DNA from: Methanosarcinales archaeon
GTDB taxonomy: Archaea; Halobacteriota; Methanosarcinia; Methanosarcinales; Methanocomedenaceae
NCBI GenBank assembly: GCA_030627385.1
Contig: DAOUSF010000001.1
Span: forward strand, 12,077 to 76,076
Length of the DNA stretch: 64,000 nt
Direction: 5' to 3'
Shown: positions 1-64,000 of the stretch, in pieces
Layout of the letters: each line of letters starts with the position of its first letter
Numbering within the stretch: the first letter of the stretch is position 1
Program-made: the position numbers and the translations under genes
The notes under the pieces: generated by a model
Told to the model about the DNA's origin: nothing
What the model saw: the letters and a program-made list of their open reading frames with translations, nothing else
The model's database searches: none

Positions 1-59
1 CCTGAAGATAGACTGGACACAAAATTGTCAAGTTCCTCTTCCAGATCATCTATGGCCAT
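1..59 (-). CDS. hypothetical protein, N-terminal fragment (continues past window start)
   Basis: Minus-strand ATG at 59-57 opens MAIDDLEEELDNFVSSLSS with no stop before the window edge. It lies directly downstream of the 84..242 minus-strand ORF. Confidence 0.25.
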   Translation of the reverse strand, partial: MAIDDLEEELDNFVSSLSS

Positions 60-83
60 TGCTTTGAACTCTTTAATTTTCCA

Positions 84-242
84 TTAAAAAATCACTAACT
101 GTTCGTCTTCAACACCTATGATTATATCCTGATTAATATCCATCACTCCAGCACTGATATCAATGCAATCTATTTCAGGATCTTGTACGTCATTGTTTTC
201 CAATACTTCATCAACCATTATTTTAAATTCTGACCATTTCAT
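84..242 (-). CDS. hypothetical small acidic protein (52 aa)
   Basis: Minus-strand ORF MKWSEFKIMVDEVLENNDVQDPEIDCIDISAGVMDINQDIIIGVEDEQLVIF with GGAGA about 5 nt upstream of the ATG. Too short to appear in the ORF track. Confidence 0.4.
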   Translation of the reverse strand: MKWSEFKIMVDEVLENNDVQDPEIDCIDISAGVMDINQDIIIGVEDEQLVIF

Positions 243-273
243 ATTATCTCCAGTTATCTTCGGTTATCTTCTT

Positions 274-855
274 TTACGCCTTTGTATGGCTCATTATCAT
301 CTGGTAAATAGAGTGATCTTCCATTTCAAGTGCATCCTCTATCATAAGCTCGGTAACAAAATCAGATAATCCTTTACCTGTATCGTGATCCCAATCATTA
401 AGGCTCCTGTATACAAAACGTGTTACCATTTCCTTTATGGTATCCTCTTTGACAGGCAGTCCTTCTTCAATCAAGCTCACTACCTGTTCGGGATCTGATT
501 TAAGAGGTGTTCTGTATAGTATCCATATAGCAATGATATTCTTCTTTATGGTCAAAGATGTTACAATGCCTCTTGGTAGACGGACTGATATTTTGATATG
601 TTGGGAAGTGGGCAAGGACTTAACAAGAGTGCTTTGAACAGTGGAGCCGGTGGAGCCCGTGGAGCCCTGAAGGTCTGGTGGTGCGGAGTCTTGATTGTAT
701 TGCTCCTTGAAACCCTTTTTATAGTCCGACTGTTCTGGGACAGGTGAAGTGGCAATGGTCTTAACAATGGTCTTAACAACCTTCTTACGGTTGTTTGCAC
801 GGCTGACTGGGTTTTGGAATTCAAACTTGTTTTGGAGATTGTTGATACTGTTCAT
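274..855 (-). CDS. hypothetical protein; possible ribbon-helix-helix-like DNA binder
   Basis: 193-aa minus-strand ORF with AAGGAAGG upstream. It contains a GSTGSTGST repeat, and the ISVRLPRGIVTSL segment resembles an RHH beta-strand. It abuts the large non-coding region. Confidence 0.55.
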   Translation of the reverse strand: MNSINNLQNKFEFQNPVSRANNRKKVVKTIVKTIATSPVPEQSDYKKGFKEQYNQDSAPPDLQGSTGSTGSTVQSTLVKSLPTSQHIKISVRLPRGIVTSLTIKKNIIAIWILYRTPLKSDPEQVVSLIEEGLPVKEDTIKEMVTRFVYRSLNDWDHDTGKGLSDFVTELMIEDALEMEDHSIYQMIMSHTKA

Positions 856-961
856 AGGTGCCCTTCCTTGTTAGTTGTGTCTGGTCATACAATACATAAG
901 ATAGACGGCTTTAATTGGTTTGTCAAGAACTTTTTTATAATCATACTACGCAGGGGTCCAA

Positions 962-1050
962 TTCAGTATAGCGAAATAGGCGCGGTACAGAGGTCGGGAT
1001 ACAGCTTTCAGTATTCAGTGGTTCAGTGTGGAGTGGTTGCGGGGTTCAGT
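962..1050. repeat. cluster of five TTCAGT motifs
   Basis: TTCAGT occurs at 962, 1007, 1014, 1022 and 1045, all in the same orientation. Confidence 0.5.
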
Positions 1051-1189
1051 ACTACATGGGACGGGATCTTATGATACTACTTAGGGGTTGGTAAATATTT
1101 ATGATGTGAGAAAGGGCCCCCGGCCATTTTCAGAAAAGGGGTTCCCGCCGCCTTTGGTGATATCATTGTTATCCTCAGTGAACAACCGT

Positions 1190-1451
1190 GGCAGGATGTA
1201 TATATCGTTGGCAGGATGTATACATTGTTTGCCTAATAATAACAATGTTCTGCCCATGATAACAATGTTTATTCTCCTATAACGTTGTTCTGCCTATGAT
1301 GCATGTGTTTATCCTATGATAACATTGTTTAGCCTATAGTTACATTGTTTAACCTATGATAACATTGTTCATCCTATGAGGCATACGTGTAGCCTACGCC
1401 ACTCATGTATAGCCTATGAGGCATACGTGTAGCCCATGATAACATTGTTAT
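1190..1451. repeat. tandem array of about 13 x 20-bp iterons (candidate replication origin)
   Basis: The units read GGCAGGATGTATAYAYYGTT x2, then (G/T)CCYATGATAACAWTGTTYA and GCCTATGAGGCATACGTGTA variants. The 20-bp period is strict and there are no spacers. Confidence 0.85.
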
Positions 1452-1699
1452 TGTATAGTGAACGCCGTTCGGTAGGTGATAGTGTTGTTATTACGATATA
1501 AACAAGGATCTACGATATGAATGGCATACCATCCTGTGTGGGCGTCTATGCAAGTACCGTGCTAAGGCGTATATTTCCTGCCCTTGATATAAGACGCTTT
1601 ATGGGTGATATAAGAGCGGTATATGAGGGACAGGACCACTCACCCAGGCAAAGTCTGAATCTCAATATTCGGTTTTTATCCTATGATATCGGTACTTTA

Positions 1700-1910
1700 T
1701 ATAGGCAGGTTTAGTATAGGCTTATATATCGGTAGGTTACAGTGATTTAGGCAAAGTCAAGGAAATAATGCGGTTTCTATCATATGGCTGAATATTTGTG
1801 GCCGGACTTATATCAAGGCAGACTTATATTGTTAGGCAGGCATAACTATAAGGCGAGGACGGATGTGGCAGATATCGAGGCACGGACTGAGGCAGATATG
1901 ATCCGGCATA
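1700..1910. repeat. dispersed GGCAG/TAGGC short-repeat cluster
   Basis: Examples are aaGGCAGactta, taGGCAGgcata, gtGGCAGatatc, gaGGCACggact and gaGGCAGatatg, spaced about 10-14 bp apart. TAGGCA and TAGGCT copies occur at 1706-1750. Confidence 0.5.
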
Positions 1911-1958
1911 TTTGAGTCAATCAAACGACAATAAAACGCCGTACAAGACAAATCCTTG

Positions 1959-2040
1959 CTGTTTTTACGCTGTTTTAGTGTATTGCGTATATAATCGCCG
2001 GCATTTGATATAAACAGCGTTTAAATAGCACTAAAAACGA
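1959..2040. repeat. copy of the intergenic inverted-repeat / ATAGCACTAAAAACG element
   Basis: ACGCTGTTTTA (1967) pairs with TAAACAGCGT (2011) and is followed by ATAGCACTAAAAACG (2025). The same core occurs at about 5574 and 29336. Confidence 0.5.
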
Positions 2041-2230
2041 TTATTAATGAATATGGCGCGGATATTGCTTAAAATAACAATGTTATCGGTAAAAAAACAA
2101 TGTTAATTAGGCAAAACAGCGTTATTTGCACTCCAATAGCGGTATTTCAACATTTATTTTGCCCTGTAAATAGCCGTATTCATTACATTATTTGAGAAAA
2201 CGCCGCAAATCGCCGCATATGTATGCTAAT

Positions 2231-2260
2231 ATTATGTATTATTATGTATTATTATGTATA
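2231..2260. repeat. 3 x 10-bp tandem repeat ATTATGTATT
   Basis: attatgtatt attatgtatt attatgtata, read directly from the sequence. Confidence 0.8.
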
Positions 2261-2271
2261 AAGCAATTGAC

Positions 2272-2365
2272 AGTGCCTATTCATGGCACTCTTGACTGAT
2301 AATTTATTTTCATTTATCTTTCAGGGTGGGCACTAATTGCCTATCATGGGCACTTAATTGCCTAT
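2272..2365 (+). promoter_or_regulatory. candidate promoter with GGCACT operator sites
   Basis: The palindrome AGTGCC-N7-GGCACT (2272-2290) abuts TTGACT (2292-2297), followed by a 17-nt spacer and TATCTT (2315-2320). Two direct repeats GGGCACT(T)AATTGCCTAT lie at 2328 and 2348. Confidence 0.35.
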
Positions 2366-2629
2366 AACGGAGTTTTACTGCTATCCGGTTCTATTATAGA
2401 TTGAAATCGAACAACAAACGGGACGGCGCATCTGGCGCAACAGGCAACAAAGTAAACGCCGACGCAGGCAACAACATGCACCGCATATGAGGCAGCGGGT
2501 TATGATCTTTGAAAATTTGTAAAATCGGACGTAAAGGCGGGACGCCATTTGGGATGCTCGGAAGAGTTCTTAAAAATCAAGGAAAGTGGTTGATCCAGGA
2601 AAACAAGCCAGTCCGTAGGTGCTATATAG

Positions 2630-3060
2630 AATCGAAGGAAGGTAGGCGCCTTGAAGGAACATAAAAAAAGATTAATTACAAAAACGTAGGTTTTAAGGAA
2701 AAGGTTAAAATAGGACTTAAAGCGTAGGTTTTTGTGCTTAATAACTGATAAAAAAGGAGATTTAAAATGAATTTATGCAAATTGATAGGATACGGACTTG
2801 TTTGGGGAACGGCAGTAAACGTGGCAATTATTTTGATTCTGGCTGGGATGTAATACAAGAAATTCAGGAGAACATGAGAAAAAATGGCTATTTTTAGCCC
2901 AATCCATGTCGACCAAAGGCAGAGTAAGCGATCCAGCAGAGTATAGCCTAATAGGAAATATTGTAGGATAGGCTTATCTTATATAATCTTATAGCTTTTT
3001 TTTAATGAAGGTATAATGAAGGTAGGTTGTATATACAAGGTAGGATGGTAAAGATAATGA
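2630..3060. repeat. dispersed (A/C)GTAGG(T) motif cluster
   Basis: Copies include gaaGGTAGGcg 2640, acGTAGGtttt 2686, gcGTAGGtttt 2733, tGTAGGatagg 2962, gaaGGTAGGttg 3027 and caaGGTAGGatgg 3046. Confidence 0.45.
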
Positions 3061-3115
3061 GGATAAGGCGGTCTTGTTCTTAATAGTCATATAATCGAAT
3101 GAAAAGGAGTAAATC

Positions 3116-3625
3116 ATGGGAAATCTTAAGGATGTTGTAACTGTTGATTGTAAGTCATTTGGCAAAAAAAGTGCTAATTTTAAAAAATGTTTGACCTGTG
3201 AGGATGAGGTGAAGAAGGCCTGCCAGGATGCTTTTATTGCATTAAGTGCCGAAAAAACTGAAGTAAAAGGAACTGAAGTAAAAGAAATTACCAATAATCA
3301 GGAGAATCAAAAGAATCAGGAGATTAAAACAATGAAAAACTTGAAAAATTCCACAAATTCAACAACTGCCGCAACAAATGCAAAAATTGGAAAAGCCCAG
3401 ATGGTTAAGGATATGATCTTTAGCCTCGCAAGAAAAGCCGAATATACTCGGAAAGAATTGGGACAGGCTATTCAAGCTTCCTTTCCTGAGTATAAAAATT
3501 CTACTTTGTCCACTTATATCTCTGATTCGTTTAATGTGAAATATGCAGGAGTTACAGGATGTGGCGCCCATCGGATGTTGTCATATGTCCAGACTGGCAA
3601 GAAAAAAATCATAGTAGTAAGATAA
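3116..3625 (+). CDS. hypothetical protein; C-terminal domain paralogous to the 32379..32948 protein (putative DNA-binding)
   Basis: RBS AAAGGAG. The C-terminus ...YTRKELGQAIQASFPEYKNSTLSTYISDSFNVKY aligns with ...HTKKEIVDEVAPKFPDVTVSTISTFVQDCMNVKY of the 32379 ORF. Confidence 0.7.
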   Translation: MGNLKDVVTVDCKSFGKKSANFKKCLTCEDEVKKACQDAFIALSAEKTEVKGTEVKEITNNQENQKNQEIKTMKNLKNSTNSTTAATNAKIGKAQMVKDMIFSLARKAEYTRKELGQAIQASFPEYKNSTLSTYISDSFNVKYAGVTGCGAHRMLSYVQTGKKKIIVVR

Positions 3626-3637
3626 AATGAACAGGTG

Positions 3638-3680
3638 GGAAGGGCGTCGGTTGTGATGGCGTCCTTCCTCTTAGGTTTCA
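3638..3680 (+). terminator. stem-loop terminator candidate
   Basis: GGAAGGGCGTC (3638-3648) pairs with GGCGTCCTTCC (3658-3668). A T-rich stretch follows, 13 nt after the stop codon at 3625. Confidence 0.5.
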
Positions 3681-3756
3681 TTGTTTTAAGTGTTTATATG
3701 GGTTCTGAAATATTCAGGACGGATATAAGTATTTAAACAATAAAAGGAGATATAAA

Positions 3757-3948
3757 ATGGAAAAAATAACTATTAAGAAGATCGGTCCCTTTACGGATAC
3801 GGAATGTCCTAATGGGCAAAAAGAGTACAATATTTCCGGAGCTGAAAAAATTGTAATGGCTGGATCAGGAACCTGCAGGCGCTGTAAATATTATACTTTT
3901 TTACCTCTGGCAGGAGCGGATACTTTCGGTTGTACTTTCAAATCCTAA
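3757..3948 (+). CDS. hypothetical protein (63 aa, Cys-containing)
   Basis: RBS AAAGGAGA; co-oriented ORF. Confidence 0.5.
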   Translation: MEKITIKKIGPFTDTECPNGQKEYNISGAEKIVMAGSGTCRRCKYYTFLPLAGADTFGCTFKS

Positions 3949-4143
3949 AACGGATCGTAATATCAAGAAAAGGGGGTTGGTTTGAGGACATTTTTGGCAA
4001 TAATTGTGGTGCCTTTCTTGAAAGTATCTGGCTGGAGATTCGGCAAGGATTTCAGGAATGCGGATAGTGGTTGGAAGTTGGTTGTTTATTCGTGTATCAA
4101 TACAGTCCAGGCGAATATCTGGGCAAATTAAAAGGAGATAGAT

Positions 4144-4401
4144 ATGGACCCGAGAATGGAAGAAATTTACGGAAATCCGGATATCGGAATGGAGTGGATT
4201 GGTGAGGCTATTTGTGTGGAACCTGAGATTGAAGTGGAAGAGGATGATTCGGAAAAGGATCTTGTTTGTCTGTTTAAAGGGTGTACGCCAATTAATTCCT
4301 TGCTTGCAAAAATGCAAGAGGATGCGGAGGCTATGACGGCAGAGGAAAGGGAAGTTTATTTTGACGATCTTGACCAGGCCATTGTCCGTCTATGTGATTA
4401 A
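4144..4401 (+). CDS. hypothetical acidic protein
   Basis: RBS AAAGGAGA; 85 aa, rich in E and D. Confidence 0.55.
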   Translation: MDPRMEEIYGNPDIGMEWIGEAICVEPEIEVEEDDSEKDLVCLFKGCTPINSLLAKMQEDAEAMTAEEREVYFDDLDQAIVRLCD

Positions 4402-4461
4402 TTTGATTAAAATCGAAAATGGGTTTAGGAATCCTATTATAAGAAAAGGGGGTTAATTTTT

Positions 4462-4761
4462 ATGAGGAATGGAACAAAGTTTTATCGGACTTCTGGCGGC
4501 AAAAATATCAGGATGAAGGAGCTGGTTTTCCGTGGGGAGAATCTTGCAATTTGTCCGGCCTGTGGAAGTGGGAATGCCATGTTGTCTGGGAGCCGAAAAA
4601 CCAGTGCCACAACGGTTTGCGATTCCTATAAATGCAGGGATTGTGGATTCAAGGTGGATGATCAGGATGCTGTCAAGATTTATACCGAATTGGATAAGCC
4701 CGGAATGGGCAATAATAGCACCTATTCGGAAGTGAGGCGGGCCATTGGTCTTGGAAATTAA
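4462..4761 (+). CDS. hypothetical zinc-ribbon protein
   Basis: RBS AAGGGGG; CPACG...CRDCG Cys pairs. Confidence 0.55.
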   Translation: MRNGTKFYRTSGGKNIRMKELVFRGENLAICPACGSGNAMLSGSRKTSATTVCDSYKCRDCGFKVDDQDAVKIYTELDKPGMGNNSTYSEVRRAIGLGN

Positions 4762-4765
4762 TTCA

Positions 4766-4812
4766 TTATCAGGTGATATAATTCGAGGATTGTGTCGCCG
4801 AATAAGGTGTTA
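4766..4812 (+). ncRNA. conserved intergenic hairpin element, copy 1
   Basis: ttatcaGGTGATAtaattcgaggattgTGTCGCCgaataaggtgttaa. The stem GGUGAUA/UGUCGCC includes G-U pairs. It shares loop and flanks with copies at 6066 and 7052. Confidence 0.55.
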
Positions 4813-4863
4813 ATTTGTTAATTTATAAAGGAAATATAAATTGTTTATAACAGGAGGAAGCCA

Positions 4864-5019
4864 ATGAAATGGTTTTCAATTATTTGTTGGGCAATAGGTA
4901 TTGGTACGTATATCCATATCTATTCAATTCATACGAAAAATACAGATTATCCGACCTTCTTGGAGTTCTGTGGAATGACAATCAAGGCTGTATTTGAAAA
5001 ATGGTTTATGTTCTCATAA
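4864..5019 (+). CDS. hypothetical small membrane protein (51 aa)
   Basis: RBS AGGAGGAA. The hydrophobic N-terminus reads MKWFSIICWAIGIGTYIHIY. Below the ORF-track length cutoff. Confidence 0.45.
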   Translation: MKWFSIICWAIGIGTYIHIYSIHTKNTDYPTFLEFCGMTIKAVFEKWFMFS

Positions 5020-5040
5020 TGAAAAAAAGGGGGTTATTAA

Positions 5041-5238
5041 ATGGGCAAGAAAATTGACCATCGTCCTTACCGGACAAACTCTCCTGGGATATTTATTATC
5101 CAGGATGTGGAGTTAATTGAAACCACTGGTTGTGATAGTGATTATGTGATAAGGTTGAAATGTGGTGATGATCATTATTACCGTTGTTCCTGTGCTATCA
5201 CATTTGAAAAGTCAGGTAAATTTCTAACTATAAAATAA
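5041..5238 (+). CDS. hypothetical protein
   Basis: RBS AAGGGGG; 65 aa. Confidence 0.5.
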   Translation: MGKKIDHRPYRTNSPGIFIIQDVELIETTGCDSDYVIRLKCGDDHYYRCSCAITFEKSGKFLTIK

Positions 5239-5251
5239 GGGGGGGTCAAAA

Positions 5252-5524
5252 ATGTATGAGGATTGTCAATTACCAGAAGATTATAAACCATTGCCTGAGT
5301 GGGTTTCGGGGTGGGGATGGTCTGACCAAAGGAATCATGAAACGTGGTATCTGTTTGATACAATGCCTACCGACTGGATAGAAATTGGGGATTACCATAT
5401 CTGGGTCGATTTCCACATGTCCGCCAGACTCGTTCTTTTCCACGAAAAAAAGATGAGGAAGGAAATGAAGGCTTTTGAGGAATACCGAGACCTGATGGGT
5501 GAACTCCACGGAAGGAATTATTAG
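5252..5524 (+). CDS. hypothetical protein
   Basis: RBS AAGGGGGGG; 90 aa. Confidence 0.55.
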   Translation: MYEDCQLPEDYKPLPEWVSGWGWSDQRNHETWYLFDTMPTDWIEIGDYHIWVDFHMSARLVLFHEKKMRKEMKAFEEYRDLMGELHGRNY

Positions 5525-5540
5525 GAAGATCGTTTTAATT

Positions 5541-5610
5541 GCTGTTTTAAGCGGCTTTTTTAATACTGATATCATAGTACTAAAAAACTTTAAAAAGCCG
5601 TTAAAACAGC
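5541..5610. repeat. long inverted repeat with ATCATAGTACTAAAAA core
   Basis: GCTGTTTTAAGCGGCTTTTT (5541-5560) pairs with AAAAAGCCGTTAAAACAGC (5592-5610). The loop carries tatcatagtactaaaaa. Confidence 0.6.
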
Positions 5611-5681
5611 AAGGTTTTGACTCACAATTGATGGGTTTAATTAATATTGATCTATAAAGCAGAACAAAGGGAGATTTAAAA

Positions 5682-6014
5682 ATGGCAGAAGGAATTATCA
5701 TGGGCAGAATGGACAAGGATTTGATTGATCATGGAATCCTGGCTGAAGGAGAGGTTGACAATGCCTCTCATGGAATAATCTTATTGAACCAATGGGCAAT
5801 TCCACACTTTGATTGGGCCATAATAGTCAGAATAGGAGCGGTAAAAGTAAGTAAGACTACCTCAGAATACCTAATTGGAAGATTGAAGGAACTTTTGCCT
5901 GATCAAACTCGGGAAGTAATGATGCTCTGGCTAAACTATGGGTGGTCAATCAAAGAGGACATGCCTGATTGGCAGTGCTGGATTGACTTTTCCAAAATTG
6001 ATTATAAATCGTAA
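5682..6014 (+). CDS. hypothetical protein
   Basis: RBS AAGGGAGA; 110 aa. Confidence 0.55.
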   Translation: MAEGIIMGRMDKDLIDHGILAEGEVDNASHGIILLNQWAIPHFDWAIIVRIGAVKVSKTTSEYLIGRLKELLPDQTREVMMLWLNYGWSIKEDMPDWQCWIDFSKIDYKS

Positions 6015-6065
6015 ACCTAAATTAAGGGGGTATACCAAAAGGAAAACTATATAAGTTAAGGATTC

Positions 6066-6112
6066 TTATCAGGTAGCATAAATTGAGGTTTGTGCTACCG
6101 AATAAGGTGTTA
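6066..6112 (+). ncRNA. conserved intergenic hairpin element, copy 2
   Basis: ttatcaGGTAGCAtaaattgaggtttgTGCTACCgaataaggtgttaa. The 7-bp stem is perfect and its sequence covaries relative to copies 1 and 3. Confidence 0.55.
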
Positions 6113-6132
6113 ACTTTAAAAAGGAGGATGTT

Positions 6133-6357
6133 ATGGTTTCATTTCCAGGAATGAAAGGAATGATAAAGAGGAAGACTTCTTTTTACGACAGGGAGTTGCA
6201 AGGACTGGTACCAAAAAAGGGTATTAAACCTGAGATCAAGATCAAACTGGCAAATGAGGATAATAAATCCACTAAATGGATGAACCTTAATCTTGATAGT
6301 ATTGAGAGCCTCCAGGCTTTCATTGACATAATCAAGGAAGACTTAGAAGGAGAGTAA
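6133..6357 (+). CDS. hypothetical protein
   Basis: RBS AAAGGAGGA; 74 aa. Confidence 0.55.
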   Translation: MVSFPGMKGMIKRKTSFYDRELQGLVPKKGIKPEIKIKLANEDNKSTKWMNLNLDSIESLQAFIDIIKEDLEGE

Positions 6358-6545
6358 TGGCAGACGTATTCAAGGAATTAGAGGAGACTCATTCCCAAGG
6401 AGTTATCAGTATTGAAACCGTTCCTGATATTGGTGTTATGAATGGTGATCTGGGAATCCAAATTGCACCCGATGGCCGTGTTTGGGTGTGCATTAATGGT
6501 ATAGCATTCCTTAGGTTTAATCCAAATGTCAAATTGAAGGAGTAA
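6357..6545 (+). CDS. hypothetical protein
   Basis: RBS GAAGGAGAG. The start overlaps the previous stop (TAATG). Confidence 0.5.
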   Translation: MADVFKELEETHSQGVISIETVPDIGVMNGDLGIQIAPDGRVWVCINGIAFLRFNPNVKLKE

Positions 6546-6723
6546 AAATTGCATATCTTCAAATTATTGAGGTGGTTATATTCTTATAGGTACCCCGTGG
6601 TGCCCCCAATTAAGGTTATGAATATCAAACCTAAAACAGGCATCTTGAATCGTAAACCAAATACCAATATCAAACAACCCACAAGTAGGGCAGGGTTTAA
6701 AAGAGGAAACAGGAGAAATTAAG

Positions 6724-7047
6724 ATGGAAAAACTGTTCGGAATGCAGAAGATGGAAAACATGACTGACCTTGAGTTTGCAAAATATCTCAAGGCTAAGGA
6801 TCCAAATTGGACTTGGGATTCAATTAATGACTTTAACAGGTTCATGGCACATGGGAAGGTGGTTGCTGTTGTCAAGTACCATAACAGCTATCCCGTTGGA
6901 AGAGTGATCTGGGTTGAAATTGAAAAGAAAGTCAAGAAGGAACGAGAAAAGACAAATACGGACGGGTGTCCTGAATGTGGAAGACCTTTAAAGATGGTGG
7001 CAAGTGGAGTCAGGTGTGATGGTTGTGGGTATGCATTCTGTTTTTAA
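6724..7047 (+). CDS. hypothetical protein with C-terminal zinc ribbon
   Basis: RBS ACAGGAGA; CPECG...CDGCG. Confidence 0.55.
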   Translation: MEKLFGMQKMENMTDLEFAKYLKAKDPNWTWDSINDFNRFMAHGKVVAVVKYHNSYPVGRVIWVEIEKKVKKEREKTNTDGCPECGRPLKMVASGVRCDGCGYAFCF

Positions 7048-7051
7048 TTAA

Positions 7052-7098
7052 TTATAAGGTGATATGATTTAAGGATCGTATCGCCGAATAAGGAATTA
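7052..7098 (+). ncRNA. conserved intergenic hairpin element, copy 3
   Basis: ttataaGGTGATAtgatttaaggatcgTATCGCCgaataaggaattaa. Confidence 0.55.
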
Positions 7099-7119
7099 AA
7101 TTATATTTTTTAAAGGATA

Positions 7120-7148
7120 TTGACTATTACGTTTTTTTATGTAATAAT
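7120..7148 (+). promoter_or_regulatory. class-1 phage promoter, copy a
   Basis: TTGACT-17 nt-(TGT)AATAAT followed by GTGTATG. It belongs to a five-member near-identical family, consensus TTGACTTTTAYGT...TTATGTAATAATGTGTATA. Confidence 0.7.
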
Positions 7149-7197
7149 GTGTATGTAGGATGAAGTTTGAGTAACCGCTCATAAAAAGGAGGCAAAT

Positions 7198-8361
7198 ATG
7201 CCCACCTATGAAGCAAAGGTAAGTGATTACAAGTGGACCAAATTCAAAAAAAAGTTCAAGGATTACAAAAAGAGGGCTGAAAAACTTGGCTTTCCTGAAC
7301 CTACTTACAAGATCATCAAAGATTTTGGAGAGCCTGCAAAGGGTTGTACTCCTCTTTCCCATGTTTATCGTTTCAGGATTCTTGAAATTACCTATGAAAT
7401 GCCGATCATTGATGGCTGGGAAGTAGTAGGAAACAGAGAGAGAATTGACGGGAAAATCTTTACCAACGTAGTAACGGGTGATGATTGCACTAACTTTCAT
7501 AAATCAGATCTAATAGGGTGCGGTCATTGCCATACAAATCGGTATAGGAACAAGTCAATCTTGCTGAAAAACAAAGTAGATACCATTATGGAAGTTGGAT
7601 CTACATGTGTAATTGACTTTTTTGGACACAAAGTAACCAACCTTGATTGGTTCGTGGAAAGGCTCTTTGAAGGTAATGAGTGGAGCAACGTCGGCGGTGG
7701 AACATATAGTTTCAATCTTGAGCAGGTTCTTGAATATGCATCATTCTATATACGAAAATTCGGCTATCAAAAGGCCAGCGGAGAAGGTGAAGGAACATAC
7801 AATACCAAAGAAAGAGTTTGGGATTGTCACCTTGAACCTCATTTCAGGAGTACACAATTTATCAAACCTGATGTGTCCGTGGAAGATGAAAAAATGGCTC
7901 TTGATACGATATGTCACTGGAAGGGGATGAATGCTGAGGAGAATTACTCCAATTCATATATTACCAATCTGATAAAAATTTCCCAGGAAGAAACAATGAA
8001 TCCCAAATTACTTGGGTATGCAGTATCAATGGCATCCTCTTATCAAATGTATCTGGAAAAAAGGGCCGCAATGAATGCTCGTATTCAGCTTTCCAAATAT
8101 CAAGGACAGATCAAAGACAGAATAAAGGGTGTTCCTGTCAAGCTGACATTCAAGAAGGGATGGGAAACAATGTTCGGATGGACTGACCTGATGTCATTCA
8201 CTGACCTTGATGGAAACGTGTATGTCACATTCTATAAAGGAACAAAGTCAACTCCCGAACAAGGACAGAACATTGTACTTGATGGCACCATTGTTGATCA
8301 TACGGAATATAAAAACGTGGAACAAACAATCGTTAACAGAATAGCCTGGAGGAAAGTTTAA
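7198..8361 (+). CDS. hypothetical protein (387 aa) with Cys/His cluster and OB-fold-like C-terminus
   Basis: RBS AAAGGAGG. It has a GCGHCHTNRYRN...GSTCVIDFFG segment. The OB-like reading of the C-terminus GVPVKLTFKKGW...NIVLDGTIVDH is only an impression. Confidence 0.7.
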   Translation: MPTYEAKVSDYKWTKFKKKFKDYKKRAEKLGFPEPTYKIIKDFGEPAKGCTPLSHVYRFRILEITYEMPIIDGWEVVGNRERIDGKIFTNVVTGDDCTNFHKSDLIGCGHCHTNRYRNKSILLKNKVDTIMEVGSTCVIDFFGHKVTNLDWFVERLFEGNEWSNVGGGTYSFNLEQVLEYASFYIRKFGYQKASGEGEGTYNTKERVWDCHLEPHFRSTQFIKPDVSVEDEKMALDTICHWKGMNAEENYSNSYITNLIKISQEETMNPKLLGYAVSMASSYQMYLEKRAAMNARIQLSKYQGQIKDRIKGVPVKLTFKKGWETMFGWTDLMSFTDLDGNVYVTFYKGTKSTPEQGQNIVLDGTIVDHTEYKNVEQTIVNRIAWRKV

Positions 8362-8789
8362 TGCCTGTATCCAAACGCCAAACAACCTTATATAATAAGG
8401 CAGATAGAGTGGAACAAGCCATACGTGATTGCTTCCAAAGAACAATAACTTACCATGCATCATTCGATCAGTATCTGGAGTGGAGTAAAAAGACATATGA
8501 ACATCCTGACAGGAAAGGATTGACTTCTTACTATGTGGGATATTTACATGGTGTCTCCTCAACCCTCTTTGACCATATTCAAAGGGATTGTGTGGAATGG
8601 ATGATGTATTACACCAACAGAAGGGGCAGGGTCGTTTATGTCCGAAGATGGGAAAGGTTGCCGGCGTATATCAAAGACTCTGGAAACTTTAACGGGAATC
8701 ACTTCTGGAAAAACAAAAGAGGACATAAACGAACTGGGAATCCTAAACCTTTCGGGAATAGTCCTTCTAAAGGAGTTGGAAGAAAATGA
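8361..8789 (+). CDS. hypothetical protein
   Basis: RBS GGAGGAAA; start overlaps the previous stop; 142 aa. Confidence 0.6.
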   Translation: MPVSKRQTTLYNKADRVEQAIRDCFQRTITYHASFDQYLEWSKKTYEHPDRKGLTSYYVGYLHGVSSTLFDHIQRDCVEWMMYYTNRRGRVVYVRRWERLPAYIKDSGNFNGNHFWKNKRGHKRTGNPKPFGNSPSKGVGRK

Positions 8790-9235
8790 AATCCAATATC
8801 ATCTACTTTGGGAAAGAGGTAGTTTTGAGTTGTGATGGTGAATGTTCCAAAGCATGGGGCAGGAACTGGCATGGTAAGAAATGTGGGGAAGCTCCTTCAG
8901 ACCCCGGCATATACGAAGGGAGTAATGCGAAACCTACCGATAAAACACACAATAAATGGTGTGCAAGATCGTGTGAAAGGTCACACTTGATTGGTACGAA
9001 ACCCCTGGACAGTGTAGCAGGAGTGAAGGAATGTATCAACACTATTTATGGTGATACATTCCTAACTCCTGATATTGTAATGCCTGATCCTTGGGTATCC
9101 TGTGTTTGGATAGCAATTGACACCAAGAAAGAAAAGGCAATCGTTGTGTATCTTAAAGAAGAGGGTGCCGAAGAAGTGCCTTATAAAGGTGCTGATTACC
9201 AAAACTATTTATCAATAAGAGGGAATAATGAATAG
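8786..9235 (+). CDS. hypothetical Cys-rich protein
   Basis: RBS AAAGGAG; overlapping stop and start; 149 aa. Confidence 0.6.
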   Translation: MKSNIIYFGKEVVLSCDGECSKAWGRNWHGKKCGEAPSDPGIYEGSNAKPTDKTHNKWCARSCERSHLIGTKPLDSVAGVKECINTIYGDTFLTPDIVMPDPWVSCVWIAIDTKKEKAIVVYLKEEGAEEVPYKGADYQNYLSIRGNNE

Positions 9236-9662
9236 ATACCTTGATCTAAAAAAACAACAGGAAACGGAATTTAATGCATTCCCAATGTTCTTTGCCTTTA
9301 ACAAGGAACAGTTTGCAGATGGAATGAAAAAACTGGGACTGCTTCCTGATCAGCTTGACATGATCTATAAATTTAATGGTGGTGGATATTACAGAAGGTC
9401 CGATGCTAAGGACTTTCATGCTCTCCTCGGGAGACACACAGAGGAAGTGGAGGACGCCATCGTTGCTGATATTAAGGGTGATGGTTATATCTATGAAATG
9501 TTCAGGTATGAACTTGCCAATCATGAATATGGGTATACCTGTGACGATTCTGATACCCTTAATGCGCTGGGGTTGTCCCTGGAAGAGATTGAGGCAAATC
9601 CCGCTCTTAAAGAAGGATTGAAGAATGCCAAAATAACCTGTCATTCTGAATTTATAGGATAA
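9228..9662 (+). CDS. hypothetical protein
   Basis: 144-aa ORF, co-oriented, immediately upstream of the ArdC-like unit. The antisense ORF 9246..9644 is judged a shadow. Confidence 0.6.
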   Translation: MNRYLDLKKQQETEFNAFPMFFAFNKEQFADGMKKLGLLPDQLDMIYKFNGGGYYRRSDAKDFHALLGRHTEEVEDAIVADIKGDGYIYEMFRYELANHEYGYTCDDSDTLNALGLSLEEIEANPALKEGLKNAKITCHSEFIG

Positions 9663-9674
9663 GGGGGTTCTACA

Positions 9675-10049
9675 ATGAAGGATTTTAATGGAAACGTATT
9701 GAAACGGGATGATACTGTGGTGTTTGCTGATAGCAAAGGGAAGTTATTATTAGGAAAAATAGATTGCCTACGTAAAGATAACATTGGCATAATCAGTGAA
9801 CAATCCGCTGGAAACATCACTTACTGGAGAAAGGAAAAAGAGATAGTAAAAATCATTGAGATTCCCCAGGTGGAGAAAATATACATAAAAGCTGACATGT
9901 ATCCCACTGGTTGTGAGCCTGAATGTTTGATCCACGAAGATGAAAAGGGAACTTATTACCTCAGGGATGATGTAAATAAATGGAGAAAGAAAAAATACAA
10001 TCCTCTAAGGGTATCAAAGAAATTGCGGGAGGAAAAATTAAGTGACTAA
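9675..10049 (+). CDS. hypothetical protein
   Basis: RBS AAGGGGG; 124 aa. Confidence 0.6.
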   Translation: MKDFNGNVLKRDDTVVFADSKGKLLLGKIDCLRKDNIGIISEQSAGNITYWRKEKEIVKIIEIPQVEKIYIKADMYPTGCEPECLIHEDEKGTYYLRDDVNKWRKKKYNPLRVSKKLREEKLSD

Positions 10050-10224
10050 AACAGAAAAGGTAATCATGTGTGTTATCATAGTTCTGGTAATGCTTTCTAT
10101 TACCATGATAAGTTATTCCATTATTACAATCAAAAGGCACGGAGGCGTTAATCGGGTCATTATTGAAACGGGAAAAGAAATCATAACCATCAAAAAGCCA
10201 TAGAAAAAAGTTGAAAAAAAACTC

Positions 10225-10254
10225 TTGACAGGTTACGTATTTTTATGTAATAAT
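10225..10254 (+). promoter_or_regulatory. class-1 phage promoter, copy b
   Basis: TTGACA-18 nt-(TGT)AATAAT followed by GTGTATAG. Confidence 0.7.
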
Positions 10255-10300
10255 GTGTATAGTTGAGTATGGAACAAATCATAAGAAAAGGAGATCGAAA

Positions 10301-11155
10301 ATGTCCGATAAAGTTTATACAATTTTACAGGAAAAGATTTTGCAGAAACTTGCCGAGGGAGTTATTCCTTGGAAGAAAAATTGGAACGAATGCGGTGGGT
10401 TTCCCAAGAACATCATTTCCAATAAAGCTTACAAAGGTTTCAACCACATCATGCTTATCTGCCAGGGATTTGCATCCCCTTACTGGATGACCTTTAATCA
10501 GATCAAACAGCTTAAAGGTAAGTTGAAAGAGGGTGAAGGTAAGAACTATGCCATTATCACTTACTGGAAGTTGCTCAAGAGTGAAGACAAGGAAACGGGT
10601 AAAGAAAAGAGTTTCCCAATGATCAGATATTACCGAGTTTACAACTTGGATCAAACTGAGGGGATCACTCCTAAATGGAAAGTTGAAATTCCAAAGTATA
10701 ATAATGACCCAATTGAAAATTGTGAACGGATGCTGGCCGAAATGAGGGAACCCGCCGAAATCATATGGGGAATGAAACCCTGTTATATCTCTGCCAAAGA
10801 TAAAATCGGAATGCCTGAAATGGATCAATTCAAAACTGCCAGTGATTTCTATGATGCCTTGTTTCATGAAACCGCACATAGCACCAAATCAATGCAAAGG
10901 ATGAATCGTGACAAACATTCCTATGCCAAAGAGGAATTGATTGCTGAAATGACATCTTGCTTCCTGTGCGGAATGGCTGGAATTAATCAAGCTGTTATAG
11001 ACAACCAGGCCGCTTACTTAAAAGGATGGGTGGAAAAGATTAAAGGCGAAAACGTAAAGATGATCGTCCAGGCGGCCAGTGAGGCTCAGAAAATTAGTGA
11101 CTGGATACTTAATATAAACGAATTTACCGAAATGAAAAAGGGGGCAGCGGCTTGA
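10301..11155 (+). CDS. ardC: ArdC-like antirestriction protein (ssDNA-binding N-domain plus zincin metallopeptidase domain)
   Basis: The N-terminus ILQKLAEGVIPWKKNW...GFNHIML...WMTFNQIKQLKGKLKEGEGK matches the ArdC N-domain pattern. The C-domain carries HETAHS (HExxH). ATG at 10301 follows AAAGGAGA. Confidence 0.8.
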   Translation: MSDKVYTILQEKILQKLAEGVIPWKKNWNECGGFPKNIISNKAYKGFNHIMLICQGFASPYWMTFNQIKQLKGKLKEGEGKNYAIITYWKLLKSEDKETGKEKSFPMIRYYRVYNLDQTEGITPKWKVEIPKYNNDPIENCERMLAEMREPAEIIWGMKPCYISAKDKIGMPEMDQFKTASDFYDALFHETAHSTKSMQRMNRDKHSYAKEELIAEMTSCFLCGMAGINQAVIDNQAAYLKGWVEKIKGENVKMIVQAASEAQKISDWILNINEFTEMKKGAAA

Positions 11156-11271
11156 GTCCTATTTTAGTTATCCTGGGGATTGTTGGGGCACTTGTTGCCT
11201 CAGCATTCATCCTCATTTACGTAGTTGCCACCGCCAATGACGATATAGACTTTATCCTATAAGGAGTAGCT

Positions 11272-11655
11272 TTGAAGGAATTTAATAACATTCAAATCAC
11301 TGTCCTAAGAAAGGACATGGAGACGGCCTTAAAAGAGGTAGCCAATAAACATGACATCATTATCAACTTGGGAAGGATTACGTATTCCTCCTTTGAATGT
11401 CGCGGAAGTTTTACCAGTGTATGCCAGAAGGATGAGAAAGAGAATATTATCTCTCCAATGGAAAAGGCATACATTGATAGACAGAAATCATCATCAGGAA
11501 TGTTAAATCTGGGTGATACTTTTGAGAGCCGGCGGAGTACTTATACCATCGCTGGATGGAAACCGAAGAATACAAAGTATCCTTTGATTGCAAATAATGA
11601 AGTTGGTCAATCCTATAAATTCGCTGGGAGGTTTGCAATTAAAGATGGCTACTAA
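11272..11655 (+). CDS. hypothetical protein
   Basis: 127-aa ORF with a non-ATG (TTG) start in the track, so the start is uncertain. Confidence 0.5.
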   Translation: MKEFNNIQITVLRKDMETALKEVANKHDIIINLGRITYSSFECRGSFTSVCQKDEKENIISPMEKAYIDRQKSSSGMLNLGDTFESRRSTYTIAGWKPKNTKYPLIANNEVGQSYKFAGRFAIKDGY

Positions 11656-11830
11656 GGTAAAAAGTAAATGTTGGTTTTGCAAGACTTCCGTTGTGTTGGT
11701 ACTGAAAACTCCTGAAAAATACAAAGGAAACGATACGGAATACTATATATGTACTTCTTGCAATGCCGCAAATTCAACTGGTAGAGTAGATGGTGAAATC
11801 AAATCAGGTAAATCAAAAAGGGTGATCTAA
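11645..11830 (+). CDS. hypothetical zinc-ribbon protein
   Basis: MATKVKSKCWFCK...CTSCN; ATG at 11645 within the track ORF 11588..11830. Confidence 0.5.
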   Translation: MATKVKSKCWFCKTSVVLVLKTPEKYKGNDTEYYICTSCNAANSTGRVDGEIKSGKSKRVI

Positions 11831-12051
11831 TGGATCTCAAAACTGCTAAGGGACTAAAACAGGGGCAGGAAATCTGGCACAAGACTTTAAAGAACGCGGA
11901 TGGTACGGCCAGAAAGGCAAAAGTCACATCTGTTAAAACCTGGAAAACAAGACCAGATGAAGTTCTCGTAAATACCAAACGAGGCCTTTATGAATATGGT
12001 GCTGTTGATGAAAAGGAAATACATCTTATTACCAACGTGAAGCCCAAGTAA
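11830..12051 (+). CDS. hypothetical protein
   Basis: 73 aa; start overlaps the previous stop (TAATG). Confidence 0.55.
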   Translation: MDLKTAKGLKQGQEIWHKTLKNADGTARKAKVTSVKTWKTRPDEVLVNTKRGLYEYGAVDEKEIHLITNVKPK

Positions 12052-12077
12052 GGTTCGCTGTATTTTGTCTATTTTAG

Positions 12078-12126
12078 ATCGTTTTGAATTGTTTGATAGT
12101 ATGACATTCAAATAATTCAAAACGAT
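12078..12126. repeat. perfect 13-bp inverted repeat with GATAGTATGACA loop
   Basis: ATCGTTTTGAATT (12078-12090) pairs with AATTCAAAACGAT (12114-12126). It is related to the 5541, 14703 and 29330 elements. Confidence 0.6.
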
Positions 12127-12172
12127 GTAAAAGTGACAAGGTTTCAACTCAAAATCGAAAGGATATAACATT

Positions 12173-12325
12173 ATGAAAAGACTTTTTGAACGGTTTAGAA
12201 AACAATGTGAGGTGTGCTGTTGTTATTCAGGAAATGCAGAAGGGGAAGAAATTGATCCTGATAATGAATGTTCTTTGGGCCATAATATCACAGGTAACAC
12301 AGAATGTGAGGATTTTTCAGAATGA
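12173..12325 (+). CDS. hypothetical small Cys-rich protein (50 aa)
   Basis: MKRLFERFRKQCEVCCCYSG...; the stop overlaps the next start (ATGA). Confidence 0.4.
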   Translation: MKRLFERFRKQCEVCCCYSGNAEGEEIDPDNECSLGHNITGNTECEDFSE

Positions 12326-12549
12326 GTGATAGTACCGAAAAAGTAGAAAAGGCTATTGACCTAATTGAGCAAGCAAGGGAATTGATGAATGATGTGGTAT
12401 CGGGACCATTAGCAGATTACCGAATATGTTCTGAATACTACGCCTATGGTGAGTTTGGTATCCGACAAGCTGGGTGGGGGGGGAAAGGAAATCCCAATGA
12501 TGGTAAGTTACAGGACATCATAGACAAACTGGAAGAGGAGGGACTTTGA
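12322..12549 (+). CDS. hypothetical protein
   Basis: 75 aa, co-oriented, coupled starts and stops. Confidence 0.55.
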   Translation: MSDSTEKVEKAIDLIEQARELMNDVVSGPLADYRICSEYYAYGEFGIRQAGWGGKGNPNDGKLQDIIDKLEEEGL

Positions 12550-12761
12550 AGGATTATAAAAAGAAGTATTACAGGGTGCTTACTACCTTGTGGGTAGTTA
12601 TGATAATTGGTGGTATCTTCCTTTGGAACATTCACAGCACTCTGGATGAAATTGATCAGGAGATTGTTAAAATGGAACAAAGGAAGGAACAAGAACTCAT
12701 CCAGGCATATCATGATGCCGGATGGTTACCTTACGAAAAAACAAAAAGGAATAAAAAATGA
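12546..12761 (+). CDS. hypothetical membrane protein
   Basis: Non-ATG start in the track. One hydrophobic helix, LTTLWVVMIIGGIFLW. Confidence 0.45.
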   Translation: MKDYKKKYYRVLTTLWVVMIIGGIFLWNIHSTLDEIDQEIVKMEQRKEQELIQAYHDAGWLPYEKTKRNKK

Positions 12762-13021
12762 AATTCGATTTTTATGCAGATCCGGGACATGGATGGGTAA
12801 AGGTCCCAAAAAAACTACTAAAAACACTGGTAATTGAAAAGGATATTAGTACCTTTTCTTACATGAAGGGAGTTAATGCTTACCTTGAAGAAGACGGGGA
12901 TCTTAAAAAATTCCTTGATGCAATGAAGATAGCCGGAAAGATTGTTGAGTTCAGAGAACACCACACCGATAAGTCATCTAAAATCAGAAATTATAGAACC
13001 TATAATAAAAATGAAGAATAA
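12758..13021 (+). CDS. hypothetical protein (FYADPGHGW motif)
   Basis: 87 aa, MKFDFYADPGHGWVKVPKKLL. The motif is recalled from other uncharacterised phage proteins. Confidence 0.6.
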   Translation: MKFDFYADPGHGWVKVPKKLLKTLVIEKDISTFSYMKGVNAYLEEDGDLKKFLDAMKIAGKIVEFREHHTDKSSKIRNYRTYNKNEE

Positions 13022-13197
13022 AATTTAGGATTAATAGTGCCAGGAAAATTGATCCCAAATATAACATATTTACATCTGGCATAGAATTGCCTGGATAATT
13101 AACGAACACGTAAAGGAGGAGTGAATGAATTGGACGATCAGAAGAATAAACCCTAATTGGGGGAGGGGGTGTTTCGCTCCCTCTCCCGGAGATTCCT

Positions 13198-13773
13198 ATG
13201 GATAACGAAGGACACAAAGATTCTATAATAAATAAGGGCACTATATCCTGTAGAAGTGATTCAACCAAATGCAATATATCCCAAATAAGCAAAAACGAAG
13301 GATACAAAAAAGGACAGATGGTTATGATAGTGGGGTCAGGTCGTGGTACAAGTGATATCCATGAAAGAGTCAAGGAACATGTTAAACAAATGCAGAAAGA
13401 CATGGATAAAATGAAAGTTACCCTGATTAATCTCGGTGAAGCGGGCAGAGCGGGAGCATCCGCTGGACTTGCATTATCAGAAGCCTTAAAAAAGATGCAC
13501 CTTATTTGTCCTGATGATATGATCCACGTTATGGACAATATGGATTTCAGCAAAGTGGAGCAAACCGTTCTTGACTCATTTGGAGGGTATGGGGGTCCTA
13601 AATTTCCTGGACGATGCTATGATGAATCAGGTCCTATTTCAAAGAAGGCATATAAAAAATTAAAACAACTGGCAAAGAAGAGGGACAGGGCTAACGCAAG
13701 AAGCCACAAACAAGATCAAACAGACCGTTGGTGTAATAAATGGGATAAAAAAATAAAAAGGAAACTGAAATGA
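13198..13773 (+). CDS. hypothetical protein
   Basis: 191 aa with GGAGA upstream. A 26-aa RBS-bearing ORF (13135..13215) overlaps its start. The antisense 12984..13553 is judged a shadow ORF. Confidence 0.55.
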   Translation: MDNEGHKDSIINKGTISCRSDSTKCNISQISKNEGYKKGQMVMIVGSGRGTSDIHERVKEHVKQMQKDMDKMKVTLINLGEAGRAGASAGLALSEALKKMHLICPDDMIHVMDNMDFSKVEQTVLDSFGGYGGPKFPGRCYDESGPISKKAYKKLKQLAKKRDRANARSHKQDQTDRWCNKWDKKIKRKLK

Positions 13774-14333
13774 AATTAATGCAGGATTTTATTATCATAT
13801 ACGCGGTTGGGTGTTTGTTTTCATGGGGGTGCCTTTATTTCTGTATAATGATTGGAGGACAGGAAAAGTTAAAATCACCTGTGATACGTTTGGGTGCAAG
13901 TCTTTCCTGGTTGGTAGTCATTTACTTTTTCATTCTCCTAATCAGGGGATATTTTATAAAAAAGGCAGAAAATAATAAAATAAAAGAGTTTGAAGGTGGA
14001 GGGATTGTACCAAAATTATCTAATGCGGAAATGATAAAAGAGACCATTGATAATTACTGGGTGTATGCTGTTGGGGATGATTTGTTTGATCAAAATGCAT
14101 CCTTGCCTATCAAAGATTCTCCTCTTTGTGTCGTTTACTATTATACTGAAAGGAGAAGTACCTGTGAATCGTGTCCTATTCATAAATTAGGATTTGGATG
14201 CACATTACAGGGATCACTGTGGAGCAAATATGCCGCTATGTGTGGCACAGGCACTCCAAGACAGGATATGGCTATTAAAATGGCAAGACTGTTTGAAAGT
14301 ATATATAAGGAAGAACTTTTAGGTAGAAAATAG
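13770..14333 (+). CDS. hypothetical membrane protein with Cys-rich C-domain
   Basis: Two N-terminal hydrophobic segments; C-terminus CESCPIHKLGFGC. Confidence 0.6.
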   Translation: MKLMQDFIIIYAVGCLFSWGCLYFCIMIGGQEKLKSPVIRLGASLSWLVVIYFFILLIRGYFIKKAENNKIKEFEGGGIVPKLSNAEMIKETIDNYWVYAVGDDLFDQNASLPIKDSPLCVVYYYTERRSTCESCPIHKLGFGCTLQGSLWSKYAAMCGTGTPRQDMAIKMARLFESIYKEELLGRK

Positions 14334-14336
14334 TTA

Positions 14337-14365
14337 TTGACTTTTACGTTTTTTTATGTAATAAT
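14337..14365 (+). promoter_or_regulatory. class-1 phage promoter, copy c
   Basis: TTGACT-17 nt-(TGT)AATAAT followed by GTGTATAC. Confidence 0.7.
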
Positions 14366-14397
14366 GTGTATACATAATAAAACAAAGGAGTCACACA

Positions 14398-14601
14398 ATG
14401 AACAAGATCACGGGCAAGTTTACGGGCACCGCATATTTTAACAGCAAGTCACAAGCCATAGCCTACTACGCCAAGCAAGATACCGACAAACAATCTGTGG
14501 AAACATACATAAAGGAGGATCTGATTCACATCGGTCCTCCTAAAGGTGTTTCTGAGCTTGATCTGGAAATTGACGTTGACGGCAGATATTGGAGGAAATA
14601 A
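14398..14601 (+). CDS. hypothetical protein
   Basis: RBS AAAGGAG; 67 aa. Confidence 0.55.
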   Translation: MNKITGKFTGTAYFNSKSQAIAYYAKQDTDKQSVETYIKEDLIHIGPPKGVSELDLEIDVDGRYWRK

Positions 14602-14702
14602 TGGATCTTTTCGGAATGTTCGATAAATACAAAAACCGGATAGTTGTCATTGTTCTATTGCTTGTCCCGTACTATTTTCGTGAAGGTTTTTATCATTTTT
14701 TA

Positions 14703-14759
14703 ACGTTTTAAAGATTTTGTATAGTAGACATTGCTTTTTACTTAAAACACGCTTAAAAG
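14703..14759. repeat. intergenic element related to 5541, 12078 and 29330
   Basis: CGTTTTAAAG...TGTATAGTAGACA...CTTAAAACACGCTTAAAAG. Confidence 0.4.
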
Positions 14760-14771
14760 ATAGATTTTGAA

Positions 14772-15059
14772 ATGCCAAAAATTAATAAAAACACGGACCT
14801 AAAGCCTTTAGAGGAGTTCTTCTTGGGCAAGGGAACAATTGAAATATTTCCTTTACCTGGAAAAAAATTAAATGTATCTGATTTAGGCGAATATTATCAT
14901 TGGATTAAATTAGATCAAGCTCCTCCATTTCATATTGAATGTAAGGATGTGAAATGTCCAATCTGTGAAATGCTGAAACCTAAAACAAGATGGCAGAAAT
15001 TTAAAATAAGGATATCAAAATTATGGAAACACTTGAATCCCTTCACGCAAACACCTTAA
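14772..15059 (+). CDS. hypothetical protein
   Basis: 95 aa, co-oriented. Confidence 0.5.
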   Translation: MPKINKNTDLKPLEEFFLGKGTIEIFPLPGKKLNVSDLGEYYHWIKLDQAPPFHIECKDVKCPICEMLKPKTRWQKFKIRISKLWKHLNPFTQTP

Positions 15060-15493
15060 ACTATAACCATATTAAAAAGTATGGGATAAGTGAAAAAGAC
15101 CTTGAAGACGTTAACTGGACAATTGCTATAATTGAAACATCCAGACGAAAAAATACCCCCTGGACTGGTGATATTATTGAATGTTCCTCTCCTCAAGATG
15201 GTATGATCAGATATCCTAATGGGCATCTTGACCAACAAATTCATACAGAATTTGCCTCAATATGTGTTCAAGGGGCCACTCCTTTTGTATTTCATAATGG
15301 TAGAGAAATTACATCTTTTTCATGCTCAGGCGGTTATTGGACAAGGGAACAGGAATTAGAAATGTATACGTATCAAGGTCAAAAAGAAAAGATGTTTTGT
15401 CAGTGGGGATCATGCGGGATGGCCCATAGCGGCGCAATCTATTTCCGGGCTATCGTAAATGTCTGGAGACTTATAAAGGAGGGCATTTACTAA
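15023..15493 (+). CDS. hypothetical protein
   Basis: 156 aa. It overlaps the previous ORF by 37 nt, so the start is uncertain. Confidence 0.55.
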   Translation: METLESLHANTLNYNHIKKYGISEKDLEDVNWTIAIIETSRRKNTPWTGDIIECSSPQDGMIRYPNGHLDQQIHTEFASICVQGATPFVFHNGREITSFSCSGGYWTREQELEMYTYQGQKEKMFCQWGSCGMAHSGAIYFRAIVNVWRLIKEGIY

Positions 15494-15756
15494 TGGCGGA
15501 AAGAATAGGAAAAGGACCTCCTGCTATTGTTAGAAACATTGAATTTAGTGTGGACGTTCCGACTCTGTTGAATTTGATGGCTACGGGGGAGGAACATGTT
15601 AAACACGTCCAAGCTATTCAGATTTTTTCTGCCCTTCTTGATGCTGTAGCTAAAAAGGCAATAGATATAAATAATCCTGAATTAACTGAATTGATGTTTA
15701 AAATGAAACTTTTAAAGGTCATGAATAATGAAGGGGATAATTTCAGTGACATATAA
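15493..15756 (+). CDS. hypothetical protein
   Basis: 87 aa; TAATG coupling. Confidence 0.55.
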   Translation: MAERIGKGPPAIVRNIEFSVDVPTLLNLMATGEEHVKHVQAIQIFSALLDAVAKKAIDINNPELTELMFKMKLLKVMNNEGDNFSDI

Positions 15757-15890
15757 AAAGGAATACTTAACTTTGTTAGCTTTAAAGTATAGACCTTGGC
15801 AATTTAAATGGTGTAGCCAAGAATCAGGTTCTGTTGATGTCAGTTGGGTGGAAATTGATGAATGGCTATATAAATACAAGGAGATTTAAA

Positions 15891-16250
15891 ATGCCCACTT
15901 TTTGTAATTGCGAAACTTGTAGGAAATTAAAAAAAGAAATGGAAAAAAGAACGAAAAATCCTTTTTGTTTATACTGTAAGGAAATTCTGGAAGAAACTTC
16001 AAACTACTTTCTGGATGTGGCAGATAATAAATATTCTGTATACCAGAATAAAGATGGATCATTACACGCCTTAAGGCACGGAGTATATTGGCAAGATCTG
16101 ACAGGGAATAATTTAGTGTTCAACCTAATGATTGAGTTACTTGAAGCCAAAGAAAAAATTCAAAAAGTTTTAAATGAATTTCCTGATATTGATTGTGATG
16201 CAAATGATAAAAATTATCTTACTCTAATCTTAAAAGGAGAAATAAAATGA
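15891..16250 (+). CDS. hypothetical Cys-rich protein
   Basis: ATG at 15891 after AAGGAGA; MPTFCNCETCRK...CLYCK. Confidence 0.55.
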   Translation: MPTFCNCETCRKLKKEMEKRTKNPFCLYCKEILEETSNYFLDVADNKYSVYQNKDGSLHALRHGVYWQDLTGNNLVFNLMIELLEAKEKIQKVLNEFPDIDCDANDKNYLTLILKGEIK

Positions 16251-16489
16251 ATCTTGCATCCTGTAAAAATTGCGGCAATGTAATAGATCTGGATAAGGTT
16301 AAATTCATCAATATGGATAATCCTGATGATCCTGGAGATGAAAAATTCAGGGACAAAGATGGTTACTTTGATATGGAAATAGATTGCCATTATAATTCTG
16401 ACTGTGTATGGAACGGCGTTGGCTGCTATCCTCTTGATACGTGGCAATGTACGATCTGTAAAGAGTTTAATGGAAAGGAGGAAGAATAA
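16247..16489 (+). CDS. hypothetical zinc-ribbon protein
   Basis: CKNCG...CTICK; ATGA coupling. Confidence 0.55.
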   Translation: MNLASCKNCGNVIDLDKVKFINMDNPDDPGDEKFRDKDGYFDMEIDCHYNSDCVWNGVGCYPLDTWQCTICKEFNGKEEE

Positions 16490-16568
16490 TATGAGGGCTT
16501 TAAAAGCTGACCAGATTAGGGGTGTTGCCTCAGAACTCCAAACACTGGGCTATTAAAAGGTGATAAAA

Positions 16569-16922
16569 ATGACCAAAAAAGATGCACAGGAAGGAGTTTT
16601 ATACCTTCTCTCATTGATGGAAGATAAAGGATGGGAATCCAGGGTTTGGGAAAATTTAGGGTGGCATTATAGTATCAACAAGGCTGGAATGACTATTTAC
16701 ACCGCACACACTACTCCGGGTGAAGTTCAAAAATACCATTCACTTTTTACCCGGAGCCAAACACATAAAGGTTATGGGGATGTATTTTGGGAAGATATTA
16801 ATTCCAACATAAATCCAAATAAACTGGTAAAAGAGCAGGTGAGAGTGGTTAAAGAGTACATTGAACAATTCAATAAGGAATGTGAGATTGCGTTAAAAGG
16901 GTTAACAAATGAAAATCCTTAA
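16569..16922 (+). CDS. hypothetical protein
   Basis: ATG at 16569 after AAGGTG, within the track ORF 16560..16922. Confidence 0.55.
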   Translation: MTKKDAQEGVLYLLSLMEDKGWESRVWENLGWHYSINKAGMTIYTAHTTPGEVQKYHSLFTRSQTHKGYGDVFWEDINSNINPNKLVKEQVRVVKEYIEQFNKECEIALKGLTNENP

Positions 16923-17289
16923 AAGTAAATTCAAAAAGATTATAATCAAAAGGACACAGGAAGGGATTGTAATTAAACCCCAAAATAATACACACAAGAC
17001 ACCTTTGAAGCCGATCAAGATTAAAAAGAAACTCGGTCGTTGGTGTGAGTATTATGAAGGTAGACTACCCTATCCCATTGAATGTAGTAACAACAAGTCA
17101 ATGCCAACCTCATATATGTTTAAAGGTGAAGAGAAAACTAAGGTAAGGGACAATTCTAACTGTCCTAACTGTAAAAGGGCCCCCTCATTCATTGCATGGA
17201 AACGTGGAGTGTGGGATAAGATAAAAAATGCTATTACAAATGGTGAAGATCTGACTGACATGGATTCTCCTCAAGATGTGAGAATGTGA
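16909..17289 (+). CDS. hypothetical protein
   Basis: 126 aa, basic, with CPNC. Confidence 0.55.
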   Translation: MKILKSKFKKIIIKRTQEGIVIKPQNNTHKTPLKPIKIKKKLGRWCEYYEGRLPYPIECSNNKSMPTSYMFKGEEKTKVRDNSNCPNCKRAPSFIAWKRGVWDKIKNAITNGEDLTDMDSPQDVRM

Positions 17290-17427
17290 TGGACGTTAAA
17301 CCTTTGTTTATAAAGATTGTAAAAGGCAATACAAGTTCAGAAGTCCTTGAACGTATTCAGGAAATGAAACATGGGCATGTTTCCGATGGCTGGACACTAT
17401 GAATTGAATATGGATTAAAAATAGTTG

Positions 17428-17456
17428 TTGACTTTTATGTAAAATTATGTAATAAT
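17428..17456 (+). promoter_or_regulatory. class-1 phage promoter, copy d
   Basis: TTGACT-17 nt-(TGT)AATAAT followed by GTGTATAT. Confidence 0.7.
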
Positions 17457-17487
17457 GTGTATATAATAAATTAGACAAGGAGATTAA

Positions 17488-17637
17488 ATGAGAAAGGTAA
17501 GAGTTAGTTTTTCGTTTCCACAAGAAATGAAAAAAACCTTAGAAAAATTAGCCAAAAAGTCAGGATTCAAGCTTATGGGGTATATTAAGCTGATAATGAA
17601 TCAGGAAGTAAAAAGGCTAAAAGGGGAGGGCAAATGA
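17488..17637 (+). CDS. ribbon-helix-helix (CopG/Arc-like) protein, 49 aa
   Basis: RBS AAGGAGA. MRKVRVSFSFPQEMKKTLEKLAKKSGFKLMGYIKLIM fits the beta-strand, helix, helix pattern. Below the ORF-track cutoff. Confidence 0.55.
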   Translation: MRKVRVSFSFPQEMKKTLEKLAKKSGFKLMGYIKLIMNQEVKRLKGEGK

Positions 17638-17798
17638 GTTCCGCAAGAATTACAATACCCTATCCCGAAGAGGGTGCCGAACTACTGGTAAAAGAATCCA
17701 AAGCCCAGAATAGAACGTTTTCTGGGTATATGCAAAATGTCATAACCAATTACATCAAAGAGAAGAAGGAGGAAAAAGATGGGTCTGATGTCGAATAG
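17634..17798 (+). CDS. second ribbon-helix-helix-like protein, 54 aa
   Basis: ATGA-coupled to the previous ORF. ARITIPYPEEGAELLVKESKAQNRTFSGYMQNVI fits the RHH pattern. Confidence 0.5.
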   Translation: MSSARITIPYPEEGAELLVKESKAQNRTFSGYMQNVITNYIKEKKEEKDGSDVE

Positions 17799-18252
17799 AA
17801 AAAGGGTTTTAATAAAGGAAGAAACAAAGAAGACTACCAAAAAACTGCCGATCAAAAAGATTCCGCAGAAAAAAGAAGTATCCGCAGATGACGGCAGGTC
17901 CATCCTTCTTGAAGGTGATCGGGCTTTATTACTGGCTGAGGCCTGCAAGCTAAACAAGACAAAAAAGGCGGCAGAGAAAAGGCTTAAGGCAATCAAAAAG
18001 GAGATGGATCTTACAGTTGCCTCTGATTATGAGAACAAAGCGGGTGATACTCTTGCTCTAACCTTCTCTGACAAGTTCACCGATGTTGAGCCTGAAAAGC
18101 TGTTTAACCTGTTTGTTAAGAACAGGAAAAAAGCAAAGTTCTGGGGTATTGTAAAAGTGCAGTTAGGTGAACTGGTAAAAATAGTTCCGGAATCATCTAT
18201 CAAAAAGATGAGGGAAAAACTTGATCCCACAGCAAAATGGACATTTAAATAA
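17779..18252 (+). CDS. hypothetical coiled-coil protein (possibly Gp157-like)
   Basis: 157 aa, Lys-rich N-terminus, upstream of the helicase. The family assignment comes from position and size only. Confidence 0.6.
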   Translation: MGLMSNRKRVLIKEETKKTTKKLPIKKIPQKKEVSADDGRSILLEGDRALLLAEACKLNKTKKAAEKRLKAIKKEMDLTVASDYENKAGDTLALTFSDKFTDVEPEKLFNLFVKNRKKAKFWGIVKVQLGELVKIVPESSIKKMREKLDPTAKWTFK

Positions 18253-18452
18253 TGGATTTTATTATAACGGGACTTATTTATTGGATATTCAATATCTTTT
18301 GTCCCAAAAATCCTGTGCAGAAAAATGTCCAGTCACATAAACCAGTAAACGAATGGGGTTATTTCATCTTTAGTGAGGAACGGGGTTGTAATCAATCAGA
18401 TAATGATCCGTTCCTCAATGAAGATTACAACGAAGGGGGGCCTGATTGGTAA
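18252..18452 (+). CDS. hypothetical protein
   Basis: 66 aa; TAATG coupling. Confidence 0.45.
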   Translation: MDFIITGLIYWIFNIFCPKNPVQKNVQSHKPVNEWGYFIFSEERGCNQSDNDPFLNEDYNEGGPDW

Positions 18453-18454
18453 AT

Positions 18455-19819
18455 ATGAAACCTATAATTACCATAGGGAAGGGAGTCGTGGGTGAAAACT
18501 TGCCCACGGCTCTGATTAAAAAGATCAAGAAGGATCTTACCTTCAAAAATCCTGACTATGAAAATGCCATGAAATTCGGGAAATTTATTTCTGCGGATAT
18601 GCCCTCCCATCTTCATTTATTTGATATTGAGGATGACAATGCATGGGTGCCAAGGGGTTATATTCACTGGTTAATGAAGTGGATGCATAACAAAAAAGTT
18701 AAATTCACTTTGAGGGATAAAACCCTGCTCTTGAAACCACTGAATCTGAAATTTATAGGAAAACTCAGAGACTATCAAGATGTAGCCATGACGCCTCTAT
18801 CAAGGTATCCTTGTGGAGTTTTGGAAGCCGCAACAGGATCAGGAAAAACGGTTATAGGCATAAATATGATCGTAAAAAGACAGCAACCTACACTTGTAAT
18901 TGTTCATAGCAAAGAATTAATGTACCAATGGAAGGATCAAATAAAATCTTTTATAGGATTGGAGGCAGGGTTAGTAGGGGACGGTAAATTCAATATACAA
19001 CCTGTGACTATAGGAATAATTAACACAGTCAGAAACAAGGTAGAGCAATTAGAACCTCATTTTGGTCATATAATCTGTGACGAGGTACATAGGATAACCT
19101 CAGAGTCATGGGCAGGAACTATGCAAGGGTTCAGAGCGAGGTACACACTTGGACTTACTGCTACTCCCTTCAGGGCTGATGGACTCGGAAACGCTATCTT
19201 TGCATCTATTGGTCCGCTAAGATGCACAATAAATAAAAAAGAATTACAAAAAAGAGGAACAGTTCTTACTCCTGATATTTACAGAATAAAATCAAAGTTT
19301 AATTATATGTTCCTAAATGATTATTCAACTATGATCTCAAGTCTTATTGAAGATACACAAAGAAACAATCTTATAGTCAGAGGAATTGCCGCAGATTTCA
19401 ATAAGCACAATGAACATATACTGATAGTATCAGACAGACAGAAACATCTTAAAATCATGCAGGAAATGCTTCATAAAAAATATAATATTTTCGGACATAT
19501 ATTAACAGGAAGTGTTGCGGATAAAAAAAGAAAAACAATAATTGAGGAAGTAAAATCGGGTAAATGTAAAATACTATTTGCAACTACTTCTTTAATTGGT
19601 GAAGGGTTTGATCTTGACAAATTAAATTGTTTGTGTTTAGCTACTCCTATAAAGTACAGTGGCAGATTAATTCAAGCAATTGGGAGGATACTTCGTCCCG
19701 ATAAAGATAATAAACGAAAAACTCCAAGAGTTTATGATATTAGGGATGAAAATGTAAGTGTCTTACAATATTCTGGGTATAATCGTGATAGGATTTATAA
19801 AAAGGAGTGGAATAGGTGA
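18455..19819 (+). CDS. SF2 DEAD/DEAH-box DNA helicase
   Basis: Motif I AATGSGKT, motif II DEVH, motif III GLTATP, motif V TTSLIGEGFD, motif VI QAIGRILR. The start may be ATG 18455 or TTG 18446. Confidence 0.85.
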   Translation: MKPIITIGKGVVGENLPTALIKKIKKDLTFKNPDYENAMKFGKFISADMPSHLHLFDIEDDNAWVPRGYIHWLMKWMHNKKVKFTLRDKTLLLKPLNLKFIGKLRDYQDVAMTPLSRYPCGVLEAATGSGKTVIGINMIVKRQQPTLVIVHSKELMYQWKDQIKSFIGLEAGLVGDGKFNIQPVTIGIINTVRNKVEQLEPHFGHIICDEVHRITSESWAGTMQGFRARYTLGLTATPFRADGLGNAIFASIGPLRCTINKKELQKRGTVLTPDIYRIKSKFNYMFLNDYSTMISSLIEDTQRNNLIVRGIAADFNKHNEHILIVSDRQKHLKIMQEMLHKKYNIFGHILTGSVADKKRKTIIEEVKSGKCKILFATTSLIGEGFDLDKLNCLCLATPIKYSGRLIQAIGRILRPDKDNKRKTPRVYDIRDENVSVLQYSGYNRDRIYKKEWNR

Positions 19820-20470
19820 AAAGATTAAATCTAAAAGGAATAAAAAGAGGGAAATTAACTTTTATTGAATTTTCACATATTGAAAATAAAAGTACATATT
19901 GGAAATGTCGATGTGATTGTGGTAATTTTATAACGGTAAAAGGAGCAGGAAAAACAAAATCATGTGGGTGTTTGGCATTAAAAGCAAGAAGTATTAATGG
20001 GAAAAATAATGAAAATAAACAGTCTCCTATTGATTTCATAAAAACAAGGATAAAAACAAATGATAAAACAGGTTGCTGGGAGTGGGCGGCTTCTCTTTTA
20101 GAAGGATATGCACGAATATCAGACAAAAGGGGGTCGTAAATCAGAAATAGCATCCAGGTATGTTTATGAACATATAAAAGGGATTGATCCGGGAAATAAA
20201 TGTGTTTGTCATACTTGTGATAATCCCAAATGTGTTAATCCCAATCATTTGTTTTTAGGAACATATCTTGATAATTTTGAAGATATGAAAAATAAAAAAA
20301 GATCAGCATGTGGGATAAAAAATTTCAAAGCCAAATTAACTGAAAAAGAAGTGCTTCAAATTAGAAGATTACATAGGAAATTAAATATAAAAGAATTAAT
20401 AGACATTTATGAGGTGGATGAGTCAACTATCCGGAGAGTAATTAAAAGAGAAACATGGAAACATATATGA
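19816..20470 (+). pseudogene. HNH homing endonuclease gene interrupted by a frameshift
   Basis: ORF 19816..20139 (...CWEWAASLLEGYARISDKRGS*) continues in another frame as GGRKSEIASRYVYEH...CHTCDNPKCVNPNHLFLGT (20108..20470). The break is at the A4G5 run, 20125-20133. Confidence 0.75.
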
Positions 20471-20549
20471 TCCACGGGATGATCGTGTTTCCGTTCTTCA
20501 ATATTCAGGGTATAACAGGGACAGAATCTATAGGAAAAAAGGATGGTAA
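20469..20549 (+). other. relic duplicate of the SF2 helicase 3' end
   Basis: It encodes DPRDDRVSVLQYSGYNRDRIYRKKGW*, compared with the helicase C-terminus YDIRDENVSVLQYSGYNRDRIYKKEWNR*. There is no start codon, and the nucleotides differ at many synonymous positions. Confidence 0.8.
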
Positions 20550-20726
20550 ATGAGCCTAAATGAAGAGTATCACCTGGAGACGGGATTGCATTCCCATTAT
20601 TTGGCAAAGGGAGGATCACACAAATACGGAACAAAAGGGTTAATATACACCCGTAAATATGTTTGGTGGTTGGAACTAAAAATTAAAAAACTCAGAAAAG
20701 AAAAACAGGATAAAAACAATTCTTGA
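20550..20726 (+). CDS. hypothetical protein (58 aa)
   Basis: ATG coupled (TAAATG) to the stop of the relic helicase end. Confidence 0.4.
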   Translation: MSLNEEYHLETGLHSHYLAKGGSHKYGTKGLIYTRKYVWWLELKIKKLRKEKQDKNNS

Positions 20727-20751
20727 CTTTTATGTAAAATTATGTAAGAAT
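20723..20751 (+). promoter_or_regulatory. class-1 phage promoter, copy e
   Basis: TTGACT-17 nt-(TGT)AAGAAT followed by ATGTATAG. Confidence 0.65.
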
Positions 20752-20793
20752 ATGTATAGTTAAAAACGCTCACAAATAAACAGGAGGAAGACA

Positions 20794-22317
20794 ATGAGTT
20801 TTAAAGAGAGAATGCAGGCCAGAAAGCAGAAACCAGTAGAAGTGCCTACGGAGTTTAAAGGGCACAAAATGACTGAGGAACAACTATTTGCCATTGAGTG
20901 CATTATCAGTGGGTATGATACAAAGGCACAGGCTCCTGCTGGTAGCGGAAAGACTTTCACTCTGGAGGCGGCTGCAAGCCAAAAGAATAGAGAACTGGGC
21001 CTTTACCTCGCATTCAACAAAGCCATTGCTGATGAAGCTGGCAGAAAATTTGGTAACAATACTGATTGCAGGACGGGTCATAGTCTTGCTTTTCGTGGTG
21101 TTGGGTACAAATACAAAGATCGTCTGGGAAAAATCACAGGGATGATGATAGCCAATAGCGGTAATATGGGTGATCTATCTTCATATCCCACAAAGTCAAA
21201 TAAAGGATATGTCGTCCTGGATACAATTCGGAGATTCTGTTATTCAGATGATCCCGAATTTAAATTTCACCATGCTCCCGTCATCAAAGGACCATACTCT
21301 GATCTCCAGGTCAAACAGATGCGGGAAGAAGTCTACCCTATTGCCGCAAAAGTCTGGGAAAAGATCCGTGATGAGAAAGGAAGTCTTCCTATAACTCATG
21401 ATCACTATTTGAAAATGTGGGCCCTGTCAAATCCTCAGATAAGCAAAGGATACATCTTGTTTGATGAGGCGCAGGATGCCAATGCGGTTATTCTTGGAGT
21501 TGTTAAACGCCAGAAGAACTGCCAGAAAATCTACGTTGGTGATAAATATCAACAAATCTATTCGTGGAGAGGTGCTGTCAATGCAATGGACTCCATTGAA
21601 ACCAAACATCATGCCTTTATCACCCAGTCTTTCAGATTCGGGCAAGGTGTTGCTGATATGGCAAATAAGATTCTGGGATGTTACATGCATCCTTCTGAGG
21701 CTCCGCCTGCTATCATTGGTTTCCAGGAAAAAGAAAGTATTGTTTCACGGAAAGCGATTGATGATCCAGATGTTCTTATCTGCCGGACCAATACAGGCGT
21801 GATTACCAATGTATTCAAGTACCTTGAGGAGGGCAAGGCAGTCTATGTCCAAGGGGGTGTGACTACAATGATGAACATGCTCCGTGGTGCTGATGACTTG
21901 ATGAACGGGAAAAGAACATATGTTCCTGACCTTACACTATTCAGCAATTGGGCAGAGGTTGTGGAATGCTCTGAAACAGAATCAGGTGCTGATCTCAGAA
22001 CACTGGTAAGCATGATAAAGGATCATGGAATACCCAAACTCCTGGAAGCTTTGAACTGCACTCACAAATCGCACTTTGGTGCTGATATAACCATTACTAC
22101 TGCTCACAAAGCAAAAGGTCTTGAATGGAGTAGGGTTAAACTGTACAATGATTTCCTGAGTCCATCCACAAATGATGCCGGTGAGGTGGTACCCATGCAA
22201 CAAGGTGAAATCAATGTCCTATATGTGGCTGCGACGAGAGCGTTGGATGTTCTTGATATTTCAGCTTGTTCCGCTTGCCGTGACGAGGTTCTTTTCAGTT
22301 CAAAAAACTCTTTCTAA
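20794..22317 (+). CDS. UvrD/Rep/PcrA-like SF1 DNA helicase
   Basis: APAGSGKT (I), ILFDEAQD (II), GDKYQQIYSWRGA (III), SFRFG (IV), TAHKAKGLEW (V), LYVAATRA (VI). Confidence 0.85.
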   Translation: MSFKERMQARKQKPVEVPTEFKGHKMTEEQLFAIECIISGYDTKAQAPAGSGKTFTLEAAASQKNRELGLYLAFNKAIADEAGRKFGNNTDCRTGHSLAFRGVGYKYKDRLGKITGMMIANSGNMGDLSSYPTKSNKGYVVLDTIRRFCYSDDPEFKFHHAPVIKGPYSDLQVKQMREEVYPIAAKVWEKIRDEKGSLPITHDHYLKMWALSNPQISKGYILFDEAQDANAVILGVVKRQKNCQKIYVGDKYQQIYSWRGAVNAMDSIETKHHAFITQSFRFGQGVADMANKILGCYMHPSEAPPAIIGFQEKESIVSRKAIDDPDVLICRTNTGVITNVFKYLEEGKAVYVQGGVTTMMNMLRGADDLMNGKRTYVPDLTLFSNWAEVVECSETESGADLRTLVSMIKDHGIPKLLEALNCTHKSHFGADITITTAHKAKGLEWSRVKLYNDFLSPSTNDAGEVVPMQQGEINVLYVAATRALDVLDISACSACRDEVLFSSKNSF

Positions 22318-22519
22318 GGAGTATTAAATTGGATTATAAATTTGCCATAGTCAATCATACCACGTTACACATTTCCAAGTTCATGTCACGGGATGAATTA
22401 TCGGATGCAGTTATTTCCTTTAAACACAAGGATATTGAATTTACTGCATTAAGGTATTATGAAAATATTAAAAGATGGGTTGCCTTTGACAAATGGGAAT
22501 AACTGTAACAAACAGCACT

Positions 22520-22666
22520 ATGCCGGGAGGGTACACTCCTATTTGTGAAAAATGTGGAGTGTGCCTTTGCTGGGATATCTCAGAAGAGGAATACCAAGAA
22601 CGCCCATTATTTTGGGATAACTGGACTTGCAAAGAATGTAGGGAGTATCATGAAAATAACAATTAA
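22520..22666 (+). CDS. hypothetical small zinc-binding protein (48 aa)
   Basis: MPGGYTPICEKCGVCLCWD...WTCKECREYH has two CxxC pairs. Below the track cutoff. Confidence 0.4.
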   Translation: MPGGYTPICEKCGVCLCWDISEEEYQERPLFWDNWTCKECREYHENNN

Positions 22667-23075
22667 TGGACATGTATACACCGAGGCGGAGATTATGACG
22701 GTAAAATCAGCTTTAACTAATTTTACCAGTGATTTAAATCATGGTGCAATGGGAGAAGATGAACGTGGAGAAGCGATAACCAAAGGGTATATAAGTAATA
22801 TCAAGAGTTTACTCCAAAAACTCCAAACCAAATGTGACAAGGTAGATAGAATCAAGTCACATAAAAATATCACACAATTTCCTGGAGTATTGTTAAAAGA
22901 GGATGGGGATCCTAATGTAATTATTTCTGGAGTATACGATGAGGTGGATTCAGTAATAATTATGGGAGATGGAAAAGATGGGGAGCCCTACTTTGCTTCA
23001 TCTATTGCTGACGGTGCTGAAATCTTGTGGTTATTGAAAAAACTGGAACTCAAATTGTTGACAGATTTCACATGA
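22650..23075 (+). CDS. hypothetical protein
   Basis: ATG at 22650 after GGGAG, within the track ORF 22545..23075. Confidence 0.55.
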   Translation: MKITINGHVYTEAEIMTVKSALTNFTSDLNHGAMGEDERGEAITKGYISNIKSLLQKLQTKCDKVDRIKSHKNITQFPGVLLKEDGDPNVIISGVYDEVDSVIIMGDGKDGEPYFASSIADGAEILWLLKKLELKLLTDFT

Positions 23076-24040
23076 AGATGAAAAGACAAGTCCAACTCCG
23101 CAAAGAGAATAAAGGCAAGGGAAAAGTTCAACTAAATTTCGATGCCATTGATATGCGGGAAGTCCTTTCTCATTGTGGAATAGAGTACGATGAAACAGGA
23201 AAAAACGTATCTAATGGATGGCTGGGCACACAATGTCCTTTTCCTGGATGTGACGATCATTCAAACCATATGGGTATTTGTCTGACAAGTCCAGTTGTGA
23301 CTTGTTATAAGTGTGGTGGAAAAGGAAACTATCTCACCTATCTGGGTGTACAACTTGGTAATTTTGGACAAGCTATTGATATCCTTCAAAAATTCACTCC
23401 CAGAGAATTACGCCTGTACAAGAAAGAGGAAAATGAGTTCAATGTGGTTCACGTTGATCTGCCTGAGGAAGCTGTAAAAGAAATCCCAAGGGCTCATTAT
23501 GACTATATCAGAGGACGCGGATTTGATCCTAAAGAGTTAACCTTAATGTACGACCTATACTTTTGTGAATATGGTGATTGGGCAGATAGAATTATTGCTC
23601 CCATTTACAATAGGAACAGATTGATCACTTTCACCAGTATTGATATCAATGAGGAGTCTGATTTAAGGTACAAACATCTTAGAAAAGAGGATTCAATAAC
23701 TCATTGCAAGAATTACCTATATGGGCTTGAGCAATGTACTGGCAGGACTATTGTGGTAGTTGAGGGGTATTTTGATAAACTCAGAATAGGCCCTGGGTGT
23801 GTTTGTACATTCGGGACCAAAGTGACTGCTCATCAAAAGAGGTTATTAGTTAAGTTTAGTAAATCCATTATTCTATTCGATGGGGATGAGGCTGGGTGGG
23901 TAAATGGCAAGAAGCTTGCTCATGATATGAGTTCCCATCAAGAGGTGGAACTGATAACACTTGAAGAAGGGATGGATCCCGATAAGTTACCAAAAGAAGA
24001 TGTTAAGTATTTAAAACAGTTACTTAGAACGAGGTGGTAG
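23072..24040 (+). CDS. DNA primase (zinc finger plus TOPRIM)
   Basis: CPFPGC...CYKCGG zinc motif. TOPRIM residues are VVVEGYFD and LFDGDEAG. ATGA-coupled start at 23072. Confidence 0.8.
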   Translation: MKMKRQVQLRKENKGKGKVQLNFDAIDMREVLSHCGIEYDETGKNVSNGWLGTQCPFPGCDDHSNHMGICLTSPVVTCYKCGGKGNYLTYLGVQLGNFGQAIDILQKFTPRELRLYKKEENEFNVVHVDLPEEAVKEIPRAHYDYIRGRGFDPKELTLMYDLYFCEYGDWADRIIAPIYNRNRLITFTSIDINEESDLRYKHLRKEDSITHCKNYLYGLEQCTGRTIVVVEGYFDKLRIGPGCVCTFGTKVTAHQKRLLVKFSKSIILFDGDEAGWVNGKKLAHDMSSHQEVELITLEEGMDPDKLPKEDVKYLKQLLRTRW

Positions 24041-24127
24041 TATTCGGTATTTGCGAATAGCGAATACAGAGTGCCTTGTAATAAATTCGGTGTGTTAAGT
24101 ACTCAAAACACATAAAAGGAGAAAAAA

Positions 24128-24361
24128 ATGTCAACAAAAAGATTAAGGAGAAAGATAAAAAAATCCGCGGTTTCTCAAGCATATACGGAAATGAGTGCCA
24201 CTAAAAAAGTTATGAGGCAACAAGCTCATGGATTCGTGTGTCACGGGTTTATTTCCGAACCTGAGTATAAAAAGGTTATCAAGAGAATCAGTGAATATTA
24301 TGATCCATTATTAAATGCATTCAGGAAAAAAATGGAAAAGGAGAAAGATGGCAGTTCCTAA
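24128..24361 (+). CDS. hypothetical basic protein
   Basis: RBS AAAGGAGA; 77 aa. Confidence 0.55.
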   Translation: MSTKRLRRKIKKSAVSQAYTEMSATKKVMRQQAHGFVCHGFISEPEYKKVIKRISEYYDPLLNAFRKKMEKEKDGSS

Positions 24362-24572
24362 AAGTATCATAGAAAAGTATCTTCCACAGGATAAGGAATC
24401 TCTTATGTACGGAGTCCCTGTCCCAGAACTGACAAGAGAGGAGCTTGAATCACTGTTGGTGTTTTCAGAAATAAAAGGCAGTAAACAAAGTGAAACCCGA
24501 AGATCAAGGAGAAATTACAATGAAATGTCCCGCATGTGGTGGAAAGGGCTATCTTATTCCGGACGATCCTGA
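24348..24572 (+). CDS. hypothetical protein
   Basis: ATG after AAGGAGAAAG. It overlaps the next ORF by about 50 nt, so its end is uncertain. Confidence 0.35.
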   Translation: MAVPKSIIEKYLPQDKESLMYGVPVPELTREELESLLVFSEIKGSKQSETRRSRRNYNEMSRMWWKGLSYSGRS

Positions 24573-24939
24573 TATAGATATCTATAATATCTATATTTGC
24601 CCTGTTTGTAGAGGTGATGAAAAAGAAAAAGTAAAACCTTATGCAAACAGGAGCCGAGACGGCGAAAGAGTAACACATTACAGGAGAAAATATCCAGATT
24701 CAGCCTACCATAATATAGTGACAAAGAAGGCAAAATTCTTTGGACATTTGATGTACTGCATTTTGATTGCGGGGGGTGCTCCAAGTTGTTTCACTTATAT
24801 GAGGCTGAGAGATAGAACAATGGAAGAGATTCTGGACTCACTTCTGCCAAATGGTGTAAATTTTACTGTAACATACGATGGACCAAAAGAAAGTTTATCC
24901 AAGTACAGAAAAAGTGTTGACAATGACATAAGCCCGTAG
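24520..24939 (+). CDS. hypothetical protein with DnaJ-type zinc-finger-like repeats
   Basis: RBS AAGGAGA; MKCPACGGKGY...CPVCRGDE. Confidence 0.55.
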   Translation: MKCPACGGKGYLIPDDPDIDIYNIYICPVCRGDEKEKVKPYANRSRDGERVTHYRRKYPDSAYHNIVTKKAKFFGHLMYCILIAGGAPSCFTYMRLRDRTMEEILDSLLPNGVNFTVTYDGPKESLSKYRKSVDNDISP

Positions 24940-25128
24940 TATAGTTGAATTTCATTGATTATAAATGCTGTTCAGCGTGGTTGCTTTACAGAGCTATTAA
25001 TGAATCGGGTAAAGATTGAAAGGGAGTAAAAAGACTCTTTTTAAAAAAAAATGGTCTTGATTGCCCATTGAATGTTACCAGCATTCGCCCTTTCAAGATC
25101 GGGATCATTTTTTTTAAAAGGAGTTTTT

Positions 25129-25827
25129 ATGTTTATTGACATTAATAATCTTTCTATATTGGATTTAACTGGCCTACGGGAAATTAAAACCAATATAGAA
25201 AGAGAAATTAAACTAAGGGAAAAAACATTAAAAGAAAAAAGAAAAAAGATTCAAGAAGAAAAAGATAAAATAACCATAAAAAAAGAAAATAAAACAGAAA
25301 AAAAACGGCAAGACTGTAAAAAACACAAACTGTATCTTCCCCTCCCCATAAATGGACATTATTGTAGATGTCTGTCATACCTTCCTTACCTACTTAGTCA
25401 AGATTGGACACATCTGTATAAAGATGCCTGGTTAGATGATGAAAAAAAATACTATGTATATGCCCACACAAATCCTTTAAAACAAAATACACACATAACA
25501 AGTAGGTTAATAATACCTGGTATTCCTTTTTATATAGGAAAAGGTACAGGAGATAGAGCATGGGATTTAAAAAGAAATCAAGGGCATGGTAAAGAAATAA
25601 AAAAAATATCACTATTTGTACCTGAAAACGATATTGTTTTTATAGTTAAAGATAATCTTACAGAGGAACAGGCATTTATATTAGAATCAAAACTTATATA
25701 TTTCTTTGGTACTATATATGGATTAAGAAAAAAAGGTATATTATATAATTTAAATGAAGAAAGAACTCCTTTGTTTAGTGAACAAAAATTTGTGTTACGA
25801 AAAAAACAAAATAGGGGTGTGGTATGA
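25129..25827 (+). mobile_element. GIY-YIG family (homing) endonuclease-like gene
   Basis: YYVYAHTNP...IPFYIGKGTGDRAWD resembles the YVY...PFYVGKGxGxR GIY-YIG core. The N-terminus is Lys-rich. RBS AAAGGAG. Confidence 0.55.
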
Positions 25828-27194
25828 AACATGGTGAAGAATTTAATCCTAGAATAAAGTTCTACGGACTTTTTGTTCCTAATTGCATAGCTATGAATGA
25901 TAAAATACTTGATGCTCCTAAGTTACTGTTAGGAAGATTAATGCAGTTTGCAGGAAAAGATGGAAAAGCTTATCCTACTGTGGGCAGATTAGCTATGGAG
26001 CTTGGATGGAGCAAAAAGAAAAGTCAAAGAAATATAAAGGTCCTGAAAGACATGGGCTTAATAAATGTAAGTAAATTAGAGCCTGACAACCCTATCTCTC
26101 CGAATATATACGCATTCCCATATAGCCCACTATACGACTTTGAACCGGGTGACAATGTTGACACCGGGTGTGATGGAGAAGACGATGGAACCTCTATACC
26201 GGGTGACACGGATGTCACCGGGCCGGTGTCACGGATGTCACCACATATAATAGAATCAGAAATAATAGAATCACCTATTTGTAATTCTTCTAAAGAAGAA
26301 TATGCTCCTGCGGAGCCTACCTCTGCGAGTGATAGTCCTCTTGATTACAATGGCTTACTTTGTTCAATGTGTAATGAACCTCAATTCTCTTGTAAATCAG
26401 GAGATACCTGCAAGAATGGGCATGGAGGAGTTGAAGGCATTGAAAAAGAAGAAATTGCTCCTATATCAATATTTCCTACTAAGTTAAAAAGGATTATTAA
26501 AACTCCGAATCCTTTCAAATATTCCCCTAAGACATTGAAAATCATTGTTCATTGGGAAAAACGTGGAGGTAAAGTTCATTATAAAACAACATCAGGCAAT
26601 GGGCTTGATAAAATCAAAAATATGATTGATTATGAATTATTAACTCCTGGATTAAACTCTTGCTATTCCCGACATACGAAAAATGATGACCTTAAAAAGA
26701 AACAGTGGACTGTAAATGAAATTTTGCAGTCAATTGATTTTTATACCCAAACTTTGAACAAAGATGTTTCCAAAATGTATTTCAGTCAGTTTGTGTGGAT
26801 AGAGTATTTTGGACCCGCATCCCGTCATCTTAGAAACCACTCACCTTTGCTTGACAGCTTTAGAAATCTTCCCGATGAAGCTACAGAAAAATGGCAAGCA
26901 TTGCTCAGGAAGAAATTCAATAAACTGTTTCCTTCAGTTGATATCAACTCCACAGTTCTTCTCAATACTGCCGCCTATCTTGTTCAACAAGATATAGAGT
27001 TTAAGGTTGTTGATAGTGGAGTACTTGGCAATCATATGGTGAATCTATATGTTGCCTATATGAGAAGGATAGTAACTGCTAAAGGTGATTATGAATCCTT
27101 AAAATATATGTCGGGACAAAAGAATCTGGATGATTTCGTCACATACTTCCTAACTAAATCAGTAAAGCTGAGAAAGAGGTCAAAACTTGCTTGA
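25824..27194 (+). CDS. putative replication initiator / helicase loader (N-terminal winged HTH)
   Basis: AYPTVGRLAMELGWSKKKSQRNIKVLKDMGLINV reads as a DnaD/replisome-organizer-like HTH. It lies directly upstream of the DnaB-like helicase and overlaps it. Confidence 0.5.
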   Translation: MKHGEEFNPRIKFYGLFVPNCIAMNDKILDAPKLLLGRLMQFAGKDGKAYPTVGRLAMELGWSKKKSQRNIKVLKDMGLINVSKLEPDNPISPNIYAFPYSPLYDFEPGDNVDTGCDGEDDGTSIPGDTDVTGPVSRMSPHIIESEIIESPICNSSKEEYAPAEPTSASDSPLDYNGLLCSMCNEPQFSCKSGDTCKNGHGGVEGIEKEEIAPISIFPTKLKRIIKTPNPFKYSPKTLKIIVHWEKRGGKVHYKTTSGNGLDKIKNMIDYELLTPGLNSCYSRHTKNDDLKKKQWTVNEILQSIDFYTQTLNKDVSKMYFSQFVWIEYFGPASRHLRNHSPLLDSFRNLPDEATEKWQALLRKKFNKLFPSVDINSTVLLNTAAYLVQQDIEFKVVDSGVLGNHMVNLYVAYMRRIVTAKGDYESLKYMSGQKNLDDFVTYFLTKSVKLRKRSKLA

Positions 27195-28701
27195 TACTAA
27201 AACCATTTCTTCCACAGAAGAAAAGCGGATTGTGACGGGTATGATTGTCTCCACTGAATTTATGCAGGCCATCAAGCCCATCTATTCTCTGGACTACTTC
27301 AAAAATTCTTATTTAAAAACAGTCGCCGAATGGGTGGATATATTCTTTGAGGAATACGGTAAAAGCCCTTTCCTGCATATAAAAGATATATTCGAGGCAG
27401 AGTCACATTATCTGGATGAAAATGATGTGGAAATGATTGAAATGCTTCTCGGTGATCTGGATGATAAATTCGATGAAGGAGAGATAAATCTAAAGTATTG
27501 GACAGACAGTGCAAATGATTATTTCCGTTCCCGGGAACTTGAGATAACGGTCAACAATATTTCCGTATTAAATGAGAAAGGAGATCTTGAAGGTGCTGAA
27601 AAGGAAATAGAGAACTTCAAGAAAGTTACCCTTGAGATTGATCAGGGGGCACTTATTAATCCTGGTGACTTAAATCAACAGGAGAGAATCTATGAAAAGA
27701 GGGAAAAGGATGATAAAAACTTTTTTCAACTTCCAGGGGATCTGGGAAAATATCTTGGTAATCAGAAACGTGGTGATGTTGTTGCTTATTACGGACCCGC
27801 CAAACGTGGTAAAACTTTCACCCTAATCAATCAATTCAAACATGGTGTCCTGAATAGACGTAAAACCTTATTCTGGTCCATAGAAATGACGGATACAGAA
27901 TGTCTCCCAAGAGTAAACAAATCCTTCTATCCTATGATAGACAAAGAACCCGGAATATATAAATTTCCTGTATTTGATTGTGTTCACAACCAGACTGGGG
28001 ATTGTGGGGATGGCTTGTCCCCTGCTATTCTTTATCAAGATGGAGATTTCGTAGACGACCCTACTCATATTCCTTGTACAAAGTGCCGAAAACATCCTGA
28101 TAATGCTGAATCAGTAAGGTATGAAATGGCAGTATATCAGGACTCTATTTATAGGGAACATGATGATATTTTTGCTATTCGTGAAGTCCATAAAAAATAT
28201 AAGAGGATGTTTGATAAATATGGCAGATTATCAATTCATCCCAAGTACACACTTACCTATGAAAAGATGATGCGTGATCTGGATGTTTTTTGGAGAACTC
28301 AGAAATGGTTTCCTGATATCCTGATCATTGATTATATTGACATTCTTGGAATTAATTCAAGCTTTGATGATTACAGGCTTGAAGATGAAAGATGGAAGTT
28401 ACTCGCTAAGATTGCAGGTGAAACAAACACACTGGTAATCACAGCGACACAGGCAAATAAAGCGGGCCATACTACTGATGTCTTGGACGCAACTCACCAG
28501 GGTGGATTTTATGGCAAGAACAGGCACGTTAACTTAATGGTTGGCTTAAATCAGCCAGCAGAAGACAAGGCACGGGGAATAATGAATTTTGGTATAACCG
28601 AAGCAAGGGACAAGGAATATATCCCAGGTCAAACATGTGCTGTATTACAGGACTTTAAGACCGGCCAAGCTTACTTAGATTCATATTACGCCTACGTGTA
28701 A
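27187..28701 (+). CDS. DnaB-like replicative DNA helicase
   Basis: Walker A YYGPAKRGKT, Walker B ILIIDYIDIL, and ITATQANKAG. TTG start in the track, so the start is uncertain. Confidence 0.75.
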   Translation: MLDTKTISSTEEKRIVTGMIVSTEFMQAIKPIYSLDYFKNSYLKTVAEWVDIFFEEYGKSPFLHIKDIFEAESHYLDENDVEMIEMLLGDLDDKFDEGEINLKYWTDSANDYFRSRELEITVNNISVLNEKGDLEGAEKEIENFKKVTLEIDQGALINPGDLNQQERIYEKREKDDKNFFQLPGDLGKYLGNQKRGDVVAYYGPAKRGKTFTLINQFKHGVLNRRKTLFWSIEMTDTECLPRVNKSFYPMIDKEPGIYKFPVFDCVHNQTGDCGDGLSPAILYQDGDFVDDPTHIPCTKCRKHPDNAESVRYEMAVYQDSIYREHDDIFAIREVHKKYKRMFDKYGRLSIHPKYTLTYEKMMRDLDVFWRTQKWFPDILIIDYIDILGINSSFDDYRLEDERWKLLAKIAGETNTLVITATQANKAGHTTDVLDATHQGGFYGKNRHVNLMVGLNQPAEDKARGIMNFGITEARDKEYIPGQTCAVLQDFKTGQAYLDSYYAYV

Positions 28702-28715
28702 AAGGAGGCATTACT

Positions 28716-29312
28716 ATGCCAGAAAAAATGTGGGAACCTGTAGAAGGTGTGAAAAGAGAAAAAGAGTGGATTGGTGTTAATCTTGATGGAACTCTTTCCG
28801 TTTACCATAATGAAGAATTTTATGGTAAATACGGTCCAGAAACAATTGGCGAACCTATCCCTGAAATGGTTGAAAGAGTAAAGTGGGGGGTCATGAACGG
28901 AAAGAGAGTAAAAATCTTTACTGCTCGGGCCTCTTTTAAAACAGCCAAGCATCTGGGAACTCAATCCTGGAAAATGAAAAAAGCTGTTCATCAATGGTTG
29001 CTTGACAATCTTGGATTTGATCTTGAGGTAACAAATGAAAAAGACTTTGCAATGGTTGAACTCTGGGATGATATCAGTCTTGTCTGTGTAGAACGTAATA
29101 CAGGAAAAGTATGTAATACTAATTTGGTAGAAAACCACACGGTTGTTAAAAAGGGAACTTTCATCTTGCGTTGTGAGCCTTCCGTTCCTATTGAGTTACG
29201 CCACCAAATGGGAGAATTGATCGGACAGCATGGATTTGATGTGCATGGATCTGGTGAAAGGCTTAACGGTAAATCATGTGATATCTCCTTTTCAAAAAAA
29301 CAGTTGATTTAA
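28716..29312 (+). CDS. HAD-superfamily phosphatase-like protein (motif I NLDGT)
   Basis: IGVNLDGTL (DxDxT-like), KIFTARA, ELWDDIS. RBS AAAGGAGG. Confidence 0.45.
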   Translation: MPEKMWEPVEGVKREKEWIGVNLDGTLSVYHNEEFYGKYGPETIGEPIPEMVERVKWGVMNGKRVKIFTARASFKTAKHLGTQSWKMKKAVHQWLLDNLGFDLEVTNEKDFAMVELWDDISLVCVERNTGKVCNTNLVENHTVVKKGTFILRCEPSVPIELRHQMGELIGQHGFDVHGSGERLNGKSCDISFSKKQLI

Positions 29313-29329
29313 GCTCTTTTAAACACAAA

Positions 29330-29371
29330 GCAGTATCATAGCACTAAAAACGCTTAAAACGCTTAAAAAGC
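29330..29371. repeat. intergenic ATCATAGCACTAAAAACG / (CGCTTAAAA)x2 element
   Basis: gcagtatcatagcactaaaaacgcttaaaacgcttaaaaagc. It shares its core with 5574 and 2025. Confidence 0.5.
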
Positions 29372-29409
29372 ATCAAATCCTTGTACACGGTTTGAAAGGA
29401 TTAAAAACA

Positions 29410-29619
29410 ATGATCATACGAATGAATCAAACAGAAGTAAAAATGGCGGAAACTTTTTTAGAAAAAGTAAAAACGGGTGAAGTGACTCACGGAGTTGTTT
29501 GCTACAGAGATAAAAAAGGAACAGTTTCTTATCAATTGTTTAGTCCTGAACATGTGACATATATAATAGGCATGATGGAAAGATGCAAGCATAAAATCAT
29601 GAATGATTTCGGAGAATAA
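29410..29619 (+). CDS. hypothetical protein
   Basis: ATG at 29410 within the track ORF 29392..29619. Confidence 0.5.
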   Translation: MIIRMNQTEVKMAETFLEKVKTGEVTHGVVCYRDKKGTVSYQLFSPEHVTYIIGMMERCKHKIMNDFGE

Positions 29620-29623
29620 ATTT

Positions 29624-29803
29624 ATGAAGGCATTTAAAAAAGATGAAAATTTTGGGGAAGCAGGTGAATGGCAAATTTGTGCTAAAGATAGAAGGGAAGT
29701 TGAATTAGCCTTTCAAGAATATTCTGATTTCTATATACAGGATGAAGCAATTGATGATATGATAGTGGTTCTTGAAAAATTAGGATATGTGAAAATTGAA
29801 TAA
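29624..29803 (+). CDS. hypothetical acidic protein
   Basis: ATG at 29624 after GGAGAA. Confidence 0.5.
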   Translation: MKAFKKDENFGEAGEWQICAKDRREVELAFQEYSDFYIQDEAIDDMIVVLEKLGYVKIE

Positions 29804-29914
29804 ACAAAAGGAATTTTTTAATACACCGACAATCGCAAGTAGCATTTACCAGGAGGAAGAGGATCAGGCAAGAAGGCTCACCCTTTGTTCATGAAACCAT
29901 TAAAGGAGACTAAA

Positions 29915-30409
29915 ATGAAGTATTTTCAAATTGAAGATCATTGGGATGAATTACTTCCCATTTATACTTGTAATCAGGCAACTGAAATTTGGTATAATGA
30001 AATGGAAGCCTATGGTAGAGGGAAAGATGAAGATTATGGATTAACAAACTGCCGTACAAACCCATTAACACCCGAATTAACACCTATGGATTATGATAGC
30101 TGTGATTGGAGACTTAATATAAACGAGGATGGTAGTTGTGGTCCTGTCATAGTAAGACCCGAATTTTGGAAATATGTTTGCCATAGTGCTTGTCATTGGC
30201 TGGTAAATTTAAGTTTATTTGTAGCACAACAATATACCCCTGAGAAACAATGGAGAATTGTTTCGGGTAAAGAACATTCTACTGTTTGGGATGGAGAAGA
30301 CACTTTATGGGATGCTAATTTTTTAGCTTTAGGTATTGATGCTGATGAAGCATGGAAGTTAGCTAATGATGTGCATTATCAACCAAATGAGTACATGCAA
30401 CACCTTTAA
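29915..30409 (+). CDS. hypothetical protein
   Basis: ATG at 29915 after AAAGGAGA; Trp- and Cys-rich; directly upstream of the que cluster. Confidence 0.6.
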   Translation: MKYFQIEDHWDELLPIYTCNQATEIWYNEMEAYGRGKDEDYGLTNCRTNPLTPELTPMDYDSCDWRLNINEDGSCGPVIVRPEFWKYVCHSACHWLVNLSLFVAQQYTPEKQWRIVSGKEHSTVWDGEDTLWDANFLALGIDADEAWKLANDVHYQPNEYMQHL

Positions 30410-30443
30410 GAAGTTTTTAAAATCGGTTAAAAGGAGGTAAATT

Positions 30444-31556
30444 ATGAAAGCATCCATAACTAATGTAATAAAATTTGAGACCGCTCACCAGTTGACTGAC
30501 TCTTACTCTGAGGAAGATAATACCTATACTTGCCCTGTGTGTAATAAGGAAGGAATAAAAAGCATATTTTCTCATTGCAGTAATACAGGTGATAGTGTTC
30601 ATTTAAACTGGATACAAAAATTAAACGATGAAATAAATGAAGAAATTGACAATCTTTTTCCTGATTATATGCAAATGGAAATAAATTTGAAATTGCAGGA
30701 GATTTTACCCACCCTGTCTCCTAATATTATTGCAAATAAGATCAGAAGCAGAGCAAAGGAAACAGGTATAAATACCAGAAAAGTATTAGGGAAATGTAGA
30801 ACTGGGTTAAATAATCCTGTACATACGAAAGGAACAAAGGATAAAATATCTAAATCAGTCAAGAAGAAGTGGGAAGAAGGTTCTTATTCAGATAGAATAA
30901 ATGGAATGCAAGGGAAATTAGGGCCTTTATCAGGAAGATACGATCCATCAATTCATACCATAGAACATAAAGGTCTATATTATTTTAATTCTTTTTTATC
31001 TGAATTTCAAGATATTTCAGTGTGTTCAAGATGTAAGGGTGTTGAAAATAAAATTAATGTACACCACATTGACGAGGACCATAAAAACTTTCTACCGTCA
31101 AATCTTGAGCCCTTGTGTGTGCTCTGTCATATGTCCAATCACTACAAACAAGTTAAGAAGCCATTCGTTACTATAGGAAAAGAATTTACATTTGCGGCGG
31201 CACATCAATTACCAAACCACCAAGGGATGTGTCAATATCTCCATGGACATGAATGGAAGCTTAGAATTGAGTTGAAAAAGAGGGTAGATTTTAAAACAGG
31301 AATGGTAATGGACTTTTCTGATTTGAAAAAAATAGTGAAGGAGCATGTAATATCTATACTTGATCATAACACCTTAAATGAGATAATATATAATCCGACA
31401 GCCGAGAATATCCTAATATGGATCTGGGAAAAACTAATGTTTGAAGGCCTGCTCAAGGGAATTTATAAAATTCATTTATGGGAATCATCCGATAGTGTAG
31501 CAGTACTTGACCAGAAAGGGATGTTATCCGTTTTTACTGAAAAAGGAGTAAAATAA
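30444..31556 (+). CDS. queD: HNH/NUMOD endonuclease module fused in frame to 6-carboxytetrahydropterin synthase QueD
   Basis: Residues about 240-370 form a full QueD (EFTFAAAHQLPNHQGMCQYLHGHEW, LDHNTLNE, PTAENI). Residues 18-239 carry NUMOD3-like GLNNPVHTKGTKDKISKS and HNH NVHHIDEDHKN...CVLCH. Residues 1-17 repeat the QueD start (VIKFETAHQL). Confidence 0.8.
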   Translation: MKASITNVIKFETAHQLTDSYSEEDNTYTCPVCNKEGIKSIFSHCSNTGDSVHLNWIQKLNDEINEEIDNLFPDYMQMEINLKLQEILPTLSPNIIANKIRSRAKETGINTRKVLGKCRTGLNNPVHTKGTKDKISKSVKKKWEEGSYSDRINGMQGKLGPLSGRYDPSIHTIEHKGLYYFNSFLSEFQDISVCSRCKGVENKINVHHIDEDHKNFLPSNLEPLCVLCHMSNHYKQVKKPFVTIGKEFTFAAAHQLPNHQGMCQYLHGHEWKLRIELKKRVDFKTGMVMDFSDLKKIVKEHVISILDHNTLNEIIYNPTAENILIWIWEKLMFEGLLKGIYKIHLWESSDSVAVLDQKGMLSVFTEKGVK

Positions 31557-32215
31557 TGTTTGTAGCTGATATATTTGAATCATTCCACGGAGAAGTGAAT
31601 GGACATCACCAAGGACGAATTGTCACATTCATACGCCTCTCTGGATGTAATCTTAGATGTTCCTATTGTGATACCAAAGAAACATGGGATAAACTTTATG
31701 GGGAAAATCTTAGCCCTCTTCTAATCCTTAACAGAGTTAAAGAATTAGGACATAAACACGTTTGTATTACAGGTGGCGAGCCTTTACTGGATAAGGCGGC
31801 AGTACTGGATTTAATGCATATATTATCAGAGGAAGGGTATCGCATATCCGTTGAAACAAATGGCACTATCAGTATCACTCCTTTTGTTAGATTTGTGGAT
31901 AGCTTTATTATTGATTGGAAAATACCCCCCAGACCGTTTAAAGGAAAGAATCTATTCCTTGAATCTAATTTGGTAAATTTAAGGAATACAGATATTATCA
32001 AGTTTGTGGTTATGGATGAAGATGATGTTATACTGGGAATAAAACTAACGGAAATAATTATCAGAGACAAATATAAATCAAATACTCTGGTTGCTTTTTC
32101 TCCTATTATTTCAGAAGATTTTTTACCAAAGCACTTAGCAAACGCATTGCTTTACCATAAAGCTAAAAACTGTATTTTATCTGTCCAGATTCATAAACTT
32201 ATTGATTTCAAATAA
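31556..32215 (+). CDS. queE: 7-carboxy-7-deazaguanine synthase QueE (radical SAM)
   Basis: FIRLSGCNLRCSYCDT radical-SAM cluster motif and ITGGEPLL. The start is coupled to the queD stop. Confidence 0.85.
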   Translation: MFVADIFESFHGEVNGHHQGRIVTFIRLSGCNLRCSYCDTKETWDKLYGENLSPLLILNRVKELGHKHVCITGGEPLLDKAAVLDLMHILSEEGYRISVETNGTISITPFVRFVDSFIIDWKIPPRPFKGKNLFLESNLVNLRNTDIIKFVVMDEDDVILGIKLTEIIIRDKYKSNTLVAFSPIISEDFLPKHLANALLYHKAKNCILSVQIHKLIDFK

Positions 32216-32279
32216 TGGTCCTGTGCAACATGCCGATATTACACGGATTTAATCTTAATGATTTTTTATTAAAAAGTGC

Positions 32280-32308
32280 TTGACTTCTCATTCATTTTTC
32301 ATTAAGAT
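32280..32308 (+). promoter_or_regulatory. class-2 promoter, copy f
   Basis: TTGACT-17 nt-TAAGAT, preceded by the A/T tract attttttattaaaaagtgc. Confidence 0.55.
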
Positions 32309-32378
32309 GTATTTAAATTGTTCAAGAGTGAAAAAGCAGTTCAAGAGTAAATTTAATTAATTTTTAAGGAGAAAGAAA

Positions 32379-32948
32379 ATGGCAAAACTGACAGACGCCC
32401 AGAAAGCAGAAATGGCAAAATTAAAAGCGATTCCCAATGATTTGATGAAATTATCCATTGCATCCCTCAATACCTTCTTGACCAGCAAGGAAAAAGACAA
32501 AATGCCCAAAGCAAAATCCAAGGGCGAAGCCGTAAAACTTTTTACCGATGCAATTGCAGGCCTGCTTGAAGCTGACCTGGGTGAAGAAATTCCGGAAGAT
32601 GTTGCAACTTTTTATAACGACCATGTTGTGGGTGACGATGCAGAGGCTGGTGATACAGGTGCTGATGATGGAAAAGCCGCCCCCAAGCCCAAAGCTGACA
32701 AGACCAAAACAACCAAACCCCGGAAAACCAAAGCGGAAATACAAGCCCGGTATGATGCAATCTCTGCCATGATCGTCACAGGTAAACATACCAAAAAGGA
32801 AATCGTGGATGAAGTTGCTCCCAAGTTTCCGGATGTCACGGTCAGCACCATCTCCACATTTGTGCAGGACTGTATGAATGTTAAATACAACAAATTGCCC
32901 AAGTTGACGGTTAAGGCCGAAGACGGAAAACTCTCCTTCGCCAAATAG
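32379..32948 (+). CDS. Lys/Ala-rich putative DNA-binding protein (paralog of the 3116..3625 C-domain)
   Basis: RBS AAGGAGAAAG. Central AAPKPKADKTKTTKPRKTK tract. The C-domain is shared with the 3116 ORF. The gene has its own promoter and terminator. Confidence 0.75.
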   Translation: MAKLTDAQKAEMAKLKAIPNDLMKLSIASLNTFLTSKEKDKMPKAKSKGEAVKLFTDAIAGLLEADLGEEIPEDVATFYNDHVVGDDAEAGDTGADDGKAAPKPKADKTKTTKPRKTKAEIQARYDAISAMIVTGKHTKKEIVDEVAPKFPDVTVSTISTFVQDCMNVKYNKLPKLTVKAEDGKLSFAK

Positions 32949-32985
32949 TCCTGCCCCTATGACATTTAATGAGTAACCCCGAAAA

Positions 32986-33028
32986 GGCGGAGCGTCCCTC
33001 AATTCCAACAGCTCCGCCTTTTTTATTT
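32986..33028 (+). terminator. rho-independent terminator
   Basis: GGCGGAGC (32986-32993) pairs with GCTCCGCC (33011-33018) and is followed by TTTTTTATTT. Confidence 0.8.
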
Positions 33029-33043
33029 CAAAAGGAAAACGAT

Positions 33044-33718
33044 ATGAATGGAGCCGTTGTATTGTTAAGTGGAGGACAAGATTCTACCACGTCATTATTT
33101 TGGGCTTTGTCCAAATATGATGACGTTTTTGCCTTGATTCTTGACTATGGACAGAGGCACAGGATAGAAATAGAATCAGCAAAGAAAATTGCTGAATTGG
33201 CTGGTGTCGAGTATATGGTAATTGACCTTAACTTCTTTAAAGAAATAGGCAACTCTGCCTTGATTGGGGATGTATCAGAAGTAAATGAACCGCATTCCTG
33301 TGATTCAAATCTGCCCGCATCATTTGTCCCTGGAAGAAATCTGATTTTTATCACTATCGCCTCTATGGTAGCATATAAGAGAGGACTGAACGCTGTTGTT
33401 ACTGGTGTTTGCCAAACAGATTATTCGGGATATCCTGATTGCAGGAACGCCACAATGAGGGCATTAAATGAGGCAATCGTGAAGGGCTTGGATAAAGCTA
33501 TCTTGATCAGTACACCTTTGATGTGGTTGACAAAAGAGGAAACTGTCAGACTGGCTCAGTCATTTGAAGGCTGTATGGAAGCTCTGGCATATTCTCATAC
33601 TTGTTATAATGGAGAGTATCCTCCCTGTATGCATTGTCCCTCATGCTGTTTAAGGACAAGAGGATTCAAAGAAGCAGGTGTAAGGGATCCACTGATTGTG
33701 AGGTACTATGATAAGTAG
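33044..33718 (+). CDS. queC: 7-cyano-7-deazaguanine synthase QueC
   Basis: MNGAVVLLSGGQDSTT (SGGxDS PP-loop). C-terminal Cys cluster CYNG..PPCMHCPSCCLRTRGF. The ATG at 33044 lies downstream of the terminator. Confidence 0.9.
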   Translation: MNGAVVLLSGGQDSTTSLFWALSKYDDVFALILDYGQRHRIEIESAKKIAELAGVEYMVIDLNFFKEIGNSALIGDVSEVNEPHSCDSNLPASFVPGRNLIFITIASMVAYKRGLNAVVTGVCQTDYSGYPDCRNATMRALNEAIVKGLDKAILISTPLMWLTKEETVRLAQSFEGCMEALAYSHTCYNGEYPPCMHCPSCCLRTRGFKEAGVRDPLIVRYYDK

Positions 33719-34319
33719 AAAATATCCAGGTGCCATTCTTGCCAATGCATCAAAGCATGACCGAATCAAAGCATTGGTACATGATCTTTTGGTGGAAATC
33801 AATGAAAATCCAAATAGAACGGGATTGAAAGATACCCCTGAACGTGTTGCCAAAATGTACTCTGAAATATTCAGAGGATACGATGATTCACAGAAACCGA
33901 ACCTTACTGTTTTTCCAAATGACGATGATGGGCTTTCCTTCAAAGGTATGATAATTGATCAAGGATACTTTTTCAGTCATTGTGAGCATCATATGGTTCC
34001 CTTCTTTGGTCATTATTACTTCGGATATATTCCCGATAAAACACTGATTGGCGCCTCAAAGATTGGTAGATTGATCAATTTCCATTCAGCCAAATTGCAG
34101 ATAGCGGAGCGCCTGTGTCGTGTTGTGATAGATGACATTGAGGAGGCTGTGAAACCTCAGGGTTGTATTCTCATAATGACTGCCCGCCATTTGTGTAAAG
34201 AAATGAGAGGAGTCAAGATGTTTAACAGCCCGTTTGAGGCGGACGATGCACGTGGTTGCTTCCTTGAAAATCATGCAGGATGTAAAGATGAATTTATTAG
34301 CAGAATAGGAATTAAATAA
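33708..34319 (+). CDS. folE: GTP cyclohydrolase I FolE
   Basis: TGLKDTPERVAKMY, CEHHMVPFFG, KLQIAERL. Confidence 0.9.
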   Translation: MISRKYPGAILANASKHDRIKALVHDLLVEINENPNRTGLKDTPERVAKMYSEIFRGYDDSQKPNLTVFPNDDDGLSFKGMIIDQGYFFSHCEHHMVPFFGHYYFGYIPDKTLIGASKIGRLINFHSAKLQIAERLCRVVIDDIEEAVKPQGCILIMTARHLCKEMRGVKMFNSPFEADDARGCFLENHAGCKDEFISRIGIK

Positions 34320-34784
34320 ATGAAACATAAACATCTTGGATCAAACAAAACGGACTATCAGTTCTCCGAGCCCTCGGCTGATCTTCTGGACACATTCAAA
34401 AACAAACACCCTAATATCTATCTGGTACCATTTGTTATGCCCCGGGATGAGTTCACAAGTCTTTGTCCCGTCACGAATCAGCCTGACCAGGCAAAGATTG
34501 AAATAATCTATGTGCCTTTCGATGATATGGTTGAAAGTAAGTCCTTGAAACTGTATCTTTTCTCCTTTAGAAATAACGGAGAGTTTCATGAGGATGTTAT
34601 TAACAGAATAGCCAAGGATCTGTATTCAGCAATGAAGCCCTTGTATATTCGTGTTTATGGTGACTTTGCTCCACGTGGGGGTATTGCAATCAAACCCATG
34701 GTTGAATTGTGGAATTCCAATGACCCTCATGATACAAAGCTGATTGAAAATTATGTGAAAATGTGGGACAGGAAAAGGAATTAA
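34320..34784 (+). CDS. queF: NADPH-dependent 7-cyano-7-deazaguanine reductase QueF (unimodular YkvM type)
   Basis: [14 protein letters not shown] (catalytic Cys), QueF motif [17 protein letters not shown], and FAPRGGIAI. Confidence 0.9.
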
Positions 34785-34785
34785 T

Positions 34786-36699
34786 ATGAAAACTCCAGGC
34801 AGAGAAGATGTTTCTCTAATGCTTGATTCCGGTGCTTTCTCTGCCTGGATGAAACAAGAGGAGATATCAGTCGAGGACTACGGTAAGTTCCTTCAGCAAC
34901 ATGGAAATGATTTTGATCTGATTGTTAACCTTGATGTAATTCCGGGCAAATTCGGGCAGAAGGAAATACCCGAAGCTGAAATGATCAAGTCCATTGAACA
35001 AGGCTGGAGAAATTATTACAGACTAATTGAAATGGGAGTCCCTAAGAATAAGCTCCTTCATGTATTTCACCAAGGAGAGCCCTTTCACTATCTTGAAAAA
35101 ATGGTAAAGGAGATGGAATATATAGGAATCTCTCCTGCAAATGATAGAACCACAAAAGAAAAGAAAAAGTGGCTGGACGAGTGCATGAAATATATTGTGG
35201 ATAGTAAGGGAAAAGCCCAAATCAAATTCCACGGGTTCGGTATGACTTCTTTGCACTTGATCTGGCGTTATCCTTGGTTCTGTATGACAGAAGAGGATCA
35301 TGAGGTATTAACAAAAACTGGATGGAAATTTAGAGAAGATTTATCCATAGGGGAGGAGGTATTAACATTCGATAAAGGAGCATCTAAGTGGGAACGTATT
35401 TTAGATATTCCTACATTTCCAGTAAAAGATATTGATATCAATGTAATGGAAAATAGAAACTTTTGTGCCAAAGTTACAGATAATCATAATTGGATTACTT
35501 GTCCTCAATATAATAGAGGAAATAATTGGAAGTGGAAAACAACACACACACTGAACTCCAATGATTGTATACCTAGAATAGGAAAATACACTTTCCCTGA
35601 AACTAAAATATATATGGACAGTTTCATTGAATTATTGGCTTGGTTTTGGACTGATGGAACAATCAACAAAAGGGAAAAATATAATCAGGATAGTATTTCT
35701 ATTTATCAATCTGAAAGTGCTAATTCCGATAAATGTAAGATGATCCAGGATTTGTTAAATTACAGTGGAGAACCGCATTGTAAAAGTGTGTCAAAAGAGG
35801 ACAATTTAGCAAATTTTGAAATGTATGGAGACATTACTAAGGCTATATTAGAATTTGCTCCATTTAAAAAACTACCTTTAGATTTTATATTTGATCTTAC
35901 TAAGGAACAGTTACAGAAATTTGTAGATATTTGTGTCCTGGCTGATGGCACAGACACAAAACTGGTAAGACGTGATTCATTTAATATTACAGTTTCAAGA
36001 CAGGTGAAAAAAGACAATCTTGAGGTTCTCCGTATAGCTTGTTTATTGTTGGGTATACCTACTTCTATTTCTTATGGAAACCAAGGGTATAAGACTTTAC
36101 AATCATCCTCAGTTGATTATGTGTATAATCATTCACTTAAAAAACACAAGGAAAAATATACAGGAAATATATGGTGTTTACAGGTGCCAAGTAAAGCTTT
36201 TTTTACAAGATGTGACAATAAGATATATGTCACAGGAAACTCAATTGACAGTACTACATGGGTTTTGGTTGGTGCTATGGGGGGTGTTATGATGCCTAAA
36301 ATTAAGTATGGCAGATACACTTACAGGCAATCACCAATCATACTTCCCATCACCACAAAGAACGACATAAAAAAACCTTTCCATTATCAAAATCTATCAG
36401 AAATAGAACAAAGCAAGGTGCAACGATACTTTAATGATCGTGGCTTTGATGTCAAAACCCTGGAAACGGAAGGAATGGAGAGAGACAGAGCCAACATGAG
36501 GTTCTTTCTTGATCTTGAACAAACCTTGACTGATACAAAGGTGTACTTTGCTGGTAACTTTCCCATGCTTCATAAGATGGAGAGAGAGTTCAAGACAATG
36601 GATTTGGCTTTAAAAATAACTGATAAGTGGAGAAGGCTGGGCTCTTATTATCACCAGAACTATCTCCTTAAATTACTTGATCTAAAACGGAGGAAATAA
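34786..36699 (+). CDS. dpdA: DpdA-like DNA-guanine transglycosylase candidate interrupted by an intein
   Basis: The extein (about 317 aa) has LMLDSGAFSAW, GISPAN, FHGFG and YPWF|SIDSTTW. It lies immediately downstream of folE-queF. The assignment rests on context plus recalled TGT/DpdA-like motifs. Confidence 0.65.
   Translation: MKTPGREDVSLMLDSGAFSAWMKQEEISVEDYGKFLQQHGNDFDLIVNLDVIPGKFGQKEIPEAEMIKSIEQGWRNYYRLIEMGVPKNKLLHVFHQGEPFHYLEKMVKEMEYIGISPANDRTTKEKKKWLDECMKYIVDSKGKAQIKFHGFGMTSLHLIWRYPWFCMTEEDHEVLTKTGWKFREDLSIGEEVLTFDKGASKWERILDIPTFPVKDIDINVMENRNFCAKVTDNHNWITCPQYNRGNNWKWKTTHTLNSNDCIPRIGKYTFPETKIYMDSFIELLAWFWTDGTINKREKYNQDSISIYQSESANSDKCKMIQDLLNYSGEPHCKSVSKEDNLANFEMYGDITKAILEFAPFKKLPLDFIFDLTKEQLQKFVDICVLADGTDTKLVRRDSFNITVSRQVKKDNLEVLRIACLLLGIPTSISYGNQGYKTLQSSSVDYVYNHSLKKHKEKYTGNIWCLQVPSKAFFTRCDNKIYVTGNSIDSTTWVLVGAMGGVMMPKIKYGRYTYRQSPIILPITTKNDIKKPFHYQNLSEIEQSKVQRYFNDRGFDVKTLETEGMERDRANMRFFLDLEQTLTDTKVYFAGNFPMLHKMEREFKTMDLALKITDKWRRLGSYYHQNYLLKLLDLKRRK
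35281..36240 (+). mobile_element. intein (320 aa) with LAGLIDADG homing-endonuclease domain in the DpdA-like gene
   Basis: It starts with Cys (CMTEEDHEVLTKTGW). Block B is TDNH. LAGLIDADG motifs are LLAWFWTDGT and CVLADGT. Block F/G is IWCLQVP...KIYVTGN, followed by Ser as the +1 residue. Confidence 0.8.
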
Positions 36700-36881
36700 T
36701 GACTGAGGAAGAATTTAAACTTTGGGCTACATTAAAAATCCTAAAACTCAGGGAAATGTTAGATTTTGATAATTCATTATTCACCACAACTGAATTAGAT
36801 ATGTTGTTCGCAATAAAGGAGCAACACAAAAATGAAGATAGGAAAAAAGAAAAAGGAAAAATCGTACAATTATTCCAATAA
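36699..36881 (+). CDS. hypothetical protein
   Basis: 60 aa; TAATG coupling to dpdA. Confidence 0.45.
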   Translation: MTEEEFKLWATLKILKLREMLDFDNSLFTTTELDMLFAIKEQHKNEDRKKEKGKIVQLFQ

Positions 36882-36893
36882 AGGAGCAGAATA

Positions 36894-37910
36894 ATGGATA
36901 GGAAAAAGTTACTGGATGTCTTAAAGAAAGTTAAACCCGGAATAGCAGAAAAGGACATAGTTGAGTCAATGACCTATTTCTATTTTTCTGGGAAAGAAGT
37001 TGTAACCTATAATGACAAGATATCAATCTTGCATCCTCTTGAAACTGACTTCAATCTGTTTGTGAAGGCGGCTGATCTATACAAGATTGTCTCCTTGTCA
37101 AAAGCGGATGTTCTTAAAATTGAGGAAAAAGGGAATAATCTCAATATCAGATCACCCAAAATGAATGTCAATCTCACTACTATTATTGATGAGGAGATAG
37201 TTGATAGGATTGGACTGATTGATAAATCCCTTAAAGATGTTAAGTGGAAAAAACTCCCTGCAAACTTCATGGAAAATGCTGTTCTTTGTGCATTTGCGGC
37301 GGCCAAGGTAGAGGCTGAATCAACTCTTTCCTGTGTATATTTCAACGGAGAGAACAGCATGGCGTTTGATAATGACCAGTTTGCTTCTGCCAAGCTTGCT
37401 GGCAAGGTAGATGAAATGTTCATCAAAGCTTCCCAGCTTTCAAACCTTTCGTCAATCAATCCTACGATGTATGTCCGAACAAAAGCTTGGATCCATTTCA
37501 AGAGTACAGATGGATGCATCTTTTCTATAAGAAGAATTGATGGAGACTTTCCCCAAAAAGACATGGAAGATGCTCTTGACTTTGAGGGAAGGACTGTTGA
37601 TCTATCAGAGGATATACTTGAAGGAACTGATATTGCTTCCATCTTTGTTGATACAATGGAACCCGTGGTTACTATCAAGATCACAAAAGGCAGATGTATT
37701 GTATCGGTAAAATCTGAAGGAGGGGGATCACAACATAGATCCAAGATCGAATATGAAGGTGCGGATATAGAGTTCAACTTAAACCCTGATTTTCTAAGGG
37801 AAATGCTAAATCATTCCACGACCATCACCATTGATGATGAGTCCACAAAGGCAAAGTTGTCCACTGAAAACTTCACTATGATGACCAGTTTGAAATCAAT
37901 ACAGGAGTAA
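36894..37910 (+). CDS. putative sliding clamp (DnaN-like)
   Basis: 338 aa with RBS AAAGGAG, sitting between the modification genes and the polymerase. Size and alternating beta-pattern fit a clamp. No diagnostic motif was seen. Confidence 0.45.
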   Translation: MDRKKLLDVLKKVKPGIAEKDIVESMTYFYFSGKEVVTYNDKISILHPLETDFNLFVKAADLYKIVSLSKADVLKIEEKGNNLNIRSPKMNVNLTTIIDEEIVDRIGLIDKSLKDVKWKKLPANFMENAVLCAFAAAKVEAESTLSCVYFNGENSMAFDNDQFASAKLAGKVDEMFIKASQLSNLSSINPTMYVRTKAWIHFKSTDGCIFSIRRIDGDFPQKDMEDALDFEGRTVDLSEDILEGTDIASIFVDTMEPVVTIKITKGRCIVSVKSEGGGSQHRSKIEYEGADIEFNLNPDFLREMLNHSTTITIDDESTKAKLSTENFTMMTSLKSIQE

Positions 37911-37914
37911 TTCT

Positions 37915-40900
37915 ATGGGATTTTTCACTAAATCCCAGTTATCTAAGCGGTCCGAGGTCAAGGTTGATGTCAATGACTTGGAATCGGATTGCTTGGCTTG
38001 TGGGTTATTCAAAGACACAATCCATCCAAAGATGGAATACTCAGGACAAGGTCAAAAGAAGATTCTCATTATAGGTGAATTTTCAAGTGACGAAGATGAC
38101 CAATATGGTCAACATTTCTATGGAGAACGAGGCGATCCATTAAGACAGCAATTAAGGTTCAATAATGTCAATATGAACAAGGATTGCTGGAAAGTTAACG
38201 CTGTTCGATGCAATCCTGATGGACTTAATTTACCCAGTCCTGGCCAGGTTCAAAACTGCTTCCCGTATATCAAAAAAATGATCAAACAGTTAAAACCTAA
38301 ATTGATACTTCTTCTGGGTGATTTGGCTATTTCTTCATTGTACGGAAAGGATTTTTCAAACAGAAGCATACACAGATGGAGAAAGTATGTTATACCCGAT
38401 CAAGAGTTCAGTTGTAATGTTATTCCTCTATATCATCCCTATCATCTTTTCCGTCAATCCAAGAAAAAGAAGAAGAAAGACAAAAACCTCGAAAGTGTAT
38501 TCAATCGGGATCTAAAATTTGCTCTCAGACAGTTGGAACGCCCGGTTTTAACGACAAAGAACTATGAAAGCAATGTCACACTGTTAACAGACTTCAACCG
38601 CGTTAAAAAGCTGTTAAATCGAATCCTCAAGCGTAAATCAAAAATCTATTTTGATTATGAGTCCACAGGACTAAAGCCTTTCAGAAAAGGCCATAAGATT
38701 GTGACCATTGGTGTTGCTGTATCTGCCTCAAAAGCGTTTGCGTTTCCTTATCAGTGGAAAAGTTTCTGGACTCCCTCTGAATTAAAGGTTATAAAGAAAC
38801 TCTGGAAAAAGATTCTCAGGGATGATGAAATCCTAAAGATGGCGCACAATTGCTTTTCAGGTGATACAAAATATATAACTAAAGAAGGATTGAAGTCCTT
38901 TATTGATACAGAGAACACTACCCAAACAGTGTGGACAAAGGAAGGATGGAAGGATGCTAAAGTTAAATGTTATGGAAAAGATCATCTTTCTAAAATAGTA
39001 GTAGGCCCTGAACTTAGAAGTAGATCCAAGATTAAAAGAACTATTCACAGCACTGAAAATCACCGTTGGATTGTAAAAAGAAAATTCAATCATTGTTACC
39101 CTAATCCCTCTACCTTTAAAACTATAGAGGTTACCACAGACCAATTGAAATTAAGGGATAATATAATTTCGGAAATGCCCGAATTCACAATTGATCAAAA
39201 TACAGAGGCTTTTAGACATGGATTAATCCTTGCGGATGGAGGTCGTTCCAGTAAACATTCCCTTCATTTTCAAATCAGACTATGTGGTAAAAAAGAAAAG
39301 TATAAAGACATTTTTCCTAAATATACGTACCCCCTTTCTGCTAATGGTGATCCGGTTGTGAATTACTATAAAGCCTCTTGTGATATGAAGAAAGTTCCTG
39401 AGAATCCTACGGCAGAGTATGTAGCAAACTTTATAGCAGGATGGGATGCTGGTGACGGCACAGATTCAGCAACTGGAAGATCAAGAGTCATAACTACCTT
39501 TAATAAAGAACACGCTACATGGTTAAAGGACAATGCAGAACTTGGTGGATGGAAATGTACTGGATTTTCAGAACATATTAATTCGAAAGACTTTGATGGG
39601 AATTATATAGACCCGCACCCTTACTGGATGATAATATTAACAAAGGAGAAAGTAAACTGGACAGTAAAAGAAATAAAACACAAGGATAGATACGAGAAAG
39701 TGTACTGTGTTTCTTTACCAAAAGAGGAATTTACTCTCCAATATGGTATTTACACAAGGAATTGCAAATTTGAGCAAGTGTGGTCAAAGGTTATGTTCAA
39801 TGTAATGCCTAAGATTCACTTTGATACTATGATGGCAGAACATATCTTGGACAATAGATCAGCCTCAACAGGTTTGAAATTTCAGACGTTCATAAGGTTC
39901 GGTGTTAAGCCCTATGATAAAGATATTGCTCCCTTCCTAAAAGCAAAGAATGGAGAATTTAATACCATAGAAAAAGCACCATTCAAAGAGTTATTAACAT
40001 ACAATGGACTTGACTGCATTTATGGATGGATGGTATACGATAGACAGATCCTTGAAATAACCAAAAGACGGGACGTAAAGGATGCAATGAAAAGCGTTCT
40101 CGGTGAGGTTGATGCTCCCGAAAAAAGCCTACTTGGTGCTTACAATTTCTTCATGCGTGGTAACGAACAGATGGCTATTATCCAGCTTAACGGGATCAAT
40201 ATGGATTCCATTTATTATCAAAAAGCTGAAAAGAATCTGGAAAAGAAAGTCAAGGAGTTAAAGCACGGATTGGAGAATGGTCGTGAAGCGGAAATGTTTC
40301 ATAAAATGTTCGGACGACCAATCAGGATCACATCCAATCAAGATCTCGGAAAACTATTCTATGAAGTTCTGGGAAAAGATCCCGTCTATACTGCTAAAGG
40401 GGGGTATAAGACAGATAAAATGACTCTGGAGAGTTTGAATCTACCTTATGTAAAAAACCTCCTTAAAATGAAAAAGTACGAGAAAGCCAAGGGAACTTAT
40501 CTTGGTCAGTTTGCAAGAGAGATATTTAGGACAAAGATGTATCCATTCTGGGATCTTAATATTCCTGTCAGTTATAGGAGTTCATCATCAAAACCAAACT
40601 TTCAGAATATTCCTAAACGTGATGCAGAGATAAAGGCAATCATTAGAATGGGAATTGTTCCGAAAAAGGGATGTGTGTTAAGTGAAATTGATTTTTCAGG
40701 TGCGGAGGTTATAACTTCCGCCACTTACCACAAGGATCCAACATTTATTGCCTACTTGACAGAAAAAGATGCATCAGGTGAGTTGATAAATGATATGCAT
40801 AGAGATAATGCAACTGACCTTTTGATGTTACCTCCTGATATGCTTGAGAATCCTAAGTATTCAAGGGACCAGAAAAAGTTAATTAAAAAGATTCGATTCT

Positions 40901-41592
40901 TTGCCAAGAACAATTGGACTTTTGCTCAGTTCTACGGTGATTGGTTTGGTTCGTGTGCTCCTATGTTCTGGGAGAATGTTATTGAGGTGGACTTAGAACT
41001 TCCTAATGGCATGACTTGCCGAGAATGGCTTGAAGAAAAAGGCATCTATGAACTCGGAGAAGTAAAAGATGGAACTCCCACAGAGGGAAGCTTCATGGAG
41101 CATTGTGCCCATGTCCAAGAAAAGATGTGGAATGAACGATTTCCTGTATATACTCAGTGGAAGAAGGATATAGTTGAGAAATATAGAGAACATGGTTTTA
41201 TTCCCAATCATTTCGGTTTCAGATTCACAGGATATATGTCCGATAATCAGTGTACAAACTATCCCATCCAGTCAGCAAGTTTCCATCTGTTGGTTCATAC
41301 TCTGATTGAGGTACAGAAGTTCATTGATAAAAATAACCTGAAAACAAAGATAGTTGGGCAAATTCATGATAGTATTATCAGCAATGTTCCTGAAAATGAG
41401 ATCAAATTCTACCATGCAGGTGTTAACAAGATTGTAAAAGGCCTGATGAATGAATTTAAGTGGTTGATAATTCCAATGGAAATCGAAGCTGAAATAACCA
41501 AGTTAAGAGAAGATGGAGGAAACTTTTCTGACCTTAGAGAAGGTGACCCTGATAATATGGATTATGAAACAATCTGGAAGGAGGCAGCATGA
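37915..41592 (+). CDS. family A DNA polymerase with N-terminal UDG-family-4-like domain, 3'-5' exonuclease domain and an intein
   Basis: UDG-like IIGEFSSDEDD..FYGERGDPL, PLYHPYH. Exo I FDYESTGL and Exo II AHN|CKFEQVW. Pol motifs A (IDFSGAEV), B (RFFAKNNWTFAQFYG) and C (QIHDSI). Confidence 0.9.
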   Translation: MGFFTKSQLSKRSEVKVDVNDLESDCLACGLFKDTIHPKMEYSGQGQKKILIIGEFSSDEDDQYGQHFYGERGDPLRQQLRFNNVNMNKDCWKVNAVRCNPDGLNLPSPGQVQNCFPYIKKMIKQLKPKLILLLGDLAISSLYGKDFSNRSIHRWRKYVIPDQEFSCNVIPLYHPYHLFRQSKKKKKKDKNLESVFNRDLKFALRQLERPVLTTKNYESNVTLLTDFNRVKKLLNRILKRKSKIYFDYESTGLKPFRKGHKIVTIGVAVSASKAFAFPYQWKSFWTPSELKVIKKLWKKILRDDEILKMAHNCFSGDTKYITKEGLKSFIDTENTTQTVWTKEGWKDAKVKCYGKDHLSKIVVGPELRSRSKIKRTIHSTENHRWIVKRKFNHCYPNPSTFKTIEVTTDQLKLRDNIISEMPEFTIDQNTEAFRHGLILADGGRSSKHSLHFQIRLCGKKEKYKDIFPKYTYPLSANGDPVVNYYKASCDMKKVPENPTAEYVANFIAGWDAGDGTDSATGRSRVITTFNKEHATWLKDNAELGGWKCTGFSEHINSKDFDGNYIDPHPYWMIILTKEKVNWTVKEIKHKDRYEKVYCVSLPKEEFTLQYGIYTRNCKFEQVWSKVMFNVMPKIHFDTMMAEHILDNRSASTGLKFQTFIRFGVKPYDKDIAPFLKAKNGEFNTIEKAPFKELLTYNGLDCIYGWMVYDRQILEITKRRDVKDAMKSVLGEVDAPEKSLLGAYNFFMRGNEQMAIIQLNGINMDSIYYQKAEKNLEKKVKELKHGLENGREAEMFHKMFGRPIRITSNQDLGKLFYEVLGKDPVYTAKGGYKTDKMTLESLNLPYVKNLLKMKKYEKAKGTYLGQFAREIFRTKMYPFWDLNIPVSYRSSSSKPNFQNIPKRDAEIKAIIRMGIVPKKGCVLSEIDFSGAEVITSATYHKDPTFIAYLTEKDASGELINDMHRDNATDLLMLPPDMLENPKYSRDQKKLIKKIRFFAKNNWTFAQFYGDWFGSCAPMFWENVIEVDLELPNGMTCREWLEEKGIYELGEVKDGTPTEGSFMEHCAHVQEKMWNERFPVYTQWKKDIVEKYREHGFIPNHFGFRFTGYMSDNQCTNYPIQSASFHLLVHTLIEVQKFIDKNNLKTKIVGQIHDSIISNVPENEIKFYHAGVNKIVKGLMNEFKWLIIPMEIEAEITKLREDGGNFSDLREGDPDNMDYETIWKEAA
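38851..39762 (+). mobile_element. intein (304 aa) with LAGLIDADG domain inside the Exo II motif of the polymerase
   Basis: It starts CFSGDTKYITKEG. Block B is TENH. LAGLIDADG motifs are GLILADGG and FIAGWDAGDGT. It ends VYCVSLP...GIYTRN, followed by Cys as the +1 residue. Confidence 0.85.
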
Positions 41593-41617
41593 AAATAATA
41601 ACCGCAGAATCGGCAAT

Positions 41618-41672
41618 GTTAATGATTTATCATTAAAAAATACTTGACTTTTCATTGAAATTAGAATACTGT
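41618..41672 (+). promoter_or_regulatory. class-2 promoter with upstream palindromic box, copy g
   Basis: GTTAATGATTTATCATTAAAAAA (palindrome AATGAT-TT-ATCATT), then TTGACT (41644)-17 nt-TACTGT. Confidence 0.6.
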
Positions 41673-41714
41673 ATAAAAATAAATGAAAATCAATACGTAT
41701 ATAGAGGAAACATT

Positions 41715-42029
41715 ATGGGCAAAACAATCAGCGTTACAATTCCTGAGCCTTTGGAAGCCTTATTGCAAAATAAGGCTGATATAGCAGGGATGTCAAGATC
41801 AAGGTTTATATGTAACATTCTATTAAAGTGGGAAGAAAAGATGAAACAACCAAGAAGGCCCACTGAAATACCGGATAATATGGACATGGACACTGTTCCG
41901 AATGATTGTCCGAATCGGGATTCTGATGGGTTTTGTGTAGTGTTTGATCTTGTATGTAATGCTCCGCAACCTGAAGCAAATACATGTGTGGGTTGTCCGC
42001 GTGATGGTGACAAAGGGGGTGGCTCTTGA
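41715..42029 (+). CDS. ribbon-helix-helix protein with Cys-rich C-terminus
   Basis: MGKTISVTIPEPLEALLQNKADIAGMSRSRFICNILLKW fits the RHH pattern. ATG at 41715. Confidence 0.55.
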   Translation: MGKTISVTIPEPLEALLQNKADIAGMSRSRFICNILLKWEEKMKQPRRPTEIPDNMDMDTVPNDCPNRDSDGFCVVFDLVCNAPQPEANTCVGCPRDGDKGGGS

Positions 42030-43006
42030 GTTTGCAAACTGTTTATAGACCATCAACATTGAAAATGCTGGCAGGAAACCCTGATATCAAAAACAACCTC
42101 GAGACTATGTTAAAGAGAGACCAGCCTCCGGCTGCATTCTTAATTGTTGGACCTTCTGGATGCGGTAAAACTACTTTGGGAAGAATTATAGCCAGAGGGC
42201 TTGGGTGCTCCAAATCATCATTTAAGGAAATGAATACTGCAAATGACAGAGGACTTCCTGCAATACGAAAAGTTCTTGAAAAATTACATTATCTTCCTTT
42301 AAAAGGAAAGAAAAAGGTCGTATTGTTTGATGAAGCTCACCAAATAACACATGCATCACAGGAAGCATTATTGAAAGCATTGGAAGAGCCTCCCAAGCAT
42401 GTTCATTTCATAATCTGCACCACAAATCCCGAAGCTCTTAAAGACACATTTAAACGGCGTTGTCACATTTATGAAGTTGCACTATTGACAAGCAATGAAC
42501 TCTTAAAAATGATGCGGCGGATCTTATCTAATGAGTTCAAAAAGACTCCCGACAAAGCAAAGAACTTTCCGATTGACATTCTTGACAGGATAATTGAACT
42601 ATCAGGTGGATCCGCAGGAATTGCTCTGAAAAATTTAGATATGGTAATTGATATGAGTGATGACATTAAGGGAGCTTTGAAAACCCTAAAATCATCAGGC
42701 ACTACTGAGGCAGAAGTTCTGGACATTTGCCGTGCCATTCTCAATTTCGGTATCTCAGATAAAGCAAGATGGACCAGAGTTCGTAAACTCCTCACCTCTC
42801 TAAAAACAGATGGAGAATCAGCAAGACGGCCTATCATGGGTTATCTTTCCAAAGTACTCATCAATAATTCTATGGACAACAATAATGACCTCATTGCAGA
42901 GATCATGATGGAGTTCCGTAAAAACTTCTATGACAGCGGAAAGGACGAACTAAGGTTAGCTTGCTATGCCGCCTGCTCTGCAGGAGAAGAGGAGGAGGAG
43001 GAGTAA
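42026..43006 (+). CDS. clamp loader AAA+ ATPase (RFC / Pol III gamma-like)
   Basis: YRPSTL, Walker A GPSGCGKTT, Walker B LFDEAH, sensor 1 TTN, and an SRC-like FKRRC. TTG start in the track. Confidence 0.8.
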   Translation: MSLQTVYRPSTLKMLAGNPDIKNNLETMLKRDQPPAAFLIVGPSGCGKTTLGRIIARGLGCSKSSFKEMNTANDRGLPAIRKVLEKLHYLPLKGKKKVVLFDEAHQITHASQEALLKALEEPPKHVHFIICTTNPEALKDTFKRRCHIYEVALLTSNELLKMMRRILSNEFKKTPDKAKNFPIDILDRIIELSGGSAGIALKNLDMVIDMSDDIKGALKTLKSSGTTEAEVLDICRAILNFGISDKARWTRVRKLLTSLKTDGESARRPIMGYLSKVLINNSMDNNNDLIAEIMMEFRKNFYDSGKDELRLACYAACSAGEEEEEE

Positions 43007-43010
43007 TAAA

Positions 43011-43535
43011 ATGCCTGAACTTAGGAATTATAATATTGATATTGAGGTTGATGAGAATGACCTTGAGGGTGAATGGATAACTCATGCCTCCCTTTACATG
43101 CATTACGCAAAGATCCTTGCAGATTCCATTGCCAACCGTGATGAAGCAAAATTGAAGATGGACTGGGTTGCTGCTAATATTGACCTTGATGTTAGAAAAC
43201 ATTGGCAATCAAAATACGGTCTGGAGAAGTTAACTGAAGGTGCCGTAAAAAACATTACTATGATCAATAAAAAATATCTTAAGGCATATAGAAAATTCAA
43301 TAAATGTGTTAAGATAGTTAATTCCATGACCGGAGTTAGAACGGCTTTTGAGCATAAGAAACATGCTCTCGGAAACCTTGTCTCAATGCAGATATCGGGT
43401 TTCAATTCGGAGCCGAGAAACAAGGTCAGGGACTTACAGAAAAATATCAGTTCTGGCGATAATTTTAGACACAAAAAGGATCTGAATACGAGGATGAAAA
43501 ACAGGAGTAAAAAAAAGGAGGAGACAAGTGAATGA
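43011..43535 (+). CDS. hypothetical protein, possibly a UvsY-like recombination mediator
   Basis: Helical; IDENDLEGEWITHASLYMHYAKILA loosely resembles the T4 UvsY N-terminus. It lies upstream of the SSB and recombinase genes. Confidence 0.3.
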   Translation: MPELRNYNIDIEVDENDLEGEWITHASLYMHYAKILADSIANRDEAKLKMDWVAANIDLDVRKHWQSKYGLEKLTEGAVKNITMINKKYLKAYRKFNKCVKIVNSMTGVRTAFEHKKHALGNLVSMQISGFNSEPRNKVRDLQKNISSGDNFRHKKDLNTRMKNRSKKKEETSE

Positions 43536-43713
43536 AACACAGGCACAAATTTTATTAGATTTTGTTGATGAAAATTGGGCAAATTTTGAATTAAGATGTT
43601 CTGAGAAAAATGAGGACCCAGAACACATACGGAGTGAACTTGAAAAAATTGCTATAGGATAGGATTAAAGGGCTTAGACCCGTATTTCATTAAAACAGTA
43701 AGGAGAAAGTATT

Positions 43714-44634
43714 ATGAGTTTCAGGGACAGAATGAAACAACGCAAAGGTGGATTGAAAAAGAGGCACAATACGGCACCCAAGAAAAGTGGAGGCAGGTAT
43801 CCAACAGTATTTAATAAGAAGAACATTCCCGAAGGAGTGAACTTCTTTTCCTGTAAAGAAGGACAGCACATTGTTGATATCCTCCCCTGGGAAGCCGGGC
43901 CTGATATGCCTCTTGATGATCAGGGCCAGCCTGTCGTGGAAGAAGGCGGATTTGACTATGTTCTGGATTTGTATGTCCATCAGAATGTGGGTAAGATGCA
44001 GAAGCCCTACGTTTGTCCTTTTGAAAACTTTGGTGAATCATGTCCCATTTGTGAGTACATTAAAGCGAACAGATTGCCCAAAAAAGAATGGAGCAAGATT
44101 CGGGCAAAAAGGCGTTCCATATATCTGTTATGGGACAGAACTACTCCAGAATCGGAGAAAAAAGGTGTCCAGATTTTTGATGCCGCTCATTTCTTCATGG
44201 AAGAAAAAATCCTCGAAATCGCAAAGCTTCCCAGAGGTGGAGGATATGAAGTCTTTTCCGATCCTGATACAGGGAAAAGTGTATGCTGGACTCGTAAGGG
44301 TTCGGGGCAGGAAAATACACAGTACTTGGGCCACAGATTCATTGACAGGGAAGCACCAATCCCTGAAAGGATCCTTGACCAGGGCTTTGCTCTTGACCAG
44401 TGTATCAATATGCACCCTACTTATGAAGAAATCGCAGAAGAAGCGAAGGAATTACTTAGTAAGGGAAATCAAGCAACAGAAACGGATGACGATGTACCAT
44501 TTAAGGGTGATGAAGATATTCCGGATGATCATGTTCGGACGAATCGAAACCAAAAACAGGACAAAAAGGCGGGGGCAAAAAGTCCCAAAGCTGGCTTGAA
44601 TAAACGTGTGGTCCGCAGAGTTGTGAAAAAATAA
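43714..44634 (+). CDS. gp32-like ssDNA-binding protein
   Basis: YVCPFENFGESCPICEYIKANRL...KRRSIYLLW parallels the T4 gp32 region [24 protein letters not shown]...KRKTSYWAN. It has an acidic TDDDVPFKGDEDIPDD tail. 306 aa. Confidence 0.7.
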   Translation: MSFRDRMKQRKGGLKKRHNTAPKKSGGRYPTVFNKKNIPEGVNFFSCKEGQHIVDILPWEAGPDMPLDDQGQPVVEEGGFDYVLDLYVHQNVGKMQKPYVCPFENFGESCPICEYIKANRLPKKEWSKIRAKRRSIYLLWDRTTPESEKKGVQIFDAAHFFMEEKILEIAKLPRGGGYEVFSDPDTGKSVCWTRKGSGQENTQYLGHRFIDREAPIPERILDQGFALDQCINMHPTYEEIAEEAKELLSKGNQATETDDDVPFKGDEDIPDDHVRTNRNQKQDKKAGAKSPKAGLNKRVVRRVVKK

Positions 44635-44648
44635 AGGAGCATTGAAGA

Positions 44649-45830
44649 ATGAAAAAGAAGATCATCCTCAAAAAAAAGACTCCCATAAAGTTGCCCGTGA
44701 AGCTACCTGTTAAAAAGCTACCCGTCAAAAGTGAGTCGGAAGCAGTGGCAGAACAGTTTGACGAGCAACGGGAGGCAGAAGATTTCTATGATTATGAAAA
44801 GGAATCGTTTGTGGATCCTCTTACTCTAATTCCGACGGGCTCAACAACTTTCAATCTTGAATGCTCCGGACGTATCGAAGGGGCATTCAGGACTGGAAAA
44901 ATGGTCAATCTAATAGGAGATTCTCATGCTGGCAAAACTCTTTTTGCCTTTACAGTATTTGCGGAATGCGCCCTGCTGGAACGATTTGATAACTATAGGT
45001 TTATCTATGATGATGTTGAGGCCGCCAATGAGTTTAACCTTGCTTTATTATTCGGTAAGAAATGTGCCGACAGGATAGAGTTGGTCCGTTCCAAAACAAT
45101 TGAGGACTATAATGACAATATTGCCCGATACTTGGATGAGGGTCGTCCTTTCATTCATGTGCTGGATTCCTTTGATGCCTTGACTTCTGAGGCCGCCATG
45201 GAAAAAGATGCAGAGAACCGAAAAGCAAGAGAGAAGGGGAACAAAACCAAAGGAGATTATGGTGATGGTAAACCTAAGACATTCTCCCGTTTCTGTTCTC
45301 AAAGAATACAGGACCTAAGTGACAATGGATCCGCTTTAATCATTATCTCACAAACAAGGGATAACATAGGCTTTGGTGCTATGTTTACTCCCAAAACCAG
45401 ATCAGGAGGGAGGGCTCTAAAATTCTACGCCTTTCATGAAATTTGGCTTGCATGTCAGAAGAAGGAAAAAGAAGGGAAACGCACCATCGTTACAAATGTC
45501 CAGGCAAAAATCACCAAGAACAAATTGACTGGAAATCATGGTGAAGTTTATTTCCCTATACTACGTGATTATGGCGTTGATAACCTAAAGTCCTGTATAC
45601 ACTTCTTACAAGATGAAGGAGACTGGACGGGTACTGACGGAGCAATCAATACAAAAGGGTTTCTGGCACCCGATTTAACTTCTACCAATAAAAAGAAACA
45701 CCCATCCATTAAAATGATCATTGATGATATTGAACAAAATGACCGAGAATTGGAAATGTTCCGTCTCTGTCAAAGAACATTTGATCAAATTATGGAAAAT
45801 CTTAAACCTAAACGTAAACGAAAGTACTAA
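44649..45830 (+). CDS. RecA-superfamily recombinase (UvsX/RadA/Sak4-like)
   Basis: Walker A GDSHAGKT, Walker B HVLDSFDAL, IISQTRDNIG...RSGGRALKFYA. Confidence 0.7.
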   Translation: MKKKIILKKKTPIKLPVKLPVKKLPVKSESEAVAEQFDEQREAEDFYDYEKESFVDPLTLIPTGSTTFNLECSGRIEGAFRTGKMVNLIGDSHAGKTLFAFTVFAECALLERFDNYRFIYDDVEAANEFNLALLFGKKCADRIELVRSKTIEDYNDNIARYLDEGRPFIHVLDSFDALTSEAAMEKDAENRKAREKGNKTKGDYGDGKPKTFSRFCSQRIQDLSDNGSALIIISQTRDNIGFGAMFTPKTRSGGRALKFYAFHEIWLACQKKEKEGKRTIVTNVQAKITKNKLTGNHGEVYFPILRDYGVDNLKSCIHFLQDEGDWTGTDGAINTKGFLAPDLTSTNKKKHPSIKMIIDDIEQNDRELEMFRLCQRTFDQIMENLKPKRKRKY

Positions 45831-45847
45831 AGCCCTTGGAGAGAAAC

Positions 45848-46438
45848 ATGACTGGAAAGAAAACTGTAGTAAAAGACAATGGCGCCTTGAGCAGAATAAT
45901 CAGGGTAATGGTATCAAGACAAATTGATTATGCAAAGGTCAAAATTGAGTTTGAAGTGACTGAAAGCCTGTCGGAAGATCAGGAATGTGTAGAGGCGTTG
46001 ACAGGACTCTGTGAAGAATTGGAAACCCTTGCTGATAAGCGTATTGCCACTTATGATGAAGATTATGATCCCGATTCTGAACCCGATGCGGGAACAGACA
46101 AACCCGATTCTGAACCCGATTCTGAACCCGATGACACAGGTGACGACACGGGTGATGACACAGGAGCCGAGGAAATTGAACTTTCTGAGGATCTGATCAA
46201 TTCAATGAAAAAGGATGAGTTGATTGAACTCTGTGAAACTACAGAAGGCCTGGAAAATGTCGATACTTCCAAAAAAGTTACCCTTCTTAAAATGCTCATT
46301 ATTGATGCCCTTTTTGATGAAGAAGGGGGAGATGATACAGGCGGAGAAGATGACAACGGCACCGAAGAAGGTGATAGTGATGCCGGTGACAAAAGCGGTG
46401 ACGATGAGTGGCAGGATGATGACTGGCAAGATGATTAA
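45848..46438 (+). CDS. highly acidic repeat protein
   Basis: PDSEPD x3, DDTG x3 and a DDEWQDDDWQDD tail. ATG at 45848. Confidence 0.6.
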   Translation: MTGKKTVVKDNGALSRIIRVMVSRQIDYAKVKIEFEVTESLSEDQECVEALTGLCEELETLADKRIATYDEDYDPDSEPDAGTDKPDSEPDSEPDDTGDDTGDDTGAEEIELSEDLINSMKKDELIELCETTEGLENVDTSKKVTLLKMLIIDALFDEEGGDDTGGEDDNGTEEGDSDAGDKSGDDEWQDDDWQDD

Positions 46439-46471
46439 TGCATGATCAAAGTAATTTGACCACATAAATAA

Positions 46472-46502
46472 GAGATTCCCTGAGTTCTGCTTAGGGAGTC
46501 TC
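46472..46502 (+). terminator. 13-bp stem-loop (terminator or RNA-processing site candidate)
   Basis: GAGATTCCCTGAG-ttctg-CTTAGGGAGTCTC. There is no clear U-tract, and it sits just upstream of the FEN RBS. Confidence 0.35.
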
Positions 46503-46521
46503 CTTCACTTAAGGAGATCAG

Positions 46522-47403
46522 ATGGCACGGAAAAGGATTCTGTTAATGGACACCTCAAGTGTCCTACACATTGTAAAACACGCAGGAGGTAAACACCTCA
46601 AAGAAAAGGATAAGTCCACTTATATCATTCTTGGCTTTCTTTTTAAACTTCAATTATTAATGCAAAAAACCAAGCCTAATGTTTGTGCTTTTGCAACTGA
46701 CAGTCTTCCGGAAGATTCTGTCAGGAGAAAAATGTATCCAGGCTATAAGTTCAAAAGAAATACCCGAGAAAAGTCGGAGGCTGATCTTGCATTGGATGCA
46801 ATAGCATGGCCACAATTTGATGCTATGGAACAAGAAGTGTTGCCTATGATGGGATACTCTAATATATTCCTCACAAAGGGTCTTGAAGCTGATGACATAA
46901 TCGGAAAAATCTGTAAGTCCTACAAAAACTGTGAAATCATCATAGTAACCTCAGATCAAGATATGTATCAATTATTAACTCCCACCACATGCATCTTGAA
47001 ACCCAAAACCTCCACGTATTATACAAAGGCAATGTTTTTGAAGGAATATGGAATTGAGCCTTATATGTGGAAAAGAGTAAAAGCAATCGGGGGTTGCTCA
47101 ACTGATGAGGTTAAGGGCGTTCAAGGAGTTGCTGAAAATACTGCTTTGAAATATATTAAAGGTGAATTACCCGAGCATTGGAAATCATACAAAGCCATAA
47201 TCAGTAAGGAAGGAAAGAGAGTAATCAATCGAAACAAGTCCCTTGTGATACTTCCGTTTAGAAGAACACCTGAATACGATGTTCAACCTGATAGGGTAAG
47301 CAAGATCAGAGTTCAAGGAATGGCCAAACAATATGGATTCAAAGCAATATTGTCTGACCTGGAAAACTGGACAAGAATATTAAAAGGATGGGGATCGGTA
47401 TGA
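46522..47403 (+). CDS. 5'-3' exonuclease / flap endonuclease (T4 RNase H-like)
   Basis: ILLMDTSS, YPGYKFKR, GLEADDIIG, VTSDQDMYQLL and GGCSTDEVKGVQGVAENTA (H3TH). Confidence 0.85.
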   Translation: MARKRILLMDTSSVLHIVKHAGGKHLKEKDKSTYIILGFLFKLQLLMQKTKPNVCAFATDSLPEDSVRRKMYPGYKFKRNTREKSEADLALDAIAWPQFDAMEQEVLPMMGYSNIFLTKGLEADDIIGKICKSYKNCEIIIVTSDQDMYQLLTPTTCILKPKTSTYYTKAMFLKEYGIEPYMWKRVKAIGGCSTDEVKGVQGVAENTALKYIKGELPEHWKSYKAIISKEGKRVINRNKSLVILPFRRTPEYDVQPDRVSKIRVQGMAKQYGFKAILSDLENWTRILKGWGSV

Positions 47404-47930
47404 TAAAATTAACCCATAAAGAGTTATTAAGACAATTAATGTACAATCCTTGGAATGGTTTGTTTTATTGGAAAGTATCTAATTATTGGTCTGTAAAAGT
47501 TGGAAGTATTGCGGGAAGTTCAGATAAAGATGGGTATATCATAATAGGCATTAATGGAAAATCATATAAAGCACACAGGCTTGCTTGGTTTTATGTTTAT
47601 AATTGCTGGCCTGGAAAAAACTGTCATCATCGGGATGAGATAACATATCACAATTGGATTAGTAATTTAGGTGATGTATCACGTTCTGTCAATAACAGAA
47701 TCTCAGGAAATAATAAAAATAATACGAGTGGAGTAAAAGGTGTAAAATGGGATAAACAATCAAACAGATGGGAAACAGAAATTCATATAGATAGCAAATG
47801 TGTATATCTTGGTCGCCACAAAGATTTTGATGAGGCTGTTTGTCATAGATTAGCCTGTGAACAATGTATAGGTGATGAAAATTCTGAATCAACCAGTCCT
47901 GCTTATTTATACGTACAAGGAATGCTATGA
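47388..47930 (+). mobile_element. free-standing HNH homing endonuclease with AP2-type DNA-binding domain
   Basis: FYWKV...DGYIIIGINGKSYKAHRLAWFY...HHRD...N (HNH_3 type); NTSGVKGVKWDKQSNRWETEI...LGRHKDFDEAV (AP2). Confidence 0.8.
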
Positions 47931-48529
47931 AGAAAATATCAATAAGACAACCAAGACAACCAAGACAACCAAGACAAATTAAGCAGGAAGAATTAATCAA
48001 AATAAGGAAATTTTTTCATAAGAAACAAAATGGAATTTGTCCTATACTTAAATTACGTTTTAATGTATCTAAAATGTGTGTGGATCATGCTCATACTGCA
48101 AATTCAAATAATCTGGGTAGACCAGAGGAGGCGGGATTGATTCGTGGAGTTATACACAGACAAGCAAATACAATGGAAGGTAAGATAACAAATTCCTTCA
48201 TTCGTTGCGGTCTGCATAAGTTTGATATCACTATGCCTGACTTCCTTAGGCATCTGGCTGACTTCATTGAAAAACCTACTATGACTCATTTGGGATACAT
48301 TCATCCGAATGAAGTGCCCAAAGGTAAATATCTCGGAAAAACTTGTATGAATAGATTGGTAAAAGCATACAATCACAAATATCCTGGAAGAAATATTCCT
48401 GACGTTATGATATACAAAAAATGGAAAAAAGGAAAGAAAAAAGGAAAAGAAAAAGGCAAGAAGTTAACAGCAGGACTGGAGCGATTGTTCGAGGAGTTCA
48501 GTATAGAACCCAGTTTTTTAAAAGGATAA
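47927..48529 (+). CDS. endonuclease VII (T4 gp49)-like junction resolvase homolog
   Basis: QNGICPILKLRFN..CVDHAHT...AGLIRGVIHRQANTMEGKI...IHPNEV is collinear with T4 gp49 QNGKCLICQREL..HLDHDHE...GKVRGLLCNLCNAAEGQM...IHPNFV. The N-terminus carries an RQP x3 repeat. Confidence 0.65.
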   Translation: MKKISIRQPRQPRQPRQIKQEELIKIRKFFHKKQNGICPILKLRFNVSKMCVDHAHTANSNNLGRPEEAGLIRGVIHRQANTMEGKITNSFIRCGLHKFDITMPDFLRHLADFIEKPTMTHLGYIHPNEVPKGKYLGKTCMNRLVKAYNHKYPGRNIPDVMIYKKWKKGKKKGKEKGKKLTAGLERLFEEFSIEPSFLKG

Positions 48530-48530
48530 T

Positions 48531-48905
48531 ATGATAAACACGGATGAAATAACCAAACGAATCAATCAGCATCATTGCAAAATGTTTGGAGTTGATACCT
48601 TCAGTTCAGAAATGAGGCTTGATTATAAGCCCACAACTAAGAAAGAAATAAATTATTTTAAGGTATTCTTCTTCTTTGAGTTTTGTTCCGAACATGTGAA
48701 GTCTTTTTATCCATGGCTATTTAAATGGACAGTGGATGGCAAAAGTTGGGAAGGGCTTATTGATCCTATAATTAAAATTACACAAGATGGTAAAAATATC
48801 TCTTATGATTTGGATGAACATGCAATGAGAGAATCGGTATATAAGTTAATCCAAGCAAAAAAAGCAAATAATAACTATGGAGAATTACACAATGAATTAC
48901 ACTGA
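48531..48905 (+). CDS. hypothetical protein
   Basis: 124 aa, co-oriented. Confidence 0.55.
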   Translation: MINTDEITKRINQHHCKMFGVDTFSSEMRLDYKPTTKKEINYFKVFFFFEFCSEHVKSFYPWLFKWTVDGKSWEGLIDPIIKITQDGKNISYDLDEHAMRESVYKLIQAKKANNNYGELHNELH

Positions 48906-49467
48906 GGCTATAATAGTACTGGCACAACACCACATGACTCCCGAAGGATTTGATTTGTTGATGAAAATAGAAGGAAGAATGCCTGATATCTGGAACAAGC
49001 CCTCATCAAGCACAGGGAAATATCACAAGAAAGAGGATGGATCAGTTCCCACAATTGCTCATCATACCTATGAAATGCTTTATGCAGGAGCAAAGATCAT
49101 CCGCATGTTTGGCGGCAAAGTTGTTTCCATTCAAAATGATGCGTATATTATGGCGATTATTCTCCATGATATTCAGAAGTATGGCCCCAAAGGTAATATG
49201 CCTCACACAAATAATTATCATGATCGTTCAATGGCAGATCTGCTTGAGAAAAACAAGAGTGCCCTTAAAACACATTTCACAACCACTCAGGCAGATCTTG
49301 TTATTGCAGGAGTAAGATACCACAGTGGTAGATGGAGCAAGAGTGTCCCGAACATGAACGATTTCACCTTTGAACAATACCCTTCCGTTGTTATGTTTCT
49401 GCATATGCTGGACATGATGAGTACTGCGGACGTTTTGAAATTTCCTGATGTAAATAATGGGAGATAA
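48877..49467 (+). CDS. HD-domain phosphohydrolase
   Basis: KYHKKEDGSVPTIAHHT, IILHDIQKYG (HD) and RYHSGRW. The start is either 48877 or 48892. Confidence 0.6.
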   Translation: MENYTMNYTEAIIVLAQHHMTPEGFDLLMKIEGRMPDIWNKPSSSTGKYHKKEDGSVPTIAHHTYEMLYAGAKIIRMFGGKVVSIQNDAYIMAIILHDIQKYGPKGNMPHTNNYHDRSMADLLEKNKSALKTHFTTTQADLVIAGVRYHSGRWSKSVPNMNDFTFEQYPSVVMFLHMLDMMSTADVLKFPDVNNGR

Positions 49468-49512
49468 TGTCTTTAAGGATAAAAAATTATACCACTATAG
49501 GAGAATGCAGTT

Positions 49513-49806
49513 ATGTTAAAAAAGATCCTTGTTAAAAAATACAAATATAAAAATGGCTGGGATGGTACAATTAAGAAGGTTGAAATAATAAGAGAAACAG
49601 ACCGTAGTGTTTTCTTTTTGGGGGGAGGTAGATCTCCTAAAAATTCCAATAGTACAGTTTTCAGAGATACCCCCAATGAGGTTTTCCTTTGGCTTAAAGA
49701 ACGTCTTGAAAATGAAATGGATAGAGCGCAAAAGGAGTATATACGCAGAAAAGGAAAATATGATACACTGATAAACATGGGAACAGGATGGGAACAGGGG
49801 GCATAA
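49513..49806 (+). CDS. hypothetical protein
   Basis: 97 aa, basic. Confidence 0.5.
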   Translation: MLKKILVKKYKYKNGWDGTIKKVEIIRETDRSVFFLGGGRSPKNSNSTVFRDTPNEVFLWLKERLENEMDRAQKEYIRRKGKYDTLINMGTGWEQGA

Positions 49807-50100
49807 ATGATACCGTTCATAAATCTAAAGTGGAACAAAGAGAACGTATGGGTCGGTGATGCAGTTATCAAGTTCTATCATGGACAGAAATGTCCTTATT
49901 GCAGTTTTGCAGGAAAAGGCTACAATGATCTTGATAGTGAAGGCCCTTGGGATTTTGAATGCTATAACTGTAAACGGGAATGGTCAGTTGTTATGGATGA
50001 AGATGCTAAGGAAAAGAGAAAGTATCTTCTTGACACCCTCCATGAAATTGATTTTCTAATTGGAAGTGCCAAAGCGGTAAGGGGGTTTAAAAAAAGATGA
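49807..50100 (+). CDS. hypothetical zinc-ribbon protein
   Basis: CPYC...CYNC. Confidence 0.5.
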   Translation: MIPFINLKWNKENVWVGDAVIKFYHGQKCPYCSFAGKGYNDLDSEGPWDFECYNCKREWSVVMDEDAKEKRKYLLDTLHEIDFLIGSAKAVRGFKKR

Positions 50101-50402
50101 TTGAATTTTCCTGTAAAGATTGTGGAAGACTTCTGACAATTGATAGCTCATTAACTATTACCAGCCACACTATGATCAAAATCGGACCCTGTGAAAACTG
50201 TGATAATAACAGGTGTATAAAAGATACCTGTGATAAATTTACTGAATTAAAAGACGAACTCCAAGAAACAATTACCCAGCAACAAATTGATATTGAGGGT
50301 AATGATGAAATGCTCCAAGGAGTACAAAAATTGTCAGAAAGATGGGGCGGTTTAATAAAAAGGGAAATAAATGAAATCCTTGAAGGAGATAAAAATAAAT
50401 GA
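50097..50402 (+). CDS. hypothetical zinc-ribbon protein
   Basis: CKDCG...CENC; ATGA coupling. Confidence 0.5.
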   Translation: MIEFSCKDCGRLLTIDSSLTITSHTMIKIGPCENCDNNRCIKDTCDKFTELKDELQETITQQQIDIEGNDEMLQGVQKLSERWGGLIKREINEILEGDKNK

Positions 50403-51772
50403 GTCTTAAAATCGTACATCAAAACATGATCAAAATTAAAGATACAAAGTCTACGAATGCAAAGATATCAATGCTTGCTGAAATGCTCAAAAATGATACA
50501 TTCCGCTCAGTTATCACACTAATGTATGATGATGCGAAGCATTTTAAAGTGAACAAGCTTCCAAATAAAATGAAAGTGTCAGGAGGCCTTCTGGCTCCAT
50601 CAAGTTCTAACCATAATCAAGAGTTGTTTGCCTATCTGGAAAAATTAGCCCTACAAAAGGGTACGTCCAATTTGGATAAACAGAAATTGTGCAAACTCGC
50701 CTCAGTGGATACAGAAACATTTGAGGTGGTTACTCGGATTATAAACAAGGACGCTAAGTGTGGAATCGGTGGGAAGTCTATCAACAAGGCAATGTCTGAT
50801 CTTCTTTTCCTTATGCCCTATTGTCGATGCAGTACAGAAAAGGCGAAGATGGGGAATATTGATTATGAAAGAGGCGCCATTGGCCAAGAGAAAGCGGACG
50901 GAATGTTTGATAATATCATTATCGACCGCAATGGAGGTGTGTTATTCAGAACCAGAAATGGCAACATTATCCACCAGTTAGACCACCTTAAGGAGTTCTT
51001 ACAGAAAGCTCCTGAAAAATACAGGGATACTGTTTACATGGGGGAACTCCTTGTTAGTGTTGGAGGAAAGATTCTCCCCCGAAAAACAGGAAACGGGATT
51101 CTATCTTCATGTTTACAGAATACAGCGGATCCAAAAATGGCAAGGCAAGTCATCATAAAATTGTGGGATGCTGTTCCTCAAAAAGACTTCTGGGCGGGAT
51201 CATCTGAAATAGCCTACACGTATAGACTCAGTAGAGTGTCCACGTTCGTAAGGGAAATGGCAACTATTCAGCTATTTGAACAATCTCCTATAGAAACATT
51301 CTGGGTGCATAAAATAGAGTCCGTAATGTTACATTCCTTAGAAGAGGCACAAGCGTTTTACAAAAGATTGAGAGGTGAGGGAAAAGAAGGCGCCATTATA
51401 AAGAACATCCTTGCTAAATGGAAGGATAACACTTCTCCCGATCAAGTCAAAATGAAAGCTTGCAAGGATGTTGAACTTAGGATAGTAGGCTGGAAGTATG
51501 GCAAAGCTGATACAAGGTTCCATGATTGTATGGGTTCTGTTCAGTTGAAATCCGATGATGATCTTATCTTTGTTTCCGTAAGCGGATTCACCGACGATGA
51601 GAGACTCCTTGATTGGGATGCAAGAATAGGAAAGATAGCTACCCTTGAGTGTGACGGAATCATTTCTGACAAAGGCAAACCAGGCGTATACTCTCTTTAT
51701 CTTCCCAGAAATCTTGAAATGCGCCCTGATAGATCCAATACAGATAACTTAAAAAGCTTAAAAAAGAGGTAA
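50399..51772 (+). CDS. ATP-dependent DNA ligase
   Basis: Motif I EKADGMF (adenylation Lys), EGAIIKN, DQVKMK. Confidence 0.8.
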   Translation: MSLKIVHQNMIKIKDTKSTNAKISMLAEMLKNDTFRSVITLMYDDAKHFKVNKLPNKMKVSGGLLAPSSSNHNQELFAYLEKLALQKGTSNLDKQKLCKLASVDTETFEVVTRIINKDAKCGIGGKSINKAMSDLLFLMPYCRCSTEKAKMGNIDYERGAIGQEKADGMFDNIIIDRNGGVLFRTRNGNIIHQLDHLKEFLQKAPEKYRDTVYMGELLVSVGGKILPRKTGNGILSSCLQNTADPKMARQVIIKLWDAVPQKDFWAGSSEIAYTYRLSRVSTFVREMATIQLFEQSPIETFWVHKIESVMLHSLEEAQAFYKRLRGEGKEGAIIKNILAKWKDNTSPDQVKMKACKDVELRIVGWKYGKADTRFHDCMGSVQLKSDDDLIFVSVSGFTDDERLLDWDARIGKIATLECDGIISDKGKPGVYSLYLPRNLEMRPDRSNTDNLKSLKKR

Positions 51773-51775
51773 AAA

Positions 51776-52162
51776 ATGAAAGAGGGTTATTACCATTTAT
51801 ACAGTCCTGATGAAAAAGAACCTACATTGGTTCATGGATACTATTGTACTGACGAAGGAGGACAATTCGTCTTTGGGTTTAATACACATGACGGCGGAGG
51901 ATTGGTACGTCTTGACGATTTACGCAAAGAGTCAACTGTAATTCCTGTAACATTGAAGGAGCCCAGACTTGACTCTGTAAAAGATGAAAACAAAGAAAAA
52001 GGAATGAAGTATCTTTGTGAAGAAAATGATAATACCATTGAATACAGGCCTCTGGACAGTGAATTTTATATTGGACATGAATCAGGAGTTGGTGGTTACT
52101 GGGTTATCGGGGAACAGGACTTGAAACTTGCCCTGATGGAATTCGGCATTACCATTGAATAG
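51776..52162 (+). CDS. hypothetical protein
   Basis: RBS AAGAGG; 128 aa. Confidence 0.55.
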   Translation: MKEGYYHLYSPDEKEPTLVHGYYCTDEGGQFVFGFNTHDGGGLVRLDDLRKESTVIPVTLKEPRLDSVKDENKEKGMKYLCEENDNTIEYRPLDSEFYIGHESGVGGYWVIGEQDLKLALMEFGITIE

Positions 52163-52174
52163 GGAAGTATAAAA

Positions 52175-52229
52175 GTTAATGATTTATCATTAAAAAACGC
52201 TTGACTTTATTTGTCGTGTGTAGTACGAT
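52175..52229 (+). promoter_or_regulatory. class-2 promoter with upstream palindromic box, copy h
   Basis: Its 23-nt box GTTAATGATTTATCATTAAAAAA is identical to the one at 41618. It is followed by TTGACT (52201)-17 nt-TACGAT. The next ATG (52236) lies 7 nt after the -10. Confidence 0.6.
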
Positions 52230-52235
52230 CATAAA

Positions 52236-52445
52236 ATGAAAAATTACAAAAAAAGACGGCTTTACAATAAGAATGAATTTTGCAAATCAGTTTCCTGTTC
52301 TTGGCTTCACCCGATTACAAAAACGTGTGGAGACAAGGACGGGAATTGTTGTTTTACGGCAAAGGAATTTCACCATTGGTTAATTAAAAATAACTTTAGG
52401 ATTGTAAAAGATGAAAAAGATAGTAACCAAGACGTCAATTCGTAG
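52236..52445 (+). CDS. hypothetical Cys-rich protein
   Basis: 69 aa with no SD. Its position suggests a leaderless or near-leaderless mRNA. Confidence 0.45.
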   Translation: MKNYKKRRLYNKNEFCKSVSCSWLHPITKTCGDKDGNCCFTAKEFHHWLIKNNFRIVKDEKDSNQDVNS

Positions 52446-52677
52446 GAAATTAGAACAGAAGGCAAAAGTATTGATGATCTGTAATGCCAAGAAAAAGTTT
52501 GATCATTGCCTTACTTATTGCACTCATGGGATTTATCATGAAAAAGAAGTAGGAAGAGATGCCTGCCATAATAATACCGAAATCTGTAAAATACAACCCA
52601 GGATAGTTAGAGTCACTTGTCGGCATCTTACCGCTCAGGAAAAGCGAGATTGGATTGAAAAGGAAATAAACAAATGA
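52411..52677 (+). CDS. hypothetical Cys/His-rich protein
   Basis: 88 aa. It overlaps the previous ORF, so the start is uncertain. Confidence 0.45.
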   Translation: MKKIVTKTSIRRKLEQKAKVLMICNAKKKFDHCLTYCTHGIYHEKEVGRDACHNNTEICKIQPRIVRVTCRHLTAQEKRDWIEKEINK

Positions 52678-53123
52678 AAGCTGACCACAATATGTTAATG
52701 AAGCTGGCTGAATTGGGAATTTTAAGAAGTATGCCTGATTTTCTTGGGGAACCTCTGAAACCAGGAAGACTCAGAGCAAGATTCATGGAAATTGAGTTCA
52801 TTGTGGATAATGAACTCAAACGTGTATTTGCCAATGATCCTAATATTTACAAGGACAATCTATCCGAGATTACTGCATATCTTGAAAAATTCGGTAAAAT
52901 AATGAATGTGGATAATCTTGAAAAGGCGGATATCCATGTTGCTTCTGTGGTTTGCTTCTGTATGAGCTTCCTTGAGACAACCAAAACAAAGTATCCCAAA
53001 AAGCTGTATGAATACCTCAAGGACATCATTGATTATTATGAGCGGGCCGATAACATAAAACATAGTGATTTTATGAGTGGCAGAACCTTTCATAAAGAAT
53101 GGGAGAGAATTAACAATGGATGA
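52674..53123 (+). CDS. hypothetical protein
   Basis: 149 aa, helical; ATGA coupling. Confidence 0.55.
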   Translation: MKADHNMLMKLAELGILRSMPDFLGEPLKPGRLRARFMEIEFIVDNELKRVFANDPNIYKDNLSEITAYLEKFGKIMNVDNLEKADIHVASVVCFCMSFLETTKTKYPKKLYEYLKDIIDYYERADNIKHSDFMSGRTFHKEWERINNG

Positions 53124-53307
53124 AAAAATGCTGGAGTTCACTGGCGAAGTTAAACAGATTGGAAAAAATGCAGTTCTTATCAATGTTGATGGTATAACTG
53201 GATGGGTTCCAAATTCTGAAGCTGACTACATTGATGAACCAACACGAAGAGGTGAAATTACATTTCTTATTCCAAAATGGTTGGCAATCAAAAAAAGGAT
53301 TTATTAA
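53116..53307 (+). CDS. hypothetical protein
   Basis: ATG at 53116 within the track ORF 53077..53307. Confidence 0.5.
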   Translation: MDEKMLEFTGEVKQIGKNAVLINVDGITGWVPNSEADYIDEPTRRGEITFLIPKWLAIKKRIY

Positions 53308-53525
53308 TGAATAAAAAAATACTCAGAAGATTGGCCAATGATGTTATAAATGATCACATAACGGATATTGAGATAATAGGACAAGCAGTCAACGAACTAC
53401 TTCCAAAAGAGACAAGTAGATTGCTGTTCAAAGCCGTCAATATGTGCATATCAAATAAAGGCATCAGACACAGAGCATTCAATGCGTACCAAATACGTAA
53501 TAATGGATATTCAAGAATAAATTAA
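53307..53525 (+). CDS. hypothetical protein
   Basis: ATG at 53307 (TAATG coupling). Confidence 0.5.
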   Translation: MNKKILRRLANDVINDHITDIEIIGQAVNELLPKETSRLLFKAVNMCISNKGIRHRAFNAYQIRNNGYSRIN

Positions 53526-53535
53526 AGAGGGATAT

Positions 53536-53835
53536 ATGTTATTTTTCGTATTTGGCGGAGAACAATTTTATGCGAACGGTGGATCAAGAGATTTTATATT
53601 CAGAACCTGTGATAAACAACTTGCTGAATCCACTGCACGAAGTCTCGTAGGTCAGAAAGTTCCAATGGTTGAATCTTGGATGGAAGAAGATGACTGGTTA
53701 GATATGACTATTGAATGGACACAAGTCATGGATGAAACTGGCAAGACTGTTTTTGAATTTGGAAAACCATACGGAAAGGTTGGTTACTTTGAGTTCAAAG
53801 GCTTAAATCGTATTAAATATATTAAGGAAGAGTAA
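53536..53835 (+). CDS. hypothetical protein
   Basis: RBS AAGAGGGA; 99 aa. Confidence 0.55.
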   Translation: MLFFVFGGEQFYANGGSRDFIFRTCDKQLAESTARSLVGQKVPMVESWMEEDDWLDMTIEWTQVMDETGKTVFEFGKPYGKVGYFEFKGLNRIKYIKEE

Positions 53836-53836
53836 A

Positions 53837-54229
53837 ATGGCAGATGATACTTTGAAAATTTATCTTTGGCCTGATGGAAGCTGGGAGAGTGAAGATGAAA
53901 TTGATGACATGGACTGGTATCTTTCCGGCTCTGGTAAAAGTGATGATTACGCTATTTACAATGTTCCCCTTGATCTTGAATCTGAGGATATTGAGGAGCT
54001 TATAGGATTAAACGCCTTACCCGGAATGTTGTCGGATCCCATCTCTTTTGAAGGAGTAATAGACTCCAACACAATAGCGTCGGCAGGGGAAATCAAAATA
54101 GGAGAGGATGATATTATTATCGTATCGCATTCTAAGGACGTGAATTATAATGCGGTAACTATACTCGATGATAGGGTGATAATAAATGCCCCTGGTATGA
54201 TTCTGAAAGTGGTAAAAGGTAAAAAATGA
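53837..54229 (+). CDS. hypothetical acidic protein
   Basis: RBS AAGGAAGAG; 130 aa. Confidence 0.55.
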   Translation: MADDTLKIYLWPDGSWESEDEIDDMDWYLSGSGKSDDYAIYNVPLDLESEDIEELIGLNALPGMLSDPISFEGVIDSNTIASAGEIKIGEDDIIIVSHSKDVNYNAVTILDDRVIINAPGMILKVVKGKK

Positions 54230-54720
54230 AAAAACTTAAAAGACCTACTTGGCAAGAGTACTTCTTTAACATAATGGCAGTAATTGCAACTCGTAGTTCT
54301 TGCATGAGAAGGCAAATAGCAGCCATAGCTGTTAAGGACAAGAGGATACTGGCAACAGGGTACAATGGAGCTCCAACTGGAATCAAACACTGTGTTGATC
54401 GTGGTGGTTGTATGCGGGAACAATTGAATATTCCTTCTGGAGAAAAACAAGAGAAGTGCCTTGCCGTTCATGCTGAAGAAAATCTTATTGTTCAGGCTGC
54501 TATTCATGGCATTAGTTTGAGAGGATGTGATATTTACTGCACTCACCAACCTTGTATTATGTGTGCCAGAAAAATAATAAGCATTCAACCTAAAAACCTT
54601 TTCTACACCAATCATTATCCCGATCAAGATGCCTTTGATTTATTTAATGAAGTAGGCAGATACGGTGAAAGTGTTAATAAAATAAACGACAAAACGGTAT
54701 CACATTGGGGATTTAAGTAA
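54226..54720 (+). CDS. dCMP deaminase
   Basis: WQEYFFNIMAVIATRSSC, GYNGAPTG, CLAVHAEENLI and THQPCIMCARKII (the zinc-binding HAE...PCxxC signature). Confidence 0.9.
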   Translation: MKKLKRPTWQEYFFNIMAVIATRSSCMRRQIAAIAVKDKRILATGYNGAPTGIKHCVDRGGCMREQLNIPSGEKQEKCLAVHAEENLIVQAAIHGISLRGCDIYCTHQPCIMCARKIISIQPKNLFYTNHYPDQDAFDLFNEVGRYGESVNKINDKTVSHWGFK

Positions 54721-54926
54721 TGACAATCCCAATTGATATGGATGGAAATAAACTTACACTTGGTACAAGAGTTGCGGCGGCTGATAATATTTGCGGAATT
54801 AAAATAAAAATTGGTAAGGTTGTGGGGTATACTCCAACAAGAGTCAAGATTGATTTTGAAGGAGAAGTGAAAACATCCACAAAGGCACCCCGCACAATTG
54901 CGAAGATTTTTAATCAGGAGGAATAA
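54720..54926 (+). CDS. hypothetical protein
   Basis: 68 aa. Its C-terminus IAKIFNQEE is shared with the next ORF. Confidence 0.5.
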   Translation: MTIPIDMDGNKLTLGTRVAAADNICGIKIKIGKVVGYTPTRVKIDFEGEVKTSTKAPRTIAKIFNQEE

Positions 54927-55126
54927 TGGAACTTTTATTTCATGTAGCATTTCCCGTATCAATAACTATACTTATTGGTTGTGGTATGTTATTAGGTGTT
55001 TTGTGGAAAGGATTTAAAAATTATGAATTGTATAAAGATGACAGTGAATATTTTGCATCCAGTATGGCAGATGTCAACAAAGGCGCGGCACATGTCATTG
55101 TGAAGATTTTTAACCAGGAGAAATAA
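54926..55126 (+). CDS. hypothetical membrane protein
   Basis: 66 aa with a hydrophobic N-terminus. Its C-terminus IVKIFNQEK is shared with the previous ORF. Confidence 0.5.
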   Translation: MELLFHVAFPVSITILIGCGMLLGVLWKGFKNYELYKDDSEYFASSMADVNKGAAHVIVKIFNQEK

Positions 55127-55127
55127 A

Positions 55128-55307
55128 ATGGAAATCCTTGAAAATGTTAAACTAAAGGGAGCCAAACATCCTGATGTAATTTTGATGATCACGTATAAAG
55201 AGGCAAGAGTTTTTAATGATGCTATGGAAGCTTATGTGCAAGCCAACAAAAGGAAAAAGATAGCCAAAGCATTATACAAACAAATGTATGATGATTTACC
55301 TTATTAG
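55128..55307 (+). CDS. hypothetical protein (59 aa)
   Basis: ATG after AGGAGAAATAAA. Below the track cutoff. Confidence 0.45.
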   Translation: MEILENVKLKGAKHPDVILMITYKEARVFNDAMEAYVQANKRKKIAKALYKQMYDDLPY

Positions 55308-55318
55308 GAGTAAATAAA

Positions 55319-55501
55319 ATGGGAGATGGTGCAGATCAAGCATTGGAAAGGGCCGCAGAAAAATGTGAACATTTTAACGGGTTCAGGGATTCATTTGCTA
55401 CTCAGTATGAAGAAGGCTTAATTGATGAATCAGGATCAATCATAGGAAATCCAGGATCAATTCCCGGAAATACTATTCCTTCTTTTCTGGGTGACTTCTA
55501 A
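55319..55501 (+). CDS. hypothetical protein
   Basis: RBS TAGGAG; 60 aa. Confidence 0.5.
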   Translation: MGDGADQALERAAEKCEHFNGFRDSFATQYEEGLIDESGSIIGNPGSIPGNTIPSFLGDF

Positions 55502-55725
55502 TGGATATTACAATAGAAAATTTGCAAAAGGTAGAACTCAAGAAAGGTGAAATTCTCATTATTACTTTTGATGACGAAAAAATGACAGAGGATGATATGA
55601 AAGACGCACATATAGCCTGTAAAGCTGTATTCACCAACAATAAAGTCATATTTGTCCCTAAACATATGAAATTATCTGTGATTCGAGATCCCGACACTAT
55701 TCCAATAGGCGGGAATGATGATTAA
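55501..55725 (+). CDS. hypothetical protein
   Basis: 74 aa; TAATG coupling. Confidence 0.5.
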   Translation: MDITIENLQKVELKKGEILIITFDDEKMTEDDMKDAHIACKAVFTNNKVIFVPKHMKLSVIRDPDTIPIGGNDD

Positions 55726-56815
55726 TTCCCTTACAGGTAAATTCTTTGAAACACACATTGATACCCATATTGAATTTGGACCTGGTGTCAATGTCATTAT
55801 TGGTGAATCTGATGAAGGTAAATCGGGCATTATCAGACAGTTAAAGTGGAATGCCGAGAATAGACCCCAAGGTGACTATTACAGAAATGACCAACTTGAT
55901 CCTAAGAAAAAAGAGGACAAGTTAAAACTCACTGAGGTTTCCGTTGATTACAAAGATTCAGGTATTATTACAAGGGCAAGGGACGGATTCTCAGGAGGAG
56001 TCAATCATTATCAGATAGATGATGGGGAGCCTTTACGTGCCCTAAGGACGGATGTTCCTGATGAGGTAAAAGACGTTTCAAAAATGAAAGCTGTCAACAT
56101 CCAGACACAACATCCCACTGAACAGTATTTCCTTCTTGCTGATAAACCAGGACAGGTTGCAAAAGAGTTCAATAAGGTTGCGGGTTTAACTATCATGGAC
56201 AAAGCAATCAAGGACATAAACTCACAAGTAAGAACCTGTAACACTGAAATAAAAGTGGCAAAGGAAGAAATAGAGACCAAACAAAAGGAGATAGAAGAAA
56301 CTACATGGGTTGATGACGCGGAGAAACTTGCAAACAAGCTCAAGGCGTTCAAAGCTCAGGTAAATAAAGAGCAAGCGGAATACAATGATCTCCATGATAA
56401 GATAAACCATGTCCTGGGAATTGAAGATGTTCTGGAAACACATTATAACGGAGTGGACGATGCTTTAAATGCTCTTGAAGCACTCGGCAAAGAAAAACAG
56501 TCAATTGACGATGAAAAGCACACTGTGGAGCAGATAGAGGACTTGATCTCTGCTATGACGGACGTTGATTTACAGTTAAACGCCACTACTGACATTGACA
56601 AAGCTTTAAAAGCTCTTGAAACGCTTTATTTAGAGCGGCAGAAAATTGAAAAGCTCAAGAAGGAGCACAAGGAATTAGATTACTCCTTGTGTATGCTTGA
56701 AAAGAATAGAATGGAAAGAACTGAGGCTGATATTGAACTGATAGATGCCAAAAAGGAGTACGTGAAAATCTTTAAAGAACAAGAATGTCCTACATGCGGG
56801 AGGAAAGGAATATGA
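55715..56815 (+). CDS. Rad50/SbcC-like ATPase, N-terminal half (Walker A, coiled coil, zinc hook)
   Basis: NVIIGESDEGKSG (Walker A), a Q-loop (IQTQH), a long coiled coil, and a C-terminal CPTCG hook immediately before the stop. Confidence 0.75.
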   Translation: MMINSLTGKFFETHIDTHIEFGPGVNVIIGESDEGKSGIIRQLKWNAENRPQGDYYRNDQLDPKKKEDKLKLTEVSVDYKDSGIITRARDGFSGGVNHYQIDDGEPLRALRTDVPDEVKDVSKMKAVNIQTQHPTEQYFLLADKPGQVAKEFNKVAGLTIMDKAIKDINSQVRTCNTEIKVAKEEIETKQKEIEETTWVDDAEKLANKLKAFKAQVNKEQAEYNDLHDKINHVLGIEDVLETHYNGVDDALNALEALGKEKQSIDDEKHTVEQIEDLISAMTDVDLQLNATTDIDKALKALETLYLERQKIEKLKKEHKELDYSLCMLEKNRMERTEADIELIDAKKEYVKIFKEQECPTCGRKGI

Positions 56816-57006
56816 GTGTAAAGGCATATAACACATGTGAAACTTGCCCCTCTTGTAATTCTCACCAATCTGTAGTTTATGTGGAAATGAGAAAAATAGG
56901 AGAACATATAGATTATTCTAATATGGAGAACAGTACAGTAACATACAAAAGGATTGAAAATTTCAGGTGCAAAATCTGTAAACATGAATGGAGAAAAGGG
57001 AAATGA
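56812..57006 (+). CDS. hypothetical zinc-ribbon protein
   Basis: CETCPSC...CKIC; ATGA coupling at both ends. Confidence 0.5.
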   Translation: MSVKAYNTCETCPSCNSHQSVVYVEMRKIGEHIDYSNMENSTVTYKRIENFRCKICKHEWRKGK

Positions 57007-57401
57007 AATTAATAATTGCCGGAAGTAGGCCTATAACGGGAACTTCTTTCATTTATGAGGCATTAAAAAAGTTTAAGATTACCAAAAAAAGTGTATCTGA
57101 AATTGTAAGTGGTTGTGCAAAAGGACCTGATACCGGAGGGAAGGAAGTAGCAGAAGAACACCAAATAAAAGTAAAATCATTCCCTGCTGATTGGAATAAA
57201 TTTGGAAATGGCGCAGGATACAAGAGGAATATAGAAATGGGGAATTATGGAGATAAACTTCTTGCTATATGGGATGGCAGTTCAAGCGGCACCGAACACA
57301 TGATAAATACAATGAAAGAAAGAAAGAAAGAAACCTGTGTTTGTTTTCAATATATTCAAAGACTCCAAACTCACAATCGTAAAAACATTAATAGGGGATA
57401 A
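57003..57401 (+). CDS. SLOG-superfamily protein (DUF2493-like)
   Basis: MKLIIAGSR...SGCAKGPDTGG...FPADWNKFGNGAGYKRNIEM...LLAIWDGSSSGTEHMI matches the recalled DUF2493 pattern. Confidence 0.65.
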   Translation: MKLIIAGSRPITGTSFIYEALKKFKITKKSVSEIVSGCAKGPDTGGKEVAEEHQIKVKSFPADWNKFGNGAGYKRNIEMGNYGDKLLAIWDGSSSGTEHMINTMKERKKETCVCFQYIQRLQTHNRKNINRG

Positions 57402-57648
57402 TTTTCATATAATTAGAGATTTTCATTCTGAACCTATAGACGATGCTTATTTGTATCCTAAAGTAATTCCTTCTTCTGTAAGGAAACAATTAATTAAATA
57501 TGCAAATGATAAGAATATGCCGGAATTACTTGCAATAGTGGATATAATAATCAATAAATTCGCAGGAGGAAATAATGGTAAAAAAAGAAATGATGGATCC
57601 TTTATTTCAGAAAAGGAAAGAATTAAATGCAGAATCCCTGAAAATTGA
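57337..57648 (+). CDS. hypothetical protein
   Basis: Non-ATG start in the track, and it overlaps its neighbours. Weak call. Confidence 0.3.
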   Translation: MFVFNIFKDSKLTIVKTLIGDNFHIIRDFHSEPIDDAYLYPKVIPSSVRKQLIKYANDKNMPELLAIVDIIINKFAGGNNGKKRNDGSFISEKERIKCRIPEN

Positions 57649-57763
57649 TAATGCCATAAAGGCTCTTCAGGATATATGTGATCATGATTATGTTAGTGAT
57701 GGGCATGATTCACACAAAAGCCATTACAAATGTAAAATGTGCAGGTACACTGACTCATGGTAA
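57575..57763 (+). CDS. hypothetical protein
   Basis: 62 aa after AGGAGGAAATA; C-terminal CKMC. Confidence 0.45.
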   Translation: MVKKEMMDPLFQKRKELNAESLKIDNAIKALQDICDHDYVSDGHDSHKSHYKCKMCRYTDSW

Positions 57764-58710
57764 AAAAACAATGGGAATACATAGTGGCCGCGGCGGATCT
57801 TCACATACACTCCAAAGTGCCCGAAAATAGAAAGGGCGATTATTATGGTCAAGTTATTGAAAAATTTAGAAAACTCCTTGATATTACAGTTAAATGGTCC
57901 TCTCCCAAACTCCTTCTCATTGCTGGGGATTTCTTTGATTCTCCTAATGTTCCATATAAAGTTGCCAGGCTTGTTCTTGCAATGATAAAAGAAAGTGGAG
58001 TGAACATCCTCGTTGTACCCGGCCAGCATGATCTTAGGTACCATGTCAGTGGTCTTGATAATACCCCTCTTGGTATTCTTGAAACATCGGGACAAGTTGA
58101 GATTCTTACTCCTAAAATGTCAAAAACCACATATGGCGGAACAACTTTTGTAGGAGCAGGATGGAATGAAGAACCAGAGGATGAGGCTGATATTCTTGTA
58201 ATGCATAGAATGATTACCAAGAAAGGTGAACTCTGGCCAGGTCAAACAAACTATTCCTCCGCTCATGCGATTATGAGGAAATACCCCTGGGCTCAGTGCA
58301 TAATAAGTGGAGACAATCATGCTCCACATGCATTGAGAATAGAGGGAGAAAGAGAAGGACACAGGCTTCAAGTAAACTGCGGATCTTTGGTTCGATCAAC
58401 AAAGGATCAAATAGGATTTCAGCCCAGAGCGTACTTGATAGATGTATTCCAATGGAAAGCAAAACCGATAAAGATTCCGTGTTTGCCCGATGAGGAAGTT
58501 TTTGACTTCAATAAGATTGCCATTGAGGAAGTCAAGGAAGCTTCTAAAAAAGAAGCGGAAGCAAAGATAGCGGAATTTATAAACCTCTTGCCGCAGACTG
58601 ACAGAGAACGTCCTAATTTCAAAAAGATCCTGAATAGTGTGGTAAAACATGTGAATCCAAATAAAGGTGTAATAGATATAATCAATAAAACAATGGAGAG
58701 GGTGGCGTAA
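57757..58710 (+). CDS. Mre11/SbcD-like nuclease (calcineurin-like phosphoesterase)
   Basis: AADLHIH (DxH), IAGDFFD (GDxxD), VVPGQHD (GNHD-like), LVMHRM and ISGDNHAPH. Confidence 0.8.
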   Translation: MVKKQWEYIVAAADLHIHSKVPENRKGDYYGQVIEKFRKLLDITVKWSSPKLLLIAGDFFDSPNVPYKVARLVLAMIKESGVNILVVPGQHDLRYHVSGLDNTPLGILETSGQVEILTPKMSKTTYGGTTFVGAGWNEEPEDEADILVMHRMITKKGELWPGQTNYSSAHAIMRKYPWAQCIISGDNHAPHALRIEGEREGHRLQVNCGSLVRSTKDQIGFQPRAYLIDVFQWKAKPIKIPCLPDEEVFDFNKIAIEEVKEASKKEAEAKIAEFINLLPQTDRERPNFKKILNSVVKHVNPNKGVIDIINKTMERVA

Positions 58711-58940
58711 TGGATTTGATTCAAATGACAAAGGCAGTACAAGCTAAGGAAAAAACAAGAAATAAGCTCCTTGGACAAAAGGATATGCTGATGGAAGGAC
58801 TGAAAGATTTAGGATTTGAGAATACTGGAGAAGCAAAGAAAGCGCGGACCCAAAAGAAAAATGCACTGGTAAAGATGAATGATCACTATACAAAGGGTGA
58901 GGCGACATTCAAAACAAAATTTGAGCATTTACTCCAATGA
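58710..58940 (+). CDS. hypothetical coiled-coil protein
   Basis: 76 aa, sitting between Mre11 and the Rad50 C-terminal half. It could be a coiled-coil segment of the split ATPase. Confidence 0.45.
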   Translation: MDLIQMTKAVQAKEKTRNKLLGQKDMLMEGLKDLGFENTGEAKKARTQKKNALVKMNDHYTKGEATFKTKFEHLLQ

Positions 58941-59554
58941 AGAAATTATTGGAAAATCTTAAAGACAAAATCCAAGATAGGAAAACATCCAAAAAGATCC
59001 TTGAACTCACTGAGACAAAGATGGATAAATATCTCCTGCATCTGGAGAATCTTGAGGAAGCCCGTGCCATCTTCCAAAAGGCATCACAGGTAACCCAAAC
59101 CAGGCTATCTGAACAAATAGAAAAAATTGTATCCAGTGCATTGGCGGCAGTATTCGAGGATCCTTATAAGTTCAAAGTTGGATTTGTTCTCCGAAGGAAT
59201 ACAACCGAATGTGATCTGCAATTTGAGAAAAATGGCAAAAGAAAGTCACCACTTGCTTCTTGCGGATACGGGGCGGCTGACATAGCATCCCTTGCTTTAC
59301 GTGTGGCTTATTGGAAATTAGACGGCGAGTCAAGGAATGTGTTGGTATTGGATGAACCACTCAGGAACTTAGATAAAGAAAGGCAAGTGCTTGCTTCCAT
59401 GATGATAAAGAACCTGAGCAGAATGAAAGGTGGGTTGCAATTTATCATTGTGACACATAATACCGCACTTGCTAAATCAGCGGATAGACAATTTAGCGTT
59501 ATCAAGGAGGATGCGGTAAGTCACGTAACCATGATAGAATCAAAGGTTGCATAA
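58937..59554 (+). CDS. Rad50/SbcC-like ATPase, C-terminal half (signature, Walker B, H-loop)
   Basis: Coiled-coil N-terminus, then SCGYGAADIASLALRVA (signature-like), VLVLDEP (Walker B) and IIVTHN. Confidence 0.7.
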   Translation: MKKLLENLKDKIQDRKTSKKILELTETKMDKYLLHLENLEEARAIFQKASQVTQTRLSEQIEKIVSSALAAVFEDPYKFKVGFVLRRNTTECDLQFEKNGKRKSPLASCGYGAADIASLALRVAYWKLDGESRNVLVLDEPLRNLDKERQVLASMMIKNLSRMKGGLQFIIVTHNTALAKSADRQFSVIKEDAVSHVTMIESKVA

Positions 59555-59660
59555 AATGAAACGGCGTAATTTCTTAAAATATGATAAAACCCTCCATGCA
59601 GAAATTGGCGGATGCAATTGATAAGGATTTACTGGACAAAATATTAAAAGGAGAAATCGA

Positions 59661-59972
59661 ATGCCCTTAGACGTGATCTTAAAAGGCCTGGGAGAAGAAT
59701 TTGAAAGAATGAAGAGACTCTTTGATAAGGATGATTGGAAATTCTATAAATTCGGAAGAGGAGGCCCTTACAAAAGGACTCTCACTAAATTAATGGAAAA
59801 ATCCAAAGAATATGATCAGACTCTATTTGACCATTTTGGGGCTGGAGAAGAAACTGCATCCTATAATAAATTGATTGTGCTTTGCCTTTCAGTGGCAGAC
59901 ACGCCTAAGGAAAGATATAAAAATATAGACACCTTCAAAAGACAAATTGAAAGAATGAAGGTGATTATATGA
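59661..59972 (+). CDS. hypothetical protein
   Basis: RBS AAAGGAGA; 103 aa. Confidence 0.55.
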   Translation: MPLDVILKGLGEEFERMKRLFDKDDWKFYKFGRGGPYKRTLTKLMEKSKEYDQTLFDHFGAGEETASYNKLIVLCLSVADTPKERYKNIDTFKRQIERMKVII

Positions 59973-60244
59973 GAGAGGGAATGTCCACTGCAACCTCTTA
60001 TGGTAATGAATGCGTGATTCATTATTGTAAAGCCTGTGGAGGAGATAGAGATTTCTGTGCGTGTGGGGTAGATTTTATGTCCAGTTTGGATAGAGTCATT
60101 GCCCTAAAATTGAAACTGGAAATCTATAAGTGTCTGAAAATAAAGAAAGGCATAATTAGGATTGTCGATTTGATCCGAAGAACTCCCACAAGTATCTCAG
60201 GAATGAGAGGTCTTGCGCTTCTTAAAAGAGAGGACAAAAGATGA
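59969..60244 (+). CDS. hypothetical protein
   Basis: 91 aa; CKACGG..C.C; ATGA coupling. Confidence 0.5.
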   Translation: MREGMSTATSYGNECVIHYCKACGGDRDFCACGVDFMSSLDRVIALKLKLEIYKCLKIKKGIIRIVDLIRRTPTSISGMRGLALLKREDKR

Positions 60245-60384
60245 CAAGGAAGGAAGCAATAAAAGTCATGCAAAGGATCCAGAAACATTTCATGGACATT
60301 CATTATCCATTAAAACACGCCATGTATGACAGGACACACACTGTTGGTCAAATGTTTAACAGGGTTCTGGAGGTGTTAAAGTGA
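60241..60384 (+). CDS. hypothetical protein (47 aa)
   Basis: ATGA- and GTGA-coupled on both sides. Below the track cutoff. Confidence 0.4.
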   Translation: MTRKEAIKVMQRIQKHFMDIHYPLKHAMYDRTHTVGQMFNRVLEVLK

Positions 60385-60716
60385 GTGATTTTATAGAAAA
60401 AATGTTCTCTGAACAAGGGAAAAGTAAACCCATTATGGGCAATCCTCTTGAAATGGGTGCTTCAGGAGTTGAAGTATTTAATACTCCCAGACTAAAAATC
60501 ATATCCTTTACTTTTAAAGCTATCTGGGAAATGAATGCCAGTGGAACTGTTGAAGAATACGATGAAATCCATAAAATTGCCTTAGAGGCTCTCAAAAGAA
60601 ATGTGTATGACGAGTTTTATCAAAAATTAACCAATCTGGAACTTGCTCTTTATGACCATGATATAAAGAAGGGTAAAGAAATCATTCAGGAGATCAAAAA
60701 GGAAGTAGGGATATGA
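60381..60716 (+). CDS. hypothetical protein
   Basis: GTG start; 111 aa. Confidence 0.5.
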   Translation: MSDFIEKMFSEQGKSKPIMGNPLEMGASGVEVFNTPRLKIISFTFKAIWEMNASGTVEEYDEIHKIALEALKRNVYDEFYQKLTNLELALYDHDIKKGKEIIQEIKKEVGI

Positions 60717-60982
60717 ACAAAGTAAATACCTTAAAAGAGGTTCTGGATAAAATACTTTCAGAAATGTCCTTGCCCGACAGGAATAGACTTAAAAAAATAA
60801 AGGAAGATGATTTGATCATGCTACACCATACATTAGGTATGCAGATCAGAAACGTGTTCCTTCTTTGGGATGGCAATATTAATCTGGCAAAGGACATGGA
60901 TCTGGCAAAGGATACACATGCTGATGAGGTTTCTCAAAAAATCATAGAAGCATTATGGAGGAGATTGCAAAATGAGCCATAA
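60713..60982 (+). CDS. hypothetical protein
   Basis: 89 aa; ATGA coupling. Confidence 0.5.
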   Translation: MNKVNTLKEVLDKILSEMSLPDRNRLKKIKEDDLIMLHHTLGMQIRNVFLLWDGNINLAKDMDLAKDTHADEVSQKIIEALWRRLQNEP

Positions 60983-61313
60983 ATTCATGTTCGGTACAGA
61001 TGATGATATACCTGTTAAGTTAGCAGAGGGATTCAAATTCTCCTTATGTGATGATGAATGTCCTTATCTCTGCCCTACGGAGGCAGAACAAAATGCGGAA
61101 AAGAAGAGGAAAAAAGAATACAAGGCCAAAGTCCCCAGAGATTGGTGGAAACATGTGTGCTATAGGTATAATCAGCAAGTATATCACGGACCTATTCACC
61201 CAGAAATTATAGCAGTAAAAGGATGTAAATATTCAATTAAAGGAGACAGAAAATGTCAGAAGGAAATACCAAATGTAAATTGTATGGAAATTGCCCTGAG
61301 TTCACCACAGTAG
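60972..61313 (+). CDS. hypothetical protein
   Basis: 113 aa. Its 3' end overlaps the next, well-initiated ORF by 61 nt. Confidence 0.45.
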   Translation: MSHKFMFGTDDDIPVKLAEGFKFSLCDDECPYLCPTEAEQNAEKKRKKEYKAKVPRDWWKHVCYRYNQQVYHGPIHPEIIAVKGCKYSIKGDRKCQKEIPNVNCMEIALSSPQ

Positions 61314-61714
61314 ACAAATGCACCACAGGGTGTGACTATTACAATCCTAAAAACCCTGATGAGGAAATTGACATTCCGGAAGAAGTAATAGCAAAGGCTG
61401 AGGCAGAAGAACGCCCGGAGATTAAATTGATATTCAGTGATCTTCCCAAGTTTGACAAGATCCATGAATTTTTCGTCATGAAAAAACATGTGTTCATGAT
61501 GCAAAGCATCAGCCCGAAAAAGATTATCCTCAAATACAAGAGGAGATTGAAAGATACAGATAAATTGAATGATGGTTGTTACATCTTCAGGAATCAGAAA
61601 AATGAACTGCTTGAACCTGAAAAGGTATTCAAAAAGTTTGATCGCCAATCCAAAGAAAAATTGGCAAAGGCCGGGGCGGAAATAAAGGCAAAGAACACAG
61701 AAAAGGATAAATAA
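61253..61714 (+). CDS. hypothetical protein
   Basis: RBS AAAGGAGA; 153 aa. Confidence 0.55.
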   Translation: MSEGNTKCKLYGNCPEFTTVDKCTTGCDYYNPKNPDEEIDIPEEVIAKAEAEERPEIKLIFSDLPKFDKIHEFFVMKKHVFMMQSISPKKIILKYKRRLKDTDKLNDGCYIFRNQKNELLEPEKVFKKFDRQSKEKLAKAGAEIKAKNTEKDK

Positions 61715-61715
61715 A

Positions 61716-61916
61716 ATGAGCAACCCTGATAAGACTGTGGTAGATGTGCTGGATAAACCTTTCCCTGATTATTTGACCAGATATCAAAGAAAACCCAAAG
61801 AAATAAAAGGTTTAGATCAAAGTAGAATTGATGAAATCCTTGATAGACTGGACAGAATAGAACAAGGTGTTAGAAGTCTTACAGGGTTGCAACTCATTAA
61901 TGGAATTTGGCAATAA
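61716..61916 (+). CDS. hypothetical protein
   Basis: 66 aa. Confidence 0.5.
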   Translation: MSNPDKTVVDVLDKPFPDYLTRYQRKPKEIKGLDQSRIDEILDRLDRIEQGVRSLTGLQLINGIWQ

Positions 61917-62255
61917 ATGGAAAATCCTCTTGTACTGTGTAATAGATTTCCAAACGACAAGCTGACTTTGGAAAAACTCGCTGAGGAAGCGGCAGAAGTT
62001 ATCCAGGCTAAATCAAAGATCATTCATTTTGGTTTGCTGGACACATACAATAATACCAAAAATCATCCTGATCAGACAAATCAGGAGAAACTTGAAACTG
62101 AATTAGGCCATCTTTTTGCTGTTGTGGACATCCTTGTCGCTCGGGGAATAGTGCGATATGATAGGATATATGGAGTAAAAGAAGAAAAATGGGATAAGAT
62201 GGAACACTGGAATAAACACAAAGGATCTATAACGAAAAAAGGAGAATTATTTTGA
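61917..62255 (+). CDS. MazG-like nucleotide pyrophosphohydrolase
   Basis: LEKLAEEAAEVIQAKSK...LETELGHLFAVVDIL fits the all-alpha NTP-PPase EExxE...ExxD/H pattern. Confidence 0.5.
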   Translation: MENPLVLCNRFPNDKLTLEKLAEEAAEVIQAKSKIIHFGLLDTYNNTKNHPDQTNQEKLETELGHLFAVVDILVARGIVRYDRIYGVKEEKWDKMEHWNKHKGSITKKGELF

Positions 62256-63019
62256 TTAAAGTACTTATTATGAATGGACCCGCTGAATCTGGAAAAGGAA
62301 CAGTTGCAAAGTATCTAAAAGAATTGTTTGAATTTAAAATTGGGGAATATTCTTCAATTACTTATGTCAAAGCAGTTGCAATCGGTACGTTCGACTGGAA
62401 TGGCAAGAAGGACACGGCTGGAAGAAACCTTCTTGCAGGAATCAAACAAGCCATGATAGCTTACAATGATCTGCCTACAAAAAAAGTGATTGAGGAAATA
62501 GATCGTGCGTCTGCCTATAACGTAGATATTCTTATAGTAGATATCAGAGAACCTGATGAAATTGAAAAACTGGTAACAATTTGTAAATTCAAGAGTTTGC
62601 AATGTGTTACCTGTCGTGTCATTAATACAAAGGCAGAAATCGAGGCTGAGAAAAATGATCTTAGTATAACTGGTGATCGTTTGTATGGTAAATATGATTA
62701 CGATGTGGAAATTGACAACAATGGTACTCTGGAACAGTTGAAAAATAATGTAAAGGCCGTCTTTGGGGATGTTTATGGTAGCGTGGGTTGTGGTACATCA
62801 CCCGATCATGTGATTGATTCCATGAAGTATGCCATGAAAGCGATGTCAGGCACAGTTAATGTTGTAAAAGGAAAAAACGAGAATAACCGTCAGCTTCCTT
62901 TCATTTCCTTGGTACATGGAAGGACTTGTAGTGAATGTGATTCTGAAAATGTATTCATGAGTCAGGCACACAATGCTATAGTTTGTGATTTTTGTGGACA
63001 ACGATATAACGGGAGATAA
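62252..63019 (+). CDS. P-loop (d)NMP kinase-like protein with C-terminal zinc ribbon
   Basis: LIMNGPAESGKGT (P-loop), WNGKKDTAGRNLL, C-terminal CSEC...CDFCG. TTG start in the track. Confidence 0.45.
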   Translation: MIKVLIMNGPAESGKGTVAKYLKELFEFKIGEYSSITYVKAVAIGTFDWNGKKDTAGRNLLAGIKQAMIAYNDLPTKKVIEEIDRASAYNVDILIVDIREPDEIEKLVTICKFKSLQCVTCRVINTKAEIEAEKNDLSITGDRLYGKYDYDVEIDNNGTLEQLKNNVKAVFGDVYGSVGCGTSPDHVIDSMKYAMKAMSGTVNVVKGKNENNRQLPFISLVHGRTCSECDSENVFMSQAHNAIVCDFCGQRYNGR

Positions 63020-63020
63020 A

Positions 63021-63173
63021 ATGACACAATACGAGGAATTACACAATCAATTAATGTATAATCCTTGGACAGGTAATTTTTATTGGAAAATAGATAAAGC
63101 TAACGGCAAAGTAAAGGCAGGGGAACAGTGTGTTAATTGGGCGGGATGTGATGATAACAGTCCCGCATTTTAA
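63021..63173 (+). pseudogene. truncated relic of an HNH endonuclease gene (paralog of 47388..47930)
   Basis: ELHNQLMYNPWTGNFYWKIDKANGKVKAG aligns with ELLRQLMYNPWNGLFYWKVSNYWSVKVGS of the 47388 ORF. The ORF stops after 50 aa, before any HNH or AP2 motif. Confidence 0.6.
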
Positions 63174-63207
63174 TATGTAAAAAATAATATACAAAAAGGA
63201 ATTTAAA

Positions 63208-64000
63208 ATGGCACAAAATGTAATCTTTGTGGAAGCAACAAACTTACCTGATCTATGGTATCAAACTCTATACAAAGCGGTAGAGTTTGGAAGAGATTTT
63301 ACAGTAGATACGGGATCATATGAAGGCCAAAGACGAAAAGAGTTCGATTTTGTTGTCCTACATTCTAAATGTCCTGGGGTGGGGGCACTTCTTCCGAAAC
63401 TGAATCCCGCTTTGAATCTGGATGATCCTTGTGCCCAAGATTTTCTTGATCAATATATGCCTTACCTCATGACTGGAGAAGAACAACCTGGTGAGGCGTA
63501 CACGTACGGACAAAGAATATGTGCCGCCAAACTTAGTGTGGCTGATATGAGTGCGAGTGGAATGGCTAACACTGACATCATGATATCAGGTTTCGGTGAG
63601 TTAGTGGAACAAGGAATAATTTCTTTGTATAAAAATAATGAAAATGTAAAAGAAGGCGAAGGGTGGGACCATCTTCGTGTAAATCAATTGGAACTCATGA
63701 TTTGGACATACAAAAATAAAGGATTTCGTAACAATCAAATGATTTTACAAGTAGGAAAACCTACTGACATGCTTCTGAAAGATCCTCCTTGTCTGCGCCA
63801 CATTGGTACCAGGATTCAAGACGGTAAACTTCACTTCTATCCTTATTTCAGATCATGGGATTTATGGGGAGGTCTTCCTGCGAATCTCGCTGCCATAGAA
63901 CTCATGAAACAATATTGCGCGGAACAGATTGGTGTTGAAAATGGAGAGATCATATGCTCAAGTAAAGGGTTACATTTGTATTCATATGTGTGGGAGATTG
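63208..64000 (+). CDS. divergent thymidylate synthase (ThyA)-family enzyme, 3'-truncated by the window end
   Basis: RBS AAAGGAA. EAYTYGQRI and DPPCLRHIGTRIQDGKLHFYPYFRSWDLWGGLPANLAAIELM are collinear with ThyA LPPCH...GKL...YQRS.D...GLP.N. No stop before position 64000. Confidence 0.6.
   Translation, partial: MAQNVIFVEATNLPDLWYQTLYKAVEFGRDFTVDTGSYEGQRRKEFDFVVLHSKCPGVGALLPKLNPALNLDDPCAQDFLDQYMPYLMTGEEQPGEAYTYGQRICAAKLSVADMSASGMANTDIMISGFGELVEQGIISLYKNNENVKEGEGWDHLRVNQLELMIWTYKNKGFRNNQMILQVGKPTDMLLKDPPCLRHIGTRIQDGKLHFYPYFRSWDLWGGLPANLAAIELMKQYCAEQIGVENGEIICSSKGLHLYSYVWEI

Follow-up and report, generated by a model that had tools for sequence, protein, structure and literature searches.

A phased heptamer element upstream of three phage promoters: a candidate host-read promoter element with a predicted leaderless first gene

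Boxes, promoters and genes in the window

Three putative promoters sharing an upstream box were located on the forward strand of the window, i.e. the whole 64,000-nucleotide stretch of phage DNA analyzed here. The 23-mer GTTAATGATTTATCATTAAAAAA is present exactly at 41618-41640 (box 1) and at 52175-52197 (box 2), as a previous sequence-only reading had claimed, and only at these two places; no further match was found in the window with up to 3 mismatches, nor in 100 shuffled sequences. Within it, TTAATGAT-TT-ATCATTAA forms a perfect 8-2-8 dyad, after which comes an A-tract. The looser version announced by the same reading before the promoter at 32280 is CTTAATGATTTTTTATTAAAAAG (box 3, 32254-32276), identical to the 23-mer at 19 of 23 positions. 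In all three copies the box is separated by 3 nt from TTGACT, itself followed by a 17-nt spacer and TAnnnT; for the two identical copies this is the arrangement that had been described.

The boxes can be read as two heptameric units TCATTAA, the distal one being inverted. In box 1 the flipped distal unit TTAATGA is at 41619-41625, the proximal TCATTAA at 41630-41636 and an A6 tract at 41635-41640. The core promoter (41644-41672) consists of the -35 TTGACT (41644-41649) and the -10 TACTGT (41667-41672), with a heptamer-like TCATTGA in the spacer (41652-41658); transcription is predicted to start near 41679. Promoter activity at this site is suggested by the match to consensus and by conservation in five related phages (L124, L125, L120, L126 and L127). 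Box 2 has its heptamers at 52176-52182 (flipped) and 52187-52193 and its A6 at 52192-52197, ahead of a core promoter at 52201-52229: -35 TTGACT at 52201-52206, a 17-nt spacer ending in GTAG, and -10 TACGAT at 52224-52229. Box 3, which is conserved in L126, combines a flipped distal TTAATGA (32255-32261) with a degenerate proximal TTATTAA (32266-32272); its core promoter (32280-32308) has the -35 TTGACT at 32280-32285 and, after the 17-nt spacer, the -10 TAAGAT at 32303-32308, and carries two additional units, TCATTCA at 32288-32294 and TCATTAA at 32299-32305, the latter overlapping the -10.

Boxes 1 and 2 are identical over the box (23/23) and the -35 (6/6), compared to 1/3 positions in the linker to the -35, 5/17 in the spacer and 5/15 upstream. 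Since only the box and the -35 match and the flanks differ, this identity is not the remnant of a recent long duplication. A search for heptamer-N4-heptamer-N6-8-TTGA[CT] with at most 2 mismatches gave 3 matches in the window, all intergenic and on the + strand, compared to 0.12 in shuffled sequences. Single heptamers are not in excess genome-wide (22 observed, 25 expected): only phased pairs are over-represented.

The first gene behind box 1 (41715..42029, + strand) encodes a 104-aa ribbon-helix-helix (RHH) protein and adjoins a clamp-loader gene directly 3' of it (42026-43006), a pair which is kept in relatives. The box 3 promoter precedes a gene for a 189-aa protein (32379) and a QueC/FolE/QueF cluster, and box 2 precedes a gene for a 69-aa Cys-rich protein (p69; 52236..52445, + strand). 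The phage appears to set the box before three operons, one for deazaguanine/DNA polymerase, one for RHH/clamp loader/SSB/recombinase and one made up of small proteins. This would define a three-promoter regulon for phage replication and DNA-modification genes, with the RHH protein as a testable candidate regulator. None of the RHH protein, p69, p88 and the 189-aa protein had a significant family match in Pfam or PHROGs. Among window ORFs only one HTH protein (HTH_36) and no sigma factor were detected. A megablast of 41-53 kb against GenBank phages returned nothing, and tblastn with the polymerase reached only about 23% identity, to T5-like phages.

A predicted leaderless first gene behind box 2

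The p69 gene is the predicted first cistron of its operon and begins 6 nt after the -10 (TACGAT-cataaa-ATG); an in-frame TAG lies 5 codons before it, and there is no other candidate start codon. No SD-like 4-mer was found upstream of the 52236 ATG, whereas one is present for 76 of 99 window ORFs. The gene is conserved, and the distance from TTGAC to ATG is 35-36 nt in this phage and in L120, L121, L122, L041 and L116; in these six lineages the ATG lies 6-9 nt after the -10 without SD. Even where box 2 has decayed (L182 and L183), the ATG is still 6 nt after the -10. The leaderless transcript that had been proposed for this gene on account of its short -10-to-ATG distance and missing SD is strongly supported by a spacing kept in six lineages, and this geometry indicates that a leaderless p69 mRNA is very probably made.

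Phased heptamers in related phages

To describe the conserved part of the element, 20 orthologous promoters from related phages were aligned on TTGAC and scanned for TCATTAA with at most one mismatch. The heptamers, in both orientations, are found at offsets -25, -14, -3, +8 and +19 from TTGAC, all in strict 11-bp phase. Of the 20 promoters, 12 have a heptamer at -14, always in direct orientation, 10 have one at -25 (direct in 6, flipped in 4) and 11 have one at +8, against a background rate of 0.0075 per position. The first bases of the +8 unit (TTGACTTTTC) are also common to cellular promoters of the candidate phyla radiation (CPR). The heptamer-like units in the spacer and over the -10, found in box 1 and box 3 orthologs, are not explained by the UP-like role discussed below and suggest a regulator.

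Box 1 orthologs in L124, L125, L120, L126 and L127 have direct TCATTAA repeats where this phage has a dyad; the dyad arises from the distal unit flipped in place. While the orientation of the proximal unit is fixed, that of the distal unit may change (this phage, L126 and the unrelated phage L003/L010), which fits two independently tethered readers. As judged from these alignments, the conserved feature is the phased heptamer array and not dyad symmetry. Both in CPR cellular promoters and among phages whose proteins are 43-87% identical, the units keep their position, phase and sequence. Conservation is best at the RHH gene's own promoter; at box 2 the element is lost or degenerate in some fairly close relatives (L182, L183, L115). 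An exact scan of IMG/VR for the palindrome gave mostly chance matches in coding sequence. It was promoter-like only in L003/L010, which has no proteins in common with the window and carries, at a TTGACT promoter, two TTAATGAT-NN-ATCATTAA copies, of which the first lies 5' of the -35 and the second covers the -10.

The same grammar in Patescibacteria/CPR genomes

The pattern TCATTAA-N4-TCATTAA-N6/7-TTGAC was searched in 185,579 species genomes and gave 39 matches. Ten of these are in MAGs labelled Saccharibacteria, Minisyncoccia, Patescibacteria, Paceibacterota or Parcubacteria; 4 more are in unlabelled CPR-like bins (two records below 1 Mb, one with a shared RNA locus). Each of the 14 has an N7 spacing and one additional A behind every unit, with a TAnnAT-type -10 some 17 nt on; the GC content of these loci is 47-63%. 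By these counts TCATTAA-N4-TCATTAA-N7-TTGAC-17-TAnnAT is enriched in Patescibacteria/CPR, taking the CPR share of the collection as a few percent, which is our own estimate. The CPR copies are found before an RNA locus resembling tmRNA and before small, apparently leaderless genes, with the same -10-to-ATG geometry as p69. The RNA behind these promoters had no Rfam match at gathering threshold and none by ARAGORN, only a sub-threshold tmRNA match. Homologs of a CPR coiled-coil protein, picked by protein sequence without motif selection, all carry nCATTAA-N4-TTATTAA-N7-TTGACT-17-TATCAT-6-ATG. No homolog of the phage RHH protein was detected in the fetched Patescibacteria stretches carrying the grammar, so that some host component must be able to read it. 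A literature search for a CPR upstream promoter motif, or for CPR-phage promoters or leaders, found nothing.

Interpretation

The best explanation, to which we give a probability of about 0.5, is that the box makes up the upstream half of a composite promoter of the sigma-A type, UP-like, read by the host and copied by the phage, with a leaderless start at 52236. Two 7-bp units, 11 bp apart, would end 7 bp before a near-consensus -35 TTGACT; with the start set 7 nt after the -10, they lie at about -60..-54 and -49..-43, the A-tract at -44..-39 and the box at about -61 to -39. A host component would dock on both units, on one face of the DNA, and boost initiation where the -10 is imperfect. The two alpha C-terminal domains of RNA polymerase, with their flexible tethers, are the default candidate; failing these, it would be some conserved host factor. 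Transcription of the third operon would begin on the A of the 52236 ATG or no more than 1-2 nt away, so that the mRNA would have no leader, and Patescibacteria cellular genes with this grammar appear to start leaderless likewise.

The main competitor for the role of reader is encoded by the phage itself. The heptamers could be operators of the RHH protein (41715-42029), whose dimers would occupy successive units on one face in either orientation, autoregulating box 1 and co-regulating boxes 2 and 3, e.g. for a late shut-off of replication-gene transcription. The RHH fold is supported by an AF2 model (pLDDT >90 over residues 11-30), by Foldseek, whose top matches are almost all RHH proteins (Rv0298/MazE-mt10, CopG-DNA 1ea4, Arc, PutA and NikA; target-normalised TM 0.7-0.84), and by a profile aligning end to end with CopG, with a weak NikA-like Pfam match; K/I-T-I-S-V/I-T-I-P, the strand predicted to read the DNA, hardly varies, and four Cys in the C-terminal domain are invariant. 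The gene is the first behind box 1 in this phage, L124, L125, L120, L126, L127 and L116, and in these seven loci both upstream units have at most one mismatch each, 6 of the 7 having a heptamer-like unit in the spacer (+8, either orientation). The RHH regulator omega likewise uses direct and inverted repeats at several promoters (PMC4627068). On the other side, the grammar, N4 and N7 spacings included, is also found before CPR cellular promoters and a promoter of the unrelated phage, with no RHH homolog in the fetched stretches; only 8 homologs, all phage-like, were found among 5.8 billion proteins; L119 and L029 keep the RHH gene without promoter or heptamers upstream; and an RHH activator would be circular, the protein itself being made from a box promoter. 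We consider this reading unlikely, if still a serious one. The earlier suggestion of an RHH regulator keeps its footing in the gene directly 3' of box 1 and stays alive as a rival or an add-on, and loses ground to the CPR promoters. The protein could act alongside a host reader by competing with it, and its modelled fold makes it a credible second reader of the heptamers, as autoregulator.

Two further readings are considerably less probable. The first, in which a symmetric dimeric regulator (a phage early protein or a host factor, e.g. Fur-like) binds the 8-2-8 palindrome, centred at about -51.5, and needs the dyad itself, draws on a dyad which is perfect and identical at two promoters, on the operator-like layout of L003/L010 (before the -35 and over the -10) and on a core AATGAT..ATCATT resembling the Fur box. 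We regard it as improbable: in box 1 orthologs of the closest relatives direct repeats take the place of the dyad, one arm of box 3 carries two mismatches, and HTH_36 is the sole HTH protein detected among window ORFs. The palindrome as a classic activator or repressor site, as first put forward, is thus unsupported in that form. The Fur box proper is a 19-bp 9-1-9 inverted repeat, GATAATGATAATCATTATC; it shares the core with the box and was rejected on its spacing, the box being 8-2-8. A hairpin or terminator was rejected too (fold about -5 kcal/mol, z -0.7 to -1.5; an A-tract, not a T-tract, follows). Slightly less probable still is the absence of any specific function, the boxes resulting from copy-and-paste (gene conversion) among AT-rich upstream regions or from curved, phased A-tract DNA. 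Box 1 of this phage, which differs from L124/L125 only in its distal ~11 nt, matches box 2 there including the 4-nt linker, suggesting intragenomic homogenisation, and the element is labile at box 2. Against this, the units are conserved in position, phase and sequence across phages and CPR promoters where flanks are not, and hairpin potential is weak.

Returning to the host-read element, a broader proposal is that two copies of TCATTAAA, in 11-bp phase and 7 bp before the -35, form a lineage-wide, sequence-specific Patescibacteria/CPR promoter element, often with leaderless first genes, copied by ~100-kb lytic phages with deazaguanine-modification genes, which would then be CPR phages and whose RHH protein may recognise these units too, switching phage and possibly host promoters. 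We hold this as a tentative idea, somewhat more doubtful than probable. The box promoters point to a CPR host, the basis being the promoter motif alone. The nearest cellular homologs of the dCMP deaminase, considered as a host signal, are taxonomically mixed and not CPR; the GC content of the phage (38%, compared to ~50% in the CPR loci) and the strong SDs on most of its genes count against such a host. Patescibacteria promoter architecture is almost unexplored and their phages are known by metagenomic inference only. A genuine CPR upstream element would give a sequence-only handle on CPR promoters and leaderless genes, a way of assigning hosts to uncultured phages through promoter mimicry, and ready-made strong promoters for the emerging genetics of Saccharibacteria.

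Comparison with known systems

The element is close in layout to the UP element of the rrnB P1 type: both lie directly 5' of the -35, from about -38 to -60, and offer two subsites on one face of the DNA at a distance of about 11 bp; the box has its A-tract at the proximal subsite and is found at promoters of presumably well-expressed cellular genes. The UP element consensus of Estrem and colleagues (1998), a study cited in PMC12641261, reportedly has a proximal AAAAAARNR and a distal AWWWWWTTTTT; the A6 at -44..-39 fits the former, and the distal part agrees at only about 6 of 11 positions by hand alignment. Alpha-CTD sites are normally degenerate A/T tracts, whereas each box unit is a defined heptamer in which a C (G when flipped) is conserved, which is atypical; in addition the distal unit can be inverted, and phage units run on into the spacer and the -10.

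Leaderless mRNAs are known from lambda cI transcribed from PRM and are common in Actinobacteria, Deinococcus and archaea. The p69 gene shares with them an ATG about 7 nt after the -10, the lack of SD and the ATG start codon; it differs in that its start is predicted from sequence and that the arrangement is common to a phage gene and to presumed host-lineage cellular genes. The P2 Ogr/P4 Delta-dependent late promoters have a dyad centred near -55. Here too a dyad lies 5' of the -35 at several phage promoters, with small Cys-rich proteins nearby (p69, p88), but it is not kept in relatives and the -35 is near consensus; the likeness drawn here is one of layout.

Among RHH regulators, Arc and Mnt of phage P22 and CopG of pMV158 bind as dimers at their own promoter to same-face subsites spaced by about one helical turn, as proposed for the phage protein, whose predicted N-terminal domain superposes on both Arc and CopG. 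Their operators are dyad-symmetric and overlap the core promoter, whereas the phage units that are best conserved are 5' of the -35, with no conserved dyad symmetry. The heptads of omega (pSM19035) are WATCACW, contiguous with a 7-bp period, and overlap or adjoin the -35, with concentration-dependent activation and repression (PMC4627068). The TCATTAA units differ in being 11 bp apart rather than unspaced and in occurring in cellular genomes without the protein; in both systems 7-bp units, direct or inverted, precede several promoters of one replicon, and an RHH protein is encoded behind one of them.

Upstream boxes and their genomic setting

The 23-mer GTTAATGATTTATCATTAAAAAA is present in two exact copies in the window, at 41618 (box 1) and 52175 (box 2), each followed after 3 nt by TTGACT, a 17-nt spacer and TACTGT (box 1) or TACGAT (box 2). 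No further copy was found in the window with up to 3 mismatches allowed, nor in shuffles. A 19/23 copy (box 3, 32254) lies ahead of TTGACT-17-TAAGAT at 32280. The sequence-only reading had described both the identical boxes and this looser version, and its observation is confirmed. The 23-mer contains a perfect 8-2-8 dyad, TTAATGAT-TT-ATCATTAA, running into an A6 tract. Boxes 1 and 2 are identical over the box (23/23) and the -35 (6/6), and diverged in the linker (1/3), the spacer (5/17) and the upstream sequence (5/15), which indicates that the 23-mer is constrained or homogenised and rules out the remnant of a long recent duplication. A terminator was also rejected, since the dyad folds weakly as RNA or DNA (about -5 kcal/mol, z -0.7 to -1.5) and it is A's that follow it.

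The window is part of a phage contig of ~101 kb, and no close GenBank relative of this phage was found. Essentially all genes are on the + strand, most of them with strong Shine-Dalgarno (SD) sequences. Downstream of box 3 are genes for a 189-aa protein, QueC, FolE and QueF, and after these a UDG-PolA fusion. The first product encoded behind box 1 has 104 aa; its gene is followed by those for a clamp loader, an SSB-like and a UvsX-like protein. Box 2 stands before the genes of two small Cys-rich proteins, p69 (69 aa) and p88 (88 aa). The 7-deazaguanine (preQ0/queuosine-type) gene set is near-complete in the window (QueC, FolE, QueF-like, QueD-like and QueE-like; 32969-34784, plus radical-SAM and PTPS genes upstream of 32215), implying a modified phage DNA. 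The UDG-PolA fusion (37915-41592) has 1225 aa and a weak intein match, compared to 912 and 920 aa for its orthologs at the related loci L126 and L127, which suggests that ~300 aa, probably an intein, have been inserted. In L029 the clamp loader (4528-6840) is longer too, 770 aa vs 326 aa in the window, probably through an insertion like that of the UDG-PolA fusion.

Other repeated elements of the window

A second promoter class, TTGACT-17-(TGT)AATAAT, serves the upstream small-gene region in five copies (7108-7155, 10214-10261, 14325-14372, 17416-17463 and 20711-20758). Its spacer holds the dyad TTACRT-N6-AYGTAA, which looks like the operator of a different regulator, for the early small-gene region. 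Within the ORF-poor first 3 kb, an iteron-like array of CCTATGATAACATTGTT-like repeats with a period of ~20 nt (1233-1449 and 2068-2108) may mark an origin or packaging region. A 59-nt repeat including the stem-loop GGTGATAT...GTCGCC is found three times between small early genes (4758-4816, 6058-6116 and 7044-7102).

Phased heptamers in related phages

Relatives were gathered via a ligase-like protein, the 104-aa protein and a dCMP deaminase. Twenty orthologous promoters were aligned on TTGAC and scored for the heptamer TCATTAA with one mismatch allowed. The conserved feature is this heptamer in strict 11-bp phase: against a background rate of 0.0075 per position, it was found at offset -14 in 12/20 promoters (always direct), at -25 in 10/20 (6 direct, 4 flipped), at +8 in 11/20 (8 direct, 3 flipped), and at -3 and +19 in 3/20 each (direct). 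The two-unit arrangement upstream of TTGAC occurs exactly 3 times in the window vs 0.12 in shuffles.

The dyad had been taken for a classic activator or repressor site. This is not borne out by the closest relatives (L124, L125, L120, L126 and L127), whose box 1 orthologs carry the direct repeat TCATTAA-N4-TCATTAA-N7-TTGACT; the palindrome of the window phage arises from inversion in place of the distal unit (TTAATGA). The distal unit is also flipped in box 3 of L126 and partly in box 2 of the relatives L118 and L121. Since box 1 departs from L124 and L125 only in the distal ~11 nt, where it is the same as box 2, the 23-mer identity looks like intragenomic homogenisation. The element is evolutionarily labile, being degenerate or absent at box 2 in several relatives (L115, L182 and L183). 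An unrelated, GC-richer phage, sharing no proteins with the window, carries TTAATGA-N4-TCATTAA-N7/8-TTGACT and, over the -10, another pair of this kind (L003, rc 12466-12530; L010, rc 4876-4940).

Cellular promoters and the probably leaderless p69 gene

A scan of 185,579 species, each represented by a single genome, for TCATTAA-N4-TCATTAA-N6/7-TTGAC gave 39 matches. Of these, ten belong to MAGs labelled Saccharibacteria, Minisyncoccia, Patescibacteria group, Paceibacterota or Parcubacteria and four in unlabelled bins resembling Patescibacteria (CPR), of which two are records <1 Mb and one has the common RNA locus described below; the CPR share of the scanned collection is itself an estimate. 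In all 14 the spacing is N7 as in the phage, each unit is followed by an additional A, and a plausible -10 follows at ~17 nt. These loci have a GC of 47-63%, at which an AT-rich 19-mer would be very improbable by chance. The other 25 are spread over many phyla, several within tandem repeats, and by our own estimate correspond roughly to chance expectation in ~600 Gb.

In five CPR or CPR-like loci (L131, L134, L147, L158 and L164) the heptamer promoter lies ~30-330 nt ahead of one common small RNA locus. This comprises a conserved RNA of ~75 nt with an intrinsic-terminator-like hairpin, then a tRNA-like domain complementary to it, for which Rfam gave a sub-threshold tmRNA match (19 bits, E 1e-5) and ARAGORN called an odd tRNA; it may be a split or unusual Patescibacteria tmRNA. 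In other CPR loci the promoter precedes genes for small coiled-coil proteins, with the ATG a few nt past the -10. Homologs of one such protein, fetched by protein sequence only and thus free of motif selection, all have nCATTAA-N4-TTATTAA-N7-TTGACT-17-TATCAT-6-ATG. Neighbouring genes start 7-8 nt past TATAAT-like hexamers without an SD. Among Patescibacteria, 188 mapped starts are tabulated for N. lyticus TM7x (PMC12641261, Table 1), and a genetic system for Saccharibacteria has been described (PMC10633639).

The same geometry is found at p69, a real gene kept in relatives. Its ATG at 52236 is the sole possible start, with an in-frame TAG 5 codons upstream and no start codon in the next 15 codons, and no SD precedes it. 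Across six diverged lineages TTGAC and ATG lie 35-36 nt apart, placing the end of the -10 6-9 nt before the ATG. Of p69, the relatives L182 (~8400) and L183 (~8640) retain only a decayed remnant of 25 codons, with the ATG position kept. Conservation, lack of an SD, fixed distance and the CPR geometry together support the earlier suggestion of a leaderless mRNA, which we consider likely. GTAGTA lies directly 5' of or overlapping the -10 of box 2 (52219-52224) and of the 24917 promoter (24935-24940), a placement different from the canonical extended -10; it is kept in all box 2 orthologs (L120, L121, L122, L041, L116, L115 and L118). Both p69 and p88 (52236-52677) are Cys/His-rich and kept across relatives, and neither has a family match.

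From these sequence comparisons, we read the phage promoters, box 2 especially, as copies of the Patescibacteria type of promoter, down to its leaderless layout. Promoter mimicry is the sole basis for the putative CPR host; searching with the dCMP deaminase yielded no CPR host signal, and the GC of phage and CPR loci differs.

Candidate readers of the element

The presence of the element in CPR cellular promoters means that a host component can read it without phage proteins. Its position (-60 to -43), 11-bp spacing and adjoining A-tract, together with a proximal unit that keeps its orientation and a distal one that may face either way, fit a predicted reading by two tethered RNA polymerase alpha C-terminal domains, which would dock on the upstream units; a conserved host factor would fit too. 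The phage itself offers a credible second reader, acting in autoregulation or shut-off: the 104-aa protein (41715-42029), first gene past box 1, is modelled as a ribbon-helix-helix (RHH) protein. Residues 11-30 are confidently predicted in its AF2 model, nearly all Foldseek matches are RHH proteins (CopG-DNA and Arc among them), and the profile alignment with CopG runs from end to end. It is at this gene's own promoter that heptamer conservation is strongest, and a heptamer-like unit, direct or flipped, is present in the spacer of 6/7 box 1 orthologs. RHH regulators such as omega are known to act at several promoters through short units that may lie either way round (PMC4627068). The RHH protein cannot be the only reader, since the CPR stretches searched and L003/L010 yielded no homolog; the gene is also kept in the relatives L119 and L029, with no promoter upstream of it. 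The RHH/clamp-loader gene pair is kept in relatives. Four invariant Cys (C-X8-C-X6-C-X9-C) mark the C-terminal domain (residues 60-95), for which neither a confident fold nor a matching family was obtained; it may serve the DNA-binding protein as a metal or redox module.

The palindromic operator should give way to a host-type upstream element built of two phased heptamers, on which an RHH layer is possibly superimposed. Compared with known systems, this element is UP-like, and on the sequence evidence we regard it as a variant of UP-like elements linked to Patescibacteria, a link that is of interest in itself.
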